Shown here: positions 1 to 64,000 of the stretch, piece after piece
Layout of the letters: each line of letters opens with the position of its first letter
How positions within the stretch are numbered: position 1 is the first letter of the stretch
Origin: Reclinomonas americana ATCC 50394
Lineage: Eukaryota
Direction of reading: 5' to 3'
DNA: 64,000 nt
Assembly: GCA_048213135.1 (NCBI GenBank)
Contig: PS015009.1
Span: 1,240,001 to 1,304,000, forward strand
The notes under the pieces: model-generated
Told to the model about the DNA's origin: nothing
The model's input: only the letters and a program-made list of their open reading frames with translations
Databases searched by the model: none
Translations under genes and position numbers: made by a program

Positions 1-2
1 GT

Positions 3-455
3 GGCATAGATCTGCTGATAGAATATAAAAAGATCCGTAAGGACTGTAAGTTCATTTTCCTTACTTCGATTGTGGAAGTGCAAACCATCCGTCATGCCAT
101 GCGCAATGGCGCCAGCGGCTACCTGTCAAAAGATACCAGCCCCGATGAACTGGCCGACTGCATACTGGCCGTGCACGGCGGCGATTCCTATATCGGGGAA
201 AACCTCAGGAATGCGCTCATCAGGAATTCTTTTGCAGAAGACCGCTTTGTATATAATCTTTCGCCCCGCGAAAAGGAACTGCTCAACCAGGTTTGCTCCG
301 GAAAAACGATCAAAGAAGCCGCATATGATATGGGCCTGAGTGTAAACACTGTTCAAACCTATTATAAATCCGTATTAAAGAAATTCAATCTCAACCGTAC
401 AGCAGATCTTATTGTTTTTGCCATTCAAAACGGGTTGTATAACCCTCAGAAATAA
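3..455 (+). CDS. NarL/FixJ-family response regulator (REC + LuxR HTH), 5'-truncated by window edge
   Basis: Frame open from position 3 (GIDLLIEYKKIRKDCKFIFLTS...GASGYLSK); C-terminal LSPREKELL...GKTIKEAA..MGLSVNTVQTY LuxR HTH. Confidence 0.9.
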   Translation, partial: GIDLLIEYKKIRKDCKFIFLTSIVEVQTIRHAMRNGASGYLSKDTSPDELADCILAVHGGDSYIGENLRNALIRNSFAEDRFVYNLSPREKELLNQVCSGKTIKEAAYDMGLSVNTVQTYYKSVLKKFNLNRTADLIVFAIQNGLYNPQK

Positions 456-573
456 ATGTCGTAATCGTGTATACCCGGCCTGATTTTAAGTTAGCCCTCC
501 TACTTACTTATTGTAACAACTACTCCCAATTTAGGGTAGTAAAATCAGGTACATCTTATTGATTTTTGTATTC

Positions 574-1251
574 ATGGAAACACAAAGAATTGATCCGCCA
601 ACCCTCCTGATCGCAGATAACCAGCGACTCTTTGCCGAAGCCATAGCCTACATGCTTTCCTGCCTGCGTCCCGACTGGATGCTGGAAGTATGTACCTCCG
701 CATCCGACCTGAAAAATAAACTGGCCGGAAATATGCCGGGTATCGTTTTAATGGAGATAGCGATGAGAGATATCAATGGGCTTGACTACATCAGGGAACT
801 CAGGAAAAAGAATATCCGCCCCCTTGTCCTCAGTCATGTTACGAATGCCAAAGCCATTCGTGCGGCCATCAAGAACGGGGCGCAGGGTTACTTCAGCAAA
901 ACCACCACCGCAGAGGAACTGGTTAATGGTATTGTTTCCGTGATGCAGGGGGAGTGTTATATCGGGGAGGACCTGAAAAAGGGTTTGATCTCCAGCGTGC
1001 TCTCTGAAGAAAGCATTCAATTCAGCAACCTTTCTCCGCGGGAAAAAGAGGTGCTGCAAAAGATCTGTTCAGGGAAAACGATCAAGGAAGCCGCGGCGGA
1101 AATGGAGCTTAGTCCCAATACGCTGAAAACTTATTACAGGGCCATACTGAAAAAATTCAACCTGAACCGTGCATCCGACCTTATTGTAATGGCCCTTAAA
1201 CACGGGCTTTATGTGCCTGCCCCCGGGTACTCCGGCACGCCTGTACGATAA
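574..1251 (+). CDS. NarL/FixJ-family response regulator with atypical receiver (Glu at phosphoacceptor position)
   Basis: ATG at 574 in frame with track ORF 559-1251; LLIADNQ...IVLMEIAM...GAQGYFSK receiver and LSPREKEVL LuxR HTH; paralogue of upstream gene. Confidence 0.88.
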   Translation: METQRIDPPTLLIADNQRLFAEAIAYMLSCLRPDWMLEVCTSASDLKNKLAGNMPGIVLMEIAMRDINGLDYIRELRKKNIRPLVLSHVTNAKAIRAAIKNGAQGYFSKTTTAEELVNGIVSVMQGECYIGEDLKKGLISSVLSEESIQFSNLSPREKEVLQKICSGKTIKEAAAEMELSPNTLKTYYRAILKKFNLNRASDLIVMALKHGLYVPAPGYSGTPVR

Positions 1252-1310
1252 CCCGCTTTTGTTTCCTTAAGCAGGGGTAAACGGATCGTGAATTCATCTT
1301 ACACAGGAAG

Positions 1311-1342
1311 AAAAATAAAAAACCCGGTCGCCCGGGTTTTAT
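1311..1342 (-). terminator. Intrinsic terminator downstream of rho (probably bidirectional)
   Basis: aaaacccgg-tcgc-ccgggtttt hairpin flanked by A/T tracts between convergent genes. Confidence 0.75.
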
Positions 1343-1366
1343 TGTATGCTATAATCAGTTTAGTTT

Positions 1367-3010
1367 TTATCCATTCATAGATGTCAGGAACTCCGCATTG
1401 TCTTTTGTTCCTTTCATGTTCTTCAGCAGCAGGTTGATCGCTTCTTCGGGGTTCATATCCGCCATGTGCTTGCGCAGTACCCACATGCGCTGGAAGGTAT
1501 CTTTGTCCAGCAGCAGGTCGTCGCGGCGTGTAGAAGAAGATACGATGTCGATAGCAGGATAGATACGCCTGTTAGACAGTTTGCGTTCCAGCTGCAGTTC
1601 CATGTTACCGGTACCTTTGAATTCTTCGAAGATCACCTCATCCATTTTACTGCCGGTATCCACGAGGGCGGTAGCGATGATGGTGAGTGAACCGCCGTTC
1701 TCGATCTTACGGGCGGCGCCGAAGAATTGTTTGGGCTTTTGCATGGCGTTGGCTTCCACACCACCACTGAGTACTTTACCACTGGAAGGCGCTACGGTAT
1801 TGTGTGCACGGGCCAGGCGGGTAATGCTGTCGAGCAGGATCACCACATCATGACCGCACTCCACCAGGCGCTTCGCTTTTTGCAGAGCGATGGTAGATAC
1901 TTTAACGTGTTTTTCCGCCGGTTCATCGAAGGTAGACGCAATCACTTCCGCTTTCACGCTGCGTTCCATATCGGTCACCTCTTCCGGCCTTTCATCCACC
2001 AGCACGATCATCAGGTAACATTCCGGGTGATTTTCCGCGATGGCATTGGCCAGTTCTTTCAGCAGCATCGTTTTACCTGTTTTAGGCTGCGCCACAATAA
2101 GGCCTCGCTGTCCTTTACCAATGGGTGTGAACAGGTCCATGATCCTTGTGCTGTAATTATCGGAACGAACACAAAGGTTCAGTTTTTCGAACGGGAACAA
2201 TGGTGTGAGGTAATCGAAAGGAACGCGGTCACGCACTTCTTCCGGAGACTTACCATTGATCGTTTCCACTTTCAGCAAAGCGAAATATTTTTCACCTTCT
2301 TTCGGCGGGCGGACACTGCCATAAACCGTGTCGCCTGTTTTCAAACCAAACAGTTTTATCTGTGAAGGAGAAACATAAATATCATCGGGAGAAGAAAGGT
2401 AGTTGTAATCGCTGCTGCGGAGGAAGCCGTAGCCGTCGGGCATCATTTCCAGTACGCCTTCGCCAAGAACAACACCGTCAAATTCGATATTGAAAACGGG
2501 TTGCTGGTCGCGGCGCTGCGGGTATTGTTTGGATTGCTGTGCAGGCATTTCCACTTCGGGTTGCTGTACATCTTCTTCCTGCAGCATTTGGGCTATGGCT
2601 GGTGGTATGGTACTTTGTTCGTCGGTGATGGGTTGCAGGTCTTCTTCTTCCTCTGTTGTTTCGGGTGCTTTCCTGGGCGCTTTTTTCTCTGCTTCAGGTT
2701 TACGGGCCGCTTCCGGTTTTTTATCGGTGTCGGCACCGCGTTTGGCCCTCACGGGTTCTTTCTTGGGAGCGGCTTCCTGCATCACTTCTGCATCTTCTGT
2801 TGTATTGGCTGTAGAGGCTTTTACAATGCGTTTCCTTTTTGGTTTTTCGTCGTTGTTTTTAACGGCTGCGTTCATAATGGCTTGTTTGTCGAGAATCTTG
2901 TAGATAAGATCCTGCTTGTTTAGTTTTTTAGTATTGGGGATGGAAAGCTGCTCAGCAATATCAAGCAGCTCAGGAACGAGCAGGTCGTTCAGTTGTAAAA
3001 TATCGTACAT
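1367..3010 (-). CDS. rho: Transcription termination factor Rho with N-terminal low-complexity insertion
   Basis: [66 protein letters not shown]. Confidence 0.98.
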
Positions 3011-3258
3011 AAAAAATTGAAAAATTCTTTCGTCAAAAATCCGGGCTTAAAATCTGAAAATGAAATGAGAATTTATGATTGATGGAATGGAGAACCTGAT
3101 AAAGAGAATGGTTGGATAAACTTATCAGCCTTGTTCCGGAGCCAAAACTAGGCTTTTTTTCGCAAATCAGCAATTTTTTGGATGGACGGCAGGCGGTTTT
3201 TGGCCCTCAAAAGGCCTTCCGGGGCGGAATTGGCGCCGCAGGATCGGCGTTCTATCGT

Positions 3259-3266
3259 TATATTTG
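3259..3266 (+). promoter_or_regulatory. Bacteroidota primary-sigma -7 element for asnS
   Basis: TATATTTG matches TAnnTTTG, ~20 nt before ATG 3286. Confidence 0.7.
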
Positions 3267-3285
3267 CAGCCTTCAAACCAATGAT

Positions 3286-4728
3286 ATGTTCAACAAAAGA
3301 GTGAAAATTAAGGCCTTACTGGCAAGCGATGATGTTAATTACGAAGCTACTGTGATGGGATGGGTACGCTCCTTCCGCAATAACCAGTTCATCAATGTAA
3401 ACGATGGCAGCACCAATAATAATATTCAGGTAGTGGCGGAACTGGGCAGGTTTGATGACAACCTTCTGAAACGCCTTACCACCGGCGCCTGTATTAAAGT
3501 TACCGGCCAGGTGATCGCTTCCCTGGGCAAAGGACAGAAGGTAGAATTAAAAGCGGAATCTATCGAAATACTGGGCGACAGCGACGCGGAAGCCTTCCCG
3601 ATGCAACCTAAAAAACACAGTCTTGAATTTTTACGCGAGAAAGCGCACCTGCGTTTCCGCACCAATACATTCAGTTCTGTTTTCAGGGTACGCCACGCGC
3701 TGGCATTCGCCATACATGAGTTCTTTAACAAACGCGGCTTTGTTTACCTGCATACACCCATCATCACCGCGAGTGATGCGGAAGGCGCAGGCGAAATGTT
3801 CCGCGTGACCACACTTCCTGTTGACGGTACGGCTCCTAAAAACGAGGACGGCTCCATCGACTTCAGCCAGGACTTCTTCGGCCGCAGCACCAACCTTACG
3901 GTGAGCGGACAACTGGAAGGCGAACTGGCAGCAACGGCCTTTGGCGAGATCTATACTTTCGGCCCCACATTCCGTGCAGAGAACAGCAACACCACGCGTC
4001 ACCTGGCGGAGTTCTGGATGATTGAACCCGAAGTAGCGTTCAACGACCTGGAAGATAATATGAACCTGGCGGAAGACTTTATCAAGTACGTGATCAGCTA
4101 CGCCATGGAGCATAACAAAGAAGACCTTGAGTTCCTGGCACAACGACTGGAAGAGGAAGAAAAACAAAAACCACAGACTGAACGAAGCGATATGGGGCTG
4201 ATCGATAAACTGAATTTTGTGGTGAACAACGATTTTCAGCGACTTACTTATACAGAAGCGATAGACATCCTGAAAGAAAGCAATCACAATAAGAAAAAGA
4301 AATTCCAGTACCTGATCGAAGGCTGGGGTGCCGATCTGCAAAGTGAACACGAACGCTACCTGGTGGAAAAGCATTTTAAAAAACCGGTGATCCTTACTGA
4401 CTATCCAAAAGAGATCAAGGCTTTTTATATGCGCCAGAATGAAGATGGCAAAACCGTTGCCGCGATGGATATTCTTGCCCCCGGCATTGGTGAAATTGTT
4501 GGCGGATCACAAAGGGAAGAACGTATGGACAAGCTCCTGCAACGTATGGAAGAGATGCATATCCCTGCCGACGAACTGTGGTGGTACCTGGATACCCGCC
4601 GCTTTGGCAGTTGCCCGCACGCCGGCTTTGGGCTTGGCTTTGAACGCCTGGTACAATTCGTTACCGGCATGGGCAATATCCGCGACGTGATACCTTTCCC
4701 ACGCTATCCAAAGAGTGCAGAGTTTTAA
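3286..4728 (+). CDS. asnS: Asparagine--tRNA ligase
   Basis: OB-fold start (GWVRSFR), [37 protein letters not shown] 3286 preferred over track TTG 3112 because the promoter lies at 3259. Confidence 0.97.
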
Positions 4729-4744
4729 TAGTCGCAAGTATAAA

Positions 4745-4808
4745 GTATCAAGTATAAAGATGAGTCCCCGGCGGGGCAGATTCCCGTTCCTGTCTTTATA
4801 CTTGATAC
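4745..4808. repeat. 16-bp perfect inverted repeat built from degenerate 7-mer units
   Basis: gtatcaagtataaaga (4745-4760) and tctttatacttgatac (4793-4808) are exact reverse complements. Confidence 0.8.
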
Positions 4809-4830
4809 CTGCTACTTAATACCCCACAAA

Positions 4831-5781
4831 ATGAATCGTCTTGATCGCATCACCGCTATACTCATTCAACTGCAGTCCAAGCGGGTGGTGAAGGCGCAGG
4901 AGATTGCCGACCGTTTCAACATTAGCCTGCGCACTGTTTACCGCGATATTAAAAGTTTAGACGATGCCGGTGTGCCTGTTATCGGCGAAGCGGGACTGGG
5001 CTATTCCATTATGGAAGGTTACCGCCTGCCGCCGGTGATGTTCACCCGCGACGAAGCCACCGCGTTTCTCACAGCGGAAAAACTGGTGGAAAAACTCACT
5101 GACGCTTCCACGCAGCAGGTGTATCAATCAGCCATGTTCAAGATCAAAGCGGTGCTTCGCTTATCAGAGAAAGATCATATCGAAAATATAGAACAACATA
5201 TCCGCGTGGTGGAAAGCCCTTACCTGGCAGGCCACCTCAATGAAACCACGCACCTGCAACCTTTATTGACTGCCATTGCCGATAAATCTGTACTCCACAT
5301 CAGCTATTTTGCTGAACACAGCCAGGAAGAAACCAAACGTGACGTGGAGCCCGTTGGCATCTTTTACCTGGGGCGGCACTGGTACCTGGTAGCCTTCTGC
5401 CGTTTGCGTAAGGATTACCGCACTTTCCGCACAGAACGTATCAAAACGCTATCCACTACTGATCAGTATTTCGAGCCCATCCATCCCGCGCTGCAATCTT
5501 TTCTCGATAAAATGTCGAGAGAAAAAGAGCTCCACAAAGTAGTGATCCGCGTAGAGAAAAAGGTTCTTAAATATTTCGGCGAGCAGAAATATTACAATGG
5601 CTATGTCTCTCACCGCGAAGCCGGCGATGGTCATGTTGAAATGGATTTTCTCACCGAATCGCTTACCGGGTTTGCGAAGTGGTATTTGTTATTTGGCGCC
5701 TATGCCGACATTATTACACCGGATTCTTTAAAGGGTATTGTGAAGAAGGAAGTAGAGTCGGTTTTGAAAAAGCTTTCTTAA
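4831..5781 (+). CDS. YafY-family transcriptional regulator (wHTH + WYL + WCX)
   Basis: MNRLDRITAILIQLQ...ISLRTVYRDI wHTH; RDVEP...HWYLVAFCRLRKDYRTFRTERI WYL domain. Confidence 0.95.
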   Translation: MNRLDRITAILIQLQSKRVVKAQEIADRFNISLRTVYRDIKSLDDAGVPVIGEAGLGYSIMEGYRLPPVMFTRDEATAFLTAEKLVEKLTDASTQQVYQSAMFKIKAVLRLSEKDHIENIEQHIRVVESPYLAGHLNETTHLQPLLTAIADKSVLHISYFAEHSQEETKRDVEPVGIFYLGRHWYLVAFCRLRKDYRTFRTERIKTLSTTDQYFEPIHPALQSFLDKMSREKELHKVVIRVEKKVLKYFGEQKYYNGYVSHREAGDGHVEMDFLTESLTGFAKWYLLFGAYADIITPDSLKGIVKKEVESVLKKLS

Positions 5782-5951
5782 CACCGGGGTCTCGTGCCGA
5801 AGACCCCGTCGGAACAGAAAAGGTATATTAATGTGGGGATATGTGAATGTGCAGATGTGCGTATGCGTGAATTTTTTCAACTGCGGATATCCGGCGTGGT
5901 AGTGCCATTAAACACCGGGGGCTCGTGCCGAAGACCCCGTCGAAACAGAAA
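5780..5951 (+). repeat. Two 41-bp REP-like palindromic direct repeats (5780-5820, 5911-5951)
   Basis: 39/41 identical; internal hairpin cggggtct-cgtgccga-agaccccg. Confidence 0.85.
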
Positions 5952-6016
5952 TTAACCAATCCGCACATCTGCACATTCACACATCCGCACATCCGCACAT
6001 TCTCAAATTTTCTCAT
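5831..6016. repeat. Degenerate 8-mer tandem arrays (ATGTGCGG-like) in inverted orientation
   Basis: atgtgggg...atgtgcagatgtgcgt at 5831-5870 and ccgcacat-ctgcacat-tcacacat-ccgcacat-ccgcacat at ~5961-6000. Confidence 0.75.
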
Positions 6017-6023
6017 TTCCTGT

Positions 6024-6039
6024 TGACATAGGGCTGTCA
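6024..6039. promoter_or_regulatory. Palindromic operator TGACA-N6-TGTCA upstream of dinB-like gene (candidate WYL-regulator site)
   Basis: TGACA-TAGGGC-TGTCA, just upstream of a -7-like ttcctttg (6051-6058). Confidence 0.6.
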
Positions 6040-6079
6040 CTACCCCGTCTTTCCTTTGTGTTATAAAAAACAACACACT

Positions 6080-6577
6080 ATGTCACAGATCACATTATTT
6101 CAGCGCGAGCTGGAGAACGAAGCCAAAACCACCCGCAAAATGCTGTCGGTGGTGCCTAATGACAAATACGACTGGAAACCTCATCCCAAGAGCATGAGCA
6201 TCCGCCAGTTGTCCACCCATATCGCCGAACTCCCCTCCTGGATCGGTATGGTGCTGAACACTACAGAGCTTGATTTTGCCGCCAACCCGTACGAGCAGGC
6301 ACCCGTTAACGACACCCCCGCCCTGCTGGAATTGTTTGAAAAAAGCCTGGAAGACACAAGAGGTGAACTGTCCAGGGCCAGGGAAGAACAACTTGGCGAA
6401 GAATGGACATTACGCAACGGGGAACAGATCTACAGCAAAGAACCCAAGGCCGATGTGATCAGGATGGCGCTTTCGCAGATCATCCATCACCGTGCCCAGC
6501 TGGGTGTTTTTTTACGCCTGCTGGATGTACCTATCCCGGGCAGCTACGGTCCGAGTGCTGATGACAACAACTTTTAG
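6080..6577 (+). CDS. DinB/YfiT-family protein
   Basis: WKPHPKSMS..QLSTHIA and IIHHRAQLGVFLRLL..PIPGSYGPSAD; ATG 6080. Confidence 0.92.
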   Translation: MSQITLFQRELENEAKTTRKMLSVVPNDKYDWKPHPKSMSIRQLSTHIAELPSWIGMVLNTTELDFAANPYEQAPVNDTPALLELFEKSLEDTRGELSRAREEQLGEEWTLRNGEQIYSKEPKADVIRMALSQIIHHRAQLGVFLRLLDVPIPGSYGPSADDNNF

Positions 6578-6636
6578 TGCTGGGACATAGAGTACAAGTC
6601 GTGAAGACAGGGGCCGGGGCGAAAGTCCCGGTCTTC

Positions 6637-7773
6637 TTATTCCGCCACCGGCCGGCTGTTGGAGCTTTTAACCGCGGCGAACTTACTTTTTAAGGTGAGG
6701 AACCATTTTTCTATGTATTCATACGACAACCACGACAGGATTATGGTTACGCCGGTAACAAATACATAAATAAAGATGTACTTGGCCAGATCGGGCCACT
6801 GCAATCCTTTGAACCACCTGGCCGAGAAAAAGATCACCAGCGGGTGGATGATGTACATGCCGTAAGATATTTTACCCAGGAAATCGCAGATCGCATTGTC
6901 GAGGTTGATCAGCCTGTTCTTTACGGTGATCTGACCTAATATGATGGCCACCGTTACCACGCTGATGAACTCGTGGTCGATCACGGAAGCAATGTGAAAT
7001 TTGTTGAGCAGTATAAGCCCGATCACCAGCCAGCATAAGGCCTGCGTGATCTTCGAAGTCAGCAAACGGATGAGCCATTCTTTCTTATTGAAATAATAAA
7101 TAGCCCCCAAACTGCCGATGAGCATACAATCGAAACGGATTACGTTGAAGCTGGCCGCGGCAATGGTATGCATATGGAAAAAATGGAAATAGCATTTAAG
7201 GATGATGAACACCACGATGAAGCCGATCACAAACCACTCCAGCCCCCGCTTTATTTTTTTAACCACCCAGGGCCAGAAGAGGTAGTATTGCTCTTCCACA
7301 CCCAGCGACCAGTAGTGCCGCAAAAACGGAAGCGTGGTTTCGGTAATGAAAGGGATATTTTCAAAGATGAACGGGATATTGGCCGCGTAAAAAATATACA
7401 ACAGCAAAGTGCCACCATCGAACCGCAGGCCGAAATAAAAAATGACGACGAGTGCCGCGATGAGGTATAAATAATACAACGGCCAGATGCGCAGGATACG
7501 ACGGAGGTAAAAGTTTTTAATGTTGATCTCCTGCTTTTCCTTTTCCGCCAGCAACAGGTAAGTGATCAGGAAGCCGCTGAGTGCGAAAAATATGGTAACA
7601 CCAAAACCCGCCATGGCAAAGCCTTTGGGTTTGCCATCGGGCATTACGCCAAAAAGAAAAGGGCTGAGGTTGAAGGTTTCGAAATCGACTGTTAAATGAA
7701 AGACCACCACCGACAGGGCAGCCAGCGCCCGCAAGCCGTTCAAGCCCGGAAAATAAATTGTTTTGGAGCTCAT
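6637..7773 (-). CDS. Acyltransferase-3 (OafA/YrhL) membrane O-acyltransferase
   Basis: GLNGLRALAALSVV.FH, FFALSGFLIT, FYLRRILRIWPLY, HYWSLGVEEQYY, LGKISYGMYIIH. Confidence 0.95.
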   Translation of the reverse strand: MSSKTIYFPGLNGLRALAALSVVVFHLTVDFETFNLSPFLFGVMPDGKPKGFAMAGFGVTIFFALSGFLITYLLLAEKEKQEINIKNFYLRRILRIWPLYYLYLIAALVVIFYFGLRFDGGTLLLYIFYAANIPFIFENIPFITETTLPFLRHYWSLGVEEQYYLFWPWVVKKIKRGLEWFVIGFIVVFIILKCYFHFFHMHTIAAASFNVIRFDCMLIGSLGAIYYFNKKEWLIRLLTSKITQALCWLVIGLILLNKFHIASVIDHEFISVVTVAIILGQITVKNRLINLDNAICDFLGKISYGMYIIHPLVIFFSARWFKGLQWPDLAKYIFIYVFVTGVTIILSWLSYEYIEKWFLTLKSKFAAVKSSNSRPVAE

Positions 7774-7874
7774 TCTGTGTAAATTACAGTTCGTTTTGGA
7801 TTAGCAGATGGGTTGAACACCGCTTTCAAAGATATTGGTTTACTTTATTATAACGCCGAACTAACTGTTTTACT

Positions 7875-8228
7875 ATGCAACCCCGCGAAATTCTTCAGCA
7901 ATGGATCGAGGCTTTCAACCGTGCCGATGTACCTGCTCTTGCCGACCTGTATGCCGATGATGCTGTGAACCACCAGGTGGCCAATGAACCCGTTTCCGGT
8001 AAAGCTGCCATTGTACAGATGTTCACCAATGAATTTGCCAATGCGGATATGGTATGCATCCCGGAAAATATTTTCCAGGATGGTGAATGGGCGATACTGG
8101 AATGGAAAGATCCGATGGGCCTGAGGGGTTGCGGCTTCTTTCACATCGTGAACGATAAGATCATTTTCCAGCGCGGCTACTGGGATAAGCTGTCCTTTAT
8201 TCGTTTATATCAACCCGGTAACGCGTAA
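7875..8228 (+). CDS. SnoaL-like / NTF2-family protein
   Basis: WIEAFNRAD...LYADDAV...G..AI; size and motifs typical of NTF2-like fold. Confidence 0.85.
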   Translation: MQPREILQQWIEAFNRADVPALADLYADDAVNHQVANEPVSGKAAIVQMFTNEFANADMVCIPENIFQDGEWAILEWKDPMGLRGCGFFHIVNDKIIFQRGYWDKLSFIRLYQPGNA

Positions 8229-9235
8229 TGGGACGCTATGCTTCAAAGGCAGGCACGGCCTGGCGCACGCCGGGGGTACTGGCATCGCTGTTGTGGCAAC
8301 TGCGTGCGCAGCGGTCCTTCCTCCGGCAGCACATTCAACCCATACTGGATGACACCCTGCTTCATAATGATGGCAGCATTGATGATAAAGACATCAAAAA
8401 GATCAACCACTATTATGGTCTCGCGGCGCCCGCCATTGTTGGTGAGGCGTTTTGCATTTTGCAGGGCAGGCCGGTATCGAAAGACGAACGTATGGCCTCC
8501 ACCTGCCAGGGTGCTATGACCGGGCTTTTTGACGACCTGTTTGATCAGCATTCCATATCGGAGGAACATTTGGATGACCTGGTCCACAACCCCGGCACTG
8601 CTACGCCTGCCAATACTCATGAACAATTGTTCCTTCATTTTTACAAAGAAATGCTGCGCCAGGTCCCCGACCCGGCTGAAACAACAGCACAACTGGTTAA
8701 AGTGGGGCGATCACAACAGGAGAGTAAAAAACAGGAAAGCACTGGCATCACAACAAAAGAGATTGAAAACATTACACTTGATAAAGGAGGGCAGTCGCTG
8801 ATCTTTTACCGGATGGCTTTTAACGACAGGGTTTGTGCTTCGGAAATGGAAATGCTGATGCAACTGGGTGGGCTTATACAACTGAGCAATGATATTTTCG
8901 ATGTATACAAAGACCTTCAGCAGGGCATTCACACGCTGGCCACGCAAACCCGGGACATACGCCAGTTGAGGGATTATTATTCGGCCTGGATAAATCGTTT
9001 CCGTGACATGGTAATGCAATCGGGCTATCATCGCTACAGGGCAGTGTTGTTCATTGAAAGATTTTCTATTGCGGTATTCAGCCGTTGCTTTGTCTGCCTC
9101 GACCAGTTTGAAAAATTGCAACGGCAATCCGGCGGCGTTTTTAACCCGCAACTATACGAACGCGGGCAACTGATCTGTGATATGGATACGGCGGGCAATA
9201 AGAGGAAGTCGGTGATGGCACATATTTTTCATTGA
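8228..9235 (+). CDS. Class 1 isoprenoid-synthase (terpene synthase/prenyltransferase) fold protein
   Basis: Asp-rich motifs GLFDDLFD and QLSNDIFDVYKDLQQG; TAATG stop/start overlap with upstream gene. Confidence 0.7.
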   Translation: MGRYASKAGTAWRTPGVLASLLWQLRAQRSFLRQHIQPILDDTLLHNDGSIDDKDIKKINHYYGLAAPAIVGEAFCILQGRPVSKDERMASTCQGAMTGLFDDLFDQHSISEEHLDDLVHNPGTATPANTHEQLFLHFYKEMLRQVPDPAETTAQLVKVGRSQQESKKQESTGITTKEIENITLDKGGQSLIFYRMAFNDRVCASEMEMLMQLGGLIQLSNDIFDVYKDLQQGIHTLATQTRDIRQLRDYYSAWINRFRDMVMQSGYHRYRAVLFIERFSIAVFSRCFVCLDQFEKLQRQSGGVFNPQLYERGQLICDMDTAGNKRKSVMAHIFH

Positions 9236-9299
9236 GTATAGAGTAGCAAGTATTGAGTATCAGGAAAAACCCGGCTATAAAACAAGCCCTCTCTTATTC

Positions 9300-9785
9300 T
9301 TATTGTTTGATGCTTGCAGCCTGTATTAGTTCTTTTACCAGGTCGGACTCGTATCCTTTTTGCAACATGTGATCCTGTAATTTCCTTTTTTTAATAAAGA
9401 TGTTCTTTTCTGATTTCAGCGACTTCAGTTTCGTTTCAAAAACCTTGTTCATTGTTGTTTCGTAGGCCTCATCATCTATCGAACGCAATGCTTTTTTAAT
9501 GCAATACTCACTCACCTGCCGCAGTTTCAGTTCGTATTTGATCTTGACCCGGCCCCATTGTTTCATCCTGAACTTACCACCGGCAAACTGTATGGCAAAG
9601 CGCTCTTCATTGAGGTAGTTCTCTTCAATCAGCGTTGACAGCAGCAATTCCACGTCTTTTGTGCTGAGCCCGTAACCATACAATTTATCCTTTACCTCTT
9701 TATGGCTGCGTTCCTGGTAGGCACAATATTGCCGGGCCTTGGGCAGGGCCTGTTCAGGTGTCAATCGCTGCGGTTTCTTTTCCAT
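9300..9785 (-). CDS. recX: Regulatory protein RecX
   Basis: YCAYQERSHKEV, LIEENYLNEERFA, WGRVKI; ATG 9785 preferred since TATATTTG promoter (9799-9792) overlaps the track TTG. Confidence 0.93.
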   Translation of the reverse strand: MEKKPQRLTPEQALPKARQYCAYQERSHKEVKDKLYGYGLSTKDVELLLSTLIEENYLNEERFAIQFAGGKFRMKQWGRVKIKYELKLRQVSEYCIKKALRSIDDEAYETTMNKVFETKLKSLKSEKNIFIKKRKLQDHMLQKGYESDLVKELIQAASIKQ

Positions 9786-9797
9786 AGGCTGCAAATA

Positions 9798-9823
9798 TAA
9801 AGAGCCGCCCCCAGAGCGACTCC
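9798..9823 (-). terminator. Intrinsic terminator ending the 4-gene surface-protein operon
   Basis: Minus strand gagtcgc-tctgggg-gcggctc-tttt ~30 nt after stop at 9854. Confidence 0.6.
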
Positions 9824-9853
9824 TTATGTATGATGCATAGATGGCCGTGCAGA

Positions 9854-10885
9854 TTATACGTTCGTTTTCAGGGTGTCTTTAAGGCCGGAGGATTTTTTCT
9901 CTTTAGTTTTTTGTTTTTGCTGTGGTGTGGATGGGTCGGTATTAATAAAGAACAGGATGGGTTCGCTCCTGCTTTCGCCATTGCCATCCGATTGGTTAAC
10001 AGGATTACCCAACGCGTCGAGGGACTGGATCGTCCAGATAAAACGCTTGAGCCCTTGTGTACCGTTGTTGCCGTTCGCTTTATACTCTGTGCCACGGTTA
10101 CTTTTTACGGTATTGTTATTCTGCCCGCGGGTTGATGGTGCCGAGGTGCTGTCATCGTCTTTGGGTATGTCAATAAATGAAAGCTGCGGCTGCCAGATGT
10201 ATTGGGTCATGCCTTTCACTTCCTTGTCCAGCAGCGGCTGGTTGGAACGCAGGGCCTGCAGGGGTGTTTGATAATCGAGTATTTCGAACACCTGTATGCG
10301 GTAAGTTACCGGCTCTCTCTGTTGCGGTACAACGGGTGTCCAGCGGAAGGTGATTGCCGTTTGCGCTACTTTTCCATCCAGTACTTCCTCGTTGTAGGGT
10401 TTCATCAAAATCGGCAGTTGCGTATTGGCCAGGTAGAAGTTGCGGCACACCTGTTCGGTAAGCGGTGCAAAATCGGCCGGGCGAACCAGTTGAACACAAA
10501 GCGTATAGTTATCAGCGGGCAGCTTGCCGCTTTTATTCAGCGCGGTGCGGTATTTACCGGTGAAGATCATGTTCTCCAAGGGCAGCACTTCCGCGGCACC
10601 CAGTACCACGTTACCCGTGGTAAAAGTGAATACCTGGGCACGGGCCAGATCGGTAGTGCCTATCACTGTGCCATCAAGGGTTTTGATCTCTGCTTTGATC
10701 TTGGCTTCCGATGCCCCACCCGATCCGCCTCCCGTAACAAGGAGCGTTAATACTTCTTTCCGCGTGGCCCATTCACTTAACGTGGAGGGTGGCGTTGGCG
10801 ACAGTACCAGGGTGAGCTTCAACTGTGCGGAAGCTCCTGTGCACAGGAAAAAGAAAAAAAGGCTGCTGTATAGGAATCGTTTCAT
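9854..10885 (-). CDS. Secreted 343-aa protein, Ig-like N-domain + FN3-like FRWTP module
   Basis: Signal peptide MKRFLYSSLFFFFLCTGASAQ (ATG 10885); YTLCVQL...CRNF, TFRWTPVVP..REPVTYRIQV, FIWTIQ, SEP shared with 668-aa protein. Confidence 0.8.
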   Translation of the reverse strand: MKRFLYSSLFFFFLCTGASAQLKLTLVLSPTPPSTLSEWATRKEVLTLLVTGGGSGGASEAKIKAEIKTLDGTVIGTTDLARAQVFTFTTGNVVLGAAEVLPLENMIFTGKYRTALNKSGKLPADNYTLCVQLVRPADFAPLTEQVCRNFYLANTQLPILMKPYNEEVLDGKVAQTAITFRWTPVVPQQREPVTYRIQVFEILDYQTPLQALRSNQPLLDKEVKGMTQYIWQPQLSFIDIPKDDDSTSAPSTRGQNNNTVKSNRGTEYKANGNNGTQGLKRFIWTIQSLDALGNPVNQSDGNGESRSEPILFFINTDPSTPQQKQKTKEKKSSGLKDTLKTNV

Positions 10886-10886
10886 G

Positions 10887-12644
10887 TTATTTCTTTTTGG
10901 TGTCGAACCTGTACTGGAATCCTGTTCTGCAGGTGCTTTCCAGGTAATTGGCGCCGGCAGGGTTGATCTCATTACCATATTTATACTTGTTGGTACTGAG
11001 GAAGGTGGTCCAGGTCAGTTTTTTTGTGATTTTGTAATCTACGTTACAACTGGCGATGAAATTGTTGTTGCTGCTGTAACTGTTCAGTTTACCCAGGGTG
11101 TACTGTAATTGTCCGCGTAGCTGTACTTTCTTTTTGGCAACGGGCATTCCCAACGCGGTGCTGACGGTGAACAGTGTGGTCTTCAGTGAAGCAGGGGCGG
11201 GAATACTGTTGTAAAAATACAGCACACTGAAATCGGGGCTCAGGTCTCTGGTAAAATAAACGGGCACATAAGTAAGCAAGGCCATATGCGTTTTATTCGA
11301 TGTGGTTAAGCCGGTCACCACGTCCCTTTCATCGTAAATGCTGAAATTATAACTGAGACTGATGAGGTGGCTCATTTTCGTATTCATCCAGGTATAGGAA
11401 GGGTTAATGCCCAGGTCATTGCTCACGTTCTTGATGCCGTAAGGGTTGATGCCGCTGGCCGACTGGAAACCAAAGTTGTTGTAGTTGAGGTTAAGACTCC
11501 AATGGTCGTTGAATTGGGTAAACCAGTTCAGGTTGCCGATGAATTGCTTCGCCTTCAGCGCGGTATTGCTCACGTTATTGATGCGCTGCCCGATGCTGGC
11601 CACCACATTCATTTTATTTTTCCAGGCATTGAAACGGGTATTCAGCATATAGTCAAGCCGGTCGGGTTGGAGATAAGGATAACCGGTGGTTTGGAAACCC
11701 GCGCCCAAATATTTTACCGTAGCGCCAATATCCCATTGCTGCGAGCGCCTGCCCAGCGATGCCTGGCCTGCATAATCGGTAACTGTAGAGGTATGCGCCT
11801 CAATAAAAGGCTTGAGTGAACGAACGATCGGGCTTAACACGGAATTGAGGTCTTTGGTAAAGGTGGATTGTGCGCCTTCCATTTTAATGTACCAGTTCTT
11901 CTCAAAATATACATCGCTTACAAAACTCATGGTAAACCCTTCCTGCGGTTTAATGGTGGCAGGTGGTGGCAGGGCTGAGTTCACCACATCTTTGCCTTTG
12001 GCCACATTGAACGCGAACAGGTACTCTCCTTCTTTTTCCCAGCCCACCTGCGCCATCCAGTTGCGGCGTTTATACGCTCCCATTACTGCCGGGCTGCCGG
12101 AGAAAAAGTTGACGGCCTGCTGCGAGATCCCGGTAAAGGCTTTAATTCTCAGTTTACCAGGCCGGAGATCTACACCCGCGCCAAAGATGCCGATGTCGCC
12201 GGTAGACAGTTCAGAATATTTAAGGTACTGTGTCCCCAGCTGCAGTTCGGCCCATTTGTATTTGGGGTTGAGACCGAAGTTATTCATCGGGTTGGTAATG
12301 TACTGCCCGAAGCTGGGTTTGCTGATACCGGAGTACGGACCCGCGAAATTCGTAGGGATGGCGGCAAAATTGAAATTGAATGGAATGCTGAAATCCTTGC
12401 TGAATTTGAAAGTAGGCGTAAAATTAAATCGTACCTGGTTCCACGGGCGGCGGGGCAGGTAGCCCGTCCACCCTGAGGGGTTACGGTCGAGGCCATATCC
12501 CTCATAGCTGATGCCCATGGTACCGCTGATCTGCAGCTTGTCTTTCACCACGTCCTTAACATTCGTCTTCACCGTATCCTGGGCTGATGCGGACAGGCCG
12601 AACAGGAGCAGCAGCCCGGGCACTATTTTTCTTTTTTGCATCAT
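10887..12644 (-). CDS. Large outer-membrane beta-barrel of unknown function (585 aa)
   Basis: Signal peptide ending SASAQ; alternating aromatic/polar strands throughout (e.g. LNWFTQFNDHWSLNLNYNNF); C-terminal GFQYRF beta-signal-like end. Confidence 0.8.
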   Translation of the reverse strand: MMQKRKIVPGLLLLFGLSASAQDTVKTNVKDVVKDKLQISGTMGISYEGYGLDRNPSGWTGYLPRRPWNQVRFNFTPTFKFSKDFSIPFNFNFAAIPTNFAGPYSGISKPSFGQYITNPMNNFGLNPKYKWAELQLGTQYLKYSELSTGDIGIFGAGVDLRPGKLRIKAFTGISQQAVNFFSGSPAVMGAYKRRNWMAQVGWEKEGEYLFAFNVAKGKDVVNSALPPPATIKPQEGFTMSFVSDVYFEKNWYIKMEGAQSTFTKDLNSVLSPIVRSLKPFIEAHTSTVTDYAGQASLGRRSQQWDIGATVKYLGAGFQTTGYPYLQPDRLDYMLNTRFNAWKNKMNVVASIGQRINNVSNTALKAKQFIGNLNWFTQFNDHWSLNLNYNNFGFQSASGINPYGIKNVSNDLGINPSYTWMNTKMSHLISLSYNFSIYDERDVVTGLTTSNKTHMALLTYVPVYFTRDLSPDFSVLYFYNSIPAPASLKTTLFTVSTALGMPVAKKKVQLRGQLQYTLGKLNSYSSNNNFIASCNVDYKITKKLTWTTFLSTNKYKYGNEINPAGANYLESTCRTGFQYRFDTKKK

Positions 12645-12764
12645 ACAACAGTTTTGGTTTTATTAGTTTTCCATTTTAGAATGCCATGCCGAGGTAACAA
12701 GGCATCTCTTTAAGTGAATAAGATTCCCCCTGGCGTCGGAATGACATACTGGTGATTGGGTACA

Positions 12765-15700
12765 TCATTTCTTTTTGATCACAAAGTCAAAACAAGCAAT
12801 CACTTCACACTCCTTGCACTGGTCGTCGCGGAAAATGAATTTCACACATATCCTTCCTTTCAGTTCGCAGCAATCGATCGCCGGTGGCGGCGGCAACAGG
12901 AAGTTCATCGATACCGCTGTATTGTTGGGTATGGTGAAGTTGTTGCCGTTGTTCCATATCACCTCCCGTGGGTTCTGGTATACGCCGGTACCTGTTCCGT
13001 TGAAACTGGGTACCTGTACGCCGCCAAACATGGTGATCTTACCCGGCACCGCGCCTATATTACCTGCAGAAGCTGTGCTGGCCCAGGTAAAAGGAAGGTT
13101 CACACACTTCATACACTCTTTGTTGAAGTTGTCGGTAATGGTATAACTCACCACATTGGCCCTTACTTCAGTAATATTGGCTGTACCCAGGCCATTGATG
13201 ATGAAATTGTTGTTCACCTGCGTAGCGTTGCCGTTATTGGTGTAAGACGGATCTTTAGGCGCCACCTTAATATCGTAAGGACAGCAGGCGGTATCTACCG
13301 GGCAATCCACTTTAAACCGGATAACACAGGTATCGCATATTTTACCATTGCAGAAACCGTATAACGTTAATGTATATACGCCGCTGACAGTTGGTGTAAA
13401 GCTGAACGGAACAAAGCCGCTGCTGGTACCCATTGGCCCGGTGAAATTGTACTGAACATTGCCGGGGCAATTATCCGGGAAACAGATATAAGACGCATTC
13501 ACGGTATAAGGTGTTTTACACTTCAGCGTGTAGTCCTTATCACAGTTAAGTTTGATGCCCACCGGTCCGGGACCAGGCGTTGGTGTGCCGGTGCCGGGGA
13601 TGTTCTTGGTTTGTGTATCGGTTGGGTTTCCGTGCCCGGTTTGTTCCGACAGGGTGATATCGCCCCAGTGGCTTTCCCTGCAATCGCATCCATCCTGTTT
13701 GCAATCCACCACAATGGGAACACGACAGGTATCGCAGAGCATAGTACCGCAATAGGCTTGTATGGTAAGGTAATAGTTGCCATTGGGCAGGCCGGTGGGT
13801 ATGGTAATGCTGTTGCCCGACGGTCCTGCAACGATTACGTTAGACGCGTTGTACAGGGTGTATACCACATTTGGCGGACAGGTTTGATCGGCACAAACAA
13901 AGCTGCCTGTAACCGTGAAGCTGGCCTTGCAATCCTCACCTTTGATCACGATCGGTTTAGTGCTTTTGCAATCGATCTTACCGGTTTTACCTGTCTTGTC
14001 ATTTTTCCAGTAAGGGCTTTCTTTCCAGTAGCTGCCTTTGCAGCAGTCCTTGCATTCCACTTTAAAGTAGATCACACAGCTGTCGCATATTTTACCGTCG
14101 CACCAGCCATACAGGGTGAGTGTGTAGGTACCGTTCTGTGTTGGCGTAAAGGTCAGCGGCGGGTAAGTGCCGGTAATGGGCGCACCTGTTGGAGGCTGCA
14201 GGGAATACGTGATCTTGGGCGGACATTTTTTACCGGCGCAGGTAAAGCTGGCGGTTACGGTATAAGGCTGGTTGCATTTCAACGTATAGGTTTCTTTGCA
14301 ATGCAGGTTTTGCTGTACCGGTAAATTGGCTTTCGCGTTAACGCCATCTCCTTCCTTAATCGTGATCTCGTTCCATTTGCTTCCCTTACAATCGCAGCTG
14401 TCGCAGGATGGCAGGGTTATCGTATAGGTCTTACTGGTGTCTTTACAACCGGTAGCCAGGTCGGTAACAATGATCGAATACGAACCTGCGGGTGCCGGTG
14501 TATAGAATGGATTATTGCCATTGGTGCCAACCGGGTTGCCATTGTATACCCATTGTATGTTGTAAGGCACAGCGAAGGCGCCGATGAGTGGCCTTGGTGC
14601 AAACAGGGTATCCTTACGGCAGTTGCAGGGAATGCTGTCGCAATAGTGCGGGAACAGGTCAACCGGTGGCCGTGCATTGATCACGAAATTGGAAGAACTG
14701 CTGCAACCTGTTGCCGGGTTGGTATAAGTAGCGGTATAAGTACCCGCAGCGGAAACCGTGATGCTGGTGGTAGTAGCGCCGGTATTCCAGGTGATGTTGG
14801 ACGCGTAGTTGGTTACGGTAAGTGTCCTGGGCGTACCTGCACAGTAAGGTCCTGATCCGCCATTGATCGCCGGCGGATTCGGAATAGGGTTCACAAACAC
14901 GGTGAGCTGGCAGGTATCGCGGCAGCCATATTCATTTTGCAGGATGAGGTAGTAGGTTGTGGTGGTACCCAGTCCGTATACAGGATAAGCTGAACTGGTT
15001 GAAGCCGGTGCACCCGCAATTACATTCGCATACCAGGCGTACTGGTGGTTGGGTAATGATGGTGTTGACAAGGTTACATTACCCGGACCGCAAAGCCGGT
15101 TGGATGGCGACGCGTTGATGATGGCTTTAGGTTTGGGCGCTGCTTTCACTTCCACCGAATCGCTGGTGCAGGTGCAGCCATTGGAATTGGTAATGATAAC
15201 ATGGTACCAACCGGGCGTGGTTACGGTAAGCGTATTGGTAACACTGTTGGGTACAGGCGCAATCCAGTTACCACCAACATATTGTTCCCACACATAACTG
15301 TAGCCCATGCCGGTAGGCGCTGTAAGCGTGGCTGGCTGGCCGGGGCAGAGATAAGCGGGTTGTATCTGGCAATTGCTTACACCTTGTTTAACAGTTATGT
15401 TTTTGGTAGCGGTGCAGGTATTGCCCAACTGGTCAACTACAGTAAGCGTTACCGTGTAAGGGCCAGCCGTGTTGTATACATGCACGGTTGAAGCGGTATA
15501 GGCAGAGAAGCCATCACCAAAGTTCCAGGCATAACTTACATAACTGCCGGGTGTTGACGTCATTACTACCTGCTGGCCGGTACACACAGGTGTGTTCATG
15601 TTAATGGCCAGTGGTGTGTAAACCACATTCATGGTGGCTATACTCTGGCAGCTCACCTGTCCGTCGTTATAGTTGATGGTAAGCGTTACAGGATAGCTGC

Positions 15701-18611
15701 CCGCTCCGGCGTAACAGTGTTGCGGCGGATTGGCCGATGTATTTACCGGTGAGCCATCACCAAAGTTCCAGCTGTAAGTAACATACGAAGGATTGGTGGT
15801 GATAACAGTAGAGATGTTATTTACTGTTAAGCAACCATTACAACCCAGCGTATAAGTAAAGGCCGCTTGTATGGGTACGGTTACAATAGTGGTGGCACAA
15901 TTGCCGGTACAGCTGGTAGGATTGGGTGAAGGAGCGCCTACACAATACTTAACACAGTATACACCCGCGCCGGGGAATGTATGCGGCATGGGAACACCAT
16001 TCGTTCCGGGAACAACCGGGGAACCATCGCCAAAATCCCAGGTAATAGGCCTTCCGCCGGGGTTTACCGAATTGCCGGTGAACGTGTATTTATCGCAGGC
16101 CTGGCGGGTTACACTGGTGATCGCAGGCTGGTTAACATCGGGGCAGCATATTTTTTCTACCGTGAACGACACAAACTTTTTACAGGTACCATAAGTCACT
16201 TCCACGCAGAAGTTACCCCAGGTAGTCGTTGTATATGCGCTGGTGGTCTGGCCCGCTATGATGTTGCCCGGCACAGGTGTTAATCCTGTATACCATTGGT
16301 AGGTAAAGGTTCCCGCGCCAGGTTTTTTTACTACTACACTCAGGTTCTCATTCACGGCACCACCATTGCAGCGGGGTGTACATTCTTTCACTCCTTCAAT
16401 GAGGAAAGGATCTTCTACATTATAAAAGAAACGTTTGGTACAGGAGCCATTGGTTACATCTACCCAGTATGATCCTGTGGAGGTAATGTTGCTGATGGAA
16501 GTACCTGTTGCACCGGTGCTCCACTGGTAAGTATAACCGGGCAACCCGTTCACGGTTAGTGTAGCACCATTGGGCGGTGTGCAGATGTCGAATTGCTGTG
16601 TAATGGTGGCCGCCGGTTTTTTGGAGATGTGGATATGCATAGTATCCAATCCGCAGTTAGACGTTGCCGTTAGTATGGCTGTCCAGGGGCCATTGCCCGC
16701 CACCTGTCCGTGCCATAAAATAGTAGGCGTTGCGGTTCCCTGCCCGTAGGTTACGGAACCCAGGTTTGATGGGGTGATGGTCCACTGCACATTTTCGCCG
16801 GGTGGCAGGTTACCGCCGGTGAGCGAGTAGCTGTAGCTGTCATCCACACAAACTTTTTGCTGGCCCGCGGCATTGCCGATGGAGGCCTGTGTTACGGTAA
16901 GGCTCCTGGCTGCAGAAGGACAGAAAGGATAGCTGTTGCGCCTGAGTTGTGCGGTAACCGTTCCGGGAAGCGTGTTCCACAGCACATTGACAGAGTTGCC
17001 GGTTACACTGGTCAGACAACCGGGCTGGAAGCAACCGCTTGGTGTTACCGTCCATTCGTAAATATAACCAGAAGGAGCGGGTATGCTCATGGTATAGGTG
17101 TACTGCGATCCGGGGCAGGCTTTGTTGGGCCCGATGATGTTACCGGATACGGCAGAATCAACAACCGTGATCTTGATGTATTGTGTATCGAGGCTGTTGC
17201 AATAAGCATTGGTGGTTTCCCACACTTTTGCAATGTAGGTACCAACCGCTGTAAATACCGGAGTGAACGAACTGCCGCTGCCGGTTGGCGGAACAACTCC
17301 AACAGCAGGCGTTACCTGCCATTGGAAGGTTCCGCTGCCGGGACTTACGGATAGACTGGCCCCGCTACCCTTGCAGATGGTTTGGTTGAAGTAGGCCTGG
17401 AATTTCCCTTTTGGTGTAATGGTTATTTTACCTGAACTGCCACAGCAAATGTGTTTGTTCTCCAGGTTAATGGTGAGTTCGTAAGTGCCGGGGGGCAGCC
17501 CGTTCCAGTTTACCCAAACGGTATTGTTATCGGGCAGCGTACTCAGCGCATTGTCATGGTTGCTGTTGGCGGTAATATTATTGAGGTGCCAGGTATAGAA
17601 AGTGCCCGGCAACGCAGGTAAAGTATAAGAAGTAATGCTGGTGGGGCATGGAAACAGGTTGCCCGCGGGTACCGGGTTTTGTGGTATGATGGGCACCGCT
17701 ACGGCAGTGGTGCATCCGCCCGGACAAACAGCGATCACCTGGCCCTGTACATTACCATTACCCCAAACAATGGTTACCGAAGTGGCGGTTTGGGCTATGA
17801 TGGTGCCGCCAACCGGTGTAAGCCAGGTGGGATTGGCACAGTTCACTGCATGATAGGTAGCCGTGTCTCCCGAACAAACGGTGCTCACACATTCAATGGC
17901 AAAGTTGCCGGGCGTTATGATCACCCGTTTAATAATGGTATCGGCGCAGCAGGTGGTAATAATAGGATGTCCCTGTGAGTCTACTGTTGAAGAAAAACTG
18001 TAAGCCACCAGCATTACAGGGTAAGTGCCCGGTGCTGTGTATATATGCGTGGGGTTGGTGGCGGTGGAATACGTACCATCACCAAAACTCCAGCTGTACA
18101 TCACCGGTCCGGTTGAGGTAGTGGTGTTGGTGAAATAAATGGTGGAACCGGCGCAAACATTATTCGGTGTAAACGTGAAGTTGGCGACAGGTTTGTCTTT
18201 CACATTCACGGTGAGGCATTGGGTAAAGGTATTGCCGCTGCCGTCTGTTACGGTAAGTGTTAGTACATATGTGCCGGTAGAAGGCCAGGTAACATTTACG
18301 GTTGGCGTATTGTTAGGCACGATGCTGATGGGCGATGGTCCTGTAACGGTCCACAGGTAAGTGGCCCAGGTACCAGCCGCGGTATAGCTGTATTTCTGTT
18401 TTACGCAAACAGCAATGCTTTTACAATCGCGGTTATCCTGTCCGGGGGCGCCGCCTGTGGCATCTTTCTGGTTAAGACAGTCGGGCGACGAAGTCAGGAT
18501 GTCTACCTGGTTGCAGGTTTGCGCCTGTACCGTATTGCTGCTGATCAGTGATCCCGCAAAGAGGAAGAAGATGAGCAGACTTTTGAGTATGTGGTAATAA
18601 ATCTTTTGCAT
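12765..18611 (-). CDS. Giant secreted Cys/Thr-rich PKD/Ig-like repeat protein (1948 aa), putative adhesin or fibre subunit
   Basis: Signal peptide ending VQAQ; four W.FGDG PKD motifs; many YxW Ig-like strands; three Cys-rich C-proximal repeats; no T9SS CTD motif seen. Confidence 0.85.
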   Translation of the reverse strand: MQKIYYHILKSLLIFFLFAGSLISSNTVQAQTCNQVDILTSSPDCLNQKDATGGAPGQDNRDCKSIAVCVKQKYSYTAAGTWATYLWTVTGPSPISIVPNNTPTVNVTWPSTGTYVLTLTVTDGSGNTFTQCLTVNVKDKPVANFTFTPNNVCAGSTIYFTNTTTSTGPVMYSWSFGDGTYSTATNPTHIYTAPGTYPVMLVAYSFSSTVDSQGHPIITTCCADTIIKRVIITPGNFAIECVSTVCSGDTATYHAVNCANPTWLTPVGGTIIAQTATSVTIVWGNGNVQGQVIAVCPGGCTTAVAVPIIPQNPVPAGNLFPCPTSITSYTLPALPGTFYTWHLNNITANSNHDNALSTLPDNNTVWVNWNGLPPGTYELTINLENKHICCGSSGKITITPKGKFQAYFNQTICKGSGASLSVSPGSGTFQWQVTPAVGVVPPTGSGSSFTPVFTAVGTYIAKVWETTNAYCNSLDTQYIKITVVDSAVSGNIIGPNKACPGSQYTYTMSIPAPSGYIYEWTVTPSGCFQPGCLTSVTGNSVNVLWNTLPGTVTAQLRRNSYPFCPSAARSLTVTQASIGNAAGQQKVCVDDSYSYSLTGGNLPPGENVQWTITPSNLGSVTYGQGTATPTILWHGQVAGNGPWTAILTATSNCGLDTMHIHISKKPAATITQQFDICTPPNGATLTVNGLPGYTYQWSTGATGTSISNITSTGSYWVDVTNGSCTKRFFYNVEDPFLIEGVKECTPRCNGGAVNENLSVVVKKPGAGTFTYQWYTGLTPVPGNIIAGQTTSAYTTTTWGNFCVEVTYGTCKKFVSFTVEKICCPDVNQPAITSVTRQACDKYTFTGNSVNPGGRPITWDFGDGSPVVPGTNGVPMPHTFPGAGVYCVKYCVGAPSPNPTSCTGNCATTIVTVPIQAAFTYTLGCNGCLTVNNISTVITTNPSYVTYSWNFGDGSPVNTSANPPQHCYAGAGSYPVTLTINYNDGQVSCQSIATMNVVYTPLAINMNTPVCTGQQVVMTSTPGSYVSYAWNFGDGFSAYTASTVHVYNTAGPYTVTLTVVDQLGNTCTATKNITVKQGVSNCQIQPAYLCPGQPATLTAPTGMGYSYVWEQYVGGNWIAPVPNSVTNTLTVTTPGWYHVIITNSNGCTCTSDSVEVKAAPKPKAIINASPSNRLCGPGNVTLSTPSLPNHQYAWYANVIAGAPASTSSAYPVYGLGTTTTYYLILQNEYGCRDTCQLTVFVNPIPNPPAINGGSGPYCAGTPRTLTVTNYASNITWNTGATTTSITVSAAGTYTATYTNPATGCSSSSNFVINARPPVDLFPHYCDSIPCNCRKDTLFAPRPLIGAFAVPYNIQWVYNGNPVGTNGNNPFYTPAPAGSYSIIVTDLATGCKDTSKTYTITLPSCDSCDCKGSKWNEITIKEGDGVNAKANLPVQQNLHCKETYTLKCNQPYTVTASFTCAGKKCPPKITYSLQPPTGAPITGTYPPLTFTPTQNGTYTLTLYGWCDGKICDSCVIYFKVECKDCCKGSYWKESPYWKNDKTGKTGKIDCKSTKPIVIKGEDCKASFTVTGSFVCADQTCPPNVVYTLYNASNVIVAGPSGNSITIPTGLPNGNYYLTIQAYCGTMLCDTCRVPIVVDCKQDGCDCRESHWGDITLSEQTGHGNPTDTQTKNIPGTGTPTPGPGPVGIKLNCDKDYTLKCKTPYTVNASYICFPDNCPGNVQYNFTGPMGTSSGFVPFSFTPTVSGVYTLTLYGFCNGKICDTCVIRFKVDCPVDTACCPYDIKVAPKDPSYTNNGNATQVNNNFIINGLGTANITEVRANVVSYTITDNFNKECMKCVNLPFTWASTASAGNIGAVPGKITMFGGVQVPSFNGTGTGVYQNPREVIWNNGNNFTIPNNTAVSMNFLLPPPPAIDCCELKGRICVKFIFRDDQCKECEVIACFDFVIKKK

Positions 18612-18616
18612 AACAG

Positions 18617-20623
18617 TTAGTTTTTGTGGTCAGGAACAGGGTTTCCTTTCTCACAGCCTTCTTTCTTTTTTTCATAGCACACCAGCTTGTTGCAGGTCGT
18701 GCAATCGGTGAATTCAATTTTATAGCGTATACACCATTTGAACAGCGCGCTGCAGCAGGGCACCATCTGTGGCGTGGTAATATTGATGCCCAGGCTGGTT
18801 TGCGGGCCGTTCCACTGCTGGCTGTTGGTGCCGTTGGTGAAGTGTCCGTAAGTGGCGGCATCTTTATTACAGGGAATACAGAGGTCATTTTCCGGTGTCA
18901 TTTCAAAATATACCAGTTCGGCTTTTATACTTTTTACGGTCTTCGCCGGGTTGGTGGTTACCGTAATGTTCTGGTTAAATGAAATGGTATTATTGGCAAT
19001 GGTAACGGGCGATGGTGACGGCGCATTGAGTGTAAAATGTTTTTCATCGCAGGCATCGCATTTGCATGGCGGCAGGTCGATGTCTATCTCTGCGCCGGGC
19101 TGGCAAACAATGGGGCCTGGATCTTTATCATCGCCCTGCAAACCTACCTTGATGGTATTTTGTCCTACAGGCACCGTTACATCTATACAATAATTAACCG
19201 ATGTGGTTGGGCCGGTATTCTGTACCTGCAATGCCGGTGTAACATTGGTTACGGTATAGGTTGGTGAATAGGAAGGATGATAAGCCTGGAAACCGCTACC
19301 GGGGTTGGCATAGGTGAGCTGGTAAATGGGACTCGTATACGTAGCGGTAAGACATATTTTGTATTTGTTGAAGCCGTCGGCGCCGGGCAGGCATTCCACT
19401 GAAACCAGTTTGAGCGAAAGGTTCACGTCACAGTTGTTAGCGGAGAACAACGTGGGTTCACTTTTGCCTTCATTGCTGCCAACAGGTTTGCCTTCGCGGG
19501 TAACCGCTTGTACCTGCCAGATGAAGTCGCAGAGGTAAGGTGGTTTGCAGGGGCCGGTGAGTATGCCATTGAACGTGGTTTCTGTCAGGTCGGTCACTTC
19601 TTTCTGCACCAGTGGTTTATTGGATTGCATGGCCTGCACACCATTCTGGCCCTGCATCAGCTGCCATACTTTTATGCGGTAAGTAACAGGTTCTGATGGT
19701 TTAGGATTTACGGGTGTCCAACGGAAAGTAGTAACACGGGTGAGGTCGCCCAGGTTCAGTACTTTATTGTTATCGGGATAAACATTTCGCGGCGGCGCTG
19801 TTTCCGATCCTGCTTTCACTTTAAAGGTCCAGGGTTCGCTGTTGCCATTATTGCGCCCCATGCCTTTCCCATCCTTATTCAGCGCCTGCACATTCCAGAT
19901 GAAGTCGCAGAGGTAAGGAGGTTTGCAGGGGCCGGTAAGTATATTGGTAACCGTGGCCTGTGTTACCTCACGTATGTCTTTTTCAATAACGGGTGTATTG
20001 GATCGCATGGCTGCGGCGCCGTTCTGGCCCTGCATCAGTTGCCATACCCGCAGGCGATAGGTTACCGGTTCGCGGGGTTTGGGCACCAGCGGTGTCCAGC
20101 GGAAAGTAACGGGGCGCTGCAGGTCGGCTTCGCTGTACTCTTTATCATTCTCGGGGTTGATCAATGTTGGCGGCGCATAGTCCACGTCTTTTGGTGTTTC
20201 CACTGTAAACTCGCGGCACATTTCGTTACTGATGGCCACCTTGTCGATGTTGAAGAACTGTGCGCAGATGGTATAGCTGCCGTCCTTCAGGTCGTTGCAG
20301 TTGCTGATCATACCGGTGAGCTCCTGCGTGGAAAAAGTCCTGGTGGTAAAATTGTCGACCGGTATAGCAGACGACGCGTTGCTTCCGCAAACAACCGATC
20401 CGCCGCTCCTGATCTGTATCACCAGGCGAACGCCTTCGATACGGGCATTGGGTTGTTTCTGCGCCACCAGCAACAGGGCACCGGGGGTGCTGCTCCAGCT
20501 GTCGATTTTGCCCGGCAACTGGTTCTTTACGGTAAAGTTGACAATTTTTATCTGCTGTAGCTGGCCGTTACTGCCCAGGACGAGCAGGAAGAGCAGGCAG
20601 AACAATGAGGCGATCTTCTTCAT
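18617..20623 (-). CDS. Secreted 668-aa protein: Ig-like domain, two tandem FRWTP modules, Cys-rich C-terminal domain
   Basis: Signal peptide MKKIASLFCLLFLLVLGSNGQ; duplicated VWQLMQGQNG...ILTGPCKPPYLCDFIW; CxxC/CC/CxxC C-terminus. Confidence 0.85.
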   Translation of the reverse strand: MKKIASLFCLLFLLVLGSNGQLQQIKIVNFTVKNQLPGKIDSWSSTPGALLLVAQKQPNARIEGVRLVIQIRSGGSVVCGSNASSAIPVDNFTTRTFSTQELTGMISNCNDLKDGSYTICAQFFNIDKVAISNEMCREFTVETPKDVDYAPPTLINPENDKEYSEADLQRPVTFRWTPLVPKPREPVTYRLRVWQLMQGQNGAAAMRSNTPVIEKDIREVTQATVTNILTGPCKPPYLCDFIWNVQALNKDGKGMGRNNGNSEPWTFKVKAGSETAPPRNVYPDNNKVLNLGDLTRVTTFRWTPVNPKPSEPVTYRIKVWQLMQGQNGVQAMQSNKPLVQKEVTDLTETTFNGILTGPCKPPYLCDFIWQVQAVTREGKPVGSNEGKSEPTLFSANNCDVNLSLKLVSVECLPGADGFNKYKICLTATYTSPIYQLTYANPGSGFQAYHPSYSPTYTVTNVTPALQVQNTGPTTSVNYCIDVTVPVGQNTIKVGLQGDDKDPGPIVCQPGAEIDIDLPPCKCDACDEKHFTLNAPSPSPVTIANNTISFNQNITVTTNPAKTVKSIKAELVYFEMTPENDLCIPCNKDAATYGHFTNGTNSQQWNGPQTSLGINITTPQMVPCCSALFKWCIRYKIEFTDCTTCNKLVCYEKKKEGCEKGNPVPDHKN

Positions 20624-20714
20624 AATACTGTTATTTGTATTTGGTACTTCGCTCCGGCACTAAACCCGGCTTCACGATACAAATATGTAATGAAGAAATA
20701 TGCTTTTTTATCGA

Positions 20715-20753
20715 AATGTATATGTGTGGGGGATGATTGTATAAGCGTGCGGG
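20715..20753 (-). promoter_or_regulatory. Candidate LytTR-binding direct repeat upstream of the surface operon
   Basis: aatgtatatgtgtggggg (20715-20732) and attgtataagcgtgcggg (20736-20753): 14/18 identical, 21-bp period; CATATTTG -7-like element just downstream on minus strand. Confidence 0.55.
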
Positions 20754-20794
20754 ACAATTACGAATGAGCAATTACGAATTACGAATCAGTATTT

Positions 20795-20830
20795 AACAAA
20801 ACAGGATGCTATTGTAAAAAGCATCCTGTT
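20795..20830 (-). terminator. Hairpin/terminator after the HK-RR-hypothetical unit
   Basis: 11-bp stem aacaggatgct / agcatcctgtt followed by T-rich sequence on minus strand. Confidence 0.6.
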
Positions 20831-20849
20831 GAACATTCGTAATTCATCA

Positions 20850-21941
20850 TCACCCTTTGGGTTCATTCCACGTAAAGAAGTCCACCTCCATATCGCCGTC
20901 GAAAATGTAGAGTTTGAACGTGTACTCCATCTGGTCGTTTTTGAATACGTTCTTCATCCCGGAGATGAACCACATCATTTTTATTTTGGGGAGCCCGGGT
21001 GCGAATTTTTTATAGTTGGTATACAGCGACCACTGCGCCATCCAGTTCACGGGGCTTTGGCTGATGGGCTTTTTGGCAACGGATGCCAGTATGAAATCGT
21101 CGCCGTAATGTTCTTTCATCGACGCTTTAATAACATCGTACACTTCAAAGAACAGGTTGCGGGCCCGGTTGCTGTCGCCAGCCACTTTAAAGAAGCCTTC
21201 GAAGTACCAGCGGCCATCTTTCTTTATCCTTTTAAGGGCGGTCCTTTCAAAACCCGGCAGTGTTACCTGGCTGGTATAGTATACCTGCCCGATGTAATCG
21301 GTGGAATCCCTGCCGGTCATCTTTTTCAGGGAATTGTAATTGTTGATCACGCTTTCAAATACGTCCCAGTTGAAAGCTGCTTTATCGTTCTCGAGTTTCA
21401 GCAGCCAGCCGGTTTTTATATTGCCCGCCTTTACTGGCTCTGCAGGTGCGGGTTTGGCAACAGGCGTGGATGGGGTATAGCCATCTGCAGGTTTGGAATA
21501 GCAAATGGATACGGCCGTTTTGCCTTCATAAAATATCCTGATCTTCCAGCCGCGGCTGCGGTAGTCCGAAAAATTCATTTTTGTGCTGGTGAGTGTCGGG
21601 CTGCCCAGCTTTGCCGCGAAATCATCCGGGGTCATAGCCCATGTCAGTTGCATGGGCATTGGTTTTTTATAATAGCCATAGCGTTCTGCAGCAGAACCGT
21701 AACGCAACTTGCCGTTCTCCAGCTCAACTTCAGTTATCACATCGTTCTCTCGTGAGATATAAATCGTGAAATTTTGGTCCCAGGCGTCGGTATAAAAAGT
21801 TTCCTGCTGTTTAAGTTGCCGGAATAAAGGATCAGATACCGGTTTACCTACCAGGTCGAGCAACCTGTCGCCCTGTATAGGCTGGGCAAAAGACGTGCTG
21901 TATAAAAGCAGTGCTAAAAGGCTGGTGATGAGGGTCTTCAT
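20850..21941 (-). CDS. Secreted hypothetical protein (363 aa), two domains joined by Pro/Ala linker
   Basis: Signal peptide MKTLITSLLALLLYSTSFAQ from ATG 21941; TPSTPVAKPAPAEP linker. Confidence 0.75.
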   Translation of the reverse strand: MKTLITSLLALLLYSTSFAQPIQGDRLLDLVGKPVSDPLFRQLKQQETFYTDAWDQNFTIYISRENDVITEVELENGKLRYGSAAERYGYYKKPMPMQLTWAMTPDDFAAKLGSPTLTSTKMNFSDYRSRGWKIRIFYEGKTAVSICYSKPADGYTPSTPVAKPAPAEPVKAGNIKTGWLLKLENDKAAFNWDVFESVINNYNSLKKMTGRDSTDYIGQVYYTSQVTLPGFERTALKRIKKDGRWYFEGFFKVAGDSNRARNLFFEVYDVIKASMKEHYGDDFILASVAKKPISQSPVNWMAQWSLYTNYKKFAPGLPKIKMMWFISGMKNVFKNDQMEYTFKLYIFDGDMEVDFFTWNEPKG

Positions 21942-22004
21942 GATCTTGTTTTCAGCCAAGATACTATCCCTGTTCTCTTTATGCAATACCGTGGAGAGGG
22001 TATT

Positions 22005-22772
22005 CTAGGCTTTGCGCCTGATCCATTTTTCGAACCTGGACAGGAAATCGTCTTTTCTTCTTGACGCCACCGGAAGTTCTTTCCCATTTTCAAGCACCAC
22101 ATCGCCCCCGCTGCCCTTAATGTATTCGCGGATGTAGGAAAGGTTGATGATGTATTTATCGTGTATCCTGGTGAAGTCGGCATCGGGCAGGAGTTTTTCG
22201 TATTCGCCGAGTTGCCGGGAAACCAGTATGCTCTTTCCGTCGTTAAGAAAAAAGTTGGTGTAATTGCCGTTGCTTTCGCAATACATGATGTCGGCCAGTT
22301 TTACGAACACGAGCCCGTTACTGGTAGAGAGCGGTATTTTTTGCGACTGCGTATTTTTTCCCGATGATTCGATGAGGGAGAACAGGTTGCGGTTAAATGC
22401 TTTCTGTTCGATCTTATCCGCAGCGGTATTAACCACGCTGATCAGTTTTTCTGTATTGATGGGTTTGGTGAGGTAACCGATGGCATGGTGCTCAAAGGCT
22501 TCAACGGCATAGTGACTGTAAGCAGTTACAAATATGACCTCAAACTGAACAGGTTCCAGTTGTTTGAGCATCTCGAAACCATTGAGGTGCGGCATTTCAA
22601 TATCCAGGAAAAGCAGTTGCGGCTGCAGCTCCCTTATCATGGTCAATCCTTTCCGGGCGTCGGTTTCCGTAGCCAGTACCTGTACCTGCGGACAATACCC
22701 GGCCAGCATTTTGGTGAGCAGTTGGGCATTCCTGGCCTCATCGTCCAGTATCATACAGCTGATGTTGATCAT
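22005..22772 (-). CDS. LytTR-family response regulator
   Basis: ILDDE, LFLDIEMP, FVTAY, YLTKP receiver; DIMYCESNGNYT, FTRIHDKYIINL, LPVASRRK LytTR. Confidence 0.96.
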   Translation of the reverse strand: MINISCMILDDEARNAQLLTKMLAGYCPQVQVLATETDARKGLTMIRELQPQLLFLDIEMPHLNGFEMLKQLEPVQFEVIFVTAYSHYAVEAFEHHAIGYLTKPINTEKLISVVNTAADKIEQKAFNRNLFSLIESSGKNTQSQKIPLSTSNGLVFVKLADIMYCESNGNYTNFFLNDGKSILVSRQLGEYEKLLPDADFTRIHDKYIINLSYIREYIKGSGGDVVLENGKELPVASRRKDDFLSRFEKWIRRKA

Positions 22773-22782
22773 ATGCCGGTGA

Positions 22783-25683
22783 TTAAGGTTGTAAGTCTAA
22801 AGGTATTTTCAAAATGATCGTGGTTCCCGAAGCATTGCCAGCAGCGTCGTACTTATCAACGATTATTTCTTCGATGCCATACAATTCCGCTCTTCTTTTC
22901 GATATCTGCATGCCGCGGCTCTGGTATTCGGTATGCGTTTCATTACGGAGCTGTAATGCTTTCTTTCTTCCCACACCATCGTCGTCGATACTGCAAAACA
23001 GCTTGCCTTCTTTCTTTTCAATTTCGATACAAATCTGTCCTTTCCTGTTCTCGAGGTGCCGGATACCGTGGCGGATAGCGTTTTCCACGTAGGGTTGCAG
23101 GAGCATGGCCGGAACAAATATGTGCTGCCTGTCGAGGTCCTCTCCTGCGGCTACAAAATACGTAAACTTATCATCAAAGCGCAGTGTTTCCAGCTGAAGG
23201 TAATTATCCAGGTACCGCATTTCTTCTTCCAGTGAAATAATGGCGGAGGAGGAATTGTCCAGCGTGCTGCGCAATAGTTCAGAAAATTTATCGAGGTATT
23301 TATCCGCCTGTTTAAAGTCGCCGTCAAACAAAAACCCTTTTATGGAGTTAAGACAATTGAACACAAAATGTGGATTGATCTGTGCTTTAAGGGCCTGCAT
23401 TTCCAGTTCCGACAGTTTTTTCTCCGTCACCACTTTTTCCACCGCGGCCTGCTGCTTTTGCCGGTTTCTCCTTTGCAGGAAAAAAATACTGCCCAGGAAA
23501 ATAAACAGGGCGATAAAGCTCCAGAATATCCCGTTCTTCCAGAAAGGTGTATTGATATAAATGTTGATGGAGGCGGTTTGGGTTGACGGACTGCCATCTC
23601 TTTTCAGGGTTCGTATTTTAATATTGCTGGCCCCGGGCGCCAGGCGACGCAGTTCCAGTACACTTCTTTCCAGCCGCAGCCAGTTGCCATCGTTGATGCT
23701 GTACTGGAATACGGGGTGATAACCCGTAAGATCAACCGCCGAAAATTCGATGGAGATGTCGTTCATATCATAGGGCAGATCATACGACACCGACACCGCT
23801 GTATCCTTACCGTTAATGGTGACCCGTGTTATGAAGGTTTGAATATCGGCAACGGGTAAACGCATTTCGGCAGGCAGGTAACTGATACCGCCGTTGGTAG
23901 CCAGGTAAACGGTGTCACGCTGGGAAAATATCGCATTCACCTGTTCACCGCTGAGCCCGTCGGCAATACCAAAAGCCGTATTGCTGTAGTTAAATTTTCC
24001 ATTGTTGAAGGTGTACCTGATCCGGCTCAGTCCTTTATTCGTACCCAGCCACACTTCACCGGCCTTGCTGCACAGCAGCGATTTACAGGTGTTGCCGGGT
24101 ATAATATCACCAAGGGCTATGCCCGCCACCACATCGCGGTTGCGCAGTACAAAAAGCGAGTCTGCACCCGGACCAACAAAGATGAGGTCGTCGGGTGTAC
24201 TGCACATGGTGTTGATCTTATACGTAAGTCCTTTTTGTTTGGTGCCGTAATAATACAATCCGCCGCCTTCCCACCTGTACAGTCCGTCGTTGGAACCAAT
24301 ATAAACCTGTCCGTTTCTGTCAGCAGCAAGGCTTACCACTCTTTTCCTGATGCTGTCGGTAATGCGGAAATCGGGCAGGTGTACTTTGTAGGTTACCGAA
24401 TGCGTACCCATGGCCATGGTGCTGTCATTGATAAGGAGCGCCGCCTTGGAAGAGCGGTTCTTCGGTCCCTGGAAGGATTCCTGTATCCGGTTGCCGGTTG
24501 TATTAAAAAGATAGGAGCCTGTTTGCGTGGCTACGTATATCCCTTGCCGTAAGTTGATGATATTCCGTACCCAGGTATCGGAGTTGGCGGCGGGTGTGAG
24601 CGAGGTTTTGGTCAGGCCGTACACCCCGTCATAGGCATATACTTCTCCTTTATTATTACCGGTTATATACAGGTTGCCGGTTTTGATGATGGCATTGAAA
24701 TTCTGCTGCAGCACGGGCAGGGCGGTAAAGGAAGATATACGTTTCTGCTGCACTTTGATCAGCCCCGATTCCCGGGAAGACAGCCAGCTGTTGCCATAAT
24801 CATCCTGCAAAACATTGCGGACATTGGAGCCGCTGGAGATGCTTTCACTCAGTTCCAGGGTTTCTGCATTGAGCAGGTACGTAATATCATTAACCGATGT
24901 GATGGTGGGCTGTTTGCCGGTATAACCCAGTATACGGATCTGGAAGGGATAGTCTTTTGTTTTCTCCGGCCGGGGTATGCCCTTATCGTCTATCCTGAAT
25001 TTGGTGATGGTATTGGACTGCCCGATGTACAATACGTCTTTTACTTTTTCACACCACAGGGAAAGCGCCGGGCTGATGCGATCACCTGCCACCAGTTTTC
25101 CGTTCACCAGGTAACGGAAGGAGTCGAGGCAGACCACCAGCAACTGATCACCGTTTACCTGGTATACCCGTATCGGTGGTTGTATGCGCTGGTCTTTATC
25201 CAGTATGGCGCTGTACTCCTTTACTTTATGGTCTTTGTAAATATAGAGGCTGCGCTGGTTGTTGCTGAATGCCATACCGCCATTGTCGAGCACATTGGCA
25301 GTGCTGGTATTGGCCATATTGATTTTGGCGAGTTCGGGGTCTGTGGTGCTGTTCTCGAAACGGTCTTTGGCCTGGTTATAATAAGAAGGTGGTTTGCCAA
25401 AGGGGATAGCCCATACCTGTCCGGCGCTGTCGAGCAATATATCCACGATCTCATTATCGGGCAGCCCCTGCGCTGTGGTGTAAGTACGGAATATCCTGCC
25501 GTCAAAGCGGCTGATGCCAATATCAGTGGCTATCCATAGAAACCCCCGCTTATCGAGCATCGTCCTGTACACGCTATTGCTGGCCAGCCCCTCCTTGGTC
25601 GTATACACAATGGTTTGCGTGGTTTGTGAGAAGGAAGGAAATGCCAGGAGCAGTACGACAATATGGACGATGAGTTTGCGCAC
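22783..25683 (-). CDS. LytS-like sensor histidine kinase with periplasmic beta-propeller + Y_Y_Y domain
   Basis: ALKAQINPHFVFNCLNSI, LLQPYVENAIRHG; YT..GL.SN propeller repeats; single TM after TPFWK; GTG 25683 preferred (track extension is 8-mer repeat DNA). Confidence 0.93.
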   Translation of the reverse strand: MRKLIVHIVVLLLAFPSFSQTTQTIVYTTKEGLASNSVYRTMLDKRGFLWIATDIGISRFDGRIFRTYTTAQGLPDNEIVDILLDSAGQVWAIPFGKPPSYYNQAKDRFENSTTDPELAKINMANTSTANVLDNGGMAFSNNQRSLYIYKDHKVKEYSAILDKDQRIQPPIRVYQVNGDQLLVVCLDSFRYLVNGKLVAGDRISPALSLWCEKVKDVLYIGQSNTITKFRIDDKGIPRPEKTKDYPFQIRILGYTGKQPTITSVNDITYLLNAETLELSESISSGSNVRNVLQDDYGNSWLSSRESGLIKVQQKRISSFTALPVLQQNFNAIIKTGNLYITGNNKGEVYAYDGVYGLTKTSLTPAANSDTWVRNIINLRQGIYVATQTGSYLFNTTGNRIQESFQGPKNRSSKAALLINDSTMAMGTHSVTYKVHLPDFRITDSIRKRVVSLAADRNGQVYIGSNDGLYRWEGGGLYYYGTKQKGLTYKINTMCSTPDDLIFVGPGADSLFVLRNRDVVAGIALGDIIPGNTCKSLLCSKAGEVWLGTNKGLSRIRYTFNNGKFNYSNTAFGIADGLSGEQVNAIFSQRDTVYLATNGGISYLPAEMRLPVADIQTFITRVTINGKDTAVSVSYDLPYDMNDISIEFSAVDLTGYHPVFQYSINDGNWLRLERSVLELRRLAPGASNIKIRTLKRDGSPSTQTASINIYINTPFWKNGIFWSFIALFIFLGSIFFLQRRNRQKQQAAVEKVVTEKKLSELEMQALKAQINPHFVFNCLNSIKGFLFDGDFKQADKYLDKFSELLRSTLDNSSSAIISLEEEMRYLDNYLQLETLRFDDKFTYFVAAGEDLDRQHIFVPAMLLQPYVENAIRHGIRHLENRKGQICIEIEKKEGKLFCSIDDDGVGRKKALQLRNETHTEYQSRGMQISKRRAELYGIEEIIVDKYDAAGNASGTTIILKIPLDLQP

Positions 25684-25710
25684 CTTATAAAGATAATATG
25701 ATAATGTGAT

Positions 25711-25812
25711 GATTTGGGGATGTGCGGATGTGTGAATGAGAAAATGTGCGGGTGTGGGGATATGCGGATGTGCGGATGTGAGGATGAGAGGATGTGAGGA
25801 TATGTGGATGGG
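25711..25812 (+). repeat. Degenerate 8-mer tandem array (GATGTGCG-like), same family as 5831-6016
   Basis: gatgtgcg-gatgtgtg-aatgagaa-aatgtgcg-ggtgtggg-gatatgcg-gatgtgcg-gatgtgag-gatgagag-gatgtgag. Confidence 0.8.
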
Positions 25813-25925
25813 ATAGAGGCAATAAAAAAGCGAAATACATCGCTGCACTTCGCTTATGTTGGTGGGATTTCTATTTTGGCTGCGGGTAGTAAGTCTTGAT
25901 ACCTGCTATTTGTTACCTGATACCT

Positions 25926-27026
25926 TTACTCAACCAGCCTGTCCAGGCAACCGTACTCTGTTTTCAGCAGGTCATCATACTGGTCGGCGTTTTTGAAAAG
26001 GCGTTCAAACTGTTCCTTTCCATTCTCTGCGGTCATGTCCAGGTCGTACAGGATGCAGCTCAGCACTATGTTCTGGCCGCTGCAGCTGATTACCAGTCCG
26101 TTCATTTTATAGTTTTCTTCCAGCAGGAATTTGTACAGCGGTTTTATTTTAGTACCGTCTGAAGGCATCTGGCAAAGAAAGGCATCGGCGGCAATAAAAT
26201 AATTATCGGGGTTATAAGCGATCTTGATCTTGGCGCTGCCTTCTTCTACTTCCCAGTTGTTGGCACCGTTGCGGGCCAGCTTGATGTCTTTGCCCAGTTC
26301 ACGCAAAACGGTTTCAATGGTTTTAGCTACACCAACGGGTTCGGCTTCTTTTTCCGGCATTTCAGGAAGTTTGACCTCGGTACCGCAACTGGGGCAATAT
26401 TTACCGGAGTCGATATTGGCGGAAGTAACCAGGAAATCGCAGGAAGCACAACGCGTAGTGGCCTGGCCATGGTTGGGCTGGTACAACTGCAGGGCAGTGC
26501 GCAGGTAATTCACCGGCAGTGCAAAACCCAGGTTGTCGCCACCGCGGATGATGAAGGAGTTTACACCAATAATCTCTCCCCTGTCGTTCACCAGCGGGCC
26601 GCCGCTGTTTCCGGGATTGATGGCCGCGTCGATCTGAATGAACTTGAGACCATCGCGGATGCGGTCCACTTTACTGATCACGCCCTGCGTAGCGGTATAG
26701 TTCAGTCCATAAGGATGACCAATAGCAACAATACCATCACCATCTTTCATTTCTTCGTAACGGCCCAGGTGAATATCGGGCAGCGCCGTTCCGGCGGGCG
26801 GTTCCAGGAAAGCCAGGTCATGCTTCCTGTCGGTATACCATACCCGGCTCAGCATTTTAGCGAAGCCTTTACCTTGTATGGTCACTTCCGCGGAATTGTC
26901 CACTACGTGGTTATTGGTAACGATAACATCGAATTCCTTTACATAAAACCCGGTACCGGTGCCGGTTTGCGTGGCTATTTGTATAATGGCGCCCTGGTAT
27001 TTTTCTATAATGTCCTGTGTTGGCAT
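25926..27026 (-). CDS. Cytoplasmic trypsin-like (S1C) serine protease + Zn ribbon + YbjN/T3SS-chaperone-like domain
   Basis: TNNHVV, HDLAFL, INPGNSGGPL triad; CASC...CPSC; no signal peptide or PDZ; C-terminal FLLEENY...ADQYDDLL. Confidence 0.85.
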   Translation of the reverse strand: MPTQDIIEKYQGAIIQIATQTGTGTGFYVKEFDVIVTNNHVVDNSAEVTIQGKGFAKMLSRVWYTDRKHDLAFLEPPAGTALPDIHLGRYEEMKDGDGIVAIGHPYGLNYTATQGVISKVDRIRDGLKFIQIDAAINPGNSGGPLVNDRGEIIGVNSFIIRGGDNLGFALPVNYLRTALQLYQPNHGQATTRCASCDFLVTSANIDSGKYCPSCGTEVKLPEMPEKEAEPVGVAKTIETVLRELGKDIKLARNGANNWEVEEGSAKIKIAYNPDNYFIAADAFLCQMPSDGTKIKPLYKFLLEENYKMNGLVISCSGQNIVLSCILYDLDMTAENGKEQFERLFKNADQYDDLLKTEYGCLDRLVE

Positions 27027-27049
27027 ATCGTTTCTTTTACTGCTGCGGT

Positions 27050-28375
27050 TTATTTGGAATCGAAATTCAGGAGTTCGATCTCGGCGATGAAAGTGTGATC
27101 GAAATTGGTAAGGTTGTCGAATTTGAGGTTCGCTGTTTTGAACTCCAGTTTTGGATATTTCTTTTTCCAGGCGTTGATGATCTCGTTGATCCTGTCGGTG
27201 ATCTTATCGTCATCAAACCTGCCATTGCTTTGTTCGTACAGGCGTTCGCTGAAACCCAGCGCCGAAAAATAATCGGCATAATTGACTTGCATAAACAACT
27301 CAAACAATTGCGAAAGCGGCTTGGGCAGACTGTAGCTGTACTGGCAATAGGAGATGCCGTATTCGCATATTTGCTGGGCCAGTAAAGGATGGCCGTTATC
27401 GCGGTACCAGATCATATTGTTGCTGGCGCCGCGAATGGCTTCTGCAACACTGGCGTGGTTTTGCGGGGCTACAATGGCAAAGCTGCTTTTACTGCGGAAC
27501 AGGTTGCGGAAAAAATCTTCTTTGTTGTGAGCGGCGAATTTTTCAATGGCCTCAATCATGGCACTGTTCTTTTCCGTTGCCGGTTTTTCATCTTTTGTAA
27601 AATAGAGTACCGGTATTTTTTCCAGTTCGGCCTGTAAAGATCCTTCGGGTGTTACCAGGTAATCGATACGGAAGGCGAGGGTTAACAGGAGGTAAGAAAT
27701 ACCACCGCTGAATTTTTCCGCGTCGAGTGTTTGTATATACTCAAGCGTATCCTTTATCCATTTTTGCGTGAAGTTGTACTTGACTTCTTTCTCCGCATCA
27801 GGAACAGCTTCCACGTGATCGGCATCAAGTGTTTCGAGGGCGCTGAAATCCTGTACCAGCAAGTCATCCTGTTTATCGGCCTTGGTGGCCAGTTCTTTCA
27901 GCCCGTAATACAGCTTATTGGGATTGGCCGTTTCTATATCGCTGTCGAACCGCATGCACAGGCGCTCGCCATCCAGTGAGTAGCGGCTGTAATACAGTGA
28001 AAAGTTCTGCTCCAGCAGGCGGCGCATTACCGGTACTGAAGGTTGTGCCATACGGGCCAGGGTCACTTCGGCCTGCACATGATCGCCATTACCGGTACCC
28101 CGTACAATTTTAGAGCCCTGGTAAATCTCGAAACTGAAACCGGGCGCCCCGTTATTGCGGCTGAACCTTACATTATCGGCTGCATCATCCCGCAGGTAAT
28201 CAAAAAAGGCCTCAATGCTTTCTTCGTATTTTTTGTCTTTGTAAAGATTGTCGGCATCCGTCCACCGGTTCGTCTTTTCCACCGATTTGTTGTTATCGCT
28301 ATAGCGACCAAAACGTATCGATGGTCTTGTGGCGGCGGGTTCTTTTTTACCCCAGCCAAATAGTTTATCCAGCAT
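27050..28375 (-). CDS. Hypothetical cytoplasmic protein with YbjN-like domain and helical C-terminus
   Basis: 441-aa ORF, 23 nt upstream of protease; RRLLEQNF...SRYSLDG...ADKQDDLL segment resembles the protease C-domain. Confidence 0.75.
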   Translation of the reverse strand: MLDKLFGWGKKEPAATRPSIRFGRYSDNNKSVEKTNRWTDADNLYKDKKYEESIEAFFDYLRDDAADNVRFSRNNGAPGFSFEIYQGSKIVRGTGNGDHVQAEVTLARMAQPSVPVMRRLLEQNFSLYYSRYSLDGERLCMRFDSDIETANPNKLYYGLKELATKADKQDDLLVQDFSALETLDADHVEAVPDAEKEVKYNFTQKWIKDTLEYIQTLDAEKFSGGISYLLLTLAFRIDYLVTPEGSLQAELEKIPVLYFTKDEKPATEKNSAMIEAIEKFAAHNKEDFFRNLFRSKSSFAIVAPQNHASVAEAIRGASNNMIWYRDNGHPLLAQQICEYGISYCQYSYSLPKPLSQLFELFMQVNYADYFSALGFSERLYEQSNGRFDDDKITDRINEIINAWKKKYPKLEFKTANLKFDNLTNFDHTFIAEIELLNFDSK

Positions 28376-28567
28376 GTATCACAAATTAGGTCAACTAAGT
28401 TATGCAGTTTTGGCGTACCGATAGCATGTGGAGGGGGCATTTTTATCAGTGGCGGCACCCCCTGCCCCGTAAGGCCTTCCGCCAGTCTAAAATAATGCCC
28501 GGGAGTTCGGAAATACCCTGTATTTTAGCCCTGTTATTTTATATATTTGCGAACTAAAGAAAAATTT

Positions 28568-29683
28568 ATGAAGTTCATCGTTTCCTCATCGGCCCTCCTG
28601 AAGCAGCTGCAACAGATCAGTGGTGTGATCAATGCCAATACGGTGTTGCCCATACTGGAAGATTTCCTTTTCGAGATTGAAAAGAGCAAACTTACCGTTG
28701 TAGCTACCGACCTGGAAACCGTGATGAAAGTTCACCTGGACGTTGAGGCCAAAGACAGCGGCAAGGTTTGTATCCCCGCTAAGATCCTGATGGATTCGCT
28801 GAAAAACATCCCGGAACAACCGCTGACCTTCAATATCGACAAAAATTTCGCGGTGGAGATCACCAGCGATAACGGTAAGTATAAAGTGATGGGCGAAAAC
28901 CCCGATAACTTCCCTAAAGAACCAGCCGCCGACGATGCCAATGCTTTTACCATGAGCTCCTCCGCCCTGGTAACCGCCATTAATAAAACACTGTTTGCCG
29001 TAAGCAATGATGACCTGCGCCCGGCCATGACAGGTGTTTTCTTTGAGCTGGATAAAAAGGGTATCACTTTCGTGGCTACCGATGCACACCGCCTGGTACG
29101 CTACGGCCGCACAGATGTGAGCTGCCCTAAAAAAGACGCTTTCATCGTTCCCAAAAAACCATTGAACCTGCTCAAAAGTGCATTGCCCGACAATGACGAC
29201 GAACTGCAGGTTTCTTATAACAGCAACCACCTGTTTGTGGTGCATGGCGGAACCGAACTGGTATGCCGCCTCATCGATGCCCGTTTCCCCGATTACAAAG
29301 TGGTGATCCCCGCTGATAACCCGTACAAAATGACGGTGAACAAAAGCGATTTTCAAAATGCACTGCGTCGTGTAAGTGTGTTCAGTAATAAAAGCACCAA
29401 CCAGGTAGCGCTTAACATCAGCGGCAGTGAACTGCAACTGGCTGCGCAGGATGTTGACTTCAGTTTTGAGGGTAACGAACGCATGTCGTGCCAGTACGAT
29501 GGTGAAGACCTGCAGATCGCTTTCAATGCCCGTTTCCTGATTGAGATGCTGGGCGGCGCTGATACGCCTGAGGTGAATATGGAGTTAAGTACACCTACTA
29601 AAGCGGGTATCATTAAACCAACAGAGCAGGATGAGAATGAAGAACTGCTGATGCTGGTGATGCCACTGATGCTGAATAATTAA
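28568..29683 (+). CDS. dnaN: DNA polymerase III beta clamp
   Basis: VATDLE, RPAMTGV, VATDAHRL, RFPDY, IAFNARFL, LVMPLML; TATATTTG promoter at 28542-28549. Confidence 0.97.
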   Translation: MKFIVSSSALLKQLQQISGVINANTVLPILEDFLFEIEKSKLTVVATDLETVMKVHLDVEAKDSGKVCIPAKILMDSLKNIPEQPLTFNIDKNFAVEITSDNGKYKVMGENPDNFPKEPAADDANAFTMSSSALVTAINKTLFAVSNDDLRPAMTGVFFELDKKGITFVATDAHRLVRYGRTDVSCPKKDAFIVPKKPLNLLKSALPDNDDELQVSYNSNHLFVVHGGTELVCRLIDARFPDYKVVIPADNPYKMTVNKSDFQNALRRVSVFSNKSTNQVALNISGSELQLAAQDVDFSFEGNERMSCQYDGEDLQIAFNARFLIEMLGGADTPEVNMELSTPTKAGIIKPTEQDENEELLMLVMPLMLNN

Positions 29684-29708
29684 TTTCTATTTTCAGATAT
29701 AATTTTGG

Positions 29709-29738
29709 AACCCCGGCAATGCCGGGGTTTTGTTTTTT
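29709..29738 (+). terminator. Intrinsic terminator after dnaN
   Basis: aaccccggc-aat-gccggggtt followed by ttgtttttt. Confidence 0.85.
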
Positions 29739-29924
29739 GCCGCAAAGAATAAGAGAACGCTAAGGTTGCGCTAAGATATACGCTGAGAACTCCGGACCTC
29801 TGTGTCCTGCGATTAAAAAACATGCTATGTTCTGTGTCTGCCCCTGAAAAAACAACCGGCTTTCCCGCCCGGAATTCCCGGCCTGCTCAAGTGTAATTGC
29901 CCCGGAATTCCAAATATTAATTTT

Positions 29925-29940
29925 TGTTCCACGTGGTTCA
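29925..29940. promoter_or_regulatory. Degenerate parS-like site
   Basis: TGTTCCACGTGGTTCA, 14/16 to palindrome TGTTCCACGTGGAACA, intergenic. Confidence 0.4.
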
Positions 29941-30029
29941 GTACCAGTAAGGCTTCCGGCACTTTCGCACAGTTTGTGCATAAAATGACAAGGGATGAAA
30001 AAATTCCTTTCGCTAAAATTGTAAAATAT

Positions 30030-30252
30030 TATGGTTGCAGTTTTCCGTTCCCGGTAACTGCATTAAAAGGGAATACCGGTGCAAGTCCGGAACTATCCCC
30101 GTAGCTGTGAGGTGAGGCCGGTAGCAAAGGCAAATCCACTCTTGCTCCACTACCCAGCCCATGTTCGATCTTAGAACCACTGCCGATCCTGGTGCAAGCC
30201 GTTTCAGCGGGAAGGTGATCAACAGCCGACCAAGTCAGAAGACCTGCCATAA
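30030..30252 (+). ncRNA. Cobalamin (AdoCbl) riboswitch
   Basis: ggt...taaaagggaataccggtgcaagtccggaactatccccgtagctgtga, ccactg, gggaagg, B12 box aagtcagaagacctgcc; boundaries approximate. Confidence 0.93.
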
Positions 30253-30382
30253 TTAATCATACTGTTTTATTGCTTTCGGGTGAAAAGCGCCGAACTGATC
30301 AATTGAAAGGAAATTCCTTCCTGCTGTAATCGGCTCCACTCTTCATCCCCGGCACTTGCTAAATGCTTAATTTTTTTGAACT

Positions 30383-31348
30383 ATGGAGAATGAATTGCTA
30401 TTAAGGGAGAACAAAGACCGTTTTGTGATCCTGCCGATCAACTACCCCCAGATATGGGAACAATATAAAAAGCATGAGGCCAGCTTCTGGACGGCAGAAG
30501 AGATCGACCTCAGCGGTGATATGAAAGACTGGGAAAGCCTCAACGATGGCGAACGCCATTTCATTTCACATGTACTGGCCTTCTTCGCCGCCAGCGACGG
30601 TATTGTGAACGAGAACCTGGCCGTCAACTTCATGAGTGAAGTGCAGCTGCCCGAAGCCCGCTGTTTCTATGGCTTCCAGATCATGATGGAAAACATCCAC
30701 TCAGAAACCTACGCCCTGCTCATCGATACCTATATTAAAGACCCGCAGGAAAAGAACCGCCTCTTCCATGCCATCGATACGGTACCCGCCGTTACTAAAA
30801 AAGCGGAGTGGGCCCTTCGCTGGATCGAGAACGGCACATTCGCTGAAAGGCTTGTGGCCTTTGCCGCCGTGGAAGGTATTTTCTTCAGCGGCAGCTTCTG
30901 CTCCATCTTCTGGTTAAAGAAAAGAGGGTTGATGCCGGGCCTTACCTTCAGCAACGAACTCATCAGCCGCGATGAAGGCCTGCACTGCGAATTCGCCTGC
31001 CTGCTCTACAGCATGCTGCAGAACAAACTCAGCGAAGAACAGGTACACGGCATCATCAGCAACGCAGTTGAAATAGAAAAAGAATTTATTACCGAAGCGC
31101 TGCCCGTAGCCCTAATTGGTATGAACGCCACGCTGATGCAGCAATACATTGAATTTGTTGCCGACCGCTGGCTGGTTGCCCTGGGATACAGCAAGATCTA
31201 CAATGCCGCTAACCCCTTCGACTTCATGGAAATGATATCGCTGCAGGGTAAGACCAACTTTTTTGAAAAACGTGTTGGCGACTACCAGAAATCGGGCGTG
31301 ATGAACAGTTCCGAAGCCAACGCTTTCAGCCTCGACGAAGACTTTTAA
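30383..31348 (+). CDS. nrdB: Class Ia ribonucleotide reductase beta subunit
   Basis: [21 protein letters not shown] (radical Tyr), [25 protein letters not shown]. Confidence 0.97.
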
Positions 31349-31426
31349 TCGCTATCCGCGGTTCCCGGTGCTTACCACATCAACAAGGGAACCGCGGCAT
31401 AGTATCACTATACTAAACCCATTGCC

Positions 31427-33817
31427 ATGTACGTAATCAAGAGAAACGGAAGACAAGAGTCGATCAAGTTCGACAAAGTAACAGCCCGCATACAGAAGCT
31501 GAGCTACAGCCTGAGCCCGCTGGTTAACCCCATTGATGTTGCTAAAAAAGTGATTGAAGGCATTTACGATGGTGTGCCTACCACGGAGCTGGATAACCTG
31601 GCCGCTGAAACCGCCGCGTCGCTCACCACCAAGCACCCCGACTATGCCCTGCTCGCCAGCCGCATCGCGGTAAGCAACCTGCACAAAAACACCATCAAGT
31701 CTTTTTCGGAAACGATGGAAAAACTATATCACTATGTAGATAAAGGCTCCGGTAAAAAAATGCCGCTGCTGGCCGATGATGTGTACGAGATCATCAAAGC
31801 CAACGCGGAACTGCTCGACAGCACGATCATCTACGACCGCGACTTTGGTTTTGATTACTTCGGATTTAAAACGCTGGAAAAATCTTACCTGCTGAAAATA
31901 GACGGCAAGATCGCCGAGCGCCCGCAGCATATGTATATGCGTGTGGCCATCGGCATACATAAAACTGATATCGAAAGCGCCATCAAAACCTATAACCTGA
32001 TGAGCGAACGCTGGTTTACACATGCCACGCCAACACTTTTCAACGCCGGCACACCAAAACCACAGATGTCATCCTGCTTTTTGCTGACCATGAAAGACGA
32101 CAGCATTGATGGCATTTACGACACACTCAAACAAACAGCTAAAATTTCACAAAGTGCCGGGGGTATTGGCCTGGCTATTCATAACATCCGTGCAACGGGC
32201 AGTTATATCGGCGGCACCAACGGCACCAGCAATGGCATCATTCCCATGCTGCGGGTATTCAATGATACCGCCCGCTATGTAGACCAGGGCGGCGGCAAAC
32301 GTAAAGGCGCTTTTGCCATTTACCTGGAACCCTGGCACGCGGATGTTTTTGAATTCCTCGACCTGAGAAAAAATCATGGTAAGGAAGAAATGCGTGCCCG
32401 TGACCTGTTCTACGCCCTGTGGATTTGCGATCTGTTCATGAAACGTGTGGAAGACAACGGCGAATGGAGCCTGTTCTGTCCCAATGAAGCGCCGGGCCTG
32501 AGTGACAGCTGGGGTGCGGAATTTGAAAAATTATATGTGGAATATGAAGCGGCAGGCAAAGCCCGCAAAACAGTAAAGGCGCAGGACCTCTGGTTTGCCA
32601 TACTGGAATCCCAGATCGAAACCGGCACACCTTATATGTTGTATAAAGATGCTGCCAACAGCAAAAGCAATCAGCAGAACCTGGGCACTATCAAAAGCAG
32701 CAACCTGTGCACAGAGATCATGGAATATACCAGTCCTGATGAAGTAGCCGTTTGCAACCTGGCCTCCCTGGCATTGCCGCGTTTCGTGATCGACGGAAAA
32801 TTCGATCACCAGAAATTATATGAAGTAACGTACGAGGTTACCCGAAACCTGAACAAGATCATCGATTATAACTATTACCCTGTTGAGGAAGCCCGCACGT
32901 CCAACCTGCGTCATCGCCCTATCGGATTAGGTGTACAGGGCCTGGCCGATGTATTCATCCTGCTGCGCCTGCCGTTTGAAAGCGAGTTCGCCAAAATGCT
33001 CAACAAGAATATTTTTGAAACGATCTACTTCGCTGCCGTTACAGCAAGCATGGACCTGGCCAAACAGGACGGTGCTTACGAAACCTTTGCCGGATCTCCC
33101 ATGTCGAAAGGCATTTTCCAGTTTGACATGTGGGGCGCAGAACCAACCGACCGCTGGGATTGGGAAAGCCTGCGTAAGAATGTGATGGAACACGGTGTTC
33201 GCAACTCCCTGCTCGTAGCACCTATGCCTACCGCTTCCACATCGCAGATACTTGGCAACAACGAATGTTTTGAACCTTATACTTCCAACATCTATACCCG
33301 TCGTGTACTGAGCGGTGAATTCATTGTGGTGAACAAACACCTGCTGAAAGACCTGGTGCAACTGGGCCTGTGGAACAACGATATGAAGAACAGGATCATT
33401 GCCGCGAATGGTTCCGTTCAGAACATCAAACAAATACCAGAGGATATTAAGGAATTGTACAAAACCGTTTGGGAGATCAAACAACGCTGTATTATCGATA
33501 TGGCTGCCGACAGGGGCGCTTATATCTGCCAGTCGCAGTCGCTCAACCTGTTCGTGGACACACCCACTTCATCCAAATTGACTTCCATGCATTTTTACGC
33601 CTGGAAAAAAGGATTGAAGACCGGTATGTACTACCTCCGTTCACAAGCCGCTGCACAGGCTGTTCAGTTCACCATTGAAAAACAAGCCGACAATGAAATG
33701 GAACCCGTGATACCGGTTGTGGCCCAGGGTGAAGAGAACAACCTCGATGACATCACCACCGATTTCAATGCACCATCCTGCAGCATGGAAGACGGTTGTG
33801 TGACCTGCAGTTCATAG
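31427..33817 (+). CDS. nrdA: Class Ia ribonucleotide reductase alpha subunit with ATP cone
   Basis: VIKRNG ATP cone, [30 protein letters not shown]-terminal CVTC. Confidence 0.97.
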
Positions 33818-33828
33818 ATAAAAATCAT

Positions 33829-34332
33829 ATGGTCAGCCAGCCTGAACATCATACAGGAGATCCCGGCCCGGCAGCGCATTCCCCGCTGCTGAGCTGGGAT
33901 ATTTTTTTGAACCGGTACCGGGTGATAATGCAGTTGCTCGACGACGCACAACGCATCTACCGCTTTGGGCAGTCTAATGGGTGGCACCACCACTGGGATT
34001 TCAGGAAGATATTGCTTGAAGAAAGCAAGACTATTCTTGTTACCCAAAAAGACCTCACCATTGTATGCGCCAGCAGCAACATAACGGACATGACCGGTTA
34101 TTACACGGACGAGGTCATCGGTAAAACGCCACGCTTTTTCCAGGGACCCGCCACACAGGCTGAAACACGACAGATCATCCACAATGCGGTGCAGGAGCAG
34201 CTTCCTTTTGAAGCCACCCTCATCAATTATAAAAAATCCGGCGATCCTTACGATTGTTATATCCAGGGCTTCCCCGTTTTTAACAGCGGCAGGCAACTAT
34301 GCCACTTCATTGCCTTTGAACAGGCTGTTTAA
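33829..34332 (+). CDS. Stand-alone PAS/PAC protein (LOV-like but lacking the photoactive Cys)
   Basis: MTGY..DEVIGKTPRFFQGPAT, LINYKKSG; ATG 11 nt after nrdA stop. Confidence 0.85.
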   Translation: MVSQPEHHTGDPGPAAHSPLLSWDIFLNRYRVIMQLLDDAQRIYRFGQSNGWHHHWDFRKILLEESKTILVTQKDLTIVCASSNITDMTGYYTDEVIGKTPRFFQGPATQAETRQIIHNAVQEQLPFEATLINYKKSGDPYDCYIQGFPVFNSGRQLCHFIAFEQAV

Positions 34333-34448
34333 ATAAGAACCCCACCGCTCCTGTAATCGGGTTAACGCCTCCATTCTTTTTGATTATCTTTCGAAACCGC
34401 GCTAACTGCGGTAAACTGCTCATCATTTCATCTTAAAAGACCAGGACA

Positions 34449-35789
34449 ATGACTATTCGTAAGACACTATTGCCGCTGATCGCTTTACTATTTGCGCAAA
34501 CGGCATTTTCTCAAACCATGTGGAAGTATTTTACCGCGGATGACTTTGCCGCCCGCAGGAAAAAACTCATGGAAAAAATTGGCGATGCCGTTGCCGTTAT
34601 ACAGGGCGCCGAATTACCCGAAGGCTACATCAAGTTCCGCCAGGATAATAACTTCTATTACCTGAGTGGTGTGGAAGTGCCCGACGCGGTAATGATCATC
34701 GATGGCAGGAACAAACGTTCCATCCTGCTGGTGCCCGACGATATTCCCAATGACATCAAACAGGAAGCCACGATCAAACCCGGAAAAGATGCGGAAGCGG
34801 AATATAAGTTTGACCAGGTGGTATCCCGCAGCAGGCTTACCGATTACCTGCAGTTTGGCGCTATGAGTAATCCCAATTTTTACCTGGTAACCACACCGGA
34901 GGAGACGATTGAAATGAGCCGCGACCGCTGTACCCTGCTTCGTTCCAAACGCCTGAACGATCCGTGGGACGGGCGCATTTCCAAGGAAGTGAATTTTTAT
35001 AATAAGATCCGTGAACGCATCCCATCAATTACCATCAAAAACCTGAGCCCGCTGCTCGATGAAATGCGTTCGGTAAAAGATGAAAAAGAGATCGCCGTAT
35101 TGCGTGAGTGCGGACGCATTGGCTGCCTGGGCATCAATGAGGCCATCCGCGTTACCCGCCCCGGCATATACGAATACCAGACCGTTGCCGCCTGCGACTT
35201 TGTTTATGAAAATATGGGCGCTTCTTTTCCCGCTTATTACGCTATCGCCGCTTCGGGTGAAAGAGGGCTCATCTGGCATTACAACGCCAATAACCACCTG
35301 CTGGAAAATGGTACTGTATTGCTAATAGACTATGCACCTGAGCTGAACTACTATACCACCGACATTACCCGTACCTGGCCGGTGAACGGCAAGTTCGACG
35401 AACAGCAACTGAAGTTTTACGAGTGTTTAAAAGATGCCCGCAACACCATCATCGCCGCCATGAAACCCGGCGTTACGTATAAAGACCTGCAGGAAGTGGG
35501 CAAGGCCGTTTACACCAAACACGGTTTCGCGGAATACTGGATGGGTTATGTGGGTCACTTTGTAGGCATGGCCGTACATGATGTGGGCGATTATAAAAAA
35601 CCATTCGTTAAAGGAACCGTATTCAATGTGGAGCCGATCATTGAAGATAAAAAACTGAAAATCCACCTCCGCCTCGAAGACACCATCGTGGTAACGGAAA
35701 CCGGTTCGGAAAACCTTACCCCGCAATCACCCGTAAATGTGGAAGACATCTATAAATTGATTAAAGAGAAAGGTGTAGGAGAACAATAA
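34449..35789 (+). CDS. Exported Xaa-Pro aminopeptidase (M24B)
   Basis: Signal peptide; FRQDNNFYYLSG, YTTDITRTWP, GHFVGMAVHD, VEP, RLED. Confidence 0.92.
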   Translation: MTIRKTLLPLIALLFAQTAFSQTMWKYFTADDFAARRKKLMEKIGDAVAVIQGAELPEGYIKFRQDNNFYYLSGVEVPDAVMIIDGRNKRSILLVPDDIPNDIKQEATIKPGKDAEAEYKFDQVVSRSRLTDYLQFGAMSNPNFYLVTTPEETIEMSRDRCTLLRSKRLNDPWDGRISKEVNFYNKIRERIPSITIKNLSPLLDEMRSVKDEKEIAVLRECGRIGCLGINEAIRVTRPGIYEYQTVAACDFVYENMGASFPAYYAIAASGERGLIWHYNANNHLLENGTVLLIDYAPELNYYTTDITRTWPVNGKFDEQQLKFYECLKDARNTIIAAMKPGVTYKDLQEVGKAVYTKHGFAEYWMGYVGHFVGMAVHDVGDYKKPFVKGTVFNVEPIIEDKKLKIHLRLEDTIVVTETGSENLTPQSPVNVEDIYKLIKEKGVGEQ

Positions 35790-35805
35790 TGAAAGAGGGA
35801 AAGAA

Positions 35806-36495
35806 TTAAGGAATGAAGGAATTGGGAGTAGTTATATTCTTCAATTTCTTCATTTTTTCATTCCTTAATTTCTTCATTCTAAAAATGATCCATTCAGCAA
35901 TCAGTAAGTTCAGCATCCATCCCAGCCAGGCGATAACGCGGTAACGGTCCATAGGCGCCATATCGGTAAAATTGGCAATGATCACTTTCCAGATGCGCAG
36001 GCTCACCGCCGATAAGGTGAGTGCAAAACTGCGGATCATGAAAACCCGGTGCGCCATAAATTGTTTCTTCACCGCCTTATAAAGGGCAATAGCCGTGAAT
36101 GCGATCCACAGCACCGACAGCAGCACAAACCCGATACGGGAAGAAATACCACCATTGGCATAAAAGCTCATCAGCAGGCCCGCGGGCCCGGTTATCATTA
36201 AGATGTTGATCACATAAGCATACCCCATGGCCCGGTGCAGCCGTGGTCTTTCTTTAACCAATTTTTTGGAGAACTGTGTAAATCCCGCCAGCAGGGCAAA
36301 CAGGCTGCTGAACACATGCACATAAAAAGCAATCCGCCACTCTGTAATGTGCAGGTAACTTTGTTTCAGTTGCAGGAAGGCCGTATCGGGTTCCATGGGT
36401 ATATAAGCCCAGATGATCCGCAGCATCAGGAATGAAAAATACCCCAGCGAAAAAAGCAGGAATAACGTAATGGCGTATTTGTAGCGTGCTGGCAA
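35806..36495 (-). CDS. DUF2306-like membrane protein
   Basis: Multiple TM segments; FYVHV, LHRAMG.AY, HRVFMIRSFALT; start uncertain. Confidence 0.8.
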   Translation of the reverse strand: MPARYKYAITLFLLFSLGYFSFLMLRIIWAYIPMEPDTAFLQLKQSYLHITEWRIAFYVHVFSSLFALLAGFTQFSKKLVKERPRLHRAMGYAYVINILMITGPAGLLMSFYANGGISSRIGFVLLSVLWIAFTAIALYKAVKKQFMAHRVFMIRSFALTLSAVSLRIWKVIIANFTDMAPMDRYRVIAWLGWMLNLLIAEWIIFRMKKLRNEKMKKLKNITTPNSFIP

Positions 36496-36526
36496 AAAAT
36501 GTGTATTTTACAAAAAACCTTATGAT

Positions 36527-37264
36527 ATGAAATATATCAGTTCCCTCTGCCTCCTGTTGCTGGCCCTGTACGGTTGCAGCGACCAGAACAAAAGTTCTGC
36601 CGATAAAAATACAGATAAAGAAATGATCACCAATAACCCCATCGTTACGGCGGTAAACCTGCTGGGTTCTTACGTGGGCGCTTTTGGTGATAATAAGATC
36701 ACGCTGCTGATCACCAAAGCAACAGGCGATTCCGTTGCGGGAAGAAGCATCGTAGGCGGTAACGACAGGCCTTTTACCGGCACGATGTCGGTGAGTGGCG
36801 ACAGCTACACCATTAATGCCAAAGAACCAGGCGATAATCAATACGATGGTGTTTTCCATTTTACGATCGACGCGGCAAAACCCAACGAGGTCAGCGGCAA
36901 CTGGGTGCCCAACAAACCCACCGCAACACTGAAAGAGAAATCCTATTCTCTCCTGCGCCGCGAATTCCGTTACCTGCAGGACGTAGGCTCTTATCCCGAA
37001 GCGTCCAAAAGACTGCTTACCGAGGCTGATGTGGAGAATTTGGTAAAACCCGAACTGGAATTGATGCGTAATGAAATATTTGCCCGCCACGGTTACTGCT
37101 TTCAGAAAAAAGCACTGCGCCAGCAATTTGAGAACTTTGACTGGTATATTCCCAACACCGTTGACGTAAAGAAAGACCTTACCGAAACAGAAAAGAAGAA
37201 CATCGCCCTGATTAAAAAGTACGAAAAATACGCCGAAGAATACGGGGACGACTTTGGCCGTTAA
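36527..37264 (+). CDS. YARHG-domain lipoprotein
   Basis: Lipobox LYGC; LMRNEIFARHGYCF...WY...E..NI..IK.YE. Confidence 0.9.
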   Translation: MKYISSLCLLLLALYGCSDQNKSSADKNTDKEMITNNPIVTAVNLLGSYVGAFGDNKITLLITKATGDSVAGRSIVGGNDRPFTGTMSVSGDSYTINAKEPGDNQYDGVFHFTIDAAKPNEVSGNWVPNKPTATLKEKSYSLLRREFRYLQDVGSYPEASKRLLTEADVENLVKPELELMRNEIFARHGYCFQKKALRQQFENFDWYIPNTVDVKKDLTETEKKNIALIKKYEKYAEEYGDDFGR

Positions 37265-37269
37265 AACAT

Positions 37270-37728
37270 ATGAGCGAATACTTACAGATTGGCGCCTTCG
37301 ATAATTACCTGCTGGCCCACATGACATTGGGATTGCTGAAAGACAACGGGATCGACTGCCATTTTAAAGATGAACATATTGTCACAGTTGACCCCTTCCT
37401 GAATAATGCCGTAGGTGGCATTAAATTGCTGGTGGCCCCGGCCGATATGGAACGTGCCCGATCACTGATCAAAGAAGCGGAAGCCGATTACCTGAAAAAT
37501 ATTGCCTGCCCCCGTTGCGGTAACCACACCCTGGTGGCCGAAGAAAATACGGATACCCCAACCGGCATGCTGGGCAAACTGAAGAATATGCTGTTGTTCG
37601 GGCAAACCAGTACGTATGAAAAAGTTTACCGCTGCAGCAGCTGCCATTTAGCTGTTAAGGACCTGCCTGCTCCGGAATATGAAGATACACCCGGTGATGA
37701 AGAAACACAAGACCAGCCCGGGCAGTAA
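37270..37728 (+). CDS. DUF2007-like protein with Zn ribbon
   Basis: LKDNGI...DE......P.LNNAVGGIKLLV; CPRC...CSSC. Confidence 0.8.
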   Translation: MSEYLQIGAFDNYLLAHMTLGLLKDNGIDCHFKDEHIVTVDPFLNNAVGGIKLLVAPADMERARSLIKEAEADYLKNIACPRCGNHTLVAEENTDTPTGMLGKLKNMLLFGQTSTYEKVYRCSSCHLAVKDLPAPEYEDTPGDEETQDQPGQ

Positions 37729-37767
37729 GTTAATAACCAATGCCCGGACCAGTTGTGTGATCCCCCT

Positions 37768-38373
37768 TTAGAAATTGGCGGCAATGCCGATCCTGGCATA
37801 GGAAATATCATACCCCACTTCCGCGAAAGCGCCGAATGAAGGCACAAAATTGTACTTCGCTCCTATAAAAGCACCAACCACCGAATTCAGTTTATTGTAA
37901 TCGTGCGGGTTTGTTTCGTAGGCATCATCTTTATAATCCATCACCCTTACACCAGCCGTAACACCCGCGTACGGATCAAACTTGTTGTTTTTGTCCTTCA
38001 GCAAAGTAAGGTGGTAAGTACCCCTAACGCCAATGAAGTAATTATTCCACCTGGCGCGGTTACCGGTTGATTTGTAATTGTACCATGCCGTTTTTACCGC
38101 CGCGATCCCGCCTACGCCAATGGTGCCCGGCCCCACATTATTGATGATGCCCTGGTCATAAGTAATGGCCAGTGCCGGTAAAGTATTGTAATCTCCATAA
38201 TAGCCGTATTCAATACCCGCGCCCGCAGATACGCCCAGGCTTTTTGACCCTTTAACAAATGGCGCTCCCGAAGACTCCCATTTCTGTGCCATAGCCGGTG
38301 CCGATAACAGGCTGGCGATAACAAAAACCCCGGCCGCGATGAATGATTTTCCTGTGATTGTTTCTCTTTTCAT
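37768..38373 (-). CDS. Small (about 8-stranded) outer-membrane beta-barrel
   Basis: Signal peptide ending AMAQ; FDPYAG, GAFAEVGY, terminal IGIAANF. Confidence 0.85.
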   Translation of the reverse strand: MKRETITGKSFIAAGVFVIASLLSAPAMAQKWESSGAPFVKGSKSLGVSAGAGIEYGYYGDYNTLPALAITYDQGIINNVGPGTIGVGGIAAVKTAWYNYKSTGNRARWNNYFIGVRGTYHLTLLKDKNNKFDPYAGVTAGVRVMDYKDDAYETNPHDYNKLNSVVGAFIGAKYNFVPSFGAFAEVGYDISYARIGIAANF

Positions 38374-38544
38374 ACTATTGATTATTGGTGATATATTACT
38401 TTTATTTTTTATTGTAACGCCCTGCTGTTGTTGGTTTCAACCTATGGACTACCGCTATAATGATGCCAGAATTGAACTATTATACGACCGTTACCATCAT
38501 TTAATTATGTCATTCCGCGTACCTTTACTTTTAATTAACAACTG

Positions 38545-39264
38545 ATGAAAAAAATCGCGATGATACCGGCCCGTTATGCCGCCACCCGTTTCCCCGCTAA
38601 ACTGATGCAGGTACTGGGCAGCAAGACGGTTATCCGTCATACGTATGACAATACCGTAGCAACGGGTTTATTCGATGAAGTGGTGGTGGTAACCGACAGT
38701 GATATCATTTATAAAGAGATTACAGAAAACGGCGGGCGGGCAAAAATGAGCGTAAAACAACATGAAAGCGGCAGCGACCGTATTGCCGAAGCTGTGGCTG
38801 ATATGGACATCGACATTGTGGTAAATGTCCAGGGCGATGAACCTTTTGTACAGAAAGAACCATTGGAAAAGTTACTGGCGGTATTTGCAGACGATACCGT
38901 ACAGGTAGCTTCGCTGATGCAGGAACTGAAAGAAGAACAATTTATACAGGACCCCAATTATGTAAAAGTAGCTGTAGACATGAACATGAATTCATTACTG
39001 TTCAGCCGCAGCCCTATACCCTACCACCGCGATAAAACGGTAACCCCGGTTTACTACGAACACAAAGGGGTATATGCTTTCCGTAAACAGGCACTCATGG
39101 ATTTTACCGGGTGGCCCATAACGCCGCTGGAAGCCGCCGAAAAGGTGGAATGCCTGCGCTACCTGGAGCATGGCATCCCTTTACGCATGGTGGTGACCGA
39201 TTATATGGGCATCGAGATCGACACCCCCGAAGACCTGGAAAGAGCGGCATTGCTTTTACAGTAA
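38545..39264 (+). CDS. kdsB: 3-deoxy-manno-octulosonate cytidylyltransferase
   Basis: [49 protein letters not shown]. Confidence 0.95.
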
Positions 39265-39322
39265 GGCTTGCTTATTTTCGCATTATCATATTCATCAACC
39301 CACTGCTGATAAAAGAATATTT

Positions 39323-40396
39323 ATGGCATTCCGCAATTTTAAAATGGTAGGCTACGTCGTTTACGGACGCGGCTCTTTCAATCAACTCGACGAGATACTG
39401 GAGCCCAACCGCAAAGGCGATGCTCCCATGATCTTCCTGGTAGATCATTTTTTTGAAGGTAAAGAACTGGTGAACCGTGTTCCGGCCAAGGGGAAGGACA
39501 AGATCATTTTCGCCGATGTTACTTATGAGCCCAAGACCACTTATGTAGACAGCCTGGCCAACCAGCTGAAAGAAGAGTTTGGAACCGTGAGCGGTGTCAT
39601 TGGCATTGGTGGCGGCTCCGCCATGGACCTGGCCAAAGCCGTTGGACTGATGATGAACAACCCCGGTTCTTCGGCCGACTACCAGGGCTGGGACCTGGTG
39701 AAACAGCCCGGCGTTTATAAAGCCGGCATTCCCACGCTCAGTGGTACCGGCGCAGAAGTAAGCCGCACCACCGTACTGACCGGGCCTACACGCAAGCTGG
39801 GTATGAACTCAGACTTCACCCCTTTCGACCAGATCGTCCTTGACCCTGAACTCACATCCAACGCACCCGCTAACCAGCGTTTTTATACCGGTATGGATTG
39901 TTATATCCATTGTATTGAAAGCCTGACCGGTACTTATCTCAACGAGTTCAGCAAAAGCTATGGTGAAAAAGCGCTTGAACTGTGCCGCGAGGTTTTTGTA
40001 AGAAAAGACAAATGGGACGATGAAAGCGACGACCAGCTGATGATGGCTTCCTATGCCGGCGGCATGAGCATCGCTTATTCACAGGTAGGTGTGGCACACG
40101 CGGTAAGTTATGGTCTCAGTTACCTGCTGGGTACCAAACATGGCATTGGCAACTGTATTGTGTTCAACCACCTCGAAGAGTTTTATGCCGAAGGCGTGAA
40201 AGAATTTAAATACATGGTGGAGAAAAATAACATCGACATCCCAACGGGCATCTGCGCCGGTCTTACCGACGAACAGTTCAACACCATGATCGACGTATCG
40301 CTGGGTATGAAACCCCTCTGGGAAAACGCATTGGGCAAAGACTGGGAAAAACAAATGACAAGGGAAAGGCTGCGTGCTTTATATGAAAGATTATAA
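39323..40396 (+). CDS. kdnB: Iron-containing ADH-family protein, KdnB-like Kdo 8-oxidase
   Basis: GGGSAMD, YQGWDL, PTLSGTGAEVSRT.VL.GP.RKLGMNSD, FYTGMDCYIHC.ESL.GT.LNEFSK, HAVSYGLSY..G..HGIGNC match my recollection of Shewanella KdnB; follows kdsB. Confidence 0.8.
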   Translation: MAFRNFKMVGYVVYGRGSFNQLDEILEPNRKGDAPMIFLVDHFFEGKELVNRVPAKGKDKIIFADVTYEPKTTYVDSLANQLKEEFGTVSGVIGIGGGSAMDLAKAVGLMMNNPGSSADYQGWDLVKQPGVYKAGIPTLSGTGAEVSRTTVLTGPTRKLGMNSDFTPFDQIVLDPELTSNAPANQRFYTGMDCYIHCIESLTGTYLNEFSKSYGEKALELCREVFVRKDKWDDESDDQLMMASYAGGMSIAYSQVGVAHAVSYGLSYLLGTKHGIGNCIVFNHLEEFYAEGVKEFKYMVEKNNIDIPTGICAGLTDEQFNTMIDVSLGMKPLWENALGKDWEKQMTRERLRALYERL

Positions 40397-40465
40397 CGCT
40401 GATTGAATTTTACGACATCCCGGTTTTCTTTTTTAATTTTCACTTTTGATTTTTTACTTCCTGTC

Positions 40466-40915
40466 ATGAAAAATTTATTCGACCAGGCAACATACGAAGA
40501 AGTCAAACAACGCATGGACCAGCTTACTCCTTCCTCTGAAAGACGCTGGGGCAAAATGGCCGTGGCGCAAATGATGGCGCACTGCAAAGAAGCCTTCCGT
40601 GTGCCGCTGAGCGATACAAGAATGCCCCGTTCCATTATGGGTATTTTACTGGGGTGGGCTTTCAAATCAAAATTGTACGACGAAACGCCCTGGAAACAGA
40701 ACCTCCCGACGGCTCCCCAGTTCAAAGTAAAAGACGACCGCGATTTCAACAAGGAAAAAAATGAGCTGACCGAACTGGTTGACCAGTTTTATCATGGAGG
40801 CCCCGCCAATACGGGCAAATTTCCGCATCCTATGTTTGGCAGTTTTACCAGCGAACAATGGGGTATGAGCATGTACAAACATCTCGATCATCACCTGCGC
40901 CAGTTCGGGGTTTAA
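40466..40915 (+). CDS. DUF1569 / DinB-like protein
   Basis: WGKM.VAQM.AHC, HPMFG.FT.EQWG...YKHLDHHLRQFGV; ATG 40466. Confidence 0.88.
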   Translation: MKNLFDQATYEEVKQRMDQLTPSSERRWGKMAVAQMMAHCKEAFRVPLSDTRMPRSIMGILLGWAFKSKLYDETPWKQNLPTAPQFKVKDDRDFNKEKNELTELVDQFYHGGPANTGKFPHPMFGSFTSEQWGMSMYKHLDHHLRQFGV

Positions 40916-40916
40916 T

Positions 40917-42068
40917 CTATTTCAACTTTACCAGCCGTTCCGCGGCAGTATCAAGCACCGCTTCTGTTTTGGAAAAACAAAAACGGAGTACGCGGTTATC
41001 TGTAGCATTTTTATAAAACGCTGATACCGGTATGCTCGTCACGCCAAACTCTTTTGTCAATCTTACGGCAAAATCCATTTCCGTTTCATCGCTGATGTCA
41101 GCGTAGCTGTATAACTGGAAGTAACTTCCATATGAGGGCAGGGCTTTAAAAGGCGTTTGTTTCATCCGCTCAGCGAAATAATCCCGCTTGGCCTGCAGGC
41201 GGCTGCCCAATTGCAGGTACTGGTCTTTATGGCTTATAAATTCTGCCAGCGCTACCTGCAGCGGGCTGTTACAGGTAAAACAATTGAACTGGTGCACCTT
41301 CCTGAATTCTTTGGTCAGTGCAGGCGGCGCAACACAATAGCCGAGTTTCCATCCTGTACAGTCGTATACTTTGCCGAAAGAAAAGCAGACAAAACTCCGT
41401 TCATACAGGTCGGGATACTGTAACATGCTTAAATGCTGTTTGCCGTCGAATATGAGGTGTTCGTATACTTCATCGCTCAGGATAAATATACCGGTGCCGG
41501 TCACTATCGATCTCAGCTGTTCAATATCGGCGGGCTCAAGCACTACACCTGTTGGATTGTGTGGTGTGTTGAGCATGATCATTTTTGTTTTGGGCGTTAT
41601 TTTCTGCCTTACCATTTCCCAGTCGATGCGGTAGTCCGGGAAAACCAACGGAATCAGCACAGGCACACCACCATTGATCTCCACATTAGGGATATAACTG
41701 TCGTAGGCGGGTTCAAAAATGATCACTTCGTCGCCGGGTTGCAGCACTGTGGTAAGGGCTGTATAAATAGCATAGGTTCCGCCCGGTGTAATGGTGATCT
41801 CCGTTTCGGGATCCACCTTGTTGTTATAAAGCGAACTGATCTTTTCCGATAACCTTTCCCGCAGCAGCGGCAACCCGTTCATGTGAATATACTGGTTATA
41901 CCCTTCCTGCATGGCTTTGCTGACCAGGCCGGTCAATTCAGGGCTCATCGCGTAGTCGGGAAAACCCTGTCCCAGGTTAATGGCTTTATGCTGTGCCGCC
42001 AGCACACTCATGGTAGTGAAGATGGTGGTGTCAACGCCGGGAAGTTTACTTTTAATTTCAGGATGCAT
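40917..42068 (-). CDS. PLP-dependent class I aminotransferase, methionine aminotransferase (YbdL)-like
   Basis: TTIFT.MS.LA, INLGQGFPD, NTPHNPTG, SDEVYEH, SFGK....TGWK.GY, RKVHQF. Confidence 0.9.
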   Translation of the reverse strand: MHPEIKSKLPGVDTTIFTTMSVLAAQHKAINLGQGFPDYAMSPELTGLVSKAMQEGYNQYIHMNGLPLLRERLSEKISSLYNNKVDPETEITITPGGTYAIYTALTTVLQPGDEVIIFEPAYDSYIPNVEINGGVPVLIPLVFPDYRIDWEMVRQKITPKTKMIMLNTPHNPTGVVLEPADIEQLRSIVTGTGIFILSDEVYEHLIFDGKQHLSMLQYPDLYERSFVCFSFGKVYDCTGWKLGYCVAPPALTKEFRKVHQFNCFTCNSPLQVALAEFISHKDQYLQLGSRLQAKRDYFAERMKQTPFKALPSYGSYFQLYSYADISDETEMDFAVRLTKEFGVTSIPVSAFYKNATDNRVLRFCFSKTEAVLDTAAERLVKLK

Positions 42069-42134
42069 GAAGGAGGAAGTAAAAATTAAAAAATCAACAT
42101 TAAAAGACTGTTCCTCAGCGCCGCGAAGACAGGG

Positions 42135-43217
42135 TTAAAGATATTTGTCCCCTTTATTCCGTTTGATCTCCGATACATAATCCTTGATCTCCTGCTCCTT
42201 GTCTTTTTTACAGATCAGCAGTACATCATCCGTATCTACAATGATAAAATCGTCGAGGCCCTGTAGTACGATCAGCTTTTCATTCTCGGCGTGGATCATA
42301 TTATTGTTCGAATCATAAACAACAATATTGTCGCCGGCCACGGCATTGCCCAGGTAGTCTTTTTCAAGATTGTCGTAAGTACTGGCCCAGGTGCCCAGGT
42401 CACTCCAGCCGAAAGAAGAAGGGATCACGTATACATTGTCGGCCTTTTCCATCACGCCATAATCGATCGAAATGTTAACACACTGCGGGTATATTCTTTC
42501 AATCGCCGGCTTTTCCGAGGGTGTATTGAAGTGCATTTTTTCCGCGTCGAACACTTCCGCCATTTCGGGCAGGTGTTTTTCAAACGCTTTGATGATGTTC
42601 TTCACCTGCCATACGAATATGCCGGCGTTCCACAGGAAGTCGCCGCTGGCGATGAATGTTTTTGCCAGTTCCAGGTCGGGCTTTTCTATAAAGGCCTTTA
42701 CCTTATATACATTATCGGTAACCGTATGGGTTTCGTGCTGTATATAGCCATACCCGGTGTTGGGATAAGTCGGGTTGATCCCCAGTGTAACCAGGGCTTT
42801 GATATGGCTCGTAAAATGCAGGGCGTCTTTACACACATTAATAAATGCATCATCATCGGCAATGCGGTGATCTGCGGGGGCGCAAATAAGATTAGCCTCT
42901 TCGTCCAATTGCTGAAGTTTATACGCCACATAAGCCACGCAGGGTGCGGTGTTTTTACGGAAAGGCTCGCATAAGATGTTTTCTGCGGGAAGTTCGGGAA
43001 GTTGTTCCAGCACTTTGCCCTTGTACATCTCAAATGTAACTACATAAATATGCGAAGCGGGCACAAATTTGGCAAAGCGGTCATAAGTTGCCTGTATAAG
43101 GGTACGCCCTGTATTCAGTATGTCGAGGAATTGCTTGGGATGGTCTGTACGGCTGATCGGCCAGAACCTGCTGCCGATGCCGCCTGCCATTATCGCTACG
43201 TAATTTTTATTATTCAT
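42135..43217 (-). CDS. manC: Mannose-1-phosphate guanylyltransferase
   Basis: IMAGGIGSRFWPISR..HPKQF, EP.RKNTAP, PADH, FIEKP, WNAGIF, SIDYGVME, GWSDLGTW. Confidence 0.95.
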   Translation of the reverse strand: MNNKNYVAIMAGGIGSRFWPISRTDHPKQFLDILNTGRTLIQATYDRFAKFVPASHIYVVTFEMYKGKVLEQLPELPAENILCEPFRKNTAPCVAYVAYKLQQLDEEANLICAPADHRIADDDAFINVCKDALHFTSHIKALVTLGINPTYPNTGYGYIQHETHTVTDNVYKVKAFIEKPDLELAKTFIASGDFLWNAGIFVWQVKNIIKAFEKHLPEMAEVFDAEKMHFNTPSEKPAIERIYPQCVNISIDYGVMEKADNVYVIPSSFGWSDLGTWASTYDNLEKDYLGNAVAGDNIVVYDSNNNMIHAENEKLIVLQGLDDFIIVDTDDVLLICKKDKEQEIKDYVSEIKRNKGDKYL

Positions 43218-43264
43218 AATTTCTCACAAGGCCGGGGCCGCTTATTTTATACAGATAGCAAGAA

Positions 43265-44230
43265 TTAAATAATACCTTCTTTTATAAGGTCATGCAAATG
43301 AATGATACCGGCATAGATGCCATTGTCTTCCACGATCAGCTGGCTGATGTTGGCTTCCTTCATCTGGTAAAGGGCTGTAACGGCGAGTTCGTCTTTACCG
43401 ATGCGTTTCGGGTTTTTGCTCATAATGTCTTCCGCCCCGAGGTTTTCAAAAGAATCCGTTTTTTCGAGCATTCGCCGCAGGTCGCCATCGGTAATAATGC
43501 CCAGGATACGCCGGTCTTCGTCGGTCACCACAGTTGTCCCCAGCCGTTTGTTCGTCATTTCCACGATAATGGTTTTGAGACTGTCGCCTGGTAATACGCG
43601 GGGTTGTGGATTGTTAGCCGACAGGTCCCCTACTTTCAGGTACAATTTCTTTCCAAGGGCGCCACCCGGGTGATAGCGGGCAAAGTCAGTGCCTTTAAAG
43701 CCTTTCAGTTCCATCAGGCATACCGCCAGGGCATCTCCCATCACCATTTGGGCCGTGGTACTGGTAGTTGGAGCAAGGTTATTGGGACAGGCTTCCTGCT
43801 CTATCGTAGTATTGAGTATAATATCGCAATTGCGGGCCAGGAAGGACTGAAGGTTACCCACCATCCCTATCAGCACATTACCAAAATTCTTTACAAAAGG
43901 CGTCAGCACTTTTATTTCGGGGCTGTCGCCGCTTTTACTGATAAGCAGTACCACATCGTCTTGTTGTATCATGCCCAGGTCGCCGTGTATGGCATCGGCG
44001 GCATGCATAAAAAGCGCGGGTGTTCCCGTGCTGTTAAGCGTAGCTACAATCTTCTGGGCAATGATGGCACTTTTCCCGATTCCGCTTACCACCAGTCTTC
44101 CCCTGCTGCCGGCAATGGTTTGCACGGCCTTAACGAAAGCCTCATCTGCAAAGGATTTCAGACCGTTTATGGCCTGGGCTTCCAGGTCAAATGTGCGGTG
44201 TGCATTGGCTATAATGGTTTGCGTATCCAT
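43265..44230 (-). CDS. kdsD: Arabinose-5-phosphate isomerase (KpsF/GutQ family, SIS + 2 CBS)
   Basis: GIGKSA.IA.KI.AT.NSTGTP, HGDLGM, APTTSTT, YHPGGALG, ITDGDLRR; TAGGTTTG promoter at 44248-44241 favours ATG 44230. Confidence 0.93.
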   Translation of the reverse strand: MDTQTIIANAHRTFDLEAQAINGLKSFADEAFVKAVQTIAGSRGRLVVSGIGKSAIIAQKIVATLNSTGTPALFMHAADAIHGDLGMIQQDDVVLLISKSGDSPEIKVLTPFVKNFGNVLIGMVGNLQSFLARNCDIILNTTIEQEACPNNLAPTTSTTAQMVMGDALAVCLMELKGFKGTDFARYHPGGALGKKLYLKVGDLSANNPQPRVLPGDSLKTIIVEMTNKRLGTTVVTDEDRRILGIITDGDLRRMLEKTDSFENLGAEDIMSKNPKRIGKDELAVTALYQMKEANISQLIVEDNGIYAGIIHLHDLIKEGII

Positions 44231-44507
44231 GGTCAATGCGCAAACCTACCGCAATTCATCCACAATGCAAAGTATGTATTGGAGGGTGGTGAAATACCGG
44301 TAAGAAGCGCCGGAATTAATCGATGGGTTTCTTTGAAATCTGGCGATCTTTTGTTACCTTAAATAATCAGAATAAATCGTTAAAAGCGCTATTCTGAACT
44401 GCATGGGTTTGATATTGCGACAGCTTTACATTAATTTCGCTGCCCTTCAAAAACAGCGGTAAACAGCTATTTCACCGTGAGACCAAACCTATGGGAATGC
44501 AATAATT

Positions 44508-46799
44508 ATGGCAACAGCGAAAGCAAAGACAAAACAGGCAACCAAAACAGCGGCGGCTAAATCTCCCAAACAACCGGCAATAAAAACTGCGGTCAAACTC
44601 AGTTCCGGCGATCTGGCAGCCCAGTTACAATATCAATTCGGGTTCGACGGTTTTAAAGGCCCCCAGGAAAGCATCATACAAAACCTGCTGGCAGGTAAAG
44701 ACACTTTTGTGATTATGCCCACCGGCGGCGGCAAAAGCCTCTGTTACCAGTTACCCGCTATCATCAGCGAAGGGGTAGCCATCATTGTTTCTCCGCTTAT
44801 CGCCTTAATGAAGAACCAGGTTGACCTGGTACGCAGTTACAGCAGCAAAGACGATGTAGCGCACTTTCTCAACAGCACATTAAATAAAGGACAACAGAAA
44901 GTGGTGAAAGATGATCTTGTGTCGGGCAAAACCAAAATGCTTTACGTAGCCCCGGAAACCATGACGAAAGAAGAGAACATCGCTTTCTTCAAAGAACTGA
45001 CCATTTCCTTTTTTGCCGTTGATGAGGCGCATTGCATTTCAGAATGGGGGCACGACTTCAGGCCCGAATACCGCAGGCTGAGAGAGATGATGGATATGAT
45101 CAATGAGAGCATACCCGTTATCGCGTTAACAGCTACCGCCACACCAAAAGTGCAGAGCGATATTATCAAGAACCTGGGGTTGCGTAACCCGGTTACCTTC
45201 ATCTCTTCGTTTAACCGCCCCAACCTGTATTACGAAATACAGCCCAAGATCAATAAAGACCAGACCAATAAAAGCATTGTTCGCTTTATACAGCAGCATA
45301 AAAATAAAAGCGGTATTATTTATACCCTCAACCGTAAAACCACGGAAGAGCTGGCGCAGATGCTGGTGGCCAACGGTACCAAAGCCGTAGCGTATCATGC
45401 AGGGCTTGATGCCAAACTGCGAGCCGACCGGCAGGACCAGTTCCTTAATGAGGATGTGGACGTTATTGTAGCCACCATCGCTTTTGGTATGGGTATCGAC
45501 AAACCGGATGTGCGCTTTGTGATCCATTATAATATTCCCAAGTCCATTGAAAACTATTACCAGGAAACTGGACGTGCCGGACGTGATGGCATGGAAGGAA
45601 AATGTATCCTGTACTATTCTCACAAAGATGTGGCCAAGCTGGAACACCTGATGCGTGACAAACCGCTCAGTGAAAGAGAAGTGGGCGCCCAGCTGATCAA
45701 CGAAACGGTTGCCTATGCGGAAAGCAGTGTTTGCCGCCGCAAGATCCTGCTGCATTATTTTGGTGAAGACTATGACGACAAAAAGAGTTGCGGGCAATGC
45801 GATAACTGTCTTAACCCGAAAGAGAAAATAGAGGCCCGCGACAGTGCCGTTACTGTTCTTAAAGTTGTAAAAGCACTGGAAGAACGCTTCCCGGCAGAAT
45901 ATGTATTGCTCATTTTGCTGGGCAAGGCCACGCCACAGGTAAAAATGTACCGCCACGATGCATTGGATGTATTTGCCAGCGGAAACGACCAGGAACCCCA
46001 TTACTGGAACAGCCTGATCAGGCAATTGCTGCTGGCCGGGTTCATTGCCAAAGACATTGAGGAATACGGATTACTGAAATTCACGAAAGCCGGTCTGGCA
46101 TTCCTGAAAAAACCAACCTCTTTCCCGATTGTACTCAACAATCTTTTTGAAGATGCCAATGCAGACGATGAGGAGAATGAACAGGCCGCGGCGGCTTCCG
46201 GAGCTACCGACGAAAAGCTGGTAGAAATGTTGAAAGAATTGCGTAAAAAAGTAGCTAAGGAAAAGAATCTCCCTCCTTTCGTGATCTTCCTCGAAAGCAG
46301 TCTTGAAGATATGGCTACCATGTATCCCACTTCCATTACGGAACTGGAAAAGATCAGTGGCGTAAGTAAGGGCAAGGCCCTGCGTTATGGAAAACCATTC
46401 CTGGACATGATCACCAAATACGTGGAAGAGAATGATATTGTGAGGCCCGATGACTTCGTCATGAAAAGCGTGGCCAATAAAAACAATAATAAAATCTTCA
46501 TCATCCAGAATGTAGACAAGAAGATCCCGTTGGAAACCCTGGCCCGTAACCGCGATCTGCGTATCGATGAATTACTGGAAGAAATGGAAACCATCGTTGC
46601 CAGCGGCACCAAACTCAACCTGGATTATGCCATCGATGAGATGGTGGATGAATACGAACAGGATGAGATCATGGATTATTTTAAAAGCTGCGAAACCTCA
46701 TCCCTGCAGGTAGCGCAGGAAGAGCTGGCCGACAGTAATTTTAACTGGGAACAATTGAAACTGATGCGTATCAAGTTCCTGTGCGAATACGGAAACTGA
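44508..46799 (+). CDS. recQ: ATP-dependent DNA helicase RecQ
   Basis: MPTGGGKSLCYQLP, VDEAHCISEWGHDFRP, AFGMGIDK, YYQETGRAGRDG, Zn-binding CRR...CGQCDNC, HRDC. Confidence 0.97.
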   Translation: MATAKAKTKQATKTAAAKSPKQPAIKTAVKLSSGDLAAQLQYQFGFDGFKGPQESIIQNLLAGKDTFVIMPTGGGKSLCYQLPAIISEGVAIIVSPLIALMKNQVDLVRSYSSKDDVAHFLNSTLNKGQQKVVKDDLVSGKTKMLYVAPETMTKEENIAFFKELTISFFAVDEAHCISEWGHDFRPEYRRLREMMDMINESIPVIALTATATPKVQSDIIKNLGLRNPVTFISSFNRPNLYYEIQPKINKDQTNKSIVRFIQQHKNKSGIIYTLNRKTTEELAQMLVANGTKAVAYHAGLDAKLRADRQDQFLNEDVDVIVATIAFGMGIDKPDVRFVIHYNIPKSIENYYQETGRAGRDGMEGKCILYYSHKDVAKLEHLMRDKPLSEREVGAQLINETVAYAESSVCRRKILLHYFGEDYDDKKSCGQCDNCLNPKEKIEARDSAVTVLKVVKALEERFPAEYVLLILLGKATPQVKMYRHDALDVFASGNDQEPHYWNSLIRQLLLAGFIAKDIEEYGLLKFTKAGLAFLKKPTSFPIVLNNLFEDANADDEENEQAAAASGATDEKLVEMLKELRKKVAKEKNLPPFVIFLESSLEDMATMYPTSITELEKISGVSKGKALRYGKPFLDMITKYVEENDIVRPDDFVMKSVANKNNNKIFIIQNVDKKIPLETLARNRDLRIDELLEEMETIVASGTKLNLDYAIDEMVDEYEQDEIMDYFKSCETSSLQVAQEELADSNFNWEQLKLMRIKFLCEYGN

Positions 46800-46825
46800 C
46801 CAGTTTTTATTTTTTATCATATTAC

Positions 46826-46858
46826 AAGGTCCGGCGAATGCCGGATCTTTATTTTTTA
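46826..46858 (+). terminator. Terminator hairpin between convergent recQ and phytase
   Basis: aaggtccggc-gaat-gccggatctt followed by tatttttt. Confidence 0.65.
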
Positions 46859-47910
46859 ATACGCAGCCCTGCATACCCCGCAATGTCTTTCCACCGGTAG
46901 TATTGAAAAGTTCTGTCGGTACTCATAGCCACAAAAAGCCCGCCTTCAAATCCGGGCAATGAAACAGAAGTAACGTCACTGCCATCGCTCTGGTTGGTGG
47001 ATACGGGTACAGAAGCTATCCTGGTATGCAGGTGAGGATTCCCTGTTGTTCCTTCTCTCGGGTAAATGTTGAAACGGTTCGCCGACTGGTCAGACACCAG
47101 TATATAACCTGTACCATCGGGGAATGTATAAATAGAGATCCCTTCATTGTCTTCTTTAAATTCCGACACACCAAACAGCGCCAGTTCTTCATTCCCTTTT
47201 TGCGGATCAGCATAGTATTTGCGGATACCGAATTGCTCGTCTGAATAGTAGATATAACCCAGTTCATTGTCCACCGCTATCGATTCAATTTCTTTCTTCC
47301 CGCTGAAGGCGCCGAATTTCCGCACCAGCTGCAGGGCAACTTTTCCATTATCATCTACCAATCGGTATTGCCAGAGATAGGAATCTGAAGGGCCGGTTTT
47401 CCTGCCAACGATCACGAATTTTGCCCCGTCTGCCGGCCTTGTATAGACGGAAACACCCATTGGTTTTTTTTCTTTTTCATCAGTAAATACTTCCAGCCCG
47501 CCACCATCGATTTCCTGCAGACCGGGAAGAGCATAGAACCGGAGCTTGCTGGTCTCTCTTTCTGTAACAATGGCAATATCTGTTGGTTTGCCTTTTAGCA
47601 ACATGTCGTAAACGATATCTGCGTTATTGGGCCTTTGTAACCCCACAACCTTATTGATGATCTTTCCCTGGAGGTTGAAAGCATACAATCCACCGCCGGT
47701 TTCTTTATCGGTACCAATGATGAGGCTCTTCGACAGATCCGTTTTACTGATCCATATGGCGGGATCGTCTGTATCAAAAACTACTTTTTCCGTAACAACT
47801 GCAGGCTGAACGCTGCCGGGAACAACAGCCGCTTTCTTAGGTCCGTTACAGGCTCCCGCGAACAGGGAAATGCTGATAAAAAAAACAGAACGTGTCATAG
47901 ATGTTATCAT
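46849..47910 (-). CDS. Beta-propeller phytase (lipoprotein)
   Basis: Lipobox-like AGAC; DTDDPAIW, IIGTDK, EIESIAVD, DNEGISIY, GYILVSDQ, SDG.DV; start may be 47898. Confidence 0.92.
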   Translation of the reverse strand: MITSMTRSVFFISISLFAGACNGPKKAAVVPGSVQPAVVTEKVVFDTDDPAIWISKTDLSKSLIIGTDKETGGGLYAFNLQGKIINKVVGLQRPNNADIVYDMLLKGKPTDIAIVTERETSKLRFYALPGLQEIDGGGLEVFTDEKEKKPMGVSVYTRPADGAKFVIVGRKTGPSDSYLWQYRLVDDNGKVALQLVRKFGAFSGKKEIESIAVDNELGYIYYSDEQFGIRKYYADPQKGNEELALFGVSEFKEDNEGISIYTFPDGTGYILVSDQSANRFNIYPREGTTGNPHLHTRIASVPVSTNQSDGSDVTSVSLPGFEGGLFVAMSTDRTFQYYRWKDIAGYAGLRIKK

Positions 47911-47912
47911 GC

Positions 47913-47945
47913 AACATCAGTATGACCGGTGATCATACTGATGTT
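47913..47945. other. Perfect 13-bp intercistronic stem-loop between TonB receptor and phytase
   Basis: aacatcagtatga-ccggtga-tcatactgatgtt. Confidence 0.75.
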
Positions 47946-47974
47946 TTGATCAATTATTTAAAATTAAGAACCGC

Positions 47975-50833
47975 TTATTTGATAAGATCGAATTTAATAC
48001 CCAGGTTAAATTTCGGGCCATAAAATTCCGCCTGTGCCGTTCTTGACTTTTCGCCCTGGTAATAACGCAGCGGCTGGTTGGTCAGGTTATTGGCTTCCGC
48101 GAATACCCTCCATTTGGGTGTAATGGCGTAAGACGCATTGGCATCCAGGAAGAACTGTTTGCCATAATAGCGGTCATAAAAACTATCCTGGTTATAACCA
48201 CCGTCATCGCTGTCGTCAATATAAGAAGAGGTATAGTTACCTGAGAGACGAACCACCAGCCTTTTATTTTCGTAAGAAAGTGAAGTGTTGAAGATGCTGG
48301 GTGCCGCGCCGGGCAGCTTTACATTACTGCGTACCAGGTTGCCGGAAGGATCGTAGATGCCCTTGGCTTTGGAATGTGTATAGGTATAGTTAAAGTATAC
48401 ACCGAAGCCTTTCCAAAAGCCGGGCAGAAAATCGAGTTGGCGTTGCAGGGCCACCTCAAAACCAAATACAGTGGCGCCATCACCATTTCTGCGCTGGGAA
48501 AAATTCCAGTTGTCGCCTGCGTTAATAGGATTTTTAACTCCGGGAAAATCCGCGGCAAACTCATCATGTGTGTAAGAACCGTCGATATACGTATAAAAAA
48601 AGTTATCGAGTTTTTTATAGAACAAGCCGCCGGAAACAAGACCTACCGATTTAAAATAGTTTTCGATCATAATATCGAAATTGGCAGACCGTACGGGTTC
48701 GAGCGATGGATTACCTGCGCTCAGTTCCGCGTCACCTGGTTTTACATTGAAGTAAGGCACCAGGTCATAATATTTAGGCCGGGCCAGGGAATTGGTCCAT
48801 GCGGCTTTAAGCACCAGGCGGTTGGTGATGTTGTATTTCAGGTTGATGCCGGGCAATACATCAGTGTAATTATTTTTTAATGACGCAGTACCTTTAAACT
48901 GATCATCGTCTTCTACGATGTTACCTGTATAGTCGATAGAAGTATGTTCTACACGGATACCCAGTTTCACCGACAGCTTTTCGGTGATGTATTGTTTCAG
49001 CTCGGCGAAACCAGCCGTGATGTTCTCTTTAGCGCTGTAATTACCGGCAAGGTATTCGGCCGGGGCGTCGGTCTCAGTAAACAAAGCGGGGTCTTTAAAT
49101 TGTTGTCCGCCCAGGAACTCCGGCGTAATAAACTGACCGGCGATGTATTTGCTGCCGGGATAATATTTGCTGTCTGTTTTATCGATCAGTGGCAGCAGGC
49201 TGATGTTGCCGAATGATGTTTTGGGTGCATATTCGAAAAACGTATTGTTACGGGCTTTCTTTTTCGACCTTAACCTGCCACCAAATTTCAATGTACCTTT
49301 TTGTGCGGGAATAACGGAAAGCGGCAATTCAAAATTCAGTTTTGCATTGATGTCCCTTTCATACTGGTCCTGGAATTGTTCAGAGAGCTCACCAAGACGG
49401 GTATACGCGGTAAGAGCGGTGTTATCTGTCAGCAACGGAAATTCCTGGTCGCTGATATCCTGTGTAATAGTAATGCTTCTTCTCCCCATGGCGATATATC
49501 TTTCATGCGGTCTTTTTTCCGAAGCTTTGGCCAGTTGCAGGCTCCAGTTGGTGCGGAGCCTTCCGAAAAGGTGATCGCCTTTCAGCGAGATGGAACGTAC
49601 ACGCTGATCTTCCAGGCGGCGCTTCTCGTTGCGGTTGTCATCAAGCCCTCCTTTTGTCTGGCGCAATACTTCACCATTTTTATACCCGGTGATATTGCCG
49701 CCGGCATCATAAATAAGATCGGATGGTGTTGGATTTTCCGCATCACCGCGGTAACGGTGACGCAGGCGGAAACGGTTCTCTTTATCGTCTCTCCAGTTAT
49801 AACTTCCGGTGAGTGTGATCGTGTTCAAAGGGTCGATCTTGTAATCGAATGTAAGCGCAGCGCTTCTCCTGATACGGAGTTCGTTGTAAATACGAACATC
49901 ATGATCGCTCACGAACATTTTACCATTCTGATCTTTTGACCATACAGCTTCCACATCATCGGAACCGAATTTATTACGGTTGAAAGAACCGCTGAATACA
50001 AAGCCCAGTTTGTCTTTGGCAAAACGGCGGCCTATAACCAGGTTAGCGGTGCCGTTAAAACCATCGTCCCTTATCGGGCTGAAACCACCAGCCACTGTAC
50101 CGGATATCCTCAGGCCGTTGGGAGCTGTACGGGTAACCAGGTTCACGGAACCCCCGATAGCATCTGCATCCATATCGGCGGTAAGTGTTTTGTTTACCTC
50201 CACGGTTTGTACCATATCGGAAGGGATCAGGTCCATTTGTACGCGGCGGTTATCGCCTTCGGCGGAAGGAATGCGTTCGCCGTTAAAGGTTACCGAATTG
50301 AATTCGGGTCCCATTCCCCTGATCACGATATTTCTTGCTTCGCCCTGGTCGTTCTGCATAGTGATGCCGGGTACACGTTTGATGGCATCGCCGATATTAG
50401 CATCCGGAAAACGGCCGATCTGGTCGGCACTGATGATGTTGGTTACATTATCACTGTTGCGTTGCTGGTTGAGCGCTTTCGCCTGTCCTTTCAACCTGTC
50501 ACCCAGTACGATCACATTGTTCAGTGACACTACGCCGGATTGAAGTTTTGCAGTGAACTCGGTTACGTTACCACTGTTGGTAAACTCATATTTATAATCC
50601 TGGTAACCGATATAGGTGATGATGGCGGTGTGTTTACCGGCAGGCACGTTATACAGTACAGCCACCCCTTCGCTGCCGGTAACGGCTTTATAATTCTTGT
50701 CTTCCAGTAATACACTCGCCCCGGGAAGCAGCAGGTTTTGTTCATCAACAACTTTGATCTTTACGATCCCTTTTTGTGCGGCCGCGGAGAATACAATAAT
50801 AACCAGCGCCGCCAGGGCAAATAACTGTTTCAT
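47975..50833 (-). CDS. TonB-dependent receptor (phytase-linked)
   Basis: CarboxypepD-like N-domain; IGRFPDANIGDA.KRVPGI plug; AGNP.LEP; terminal GIKFDL; TACATTTG promoter at 50873-50866. Confidence 0.93.
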   Translation of the reverse strand: MKQLFALAALVIIVFSAAAQKGIVKIKVVDEQNLLLPGASVLLEDKNYKAVTGSEGVAVLYNVPAGKHTAIITYIGYQDYKYEFTNSGNVTEFTAKLQSGVVSLNNVIVLGDRLKGQAKALNQQRNSDNVTNIISADQIGRFPDANIGDAIKRVPGITMQNDQGEARNIVIRGMGPEFNSVTFNGERIPSAEGDNRRVQMDLIPSDMVQTVEVNKTLTADMDADAIGGSVNLVTRTAPNGLRISGTVAGGFSPIRDDGFNGTANLVIGRRFAKDKLGFVFSGSFNRNKFGSDDVEAVWSKDQNGKMFVSDHDVRIYNELRIRRSAALTFDYKIDPLNTITLTGSYNWRDDKENRFRLRHRYRGDAENPTPSDLIYDAGGNITGYKNGEVLRQTKGGLDDNRNEKRRLEDQRVRSISLKGDHLFGRLRTNWSLQLAKASEKRPHERYIAMGRRSITITQDISDQEFPLLTDNTALTAYTRLGELSEQFQDQYERDINAKLNFELPLSVIPAQKGTLKFGGRLRSKKKARNNTFFEYAPKTSFGNISLLPLIDKTDSKYYPGSKYIAGQFITPEFLGGQQFKDPALFTETDAPAEYLAGNYSAKENITAGFAELKQYITEKLSVKLGIRVEHTSIDYTGNIVEDDDQFKGTASLKNNYTDVLPGINLKYNITNRLVLKAAWTNSLARPKYYDLVPYFNVKPGDAELSAGNPSLEPVRSANFDIMIENYFKSVGLVSGGLFYKKLDNFFYTYIDGSYTHDEFAADFPGVKNPINAGDNWNFSQRRNGDGATVFGFEVALQRQLDFLPGFWKGFGVYFNYTYTHSKAKGIYDPSGNLVRSNVKLPGAAPSIFNTSLSYENKRLVVRLSGNYTSSYIDDSDDGGYNQDSFYDRYYGKQFFLDANASYAITPKWRVFAEANNLTNQPLRYYQGEKSRTAQAEFYGPKFNLGIKFDLIK

Positions 50834-50982
50834 ACTTCAGTTGGATTGGGTTAAAAGAGAAGGCGCAAATGTAGACCTCGGCTTTACAATCCCGGGCTCA
50901 GGCACGTTATGCTTTTCTTTCGAAAATGTTATGAAATGATGAACAGGAAGAAATGTATATATGTCTCGTTTGTTATAAAAGA

Positions 50983-51010
50983 AAAACCACCCGTTGCCGG
51001 GCGGTCTTGT
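50983..51010 (-). terminator. Intrinsic terminator after Oar-like TonB receptor
   Basis: Minus strand accgcccg-gcaa-cgggtggt-ttttcttt. Confidence 0.75.
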
Positions 51011-51030
51011 AAAACGAGGAACTAATATAG

Positions 51031-54000
51031 CTAGTTGAACATATAACGTATGCCAAACTGCATCTGCCACCTGGACCCGATACCAGTGCTGTTGGAAATA
51101 CTATTGGTGTAGGGCACCTGGTTAGCGGCATCCTGCATGGTAAAGGAGAAGCTTGGTGTTTTACCATCGGCCGCCATGCCCTCATAGCGGAGAAAATTGG
51201 TAACGGTGGCCGATTTAACCGTGCCCCAGTATTTGCTGATGAGGTTGCCCACATTAAGGATGTCAACCGAGAAACGCAGTGTGTGACGGTCTCCTTTGGT
51301 TTTTCCGGTGCGGATGGAGATGTCCTGCGTAATATTCAGATCTACTTTTTTGAAGTAAGGAAGTACGACTGAGTTGGCGGCGGCAATTTGTCCGCGATGA
51401 GAAGAAAGATAGTTATCCTGGCTGATGAACGCGTTTAACTGCGCCCATTGCTGGGCCGCTGTACGTGTATCGGAACTGGTTCCTGTTCCTAATCCTCCTG
51501 AACCCGATTTTACCAGGTTGATCTCACCGATATTGTTGGGAACATAGATCAGGTCGTTATTATTGCCATCGCCATTCAGGTCGCCGTTATATACATAAGA
51601 AGTAACGCCCGCCGGTGCTGCTTCAAAATACAACCCAAAACTTGTGGCGAAATATTTAGCGTAGTTCACTTTGTAAGATGCGAAAGCCACTACACGATGA
51701 GGTTGCCACCAGGAGGCATTGGAAAGATTATCCGCGTTAGGATCGGTTCCCTGTACGGCCCTGCCACTCCACAGGCTTCCTGCCGTACTGCCACCTTCCG
51801 CGGTATTTTTTGAAGAAGAATAAGTGTATGCCGCACTCAGGTAGAGGTTTTTAATGGTCTTCTGTACGCGGCCGGTAATCGTTGCAGAATATCCCTTGTT
51901 CGAATTCTTCATTAATATGGCATTGCCCAGGTTGGGGTTGGCAAGCGTTGAACCAAAATAGTATTTATTGGAGTTGGCAGTAGTAGTGAGGTAACGCAGC
52001 CGGGTATCATTGCCATTCTTTATGGCGAATCCATTGGTCTCATTCAGGTTCACATTGGAATAATACACGGCGTTGATGTCCTTGGTATAAGAACCTTCCA
52101 CGCTTACTACCCAGTCGTGTTTGAATTTTTTATCCACGGCAAGACTGGCTTTCAATACGGTAGGGTATTTGAAATTATTATCGGTAAGCGCTACACTGTA
52201 AGATGTGTTGGCACCACCTGCTGTAGGCCTGTATTTATCAGGTTGGGCACTGAAGGGAACGGCAGTTGTTTTGATCACCGATCCAAACTGCACACCGTTA
52301 TTGCTGGCCTGGTTGCTGATCCACACAAATGGTGGCGGGCCCGCGAAGATGCCGCCGCCGCCACGTACCTGTAGGGTTTGATTACCCAGCACATCCCAGT
52401 TAATACCCAGGCGCGGAGATACAAGCAATGAATTTTTAGGTTTCCTGCCCACATCATAATGAGCGCCGTTGGCGAAAGTAAGTTTGGCGAAATCAGGGTT
52501 TTGATCAAAGTGACCGGTGTACGCTGAGTAGTCAAATCTTACACCATAAGTGAGTGTGAAATTCTTTCTTACACTCCACTTGTCTTGTGCAAAAAGACTC
52601 AGGTCATTTGAGCCGGCCTTAGCATAAGGGAATGATCCATCAGGTAATGCGGAATACTGTAAGGCATAACGCAGTGCTGATGTACTTCCATTGTTTACGC
52701 TGTTGTAAAAATCCTGCAGGCTGCCAAACTGGTAAAGCCCCTGGTAGGCGGGCGCAAAACCATTCAGGTACTTCCTGAAGTAATTCTGTGTACCGGCAGT
52801 AATCTCGTGACTGCCTTTGTACAAGGTAACAATGTCGGAGAACTGGAAGGTGTTGGTGTTGAGTTTGTTGTTATAGGTAAAGGGTTCATATCCGAAAGTG
52901 GTATATATATTACCTCCCGACAGGATGTCAACCAACGGTAAAGTACTTCCGCTGCCTTGTGGTGTGCGGAAGTCACGCAACGCGGTATATCCGACCTGGA
53001 ATTTATTCACCATCCTGTTGCTGAACCTCGTGTTTAACTCAATGATGAAGATGTTGAAATTGTTATTGATCACATAACCACTGCCCTGGAATGGCATAGA
53101 TGTATTGCCCGGCTGACCACCGGTTACAAAACCGGAGAAACCGTTGCGGCTTGTACTGGCAAACTGGTCAGCAGACGATTTAAGATAGTTGTATTTGAAT
53201 GTAAGTGTATTCTTGCTGTTAATGTTCCAGTCGATCTTGGCGGTGATCTTGTCGCTTTGTGTTTTCTGGCTGTACCCCTGGAACGGGCCGGGATCATAAC
53301 CAAATTTCGTTTGCAGAAACTGCGCCAGCTTGGCCAGTGTGTCTGCATTAGCCTGCGATACACTGCCCGGTGTGGCGGGGTGTGTGGCATCAGAGGCGAT
53401 ATAGCTCGTAGCCGGTAACTCTTGTCTTACCTGCTCGGCGCTTACAAAAAAGAACAGCTTATTCTTAATGATCGGGCCGCCAACAGCGATGCCACGCAGG
53501 TTAAACTTGATATCGGTTTTCGGCAATTTTACATTGGCCACTTTATAGCCCTGGTTGTTTTCATTTTTCCAGTAATCATATACTGTACCCCTGAACTGGT
53601 TGGTACCACTGCGGGTTACGGTGTTGATGCCTGCGCCGGTAAAGCCGCCCTGGCGTACATCATAGGGCGAAACATTCACCTGTATCTGTTCAATGGCATC
53701 AAGACTGATGGGCTGTGAACCCGTTTGTCCGCCCAATGTTCCGGAAAGACCAAATGAGTTGTTGAAATTGGCACCATCAACAGTTACATTATTATACTGG
53801 TTGCTGCGGCCGCCAAAACTCAGGCCGTTGGAGGTAGGTTCCAGCCTGGTGAAGTCCTGCAGTGAACGGTTTATGGTAGGTAACCTTTCAATCTGTGTAC
53901 GGTTGATCACTTCCTGTGAGCCTGTGCGGTTGTTGCTGAATATCTTGTCCTGCCGTTTTGCTGCTACTACTACTTCGCCGAGTGATGTGGCGGTAGAACT

Positions 54001-54318
54001 GAGTTTAAAGTCCGCTTTATAGGCCTGGCCCAGTAACAGGGTAATATTGTCCTGCTTGTCTTCTTTATAACCAACAAACGATACAACTACTTCGTATGGG
54101 CCGCCCACGCGAAGGTTAGGAAGGTTGTATCGTCCGTCTTTACGCGACGTAGTGACATACTTAGTGCCCGTTGGTACATGGATAGCGGTAATCGTAGCAT
54201 TGGCCAGGCCATTACCCCCGTCTGTAACTGTACCTTGTATTTCAGATGTTGTTTCTTGTGAAAAAGCAAAAAACGAAAGAATAGAGAATAGGAATGTGAG
54301 TAGAAATTTACATTTCAT
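51031..54318 (-). CDS. Oar-like TonB-dependent receptor with carboxypeptidase-regulatory N-domain
   Basis: NLRVGGPY, PISLDAIEQIQV..SPYDVRQGGFTGAGIN.VTRSGTN, SPRLG.NWD, terminal QFGIRYMFN. Confidence 0.93.
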   Translation of the reverse strand: MKCKFLLTFLFSILSFFAFSQETTSEIQGTVTDGGNGLANATITAIHVPTGTKYVTTSRKDGRYNLPNLRVGGPYEVVVSFVGYKEDKQDNITLLLGQAYKADFKLSSTATSLGEVVVAAKRQDKIFSNNRTGSQEVINRTQIERLPTINRSLQDFTRLEPTSNGLSFGGRSNQYNNVTVDGANFNNSFGLSGTLGGQTGSQPISLDAIEQIQVNVSPYDVRQGGFTGAGINTVTRSGTNQFRGTVYDYWKNENNQGYKVANVKLPKTDIKFNLRGIAVGGPIIKNKLFFFVSAEQVRQELPATSYIASDATHPATPGSVSQANADTLAKLAQFLQTKFGYDPGPFQGYSQKTQSDKITAKIDWNINSKNTLTFKYNYLKSSADQFASTSRNGFSGFVTGGQPGNTSMPFQGSGYVINNNFNIFIIELNTRFSNRMVNKFQVGYTALRDFRTPQGSGSTLPLVDILSGGNIYTTFGYEPFTYNNKLNTNTFQFSDIVTLYKGSHEITAGTQNYFRKYLNGFAPAYQGLYQFGSLQDFYNSVNNGSTSALRYALQYSALPDGSFPYAKAGSNDLSLFAQDKWSVRKNFTLTYGVRFDYSAYTGHFDQNPDFAKLTFANGAHYDVGRKPKNSLLVSPRLGINWDVLGNQTLQVRGGGGIFAGPPPFVWISNQASNNGVQFGSVIKTTAVPFSAQPDKYRPTAGGANTSYSVALTDNNFKYPTVLKASLAVDKKFKHDWVVSVEGSYTKDINAVYYSNVNLNETNGFAIKNGNDTRLRYLTTTANSNKYYFGSTLANPNLGNAILMKNSNKGYSATITGRVQKTIKNLYLSAAYTYSSSKNTAEGGSTAGSLWSGRAVQGTDPNADNLSNASWWQPHRVVAFASYKVNYAKYFATSFGLYFEAAPAGVTSYVYNGDLNGDGNNNDLIYVPNNIGEINLVKSGSGGLGTGTSSDTRTAAQQWAQLNAFISQDNYLSSHRGQIAAANSVVLPYFKKVDLNITQDISIRTGKTKGDRHTLRFSVDILNVGNLISKYWGTVKSATVTNFLRYEGMAADGKTPSFSFTMQDAANQVPYTNSISNSTGIGSRWQMQFGIRYMFN

Positions 54319-54409
54319 TGCTGCCAGTTTTAGTTGAGCAAAATTGGCAGTCTATTGTGTACAGGGATTTACGGAATTGTTATGTTATTGTTTTCAATGA
54401 GGAAATTAT

Positions 54410-54928
54410 TTACTGCCTGGTCAAAACCATATTTCTTGGCAGTGTTACTCCCGCAGGAGGTATCATTTGCTGGCTTGCATATACAACACCAGGAGATTCG
54501 GTGCAGCGCCAGGTGAGCTGATTTTGCGATCCGTTAAGTGCCAGGTAGAGAAAATTAGATTTAGACGCTTTCGACAAATCAATGATCGCTCCTTCAGCTT
54601 TGGTATTTACCATATTGTTGTTCCACAGGTCTATTGTTCTGGCATCCACATTATTGATATTTCCATAGGAACTTTCAATAACGGTATTCCCTTTTTTATA
54701 TATGTGCCAGCCGACTAAAAAATCGGTGTAATAATTCTCAATGGGAATAAGGACTTTTTTTGTTGTTAAATATACTTTCACTGTGTCTGATCCACTCGTC
54801 CACATCCATGTACCGTGAAATGCTCCCATACTGTTATTGGGTATGTATGACCCGGGGGCCGGGGATTGTGCCTTAACTGCTGAAGTACACAACAAAAAGG
54901 ATACGAGTATTCGGATTATAAGCTTCAT
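54410..54928 (-). CDS. Exported 172-aa protein, DUF6705-like (candidate immunity/partner protein)
   Basis: Signal peptide ending VKAQ; F.GTW.W, D.LVG...YKKG...I, LP.NMVLTRQ pattern. Confidence 0.65.
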   Translation of the reverse strand: MKLIIRILVSFLLCTSAVKAQSPAPGSYIPNNSMGAFHGTWMWTSGSDTVKVYLTTKKVLIPIENYYTDFLVGWHIYKKGNTVIESSYGNINNVDARTIDLWNNNMVNTKAEGAIIDLSKASKSNFLYLALNGSQNQLTWRCTESPGVVYASQQMIPPAGVTLPRNMVLTRQ

Positions 54929-54961
54929 TTTATACAGATTGATAAAGATAAATATTATTTT

Positions 54962-56608
54962 TTATTGACATGGGGCATTTTCTACGTTTCCTGTGCTGGT
55001 ATTGTATCTTATTGGTTGCCAATGAGAAAAGCCGGTTCCCCTGAAAAGTTTTAACCCGCTTCCCCCCAGGTATTCCTCCATGAACCTCGAAAAAAGACGT
55101 TCATTCTCTTCAGCGCTGTTGGTGGTAAGGATGTTTCTGCGTCGAAAATCGAAGTAGTGAAACTTTAATTCCTTTGCTGAAAATTTTTGTGCCCAAGCCC
55201 TGAATTTCGTCAGGTTTTCAATCTTCAGAAGGTATTGCGTTGTAGGTGTAACTAAAGCCATTGTAAAATCGGCGGGGTCTTTTACATTCCCAACATTGAA
55301 GGTAGCGCACATGGTAAACAGGTCATCGGGGCTGAAAACCTGCAGGCCCCTTGTCGAATCAGTATTGGTATTGAAATGGCTGTGCATTATTACATCAATA
55401 ATATAATAATTGTGAAAATCAGGCAGGCCAAGTGTATTGGGTTTTCCTTTTAAAAGACTGTCAGGCGTATTTCCGAAATCTCCGGCTGCGTCTCTGAATA
55501 ACATATACCCGAACTCCCGGTTATTTGCCGTACTGCTGTTGAGTGAGTCCTTTATTTCCTGCAGGTAGCTGATAAAGGAAGCGCTCTGGGCGAGGACGTC
55601 CGCTGCTGCGCATGGATTTAAGATCGTATCAGCAGTGGGTGGCAGGCAATTATCGCCAGGTAAATTCGTAAAACTGTACCAGGTATTGATCAGGCAATCC
55701 GGTGGCAGTGGTGCAGGCGGTGGCCCAGGGTTGGGTGGCGGCGGGGGTGGCGTTGTTGGTGGTACGGGAGGAGGTGTATTGCCTCCACCTCCTCCATGAG
55801 GCGGCGGTATGGGAGGGTTGGGAGGATACGGGAACGGATCACCGCCTCCTCCCCCTACCGGTGTACATATGGTGTAATAATAGCTATAACCGTATTCACA
55901 AGGGTTTTGATGGCAGACAGAACAAATTTGCAAATACTCAACACATACCCATACGATAGGCACAATACTGCCCATTCCCGTTGTATCGTCTTTAATAATG
56001 ACCGTTTTATCGCCATGGGTGTCCGGCGTTCCCAGGTTTGGAAATAGTGTGGAGGGAATATGATAAAACCGGGTTGTACCAAAAGCCCTGTGCTCCATGT
56101 AAAAGAACATATTCAGATCATACATGGCACTGGCCGTATCGAGCGGACTTCCATGTGTCAGTGAGTACAGGTATTCATTGGTGGTTTTACATTGAATATC
56201 AAGAGTGCCGTCAGGACGCTCAGCTACGATTATAAGCGATGACAGGTCTTCATTATTCGTTGTCATCGGGATAATAATATTTCCGGAGCTGTCATCTCCC
56301 TCCCGTGCACTACTGTTGCTCCTGGCCTGTCGTATCATTTTTTCCCAAACAGGAAGCCCGCTTTTTGATGGGAGTTTATTGACAAAGCCAGTATTTTCAT
56401 TCTCAGATTTGAGCATGGCAATGATGTCCAGCACTTTTTTATTGGTGCTGCCGGTCCTGAAAAAGTGTTCACTGCGGTCCGCATTTGAGAGCGACTGGTA
56501 AAACTCAGCTTTACGGCATGATTGCTGAACAGCGAAGAAGAAAAGTAAGGTGATGAGGGTTAAACAGGCAAATAGCCTTTTACTGGACTGAAAGGGTACG
56601 GGTCTCAT
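54962..56608 (-). CDS. Lipoprotein with Cys cluster, Gly/Pro linker and C-terminal JAB/MPN-like domain (toxin-like)
   Basis: Lipoprotein-type signal ending QSC-RK; GGGGG/PPPP linker; REFGY...MHSH...FSPDD motif. Confidence 0.65.
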   Translation of the reverse strand: MRPVPFQSSKRLFACLTLITLLFFFAVQQSCRKAEFYQSLSNADRSEHFFRTGSTNKKVLDIIAMLKSENENTGFVNKLPSKSGLPVWEKMIRQARSNSSAREGDDSSGNIIIPMTTNNEDLSSLIIVAERPDGTLDIQCKTTNEYLYSLTHGSPLDTASAMYDLNMFFYMEHRAFGTTRFYHIPSTLFPNLGTPDTHGDKTVIIKDDTTGMGSIVPIVWVCVEYLQICSVCHQNPCEYGYSYYYTICTPVGGGGGDPFPYPPNPPIPPPHGGGGGNTPPPVPPTTPPPPPPNPGPPPAPLPPDCLINTWYSFTNLPGDNCLPPTADTILNPCAAADVLAQSASFISYLQEIKDSLNSSTANNREFGYMLFRDAAGDFGNTPDSLLKGKPNTLGLPDFHNYYIIDVIMHSHFNTNTDSTRGLQVFSPDDLFTMCATFNVGNVKDPADFTMALVTPTTQYLLKIENLTKFRAWAQKFSAKELKFHYFDFRRRNILTTNSAEENERLFSRFMEEYLGGSGLKLFRGTGFSHWQPIRYNTSTGNVENAPCQ

Positions 56609-56807
56609 ATTCCGGGTTTTGGTATTGCAAGTATAGATATATTCCTAATATAAAAAGGAGGGAAAAACACCCTTTTAGCAGGAATCATACTGCGAACTTG
56701 TTGGATGCAGGTCTTATTTCGATTACACAAACCCGGTTATGGTAAAGAAGCTTACTGTAGTTATATTATGAGTATTGTGATGGCTGGCGGCTTCAGGATA
56801 TAAAACT

Positions 56808-56839
56808 AAAAAAGACCCAACTTTCGTTGAGTCTTCTCT
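56808..56839 (-). terminator. Terminator after tRNA-Phe
   Basis: Minus strand aagactcaa-cgaaag-ttgggtctt-tttt. Confidence 0.7.
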
Positions 56840-56840
56840 G

Positions 56841-56913
56841 TGGTGTGGGCCGGGATTGAACCGGCGACACATGGATTTTCAGTCCATTGCTCTACCAACT
56901 GAGCTACCGCACC
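56841..56913 (-). tRNA. tRNA-Phe (GAA), CCA not encoded
   Basis: GGTGCGGTAGCTCAGTTGGTAGAGCAATGGACTGAAAATCCATGTGTCGCCGGTTCAATCCCGGCCCACACCA cloverleaf; TATTTTTG promoter at 56939-56932. Confidence 0.97.
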
Positions 56914-56992
56914 ATTTCCCTTTCGGGGCAGCAAAAATAGGTGATTCTGTTTAAAAAATGTGAATTAAAGACCGGTTTTCTCAAAATTGTAG

Positions 56993-57340
56993 CTATAATT
57001 CAAATAATAACTGGTCCTCATGCCCCGATTCCGGCACCTGCCTGATAAAATTATCATACCCCGCCTCGTCCTCATGACTGCTGTAAGTGCCATAAGCGTC
57101 AAGGCTATAACCGGTAAGGCCGTCATTAGCACGGATAATATATAAAATACTCATATCCGCCGGGTCGGTATTGCCCTCAAAGCGGTATACTTTTATAATC
57201 ACCATATCACCAGGCTGGTAATATTTACCCTTGCCTGCAGTAAACCCTTCTTCTGCCCAGCGAAATTCGGTATCAATGCCCCGTTGCCGCAGTCTTTCCA
57301 GCACTTCGGTAAGGGTCGTCATCTCATGCGGTACTTCCAT
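56993..57340 (-). CDS. Small conserved Bacteroidota hypothetical protein
   Basis: TL.E....L...G...EF, YRFEG.TDP.D.SILY.I, G...DAYG.Y pattern. Confidence 0.8.
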   Translation of the reverse strand: MEVPHEMTTLTEVLERLRQRGIDTEFRWAEEGFTAGKGKYYQPGDMVIIKVYRFEGNTDPADMSILYIIRANDGLTGYSLDAYGTYSSHEDEAGYDNFIRQVPESGHEDQLLFEL

Positions 57341-57508
57341 AATCCTTTTTTAAACTTTCCTTCCAACAATATGCCAGGCAGGTAATCCCATTGTTTTACA
57401 CCGGTTAACTTCATAGCATGCTCCGCGTCTCTTCCGGGAAAACGTACTGTTCAACTTGCGCCATTCGTCTTGTCAACAAAACTACACAATTGAACGATTG
57501 CAAAAAAC

Positions 57509-57595
57509 TCACCTTTGTTTCCGTACTGCCATGATGATAAAATAGGACATCAGCAGCAGGGCCACGACAATGAAGCCAAGGACAAAATAGAACAT
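57509..57595 (-). CDS. Possible 28-aa single-pass membrane peptide
   Basis: MFYFVLGFIVVALLLMSYFIIMAVRKQR*, below the track's length cutoff. Confidence 0.35.
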   Translation of the reverse strand: MFYFVLGFIVVALLLMSYFIIMAVRKQR

Positions 57596-57903
57596 TGCGG
57601 CATTTTCATAAATAAAAAATATTTCCGCAGGCCCGGGATCAACAAGAGAATAAAAATAATCGAAATCATCCTTACATCTTGCTATTAAAATAAGGAAGGA
57701 GTCAACAGTTTAATTGTCAGGAGGGTAATTACTGTGAAAATAAAACAGCAATTTGCTGCTTCAAAATGAAGATAGATCATATTTACGGTAAATACAAAAT
57801 GGTCGTATATTAATTTATTGAAACTCCCGCTTAACCGGCTGCAACTCAGCCCCGGCACAATCGTCATATTTCAGTAAATTCAACCCTCGTAAATACACCC
57901 GCT

Positions 57904-59121
57904 ATGCTCACTGTGCTGCCCTACCATCAAAAAGTAAAAGATTACTTCAGGTCGCAGGCTAAAACCTGGGATTTTTTCGCACGTGCTCAAAACAAAGAGG
58001 AACAATTACAACAGTTCAAAACCGAACTGCTGAAGAATACATATAAATTCGATCCTGTTGCCGACGCGTTTATATATGACAAAGTATCATTCGCCAAAGA
58101 AAAATTGCAGCTGCAGCAATTGCCTGTTACCATTTACCAGGCGCAGTACACCGATGAATTGAATGCCAGCATTGTATACCTGGATAATGAAGCACATATT
58201 GTTTTCAGCGGTCCCATCACCAAATTGCTCGATGAGGAAGAACTGCTGGCTGTACTTGCTCACGAATTGACGCATATAAAGCTTTACGCCATGCTTGATG
58301 GCGAACTGGAAGTCGCCGATCGCATCATCACGGCCATTGCCAACAACCACAACAGTGAGGCGGCCTATTACGAAACCGCAAGATTATTCCGCCTGTACAC
58401 TGAGATATTCTGCGACCGCGGCGCCTGCTCTGTACTGGAAAAAACCGCGCCGGTCATTACTTCACTGGTCAAAGCATCAACAGGACTGGAAAAGGTAAGC
58501 GCTGAAAGTTATATCAAACAGGCGGATGAGATTTTCTCTGCCGATAAGCAACTGAAAGCAACAACGGCGCTTTCCCACCCCGAAAACTTCATCCGGGCAA
58601 AAGCTATACAGTTATGGCATGAAAAGAAAGAAGCAGCCGAGCCGGAGATCATGCAAATGATGGAACGCATTGCCGACCTCGACAGGCTCGATATCTTCCA
58701 GCAAAAAGAGATCGCGGCATTAACACAGCAGGTACTTCAACTGTTCCTGAAGCCACGCTGGTTCCAGAGTACACTCGTACTGAGCCAGGCCGGGCAGTTT
58801 TTTCCTTCGTTCACTACGACTGATGATATGGTACTCAGCGAAACATTGACCGGCACTATTGAAAAACTGCACGACAGTATTAAGGAATACATCGCTTATC
58901 TGCTTCTCGATTTCGCACTGGCCGATCCGGCCCTGGAAGAAGTACCCTCCGGCTGGGCCTTCCAGTTTGCAGAAGACCTGGGCTTGAAAGATATATTCAG
59001 TAACATCATCAAAAAAGAAATGAAACTGAGCGATAAAAAACTGCAGCAATACAAACAAAAAACGCTCAATGCTTATTATGAAGTAAAAGAAAGCAAGGAA
59101 GAGCAGGTATACGGCGACTAA
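57904..59121 (+). CDS. Soluble M48-like zinc metallopeptidase
   Basis: LNA, L.EEELLAVLAHELTH (HExxH at 58261-58275), TEIFCDRGA third ligand, SHP...RA; no signal peptide or TM segment. Confidence 0.85.
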   Translation: MLTVLPYHQKVKDYFRSQAKTWDFFARAQNKEEQLQQFKTELLKNTYKFDPVADAFIYDKVSFAKEKLQLQQLPVTIYQAQYTDELNASIVYLDNEAHIVFSGPITKLLDEEELLAVLAHELTHIKLYAMLDGELEVADRIITAIANNHNSEAAYYETARLFRLYTEIFCDRGACSVLEKTAPVITSLVKASTGLEKVSAESYIKQADEIFSADKQLKATTALSHPENFIRAKAIQLWHEKKEAAEPEIMQMMERIADLDRLDIFQQKEIAALTQQVLQLFLKPRWFQSTLVLSQAGQFFPSFTTTDDMVLSETLTGTIEKLHDSIKEYIAYLLLDFALADPALEEVPSGWAFQFAEDLGLKDIFSNIIKKEMKLSDKKLQQYKQKTLNAYYEVKESKEEQVYGD

Positions 59122-59163
59122 GTCATCAAAGCCGTCATTTTTCAATCATTCGAAGATCAGCAC

Positions 59164-62100
59164 ATGGATAATCAGCATACCTATTTTCGCCAGTTCCTGG
59201 AAACCGCGTTCGACAATGGCTCTTACGCTACTGATGATGTTATCGCTTTTGTAATGCCCCTGTTTGAAGAAGTGCTGGGGTTTCACGAAGCCCGGCAGGT
59301 GGCACCATTTGATAACAGCATGGCCCTGTTCATGACCAACAGAAGGATCGACATTGACGAATCGCTGGCACATGGACCATCTTCTGCAAACGATAAACTA
59401 ACCAGGCTGCTGGCCTCCCTGCAATCGAAACACTTCGACATTCTGGGCAAAAGCAAAATGGAGACCGATGTGGATGGTGGCTATTCGCAAACGGAGACAC
59501 TGCACATACAAAAAGATATTACGGCGCCGGTATTGCACCCGGCATTCATTCCCGGTTACAATTGTTTCGAAATATTGGTGGGGCATCATGATGAGCAGAC
59601 AGACATTTTCTGCCTGGGTCTTGTACTCGGCAGCATGGCGCTGGGGCTCAACCTGTATGATGAAGATGAGTTGTCGGATTTTGTTACCTACCGTACCAAC
59701 CCGGTTCAGTACAACAACCGCATACATCCTACCATCAGTTCGCTCATTACGGAAATGACGGAGCTGGACCGGCACAAACGCACGCAGGACCTGTACGACA
59801 TCATCCACCGCCTGAAGCATTACCGCGACTATGATCCCGAAAAACAAACCGACCTCAGCAGCATTCCCGGGTGGATCAATAAAGAACTGAAAGAAAGAAG
59901 TCAGTTCATCCTGAATAAATTACGTAACCGTCTTTTTGACACCAGCCGGCGCAATCGCTTACTCTATTACAAATCCAATATGCGGTTTGTGAACCTTACA
60001 GTAAGCAGCGTGCCGATGGTGTTACACTATCAAAGCATTCGCCCCGATCTTTTATTTACCTGGAACAGCGAAGTATCGTCGAAAGTAGCAGGCATGAAAG
60101 AGATCGTACTGAACAAGTACCTGCGCTTTGAAGATCATCCTTACCTGCCCGCGTCGCTGGATAAGATAAGGGTGGAAAGTCAGCGGGACAAACAGGAGTT
60201 CGGTTTCAGCCAGTTAAAACTCGTCATCACCTTTCTCAATTGGCACAACTTAAAAGAAGATGCCCACGAAAGGATACAAAGTCCACTGCTGCTGATACCC
60301 GTCGATCTGAAAAAAACCAAACGCATCAAGGAAGATCATTACAACATCAATATACTCGACAACGCCGCCGAAGTAAATCCTGTACTGGCCAACCAGCTCC
60401 GCGAATTGTATGGTATTAAACTCCCCGACTTTGTTGATCTCGATGAAATGAGCCTGGGACAGTTTTACCAGTTACTTAAAGCACAGATAGACGCTGCTAA
60501 CCAGGGCATACAATTACAATATATAGATAAGCCCCGCATCAAACTGGTGCACAGCGTTGCCAAACAAACCGTTTCCAATTATAAAAAAAGACTGCGTCGT
60601 GCTGGCGGACTGGATAGCTATAAGAACATCAGTTACAGTTATCAAACTGAGCACTACAAACCGCTGGGCCTCGAAATATTTAAACAAAGAATAGAGCCCC
60701 GCACCAGCTTTTTGGAATTTTTGGTAAACGAAGATGTACGATTAACATCGCAGCAGCTCACCGGTAATAACAGCAAAGAACGGGAGTTGTATGAGCTATC
60801 CGAAAGTGAAAGCAATCCTTACAGTTGGGACTTTGATCTCTGCAATATTGTACTCGGCAATTTTAATTATAAAAAGATGAGCCTGGTACGCGACTACAAC
60901 CAGGTCATCGATCATAAACTGCAGCACAGCGTTTTTGAATCGCTGTTCAGCAACCAGCCCAGGGCTATCAAGGATCATCATTTCGATCTCAACGATCCTT
61001 CGGCATGGAACCACGTGATCACCGCCGATCCCACGCAAACGCAGGCTATCTTGCAAAGCCGCACTGGCGAGAGTTATATCATACAGGGGCCTCCCGGTAC
61101 GGGCAAAAGCCAGACCATCACCAACCTCATTGCCGACTTTGTAGCAAGAGGTAAAAGCATTTTATTCGTTTGTGAAAAGAGAGCGGCGCTGGATGTGGTG
61201 TTCTACCGCCTCAAACAAAACGGTTTGGATGAGCTGTGTTGTTACATCCACGACAGCCAGGGCGATAAGCGGGAGTTCATCAAAAACCTTAAAACTACTT
61301 ACGAAGATTTCAGCAGGAACAGGATGGACGTTCAAGCCCTGCAATCACAACGCCAGTTGTTACTGCAAAAAATGAATGAGCAGTTGCACGTTTTGCAGCA
61401 ATTCCACAATACCAGCATTTCACAACCCACAGAAGCGGGCATGTCGGTAAGGCAGCTTATTGATAAAGTCATTGAATTGAAACCCGGACTGGTTACGCTT
61501 TCCCCGCGTGAACAGGAGATATTGCCATCTTACAATAACTGGTTGCAATTTGGAGAGGTCATTACACAATTAAGTGAAGCGCTGGAAGAGCAGGGGGCCG
61601 ATGCCGCTTTTGCCGAACACCCGCTAAGCGAAGTAAACGATAAGGTTTTCACCGGGGATAATCCCATCAGCTTGTTGCAAAGCCTGGTACAGCAATCCAA
61701 AACACTGGTGGAACAACTAACCTCCGTCATTAACGACTGTAACATCGACCAGCAGCATTCGGAATACCTGGAACAGGTAAGAAACCTGGTGCAGGATGCC
61801 GTTCTGCTCCAACCTCTTGCCGAGCATGATAACCTGGCATTGGTGAATACTGATAACAAAGTCGCGAAAGATTTCGATAAAAAAATACGCCGGTACAAAC
61901 AGCTTTGCCTGCAACGCGATAAAGCGAAGGAAGATACCGTTAACTGGAACAGCAAGTTCAGCGAACAGGACCTCGACAATGCCATCGCCATCGCACAAAA
62001 AAATGAAGGCTCCTTTTTCAGCTTCCTCAATGGCTCCTGGCGCAGGCTAAAGAAACAGGTACAGCAGAGTTATGATCTATCTAAACACCAGGTAAAGCCC

Positions 62101-64000
62101 GCCATTACAGCCATCCTGCAGCAACTTAAAAACGAGTACAGCACACTGGCTGCCGCTGAACAGGATAAAAAACAGTTACAGGAAGAATACCACCTCGACA
62201 ATATCGACATCACTTCCATTGCCATAGATGTGCTGCGCAATAAACGCGGCGATAAAGAGATCGATTACCTGCTGGCACACCCCGATGCCAATAATATCGT
62301 ACGTCGTTTGTATAAACTCAACAATACATTATTACAACTCGATACGCAGTTGTCGCAGTGCTTATCCGCTTATGCAGATAAACCTGTTGCCACGGTAAAC
62401 GACCTGCTCGAAAGCGTTGAACTGAATATTGACACACTTCCATCCCTCCTGCCCGTTCTGCGGGAGTATGCCGCTTTGCCTGCCGGAGTTAAAAAAGCCA
62501 TACAAACACTGCCGCTCACACCCGTACAGGCCGAGGCTGCCATGGCTTCCAAAACATTGCAACAGTTATATCAACAGAATAAAGCTTTCGCCGGTACCGA
62601 CGAGCAGTCCATTGAAAGGGCCGTACAGCACATACAGCAGCTTTACAAACAACTGCTCGACTGCAATGCCAACTGTATACGTGCCGGCATCCGTCAGCAA
62701 TTCATCAGTAATATAGAACTCAGTAATACCGCCATCAGCCAGCTGGATACAGAACAACGGCAGTTAAAGAAAAACTATAATGAGGGAAGAAAGATACTGG
62801 AGAATGAGTTCGGCAAAAGCATACGGTACAAAAGCATTCGTGAGTTGTGCGCCAAAGAAAGCGGCCTGGTACTGAAAGACATCAAACCTGTTTGGCTGAT
62901 GAGTCCGCTCAGCGTAAGCGACTCCCTCCCGCTCGACACCGCGTTCTTCGATGTGGTGATTTTCGATGAGGCCAGCCAGATCACATTGGAAGAAGGTGTA
63001 CCCGCTTTATACCGTTCCCCACAAACCATCATTGTAGGCGACGATAAGCAAATGCCGCCCACCAATTTCTTCTCCGCCCGCGCCGAGGACCCCGATGACC
63101 TGGAGGCCGCCGATGACGACGACAGTGGTGAAGTTTTGAGTACCGATGCCGACAGTCTGCTGGTGCAGGGCGCCCGCAAACTCAGCAGCACCATGCTCAG
63201 CTGGCATTACCGCAGCCATTACGAAACACTCATCAGTTACAGCAACCACGCCTTCTATACCGCAGCCCTGCTCACCATTCCCGACAAAACCATTCACCAC
63301 GGAAGCAAGGCCGCCATTGAAGTTACTCAACCCGAAGACGGAGCCACTTTTGCCGACCAGTTGTATGACCGCAGCATCAGTTTTCATTTTCATCCCAACA
63401 GTATTTATGAAAAACGCAACAACCAGCATGAAGCCAATTACATCGCTCACCTCGTACGTGAACTGTTGAGCAGGAATGTGAAAGAAAGCATAGGTATTGT
63501 GGCTTTCAGCCAGGAGCAGCAGCACACCATTGAAGATGCGCTTACCACGCTGGCGCAAAGCGATCCTGTTTTTGAACAACAACTGGAAGAGGCCTGCAAC
63601 CGCACCGAAGATGACCAGTTTGTAGGACTCATCATCAAGAACCTGGAGAACATACAGGGCGACGAACGCGACATCATCATCATGAGCGTTTGTTACGGAT
63701 TTGACGCGAAGAAAAAAATGATCATGAACTTTGGCCCCATCAATAAGAAAGGAGGAGAAAAAAGGCTCAACGTAATTTTCAGCCGTGCCAAAAAGCATAT
63801 GGCTGTTGTTAGCAGTATCAAGTACCACAACATCACCAACGAATACAATGAAGGCGCCAATTACCTGCGCCGGTTTTTGCAATATGCCGAAGCTGTAAGC
63901 ACCGGTAATATGGCCACCGCACGCCTCATCCTCGATTCGCTGGCGTTGAATAAGCCGGCTGCAGCCGCAGCAGTCACATCGACCATCGTTGCCCGCGAAC
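59164..64000 (+). CDS. Giant protein: kinase-like N-domain + DUF4011-like + SF1 (Upf1/DNA2-type) helicase; 3'-truncated by window edge, >1600 aa
   Basis: Not in ORF track; translated by hand from ATG 59164 (MDNQHTYF...): LRNRLFDTSRRNRLL, IQGPPGTGKSQTI (61081), FDEASQ (~62962), VGDDKQMPP, LSWHYRS, ENIQGDERD, RLNVIFSRAK, all in one frame. Confidence 0.9.
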   Translation, partial: MDNQHTYFRQFLETAFDNGSYATDDVIAFVMPLFEEVLGFHEARQVAPFDNSMALFMTNRRIDIDESLAHGPSSANDKLTRLLASLQSKHFDILGKSKMETDVDGGYSQTETLHIQKDITAPVLHPAFIPGYNCFEILVGHHDEQTDIFCLGLVLGSMALGLNLYDEDELSDFVTYRTNPVQYNNRIHPTISSLITEMTELDRHKRTQDLYDIIHRLKHYRDYDPEKQTDLSSIPGWINKELKERSQFILNKLRNRLFDTSRRNRLLYYKSNMRFVNLTVSSVPMVLHYQSIRPDLLFTWNSEVSSKVAGMKEIVLNKYLRFEDHPYLPASLDKIRVESQRDKQEFGFSQLKLVITFLNWHNLKEDAHERIQSPLLLIPVDLKKTKRIKEDHYNINILDNAAEVNPVLANQLRELYGIKLPDFVDLDEMSLGQFYQLLKAQIDAANQGIQLQYIDKPRIKLVHSVAKQTVSNYKKRLRRAGGLDSYKNISYSYQTEHYKPLGLEIFKQRIEPRTSFLEFLVNEDVRLTSQQLTGNNSKERELYELSESESNPYSWDFDLCNIVLGNFNYKKMSLVRDYNQVIDHKLQHSVFESLFSNQPRAIKDHHFDLNDPSAWNHVITADPTQTQAILQSRTGESYIIQGPPGTGKSQTITNLIADFVARGKSILFVCEKRAALDVVFYRLKQNGLDELCCYIHDSQGDKREFIKNLKTTYEDFSRNRMDVQALQSQRQLLLQKMNEQLHVLQQFHNTSISQPTEAGMSVRQLIDKVIELKPGLVTLSPREQEILPSYNNWLQFGEVITQLSEALEEQGADAAFAEHPLSEVNDKVFTGDNPISLLQSLVQQSKTLVEQLTSVINDCNIDQQHSEYLEQVRNLVQDAVLLQPLAEHDNLALVNTDNKVAKDFDKKIRRYKQLCLQRDKAKEDTVNWNSKFSEQDLDNAIAIAQKNEGSFFSFLNGSWRRLKKQVQQSYDLSKHQVKPAITAILQQLKNEYSTLAAAEQDKKQLQEEYHLDNIDITSIAIDVLRNKRGDKEIDYLLAHPDANNIVRRLYKLNNTLLQLDTQLSQCLSAYADKPVATVNDLLESVELNIDTLPSLLPVLREYAALPAGVKKAIQTLPLTPVQAEAAMASKTLQQLYQQNKAFAGTDEQSIERAVQHIQQLYKQLLDCNANCIRAGIRQQFISNIELSNTAISQLDTEQRQLKKNYNEGRKILENEFGKSIRYKSIRELCAKESGLVLKDIKPVWLMSPLSVSDSLPLDTAFFDVVIFDEASQITLEEGVPALYRSPQTIIVGDDKQMPPTNFFSARAEDPDDLEAADDDDSGEVLSTDADSLLVQGARKLSSTMLSWHYRSHYETLISYSNHAFYTAALLTIPDKTIHHGSKAAIEVTQPEDGATFADQLYDRSISFHFHPNSIYEKRNNQHEANYIAHLVRELLSRNVKESIGIVAFSQEQQHTIEDALTTLAQSDPVFEQQLEEACNRTEDDQFVGLIIKNLENIQGDERDIIIMSVCYGFDAKKKMIMNFGPINKKGGEKRLNVIFSRAKKHMAVVSSIKYHNITNEYNEGANYLRRFLQYAEAVSTGNMATARLILDSLALNKPAAAAAVTSTIVARE

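Follow-up and report, generated by a model that had tools for sequence, protein, structure and literature searches.

The four-gene operon described here is best explained as a compact variant of an undescribed Bacteroidota system, in which an outer-membrane beta-barrel is paired with proteins that bear a TANFOR-type leader. It lies in a window of 64,000 nucleotides, the whole stretch of DNA that was analysed, and its genes, designated A to D, are listed in Table 1. In this reading, the barrel C would be a dedicated pore that D closes, and it would export or tether cargo led by a TANFOR-type domain, among it the TANFOR polymorphic toxins of other genomes. We regard the question as evenly balanced.

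Table 1. Features of the operon, with positions numbered within the window and domain boundaries in amino acids
Feature	Position	Strand	Description	Domains
Gene A	18617-20623	(-)	668 aa, 26 Cys; proposed leader-bearing cargo	Signal peptide; TANFOR-like 21-145; FN3 'FRWTP' 148-269 and 274-395; middle domain; Cys-rich 524-659
Gene B	12765-18611	(-)	1948 aa, 97 Cys; proposed second half of split cargo	Signal peptide; PKD and Ig-like; three Cys-rich repeats 1403-1776; Cys-rich domain 1776-1948
Gene C	10887-12644	(-)	585 aa; outer-membrane beta-barrel (modelled)	
Gene D	9854-10885	(-)	343 aa from ATG at 10885; predicted barrel plug	Signal peptide; TANFOR-like 21-150; one FN3, about 154-313, with low-complexity insert
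GC-rich hairpin	9797-9827	(-)	3' of gene D, directly before recX; possible terminator	

The initial annotation recognized four co-oriented Sec-signal genes, and the open reading frames confirm their sizes and the gaps between them (5 nt between A and B, 120 nt between B and C, and 1 nt between C and D), the start of D being placed 31 codons earlier by the ORF tool than the ATG adopted here. Each of the four proteins opens with a hydrophobic leader ending before Gln, as judged by eye and by pattern, and a pattern check of these leaders found no lipobox match. The terminator that had been assigned to positions 9798-9823 corresponds to a genuine hairpin (-24.3 kcal/mol, z -3.0, with 2 of 200 shuffles equally good), but its U tract is weak and it is absent from the list returned by a consensus terminator scan. 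The claim of a separate upstream regulatory region was not sustained: no site was found, and promoter-like matches were at the level of chance (22 versus 19.7). Of 35 testable loci, just 9 have a LytTR-like regulator upstream, and it was rejected as a core part of the system. RNA contigs from two runs of one study span parts of all four genes, and were discounted as proof of transcription because the flanking DNA is covered too.

The dedicated large barrel postulated for the operon is borne out by the AlphaFold2 model of C, a 26-strand outer-membrane beta-barrel without a plug of its own (pLDDT 92, pTM 0.84). Strand and loop counts give short periplasmic turns and long outer loops, and the terminal Phe580 is conserved. 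Among the 50 fold matches listed, the best is MtrB (Z 20.1, rmsd 5.0, 461 aligned); the ushers PapC and FimD score Z 15.0 and 14.1, and identity to all three is only about 9-10%. C has no Pfam or NCBIfam match, and a search of PDB sequences with the barrel, the D family, and the Cys-rich domain returned nothing below E 0.19. In the atlas, the neighbours of the barrel are all hypothetical, the nearest with a name (DUF6029, at 0.93) being a lead only, and no published description of the barrel was found in a search that covered few subscription papers. A profile-free library search for homologues of the barrel returned 1,323 representatives at E<=0.001 and 734 at 1e-10. PMC7198977 describes MtrB as holding a partner protein and as similar in size to LptD and FimD. 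C resembles MtrAB and LptDE in having 26 strands and, in the model described below, a separate partner in its lumen, which would here be an FN3 module. The partner in MtrAB is a multihaem cytochrome with CxxCH motifs, whereas A to D have none. LptD, for which LptE serves as a separate plug, was absent from the 50 fold matches listed.

On sequence grounds, a remote TANFOR domain followed by FN3 makes up both D and the N-terminal part of A. Profile-profile comparison of D with barrel-adjacent TANFOR-type N termini (14 in number, 6 of them weak TIGR02542 matches) gave 99.5% and E 3e-23 over 194 columns. Neighbours of distant barrels match TIGR02542 weakly in 11 of 30 cases (E 1.6e-7 to 0.098), scoring at most 31 bits against a cut-off of 67 bits, and A and D themselves have no TIGR02542 match. 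The link to TANFOR/FN3 clusters suggested in the initial annotation thus holds, as remote homology. Likewise upheld is the homology of A and D over the N-terminal domain (96.5% by profile-profile comparison) and the FRWTP module, the two copies in A matching D with BLASTP E values of 3e-22 and 6e-18; homologues of A carry 1-5 FN3 modules. The order that characterizes TANFOR-domain proteins, a homologous N-terminal domain and then FN3, is therefore present. With the TANFOR polymorphic toxins (TIGR02542; PMC7073777), the operon has in common this N-terminal organization, Sec leaders, the absence of a T9SS tail, and a PKD-rich neighbourhood. Those proteins have a C-terminal toxin and an immunity gene, whereas the operon has neither: A, B, and D match no toxin family in Pfam or NCBIfam, and the gene after D is recX.

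Jana, Salomon, and Bosis (2020; PMC7073777) hypothesized that TANFOR proteins, which co-occur with the T9SS in >95% of cases and include giants with nuclease toxin ends and immunity genes, are exported by the T9SS. The word 'barrel' is absent from the main text of that paper. Its table places unannotated genes that are barrel-sized, as judged from length only, upstream of several TANFOR genes (548-560 aa in Tannerella, 574-593 aa in Chitinophaga, and one of 560 aa in Pedobacter). Two barrel accessions sought in the table were absent from it, and for many TANFOR genes of Flavobacterium the gene directly upstream encodes a T9SS SprB protein and is not barrel-sized.

Complex prediction covered the C+D pair and placed the FN3 domain of D inside the barrel lumen. 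The score was 0.87, the best of three controls giving 0.00; 51 of 78 solved pairs attain the mark adopted, against 2 of 108 mismatched pairs and 7 of 44 blind neighbours. Runs share at least 72% of their contacts, and the pLDDT of the partner is at least 76. D touches alternating residues of strands 16-26 together with the outer loops of C, just 1 of 50 periplasmic-turn residues being included, and its C terminus, as read from the contact list, faces the periplasm. In the model, this orientation is what a plug, or cargo at the start of export, would show, not a finished giant displayed outward. Across the family, conservation at the interface residues of D does not exceed that of its other residues (0.356 versus 0.358, p 0.61), and D folded from its single sequence is unusable as a model (pLDDT 31).

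These results bear on the proposal, made in the initial annotation, that C acts as an usher/translocon or anchor and D as a chaperone or adaptor. The complex model and the fusions of module and barrel in relatives make D better read as a lumen plug than as a periplasmic chaperone, and neither D nor A has a PapD-type or other Pfam match. We consider it highly improbable that the operon builds a true chaperone-usher-like fibre, with D as a soluble chaperone and A and B as subunits that polymerize through C. Its layout resembles that of usher operons, D has two Ig-type domains, and C is, like FimD and PapC, a monomeric barrel large enough to accommodate an Ig-type domain in its folded state, with ushers as its second-best fold matches. 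However, the usher barrel has 24 strands, against 26 in C, and the model of C lacks the built-in plug, NTD, and CTD of an usher, as it lacks an usher match in Pfam. Moreover, the operon contains no small pilin-like gene, whereas chaperone-usher systems have pilins, and most distant loci pair the barrel with a single giant.

The association of barrel and module is widely conserved, as had been anticipated: neighbourhood analysis, both phylum-wide and for close barrels, found barrel relatives accompanied by genes for FRWTP and Cys-domain proteins. In the set of 142 distinct close barrels, the order A-B-C-D is kept in Chitinophagaceae, D following the barrel at 127 of 128 loci, a B-like gene preceding it at 115 of 120, and A preceding B at 82 of 86. 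Across the phylum, the barrel (E<=1e-45) and the TANFOR-FN3 module (E<=about 1e-24) occupy an identical 68 of 401 genomes, an overlap obtained with score thresholds set after the tables had been seen and from genomes that are not phylogenetically independent; it includes 39 of the 39 genomes left out when the module profile was built. The module lies within 20 kb at 82 of 89 barrel loci and within 1 kb at 58. In four instances (L295, L297, L294, and G325, the last a single frame of 1044 aa), it is fused to the N terminus of the barrel, and in L295 and L297 a separate module-led cargo adjoins the fusion. A module-bearing protein of at least 1,200 aa is encoded in 45 of 58 distant regions. The module-led giants of distant relatives span 1,300-3,100+ residues and are in some cases toxin-ended, as in L221 with its colicin/pyocin DNase domain (E 4e-41), and L061 carries an appended serine hydrolase.

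B matches PKD_4 (E 2.5e-46) and also Ig_7 in Pfam, and has neither a TANFOR-like leader nor a T9SS tail; lacking the leader, it would be exported by an indirect route. The Cys-rich C-terminal domain that had been attributed to both A and B is indeed common to them (98.2% and E 4e-14 by profile-profile comparison, with a pairwise E of only 0.013), but it is not always C-terminal in relatives, where a further 98-466 residues come after 51 of the 223 copies. It also occurs in proteins with type A-like T9SS tails (L266, L270, and L274), and its best match in the atlas (0.76) is uninformative. As a C-terminal export signal, the domain was rejected, since it does not always end the protein, occurs at sites remote from barrels, and precedes type A-like tails; it is a passenger. 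In the cargo proteins of L295, a single chain begins like A (BLAST E 5e-12) and ends like B (E 2e-33).

The reported lack of a T9SS tail was substantiated by an HMM scan, which found no TIGR04183 or TIGR04131 match in the proteins of the window. Nor did any of 47 C termini (44 homologues and 3 window proteins, a subset of 102 distinct B and 77 distinct A ends) match an NCBIfam T9SS model, the positive control giving E 5e-11. SprA is nevertheless present in 68 of 68 barrel genomes, as opposed to 45 of 80 barrel-free genomes (Fisher p 2e-11 for the first 63 barrel genomes), and T9SS-tailed SprB proteins adjoin some barrels, as at L234. A, B, and the TANFOR giants could accordingly exit via SprA, with C, assisted by D, as a cognate shuttle or surface anchor of the PorP/SprF kind. 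Such a T9SS accessory, which we think unlikely, would accord with the hypothesis and co-occurrence reported in PMC7073777, with the type A-like tails that follow some Cys domains, and with the type B cargo of PMC10202324, whose genes cluster with that of a cognate barrel and which this barrel anchors. Against it, besides the missing tails, the SprA-free control genomes are small (1.8-3.1 Mb), and differences of lineage and lifestyle may therefore explain the enrichment; a GldN match came from just 18 of the 68 barrel genomes, although divergence may hide others. The fusions of module and barrel imply insertion from the periplasm. C is twice as long as PorP/SprF and lacks both a match to that family and a partner with a type B tail. 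The PorP barrel has 14 strands, unlike the 26-strand, FN3-filled lumen modelled here.

A further reading makes the FN3 domain a permanent cork, with the TANFOR-like domain exposed, whereas the long bodies of A, B, and the giants never leave the periplasm or the lumen of vesicles, where they would act as a scaffold, relay a signal, or form a payload that vesicles carry. The modelled D, with its C terminus toward the periplasm, suits such a tether or trans-envelope sensor, as does the high Cys content, which is equally appropriate to periplasm and surface; MtrB, the closest fold, keeps its partner permanently. In addition, a remote paralogue of the barrel lies in a cluster with FecR, a CHASE2 adenylate cyclase, and a gene weakly resembling TANFOR (an order seen in 10 loci, L285-L293 and L299, with Pfam run on L287 and L291), from which it follows that the barrel fold can serve signalling. 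We nonetheless hold this reading to be improbable: toxin ends (PMC7073777; the DNase of L221) have to get out of the producing cell, a surface location suits PKD/Ig rods and added enzymes such as that of L061, and no FecR or cyclase gene was seen, from gene lengths only, near the window-type loci inspected.

Two-partner secretion (TpsB/TpsA, CdiB/CdiA) is similar in that a dedicated barrel gene lies beside a giant cargo. Its cargo is recognized through a module at the N terminus and sometimes ends in a toxin, and both features recur at barrel loci, the toxin at some of them. However, the barrel of type Vb systems is of the Omp85 type with POTRA domains, and C, with its 26 strands, matches neither; the cargo, beta-helical in two-partner secretion, is here Ig/FN3 and Cys-rich.

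If C is a dedicated pore closed by D, Sec would carry all four proteins across the inner membrane, and C would form a wide 26-strand pore in the outer membrane. The TANFOR-like plus FN3 module would engage this pore, FN3 filling the lumen and the TANFOR-like domain lying among the outer loops, as modelled for D. D, the module alone, would be a resident plug and perhaps an assembly partner of the barrel. Module-led cargo, namely A and the giants elsewhere, would dock in the pore and then be threaded out N terminus first, domain by folded domain, or stay tethered. B is probably the partner of A, the cargo being split between the two, and would provide a long PKD/Ig rod, stiffened by disulfides, that serves in adhesion or displays enzymes. 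The proposed export has no evident source of energy, and counted against a dedicated pore are the SprA of all 68 hosts, the leaderless B, the interface of D, conserved no more than its surroundings, and the FecR/CHASE2 setting of the remote barrel paralogue. The earlier usher-like interpretation thus keeps its barrel, co-occurrence, absent T9SS tail, and TANFOR link, and loses its chaperone and usher. We advance more tentatively, as a possibility with clearly less than an even chance, a new and widespread two-step secretion system of the Bacteroidota, in which a 26-strand pore, corked by a separate FN3 plug, reads the TANFOR-FN3 leader and passes folded domains to the cell surface without the T9SS. 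Its products would be rods resembling adhesins in this operon and TANFOR toxins in other genomes, and the pore would have a common ancestor with the sensing barrel that is coupled to FecR and CHASE2.

The arrangement of barrel, plug, and leader fits none of the known systems with which it was compared; the family of the leader is already known, and the function is predicted. For the passage of TANFOR toxins across the outer membrane, the T9SS has only been hypothesized (PMC7073777) and the tail is absent, and the barrel may be their missing route of export or docking. A candidate pore, leader, and plug can now be named, present in 68 of the 401 sampled genomes of the phylum. If the proposal is true, a pore that passes or holds folded FN3 domains would be a new type of machine, and a possible tool for display.

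Genes A to D, the four co-oriented minus-strand genes of the initial annotation, were all recovered, with gaps of 5, 120 and 1 nt, and to judge from sequence they form an operon. A related strain's contig covers it entirely in identical order, and the indels within genes are all in-frame or compensating. The hairpin proposed 3' of D is real, and recX lies downstream. Homology between A and D over their N-terminal domain and 'FRWTP' module is evident pairwise (E 3e-22) and between profiles (96.5%); for the Cys domain said to be common to A and B, pairwise similarity is weak (E 0.013) and profile similarity clear (98.2%). PKD and Ig domains were the sole Pfam families found in B, and no significant family was found for A, C or D in Pfam or NCBIfam. 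Of the genes upstream, the secreted protein matches nothing in Pfam or NCBIfam, and a similar LytTR regulator lies upstream in nine of 35 testable loci. The repeat stretch in front of A is probably a dispersed intergenic element, since it recurs in many other contigs.

Coordinates of the operon, its flanks and features of related loci
Feature	Location	Strand	Description
Gene A	window 18617-20623	minus	668 aa; Cys-rich, proposed cargo
Gene B	window 12765-18611	minus	1948 aa; Cys-rich, proposed cargo
Gene C	window 10887-12644	minus	585 aa; barrel
Gene D	window 9854-10885	minus	343 aa; candidate plug
B-C spacer	window 12669-12758		variable REP-like element; a 35-nt palindrome stands there instead in the related strain
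Upstream gene-A interval	window 20743-20857		short repeats of AATTACG type and inverted copies of them
Upstream genes	window 20850-25848	minus	secreted 362-378 aa protein, LytTR regulator, propeller-type sensor kinase
Module-barrel fusion	L295:3895-17479		module N-terminal
Module-barrel fusion	L297:2181-9788		module N-terminal
Module-barrel fusion	L294:16800-19496		module N-terminal
B homologue	L061:2350-8433		terminates in a serine hydrolase domain of the beta-lactamase family (Pfam E 1.6e-49)
B homologue	L059:2555-8629		same serine hydrolase-type end, by eye
Inserted enzyme	L195:11793-13118		secreted; P-domain and lysyl-oxidase-like
Inserted enzyme	L197:7671-9011		similar to that of L195, by eye
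Inserted enzyme	L196:7280-9034		M43 peptidase
Remote barrel class	L287:5032-13225		example of the 800-925 aa class

Relatives of the barrel were found at 69 metagenome loci and in genomes, where the best 80 of 251 matches are mostly from Chitinophagaceae and often from Ferruginibacter; the wider family comprises 1,323 representatives at 50% clustering. The neighbourhood analysis called for earlier, made on 142 distinct close barrels, revealed a conserved gene order: D follows the barrel in 127 of 128 loci with sufficient flank, in 115 of 120 a B-like gene comes before it, and 82 of 86 have A ahead of B. A homologues vary in FN3 number (1-5) and B homologues in length (mostly 970-2,181 aa). One genome carries two full loci, an additional B-like gene lies upstream of A at L041 and L069, and the barrel gene is split at L066 and L069. 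At four loci (L056, L063, L115, L122) close barrels are accompanied by a TANFOR-type giant of 1,600 aa, an FN3 rod of 700 aa or both in place of A and B, connecting the two locus types.

The second type is seen around distant barrels, where 52 of 58 regions encode a D-type module protein, 45 one of at least 1,200 aa and 20 also the 700-aa FN3 rod. The TANFOR family model, TIGR02542, was matched weakly by 11 of 30 module N-termini from these regions (E 1.6e-7 to 0.098), and the D family aligns by profile with 14 of the 30 (99.5%, E 3e-23). The link to TANFOR raised earlier thus holds as remote homology, and by these comparisons D, like the front of A, is a remote TANFOR-FN3 module rather than a member of TIGR02542. 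Across a 401-genome phylum sample, TIGR02542 itself gave weak matches in eight genomes, none above cut-off, and in six of them a match and a barrel are no more than about 12 kb apart. Barrel (E<=1e-45) and module (E<=about 1e-24) occur in an identical set of 68 of the 401 genomes, at thresholds picked after the tables were seen; the module profile was built from 33 modules, and 39 of the 68 genomes played no part in it. A module lies within 20 kb of 82 of 89 barrel loci, and a listed barrel within 20 kb of 89 of 104 modules. TANFOR proteins have been described as polymorphic toxins, with export by the T9SS hypothesised, in a paper whose main text does not contain the word 'barrel' (Jana et al., PMC7073777). 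Some TANFOR rows of its table have an unannotated upstream gene of 548-593 aa, comparable to the barrel in length, and in others the upstream gene encodes a T9SS SprB or PKD lipoprotein. Titles, abstracts and passages of the literature yielded no description of the barrel.

The proposed barrel was modelled both alone and with D as its partner. C is modelled (AlphaFold2, 129 sequences; pLDDT 92, pTM 0.84) as 26 strands with no plug domain, with turns of 3-7 residues on one side and loops of 5-27 on the other. Its top fold match is MtrB (Foldseek E 1.6e-9, TM 0.52; Z 20.1, rmsd 5.0, 461 aligned), followed by the ushers PapC (Z 15.0) and FimD (Z 14.1), tied with porins, all at about 10% sequence identity. 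These matches indicate size class rather than family. The strand number is 26 in MtrB and LptD, as modelled for C, and 24 in FimD (PMC7198977). An usher-like fibre seems to us very improbable. A remote class of the same barrel (L285-L293, L299), frequent among the 401 genomes, belongs to a conserved cluster of a TPR gene, a 350-400 aa gene with a weak TANFOR-like match, a FecR gene, the barrel and a CHASE2 adenylate cyclase, and appears to be a paralogue for trans-envelope signalling.

Modelled together, C (30-585) and D (21-320) scored 0.87, against 0.00 for the best control; the mark for such scores is attained by 51 of 78 solved pairs and two of 108 mismatched ones. At least 72% of contacts agree between runs, partner pLDDT is at least 76, and sequence search found no PDB relative of either chain. 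In this model D sits within the lumen, touching alternate residues of strands 16-26, whose contacting face is the more polar (mean hydropathy -0.55 vs +0.33), together with the outer loops and one of 50 periplasmic-turn residues. On the side of D, contacts come mostly from the FN3 module. The contact list, read with the usual FN3 topology, would place the TANFOR-like domain outside and point the C terminus of D toward the periplasm. Interface residues of D are no more conserved than the rest. Independent support for D in the barrel comes from fusions of the module to the N terminus of the barrel, at three loci and in genome G325; at L295 and L297 the fused gene is followed by a separate cargo that begins with the module, a division of labour matching that of D and A. 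That the complex acts as a periplasmic tether or sensor we consider improbable.

As anticipated, no T9SS type A or type B tail was found in the window proteins or in any of 47 C termini tested, and the control worked. All 68 barrel genomes encode SprA, as do 45 of 80 barrel-free ones (the first 80, ordered by handle, of the 210 that gave no match). The genomes of the controls without SprA are small, and GldN was detected in only 18 of the 68; the data thus fit T9SS-dependent or T9SS-independent export. A role as T9SS accessory is somewhat unlikely and stays alive because PorP/SprF, as described in passages of PMC10202324, set a precedent for cognate barrels.

The Cys domain, present in 20 of 401 genomes, has further residues after it in 51 of 223 close copies and precedes type A-like tails, read by motif, at L266, L270 and L274. 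It is therefore a passenger, and its candidacy as export signal was rejected because copies can be non-terminal, lie far from barrels or stand before such tails. Two proteins at L295 are single chains with an A-like front and a B-like end, suggesting that A and B associate as the halves of one cargo. The secreted enzymes inserted between Cys-rich genes and barrel at L195, L196 and L197 have no visible T9SS tail and are possibly extra cargo. Distant giants have toxin-domain ends (L221).

That C is a dedicated pore or tether has, in our estimate, an even chance. D would plug the barrel, the TANFOR-FN3 module would serve as leader, A would be exported through C or tethered in it, B would piggy-back on A, and the two may function in adhesion. 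The hydrolase and toxin ends are as expected for a display or delivery platform.
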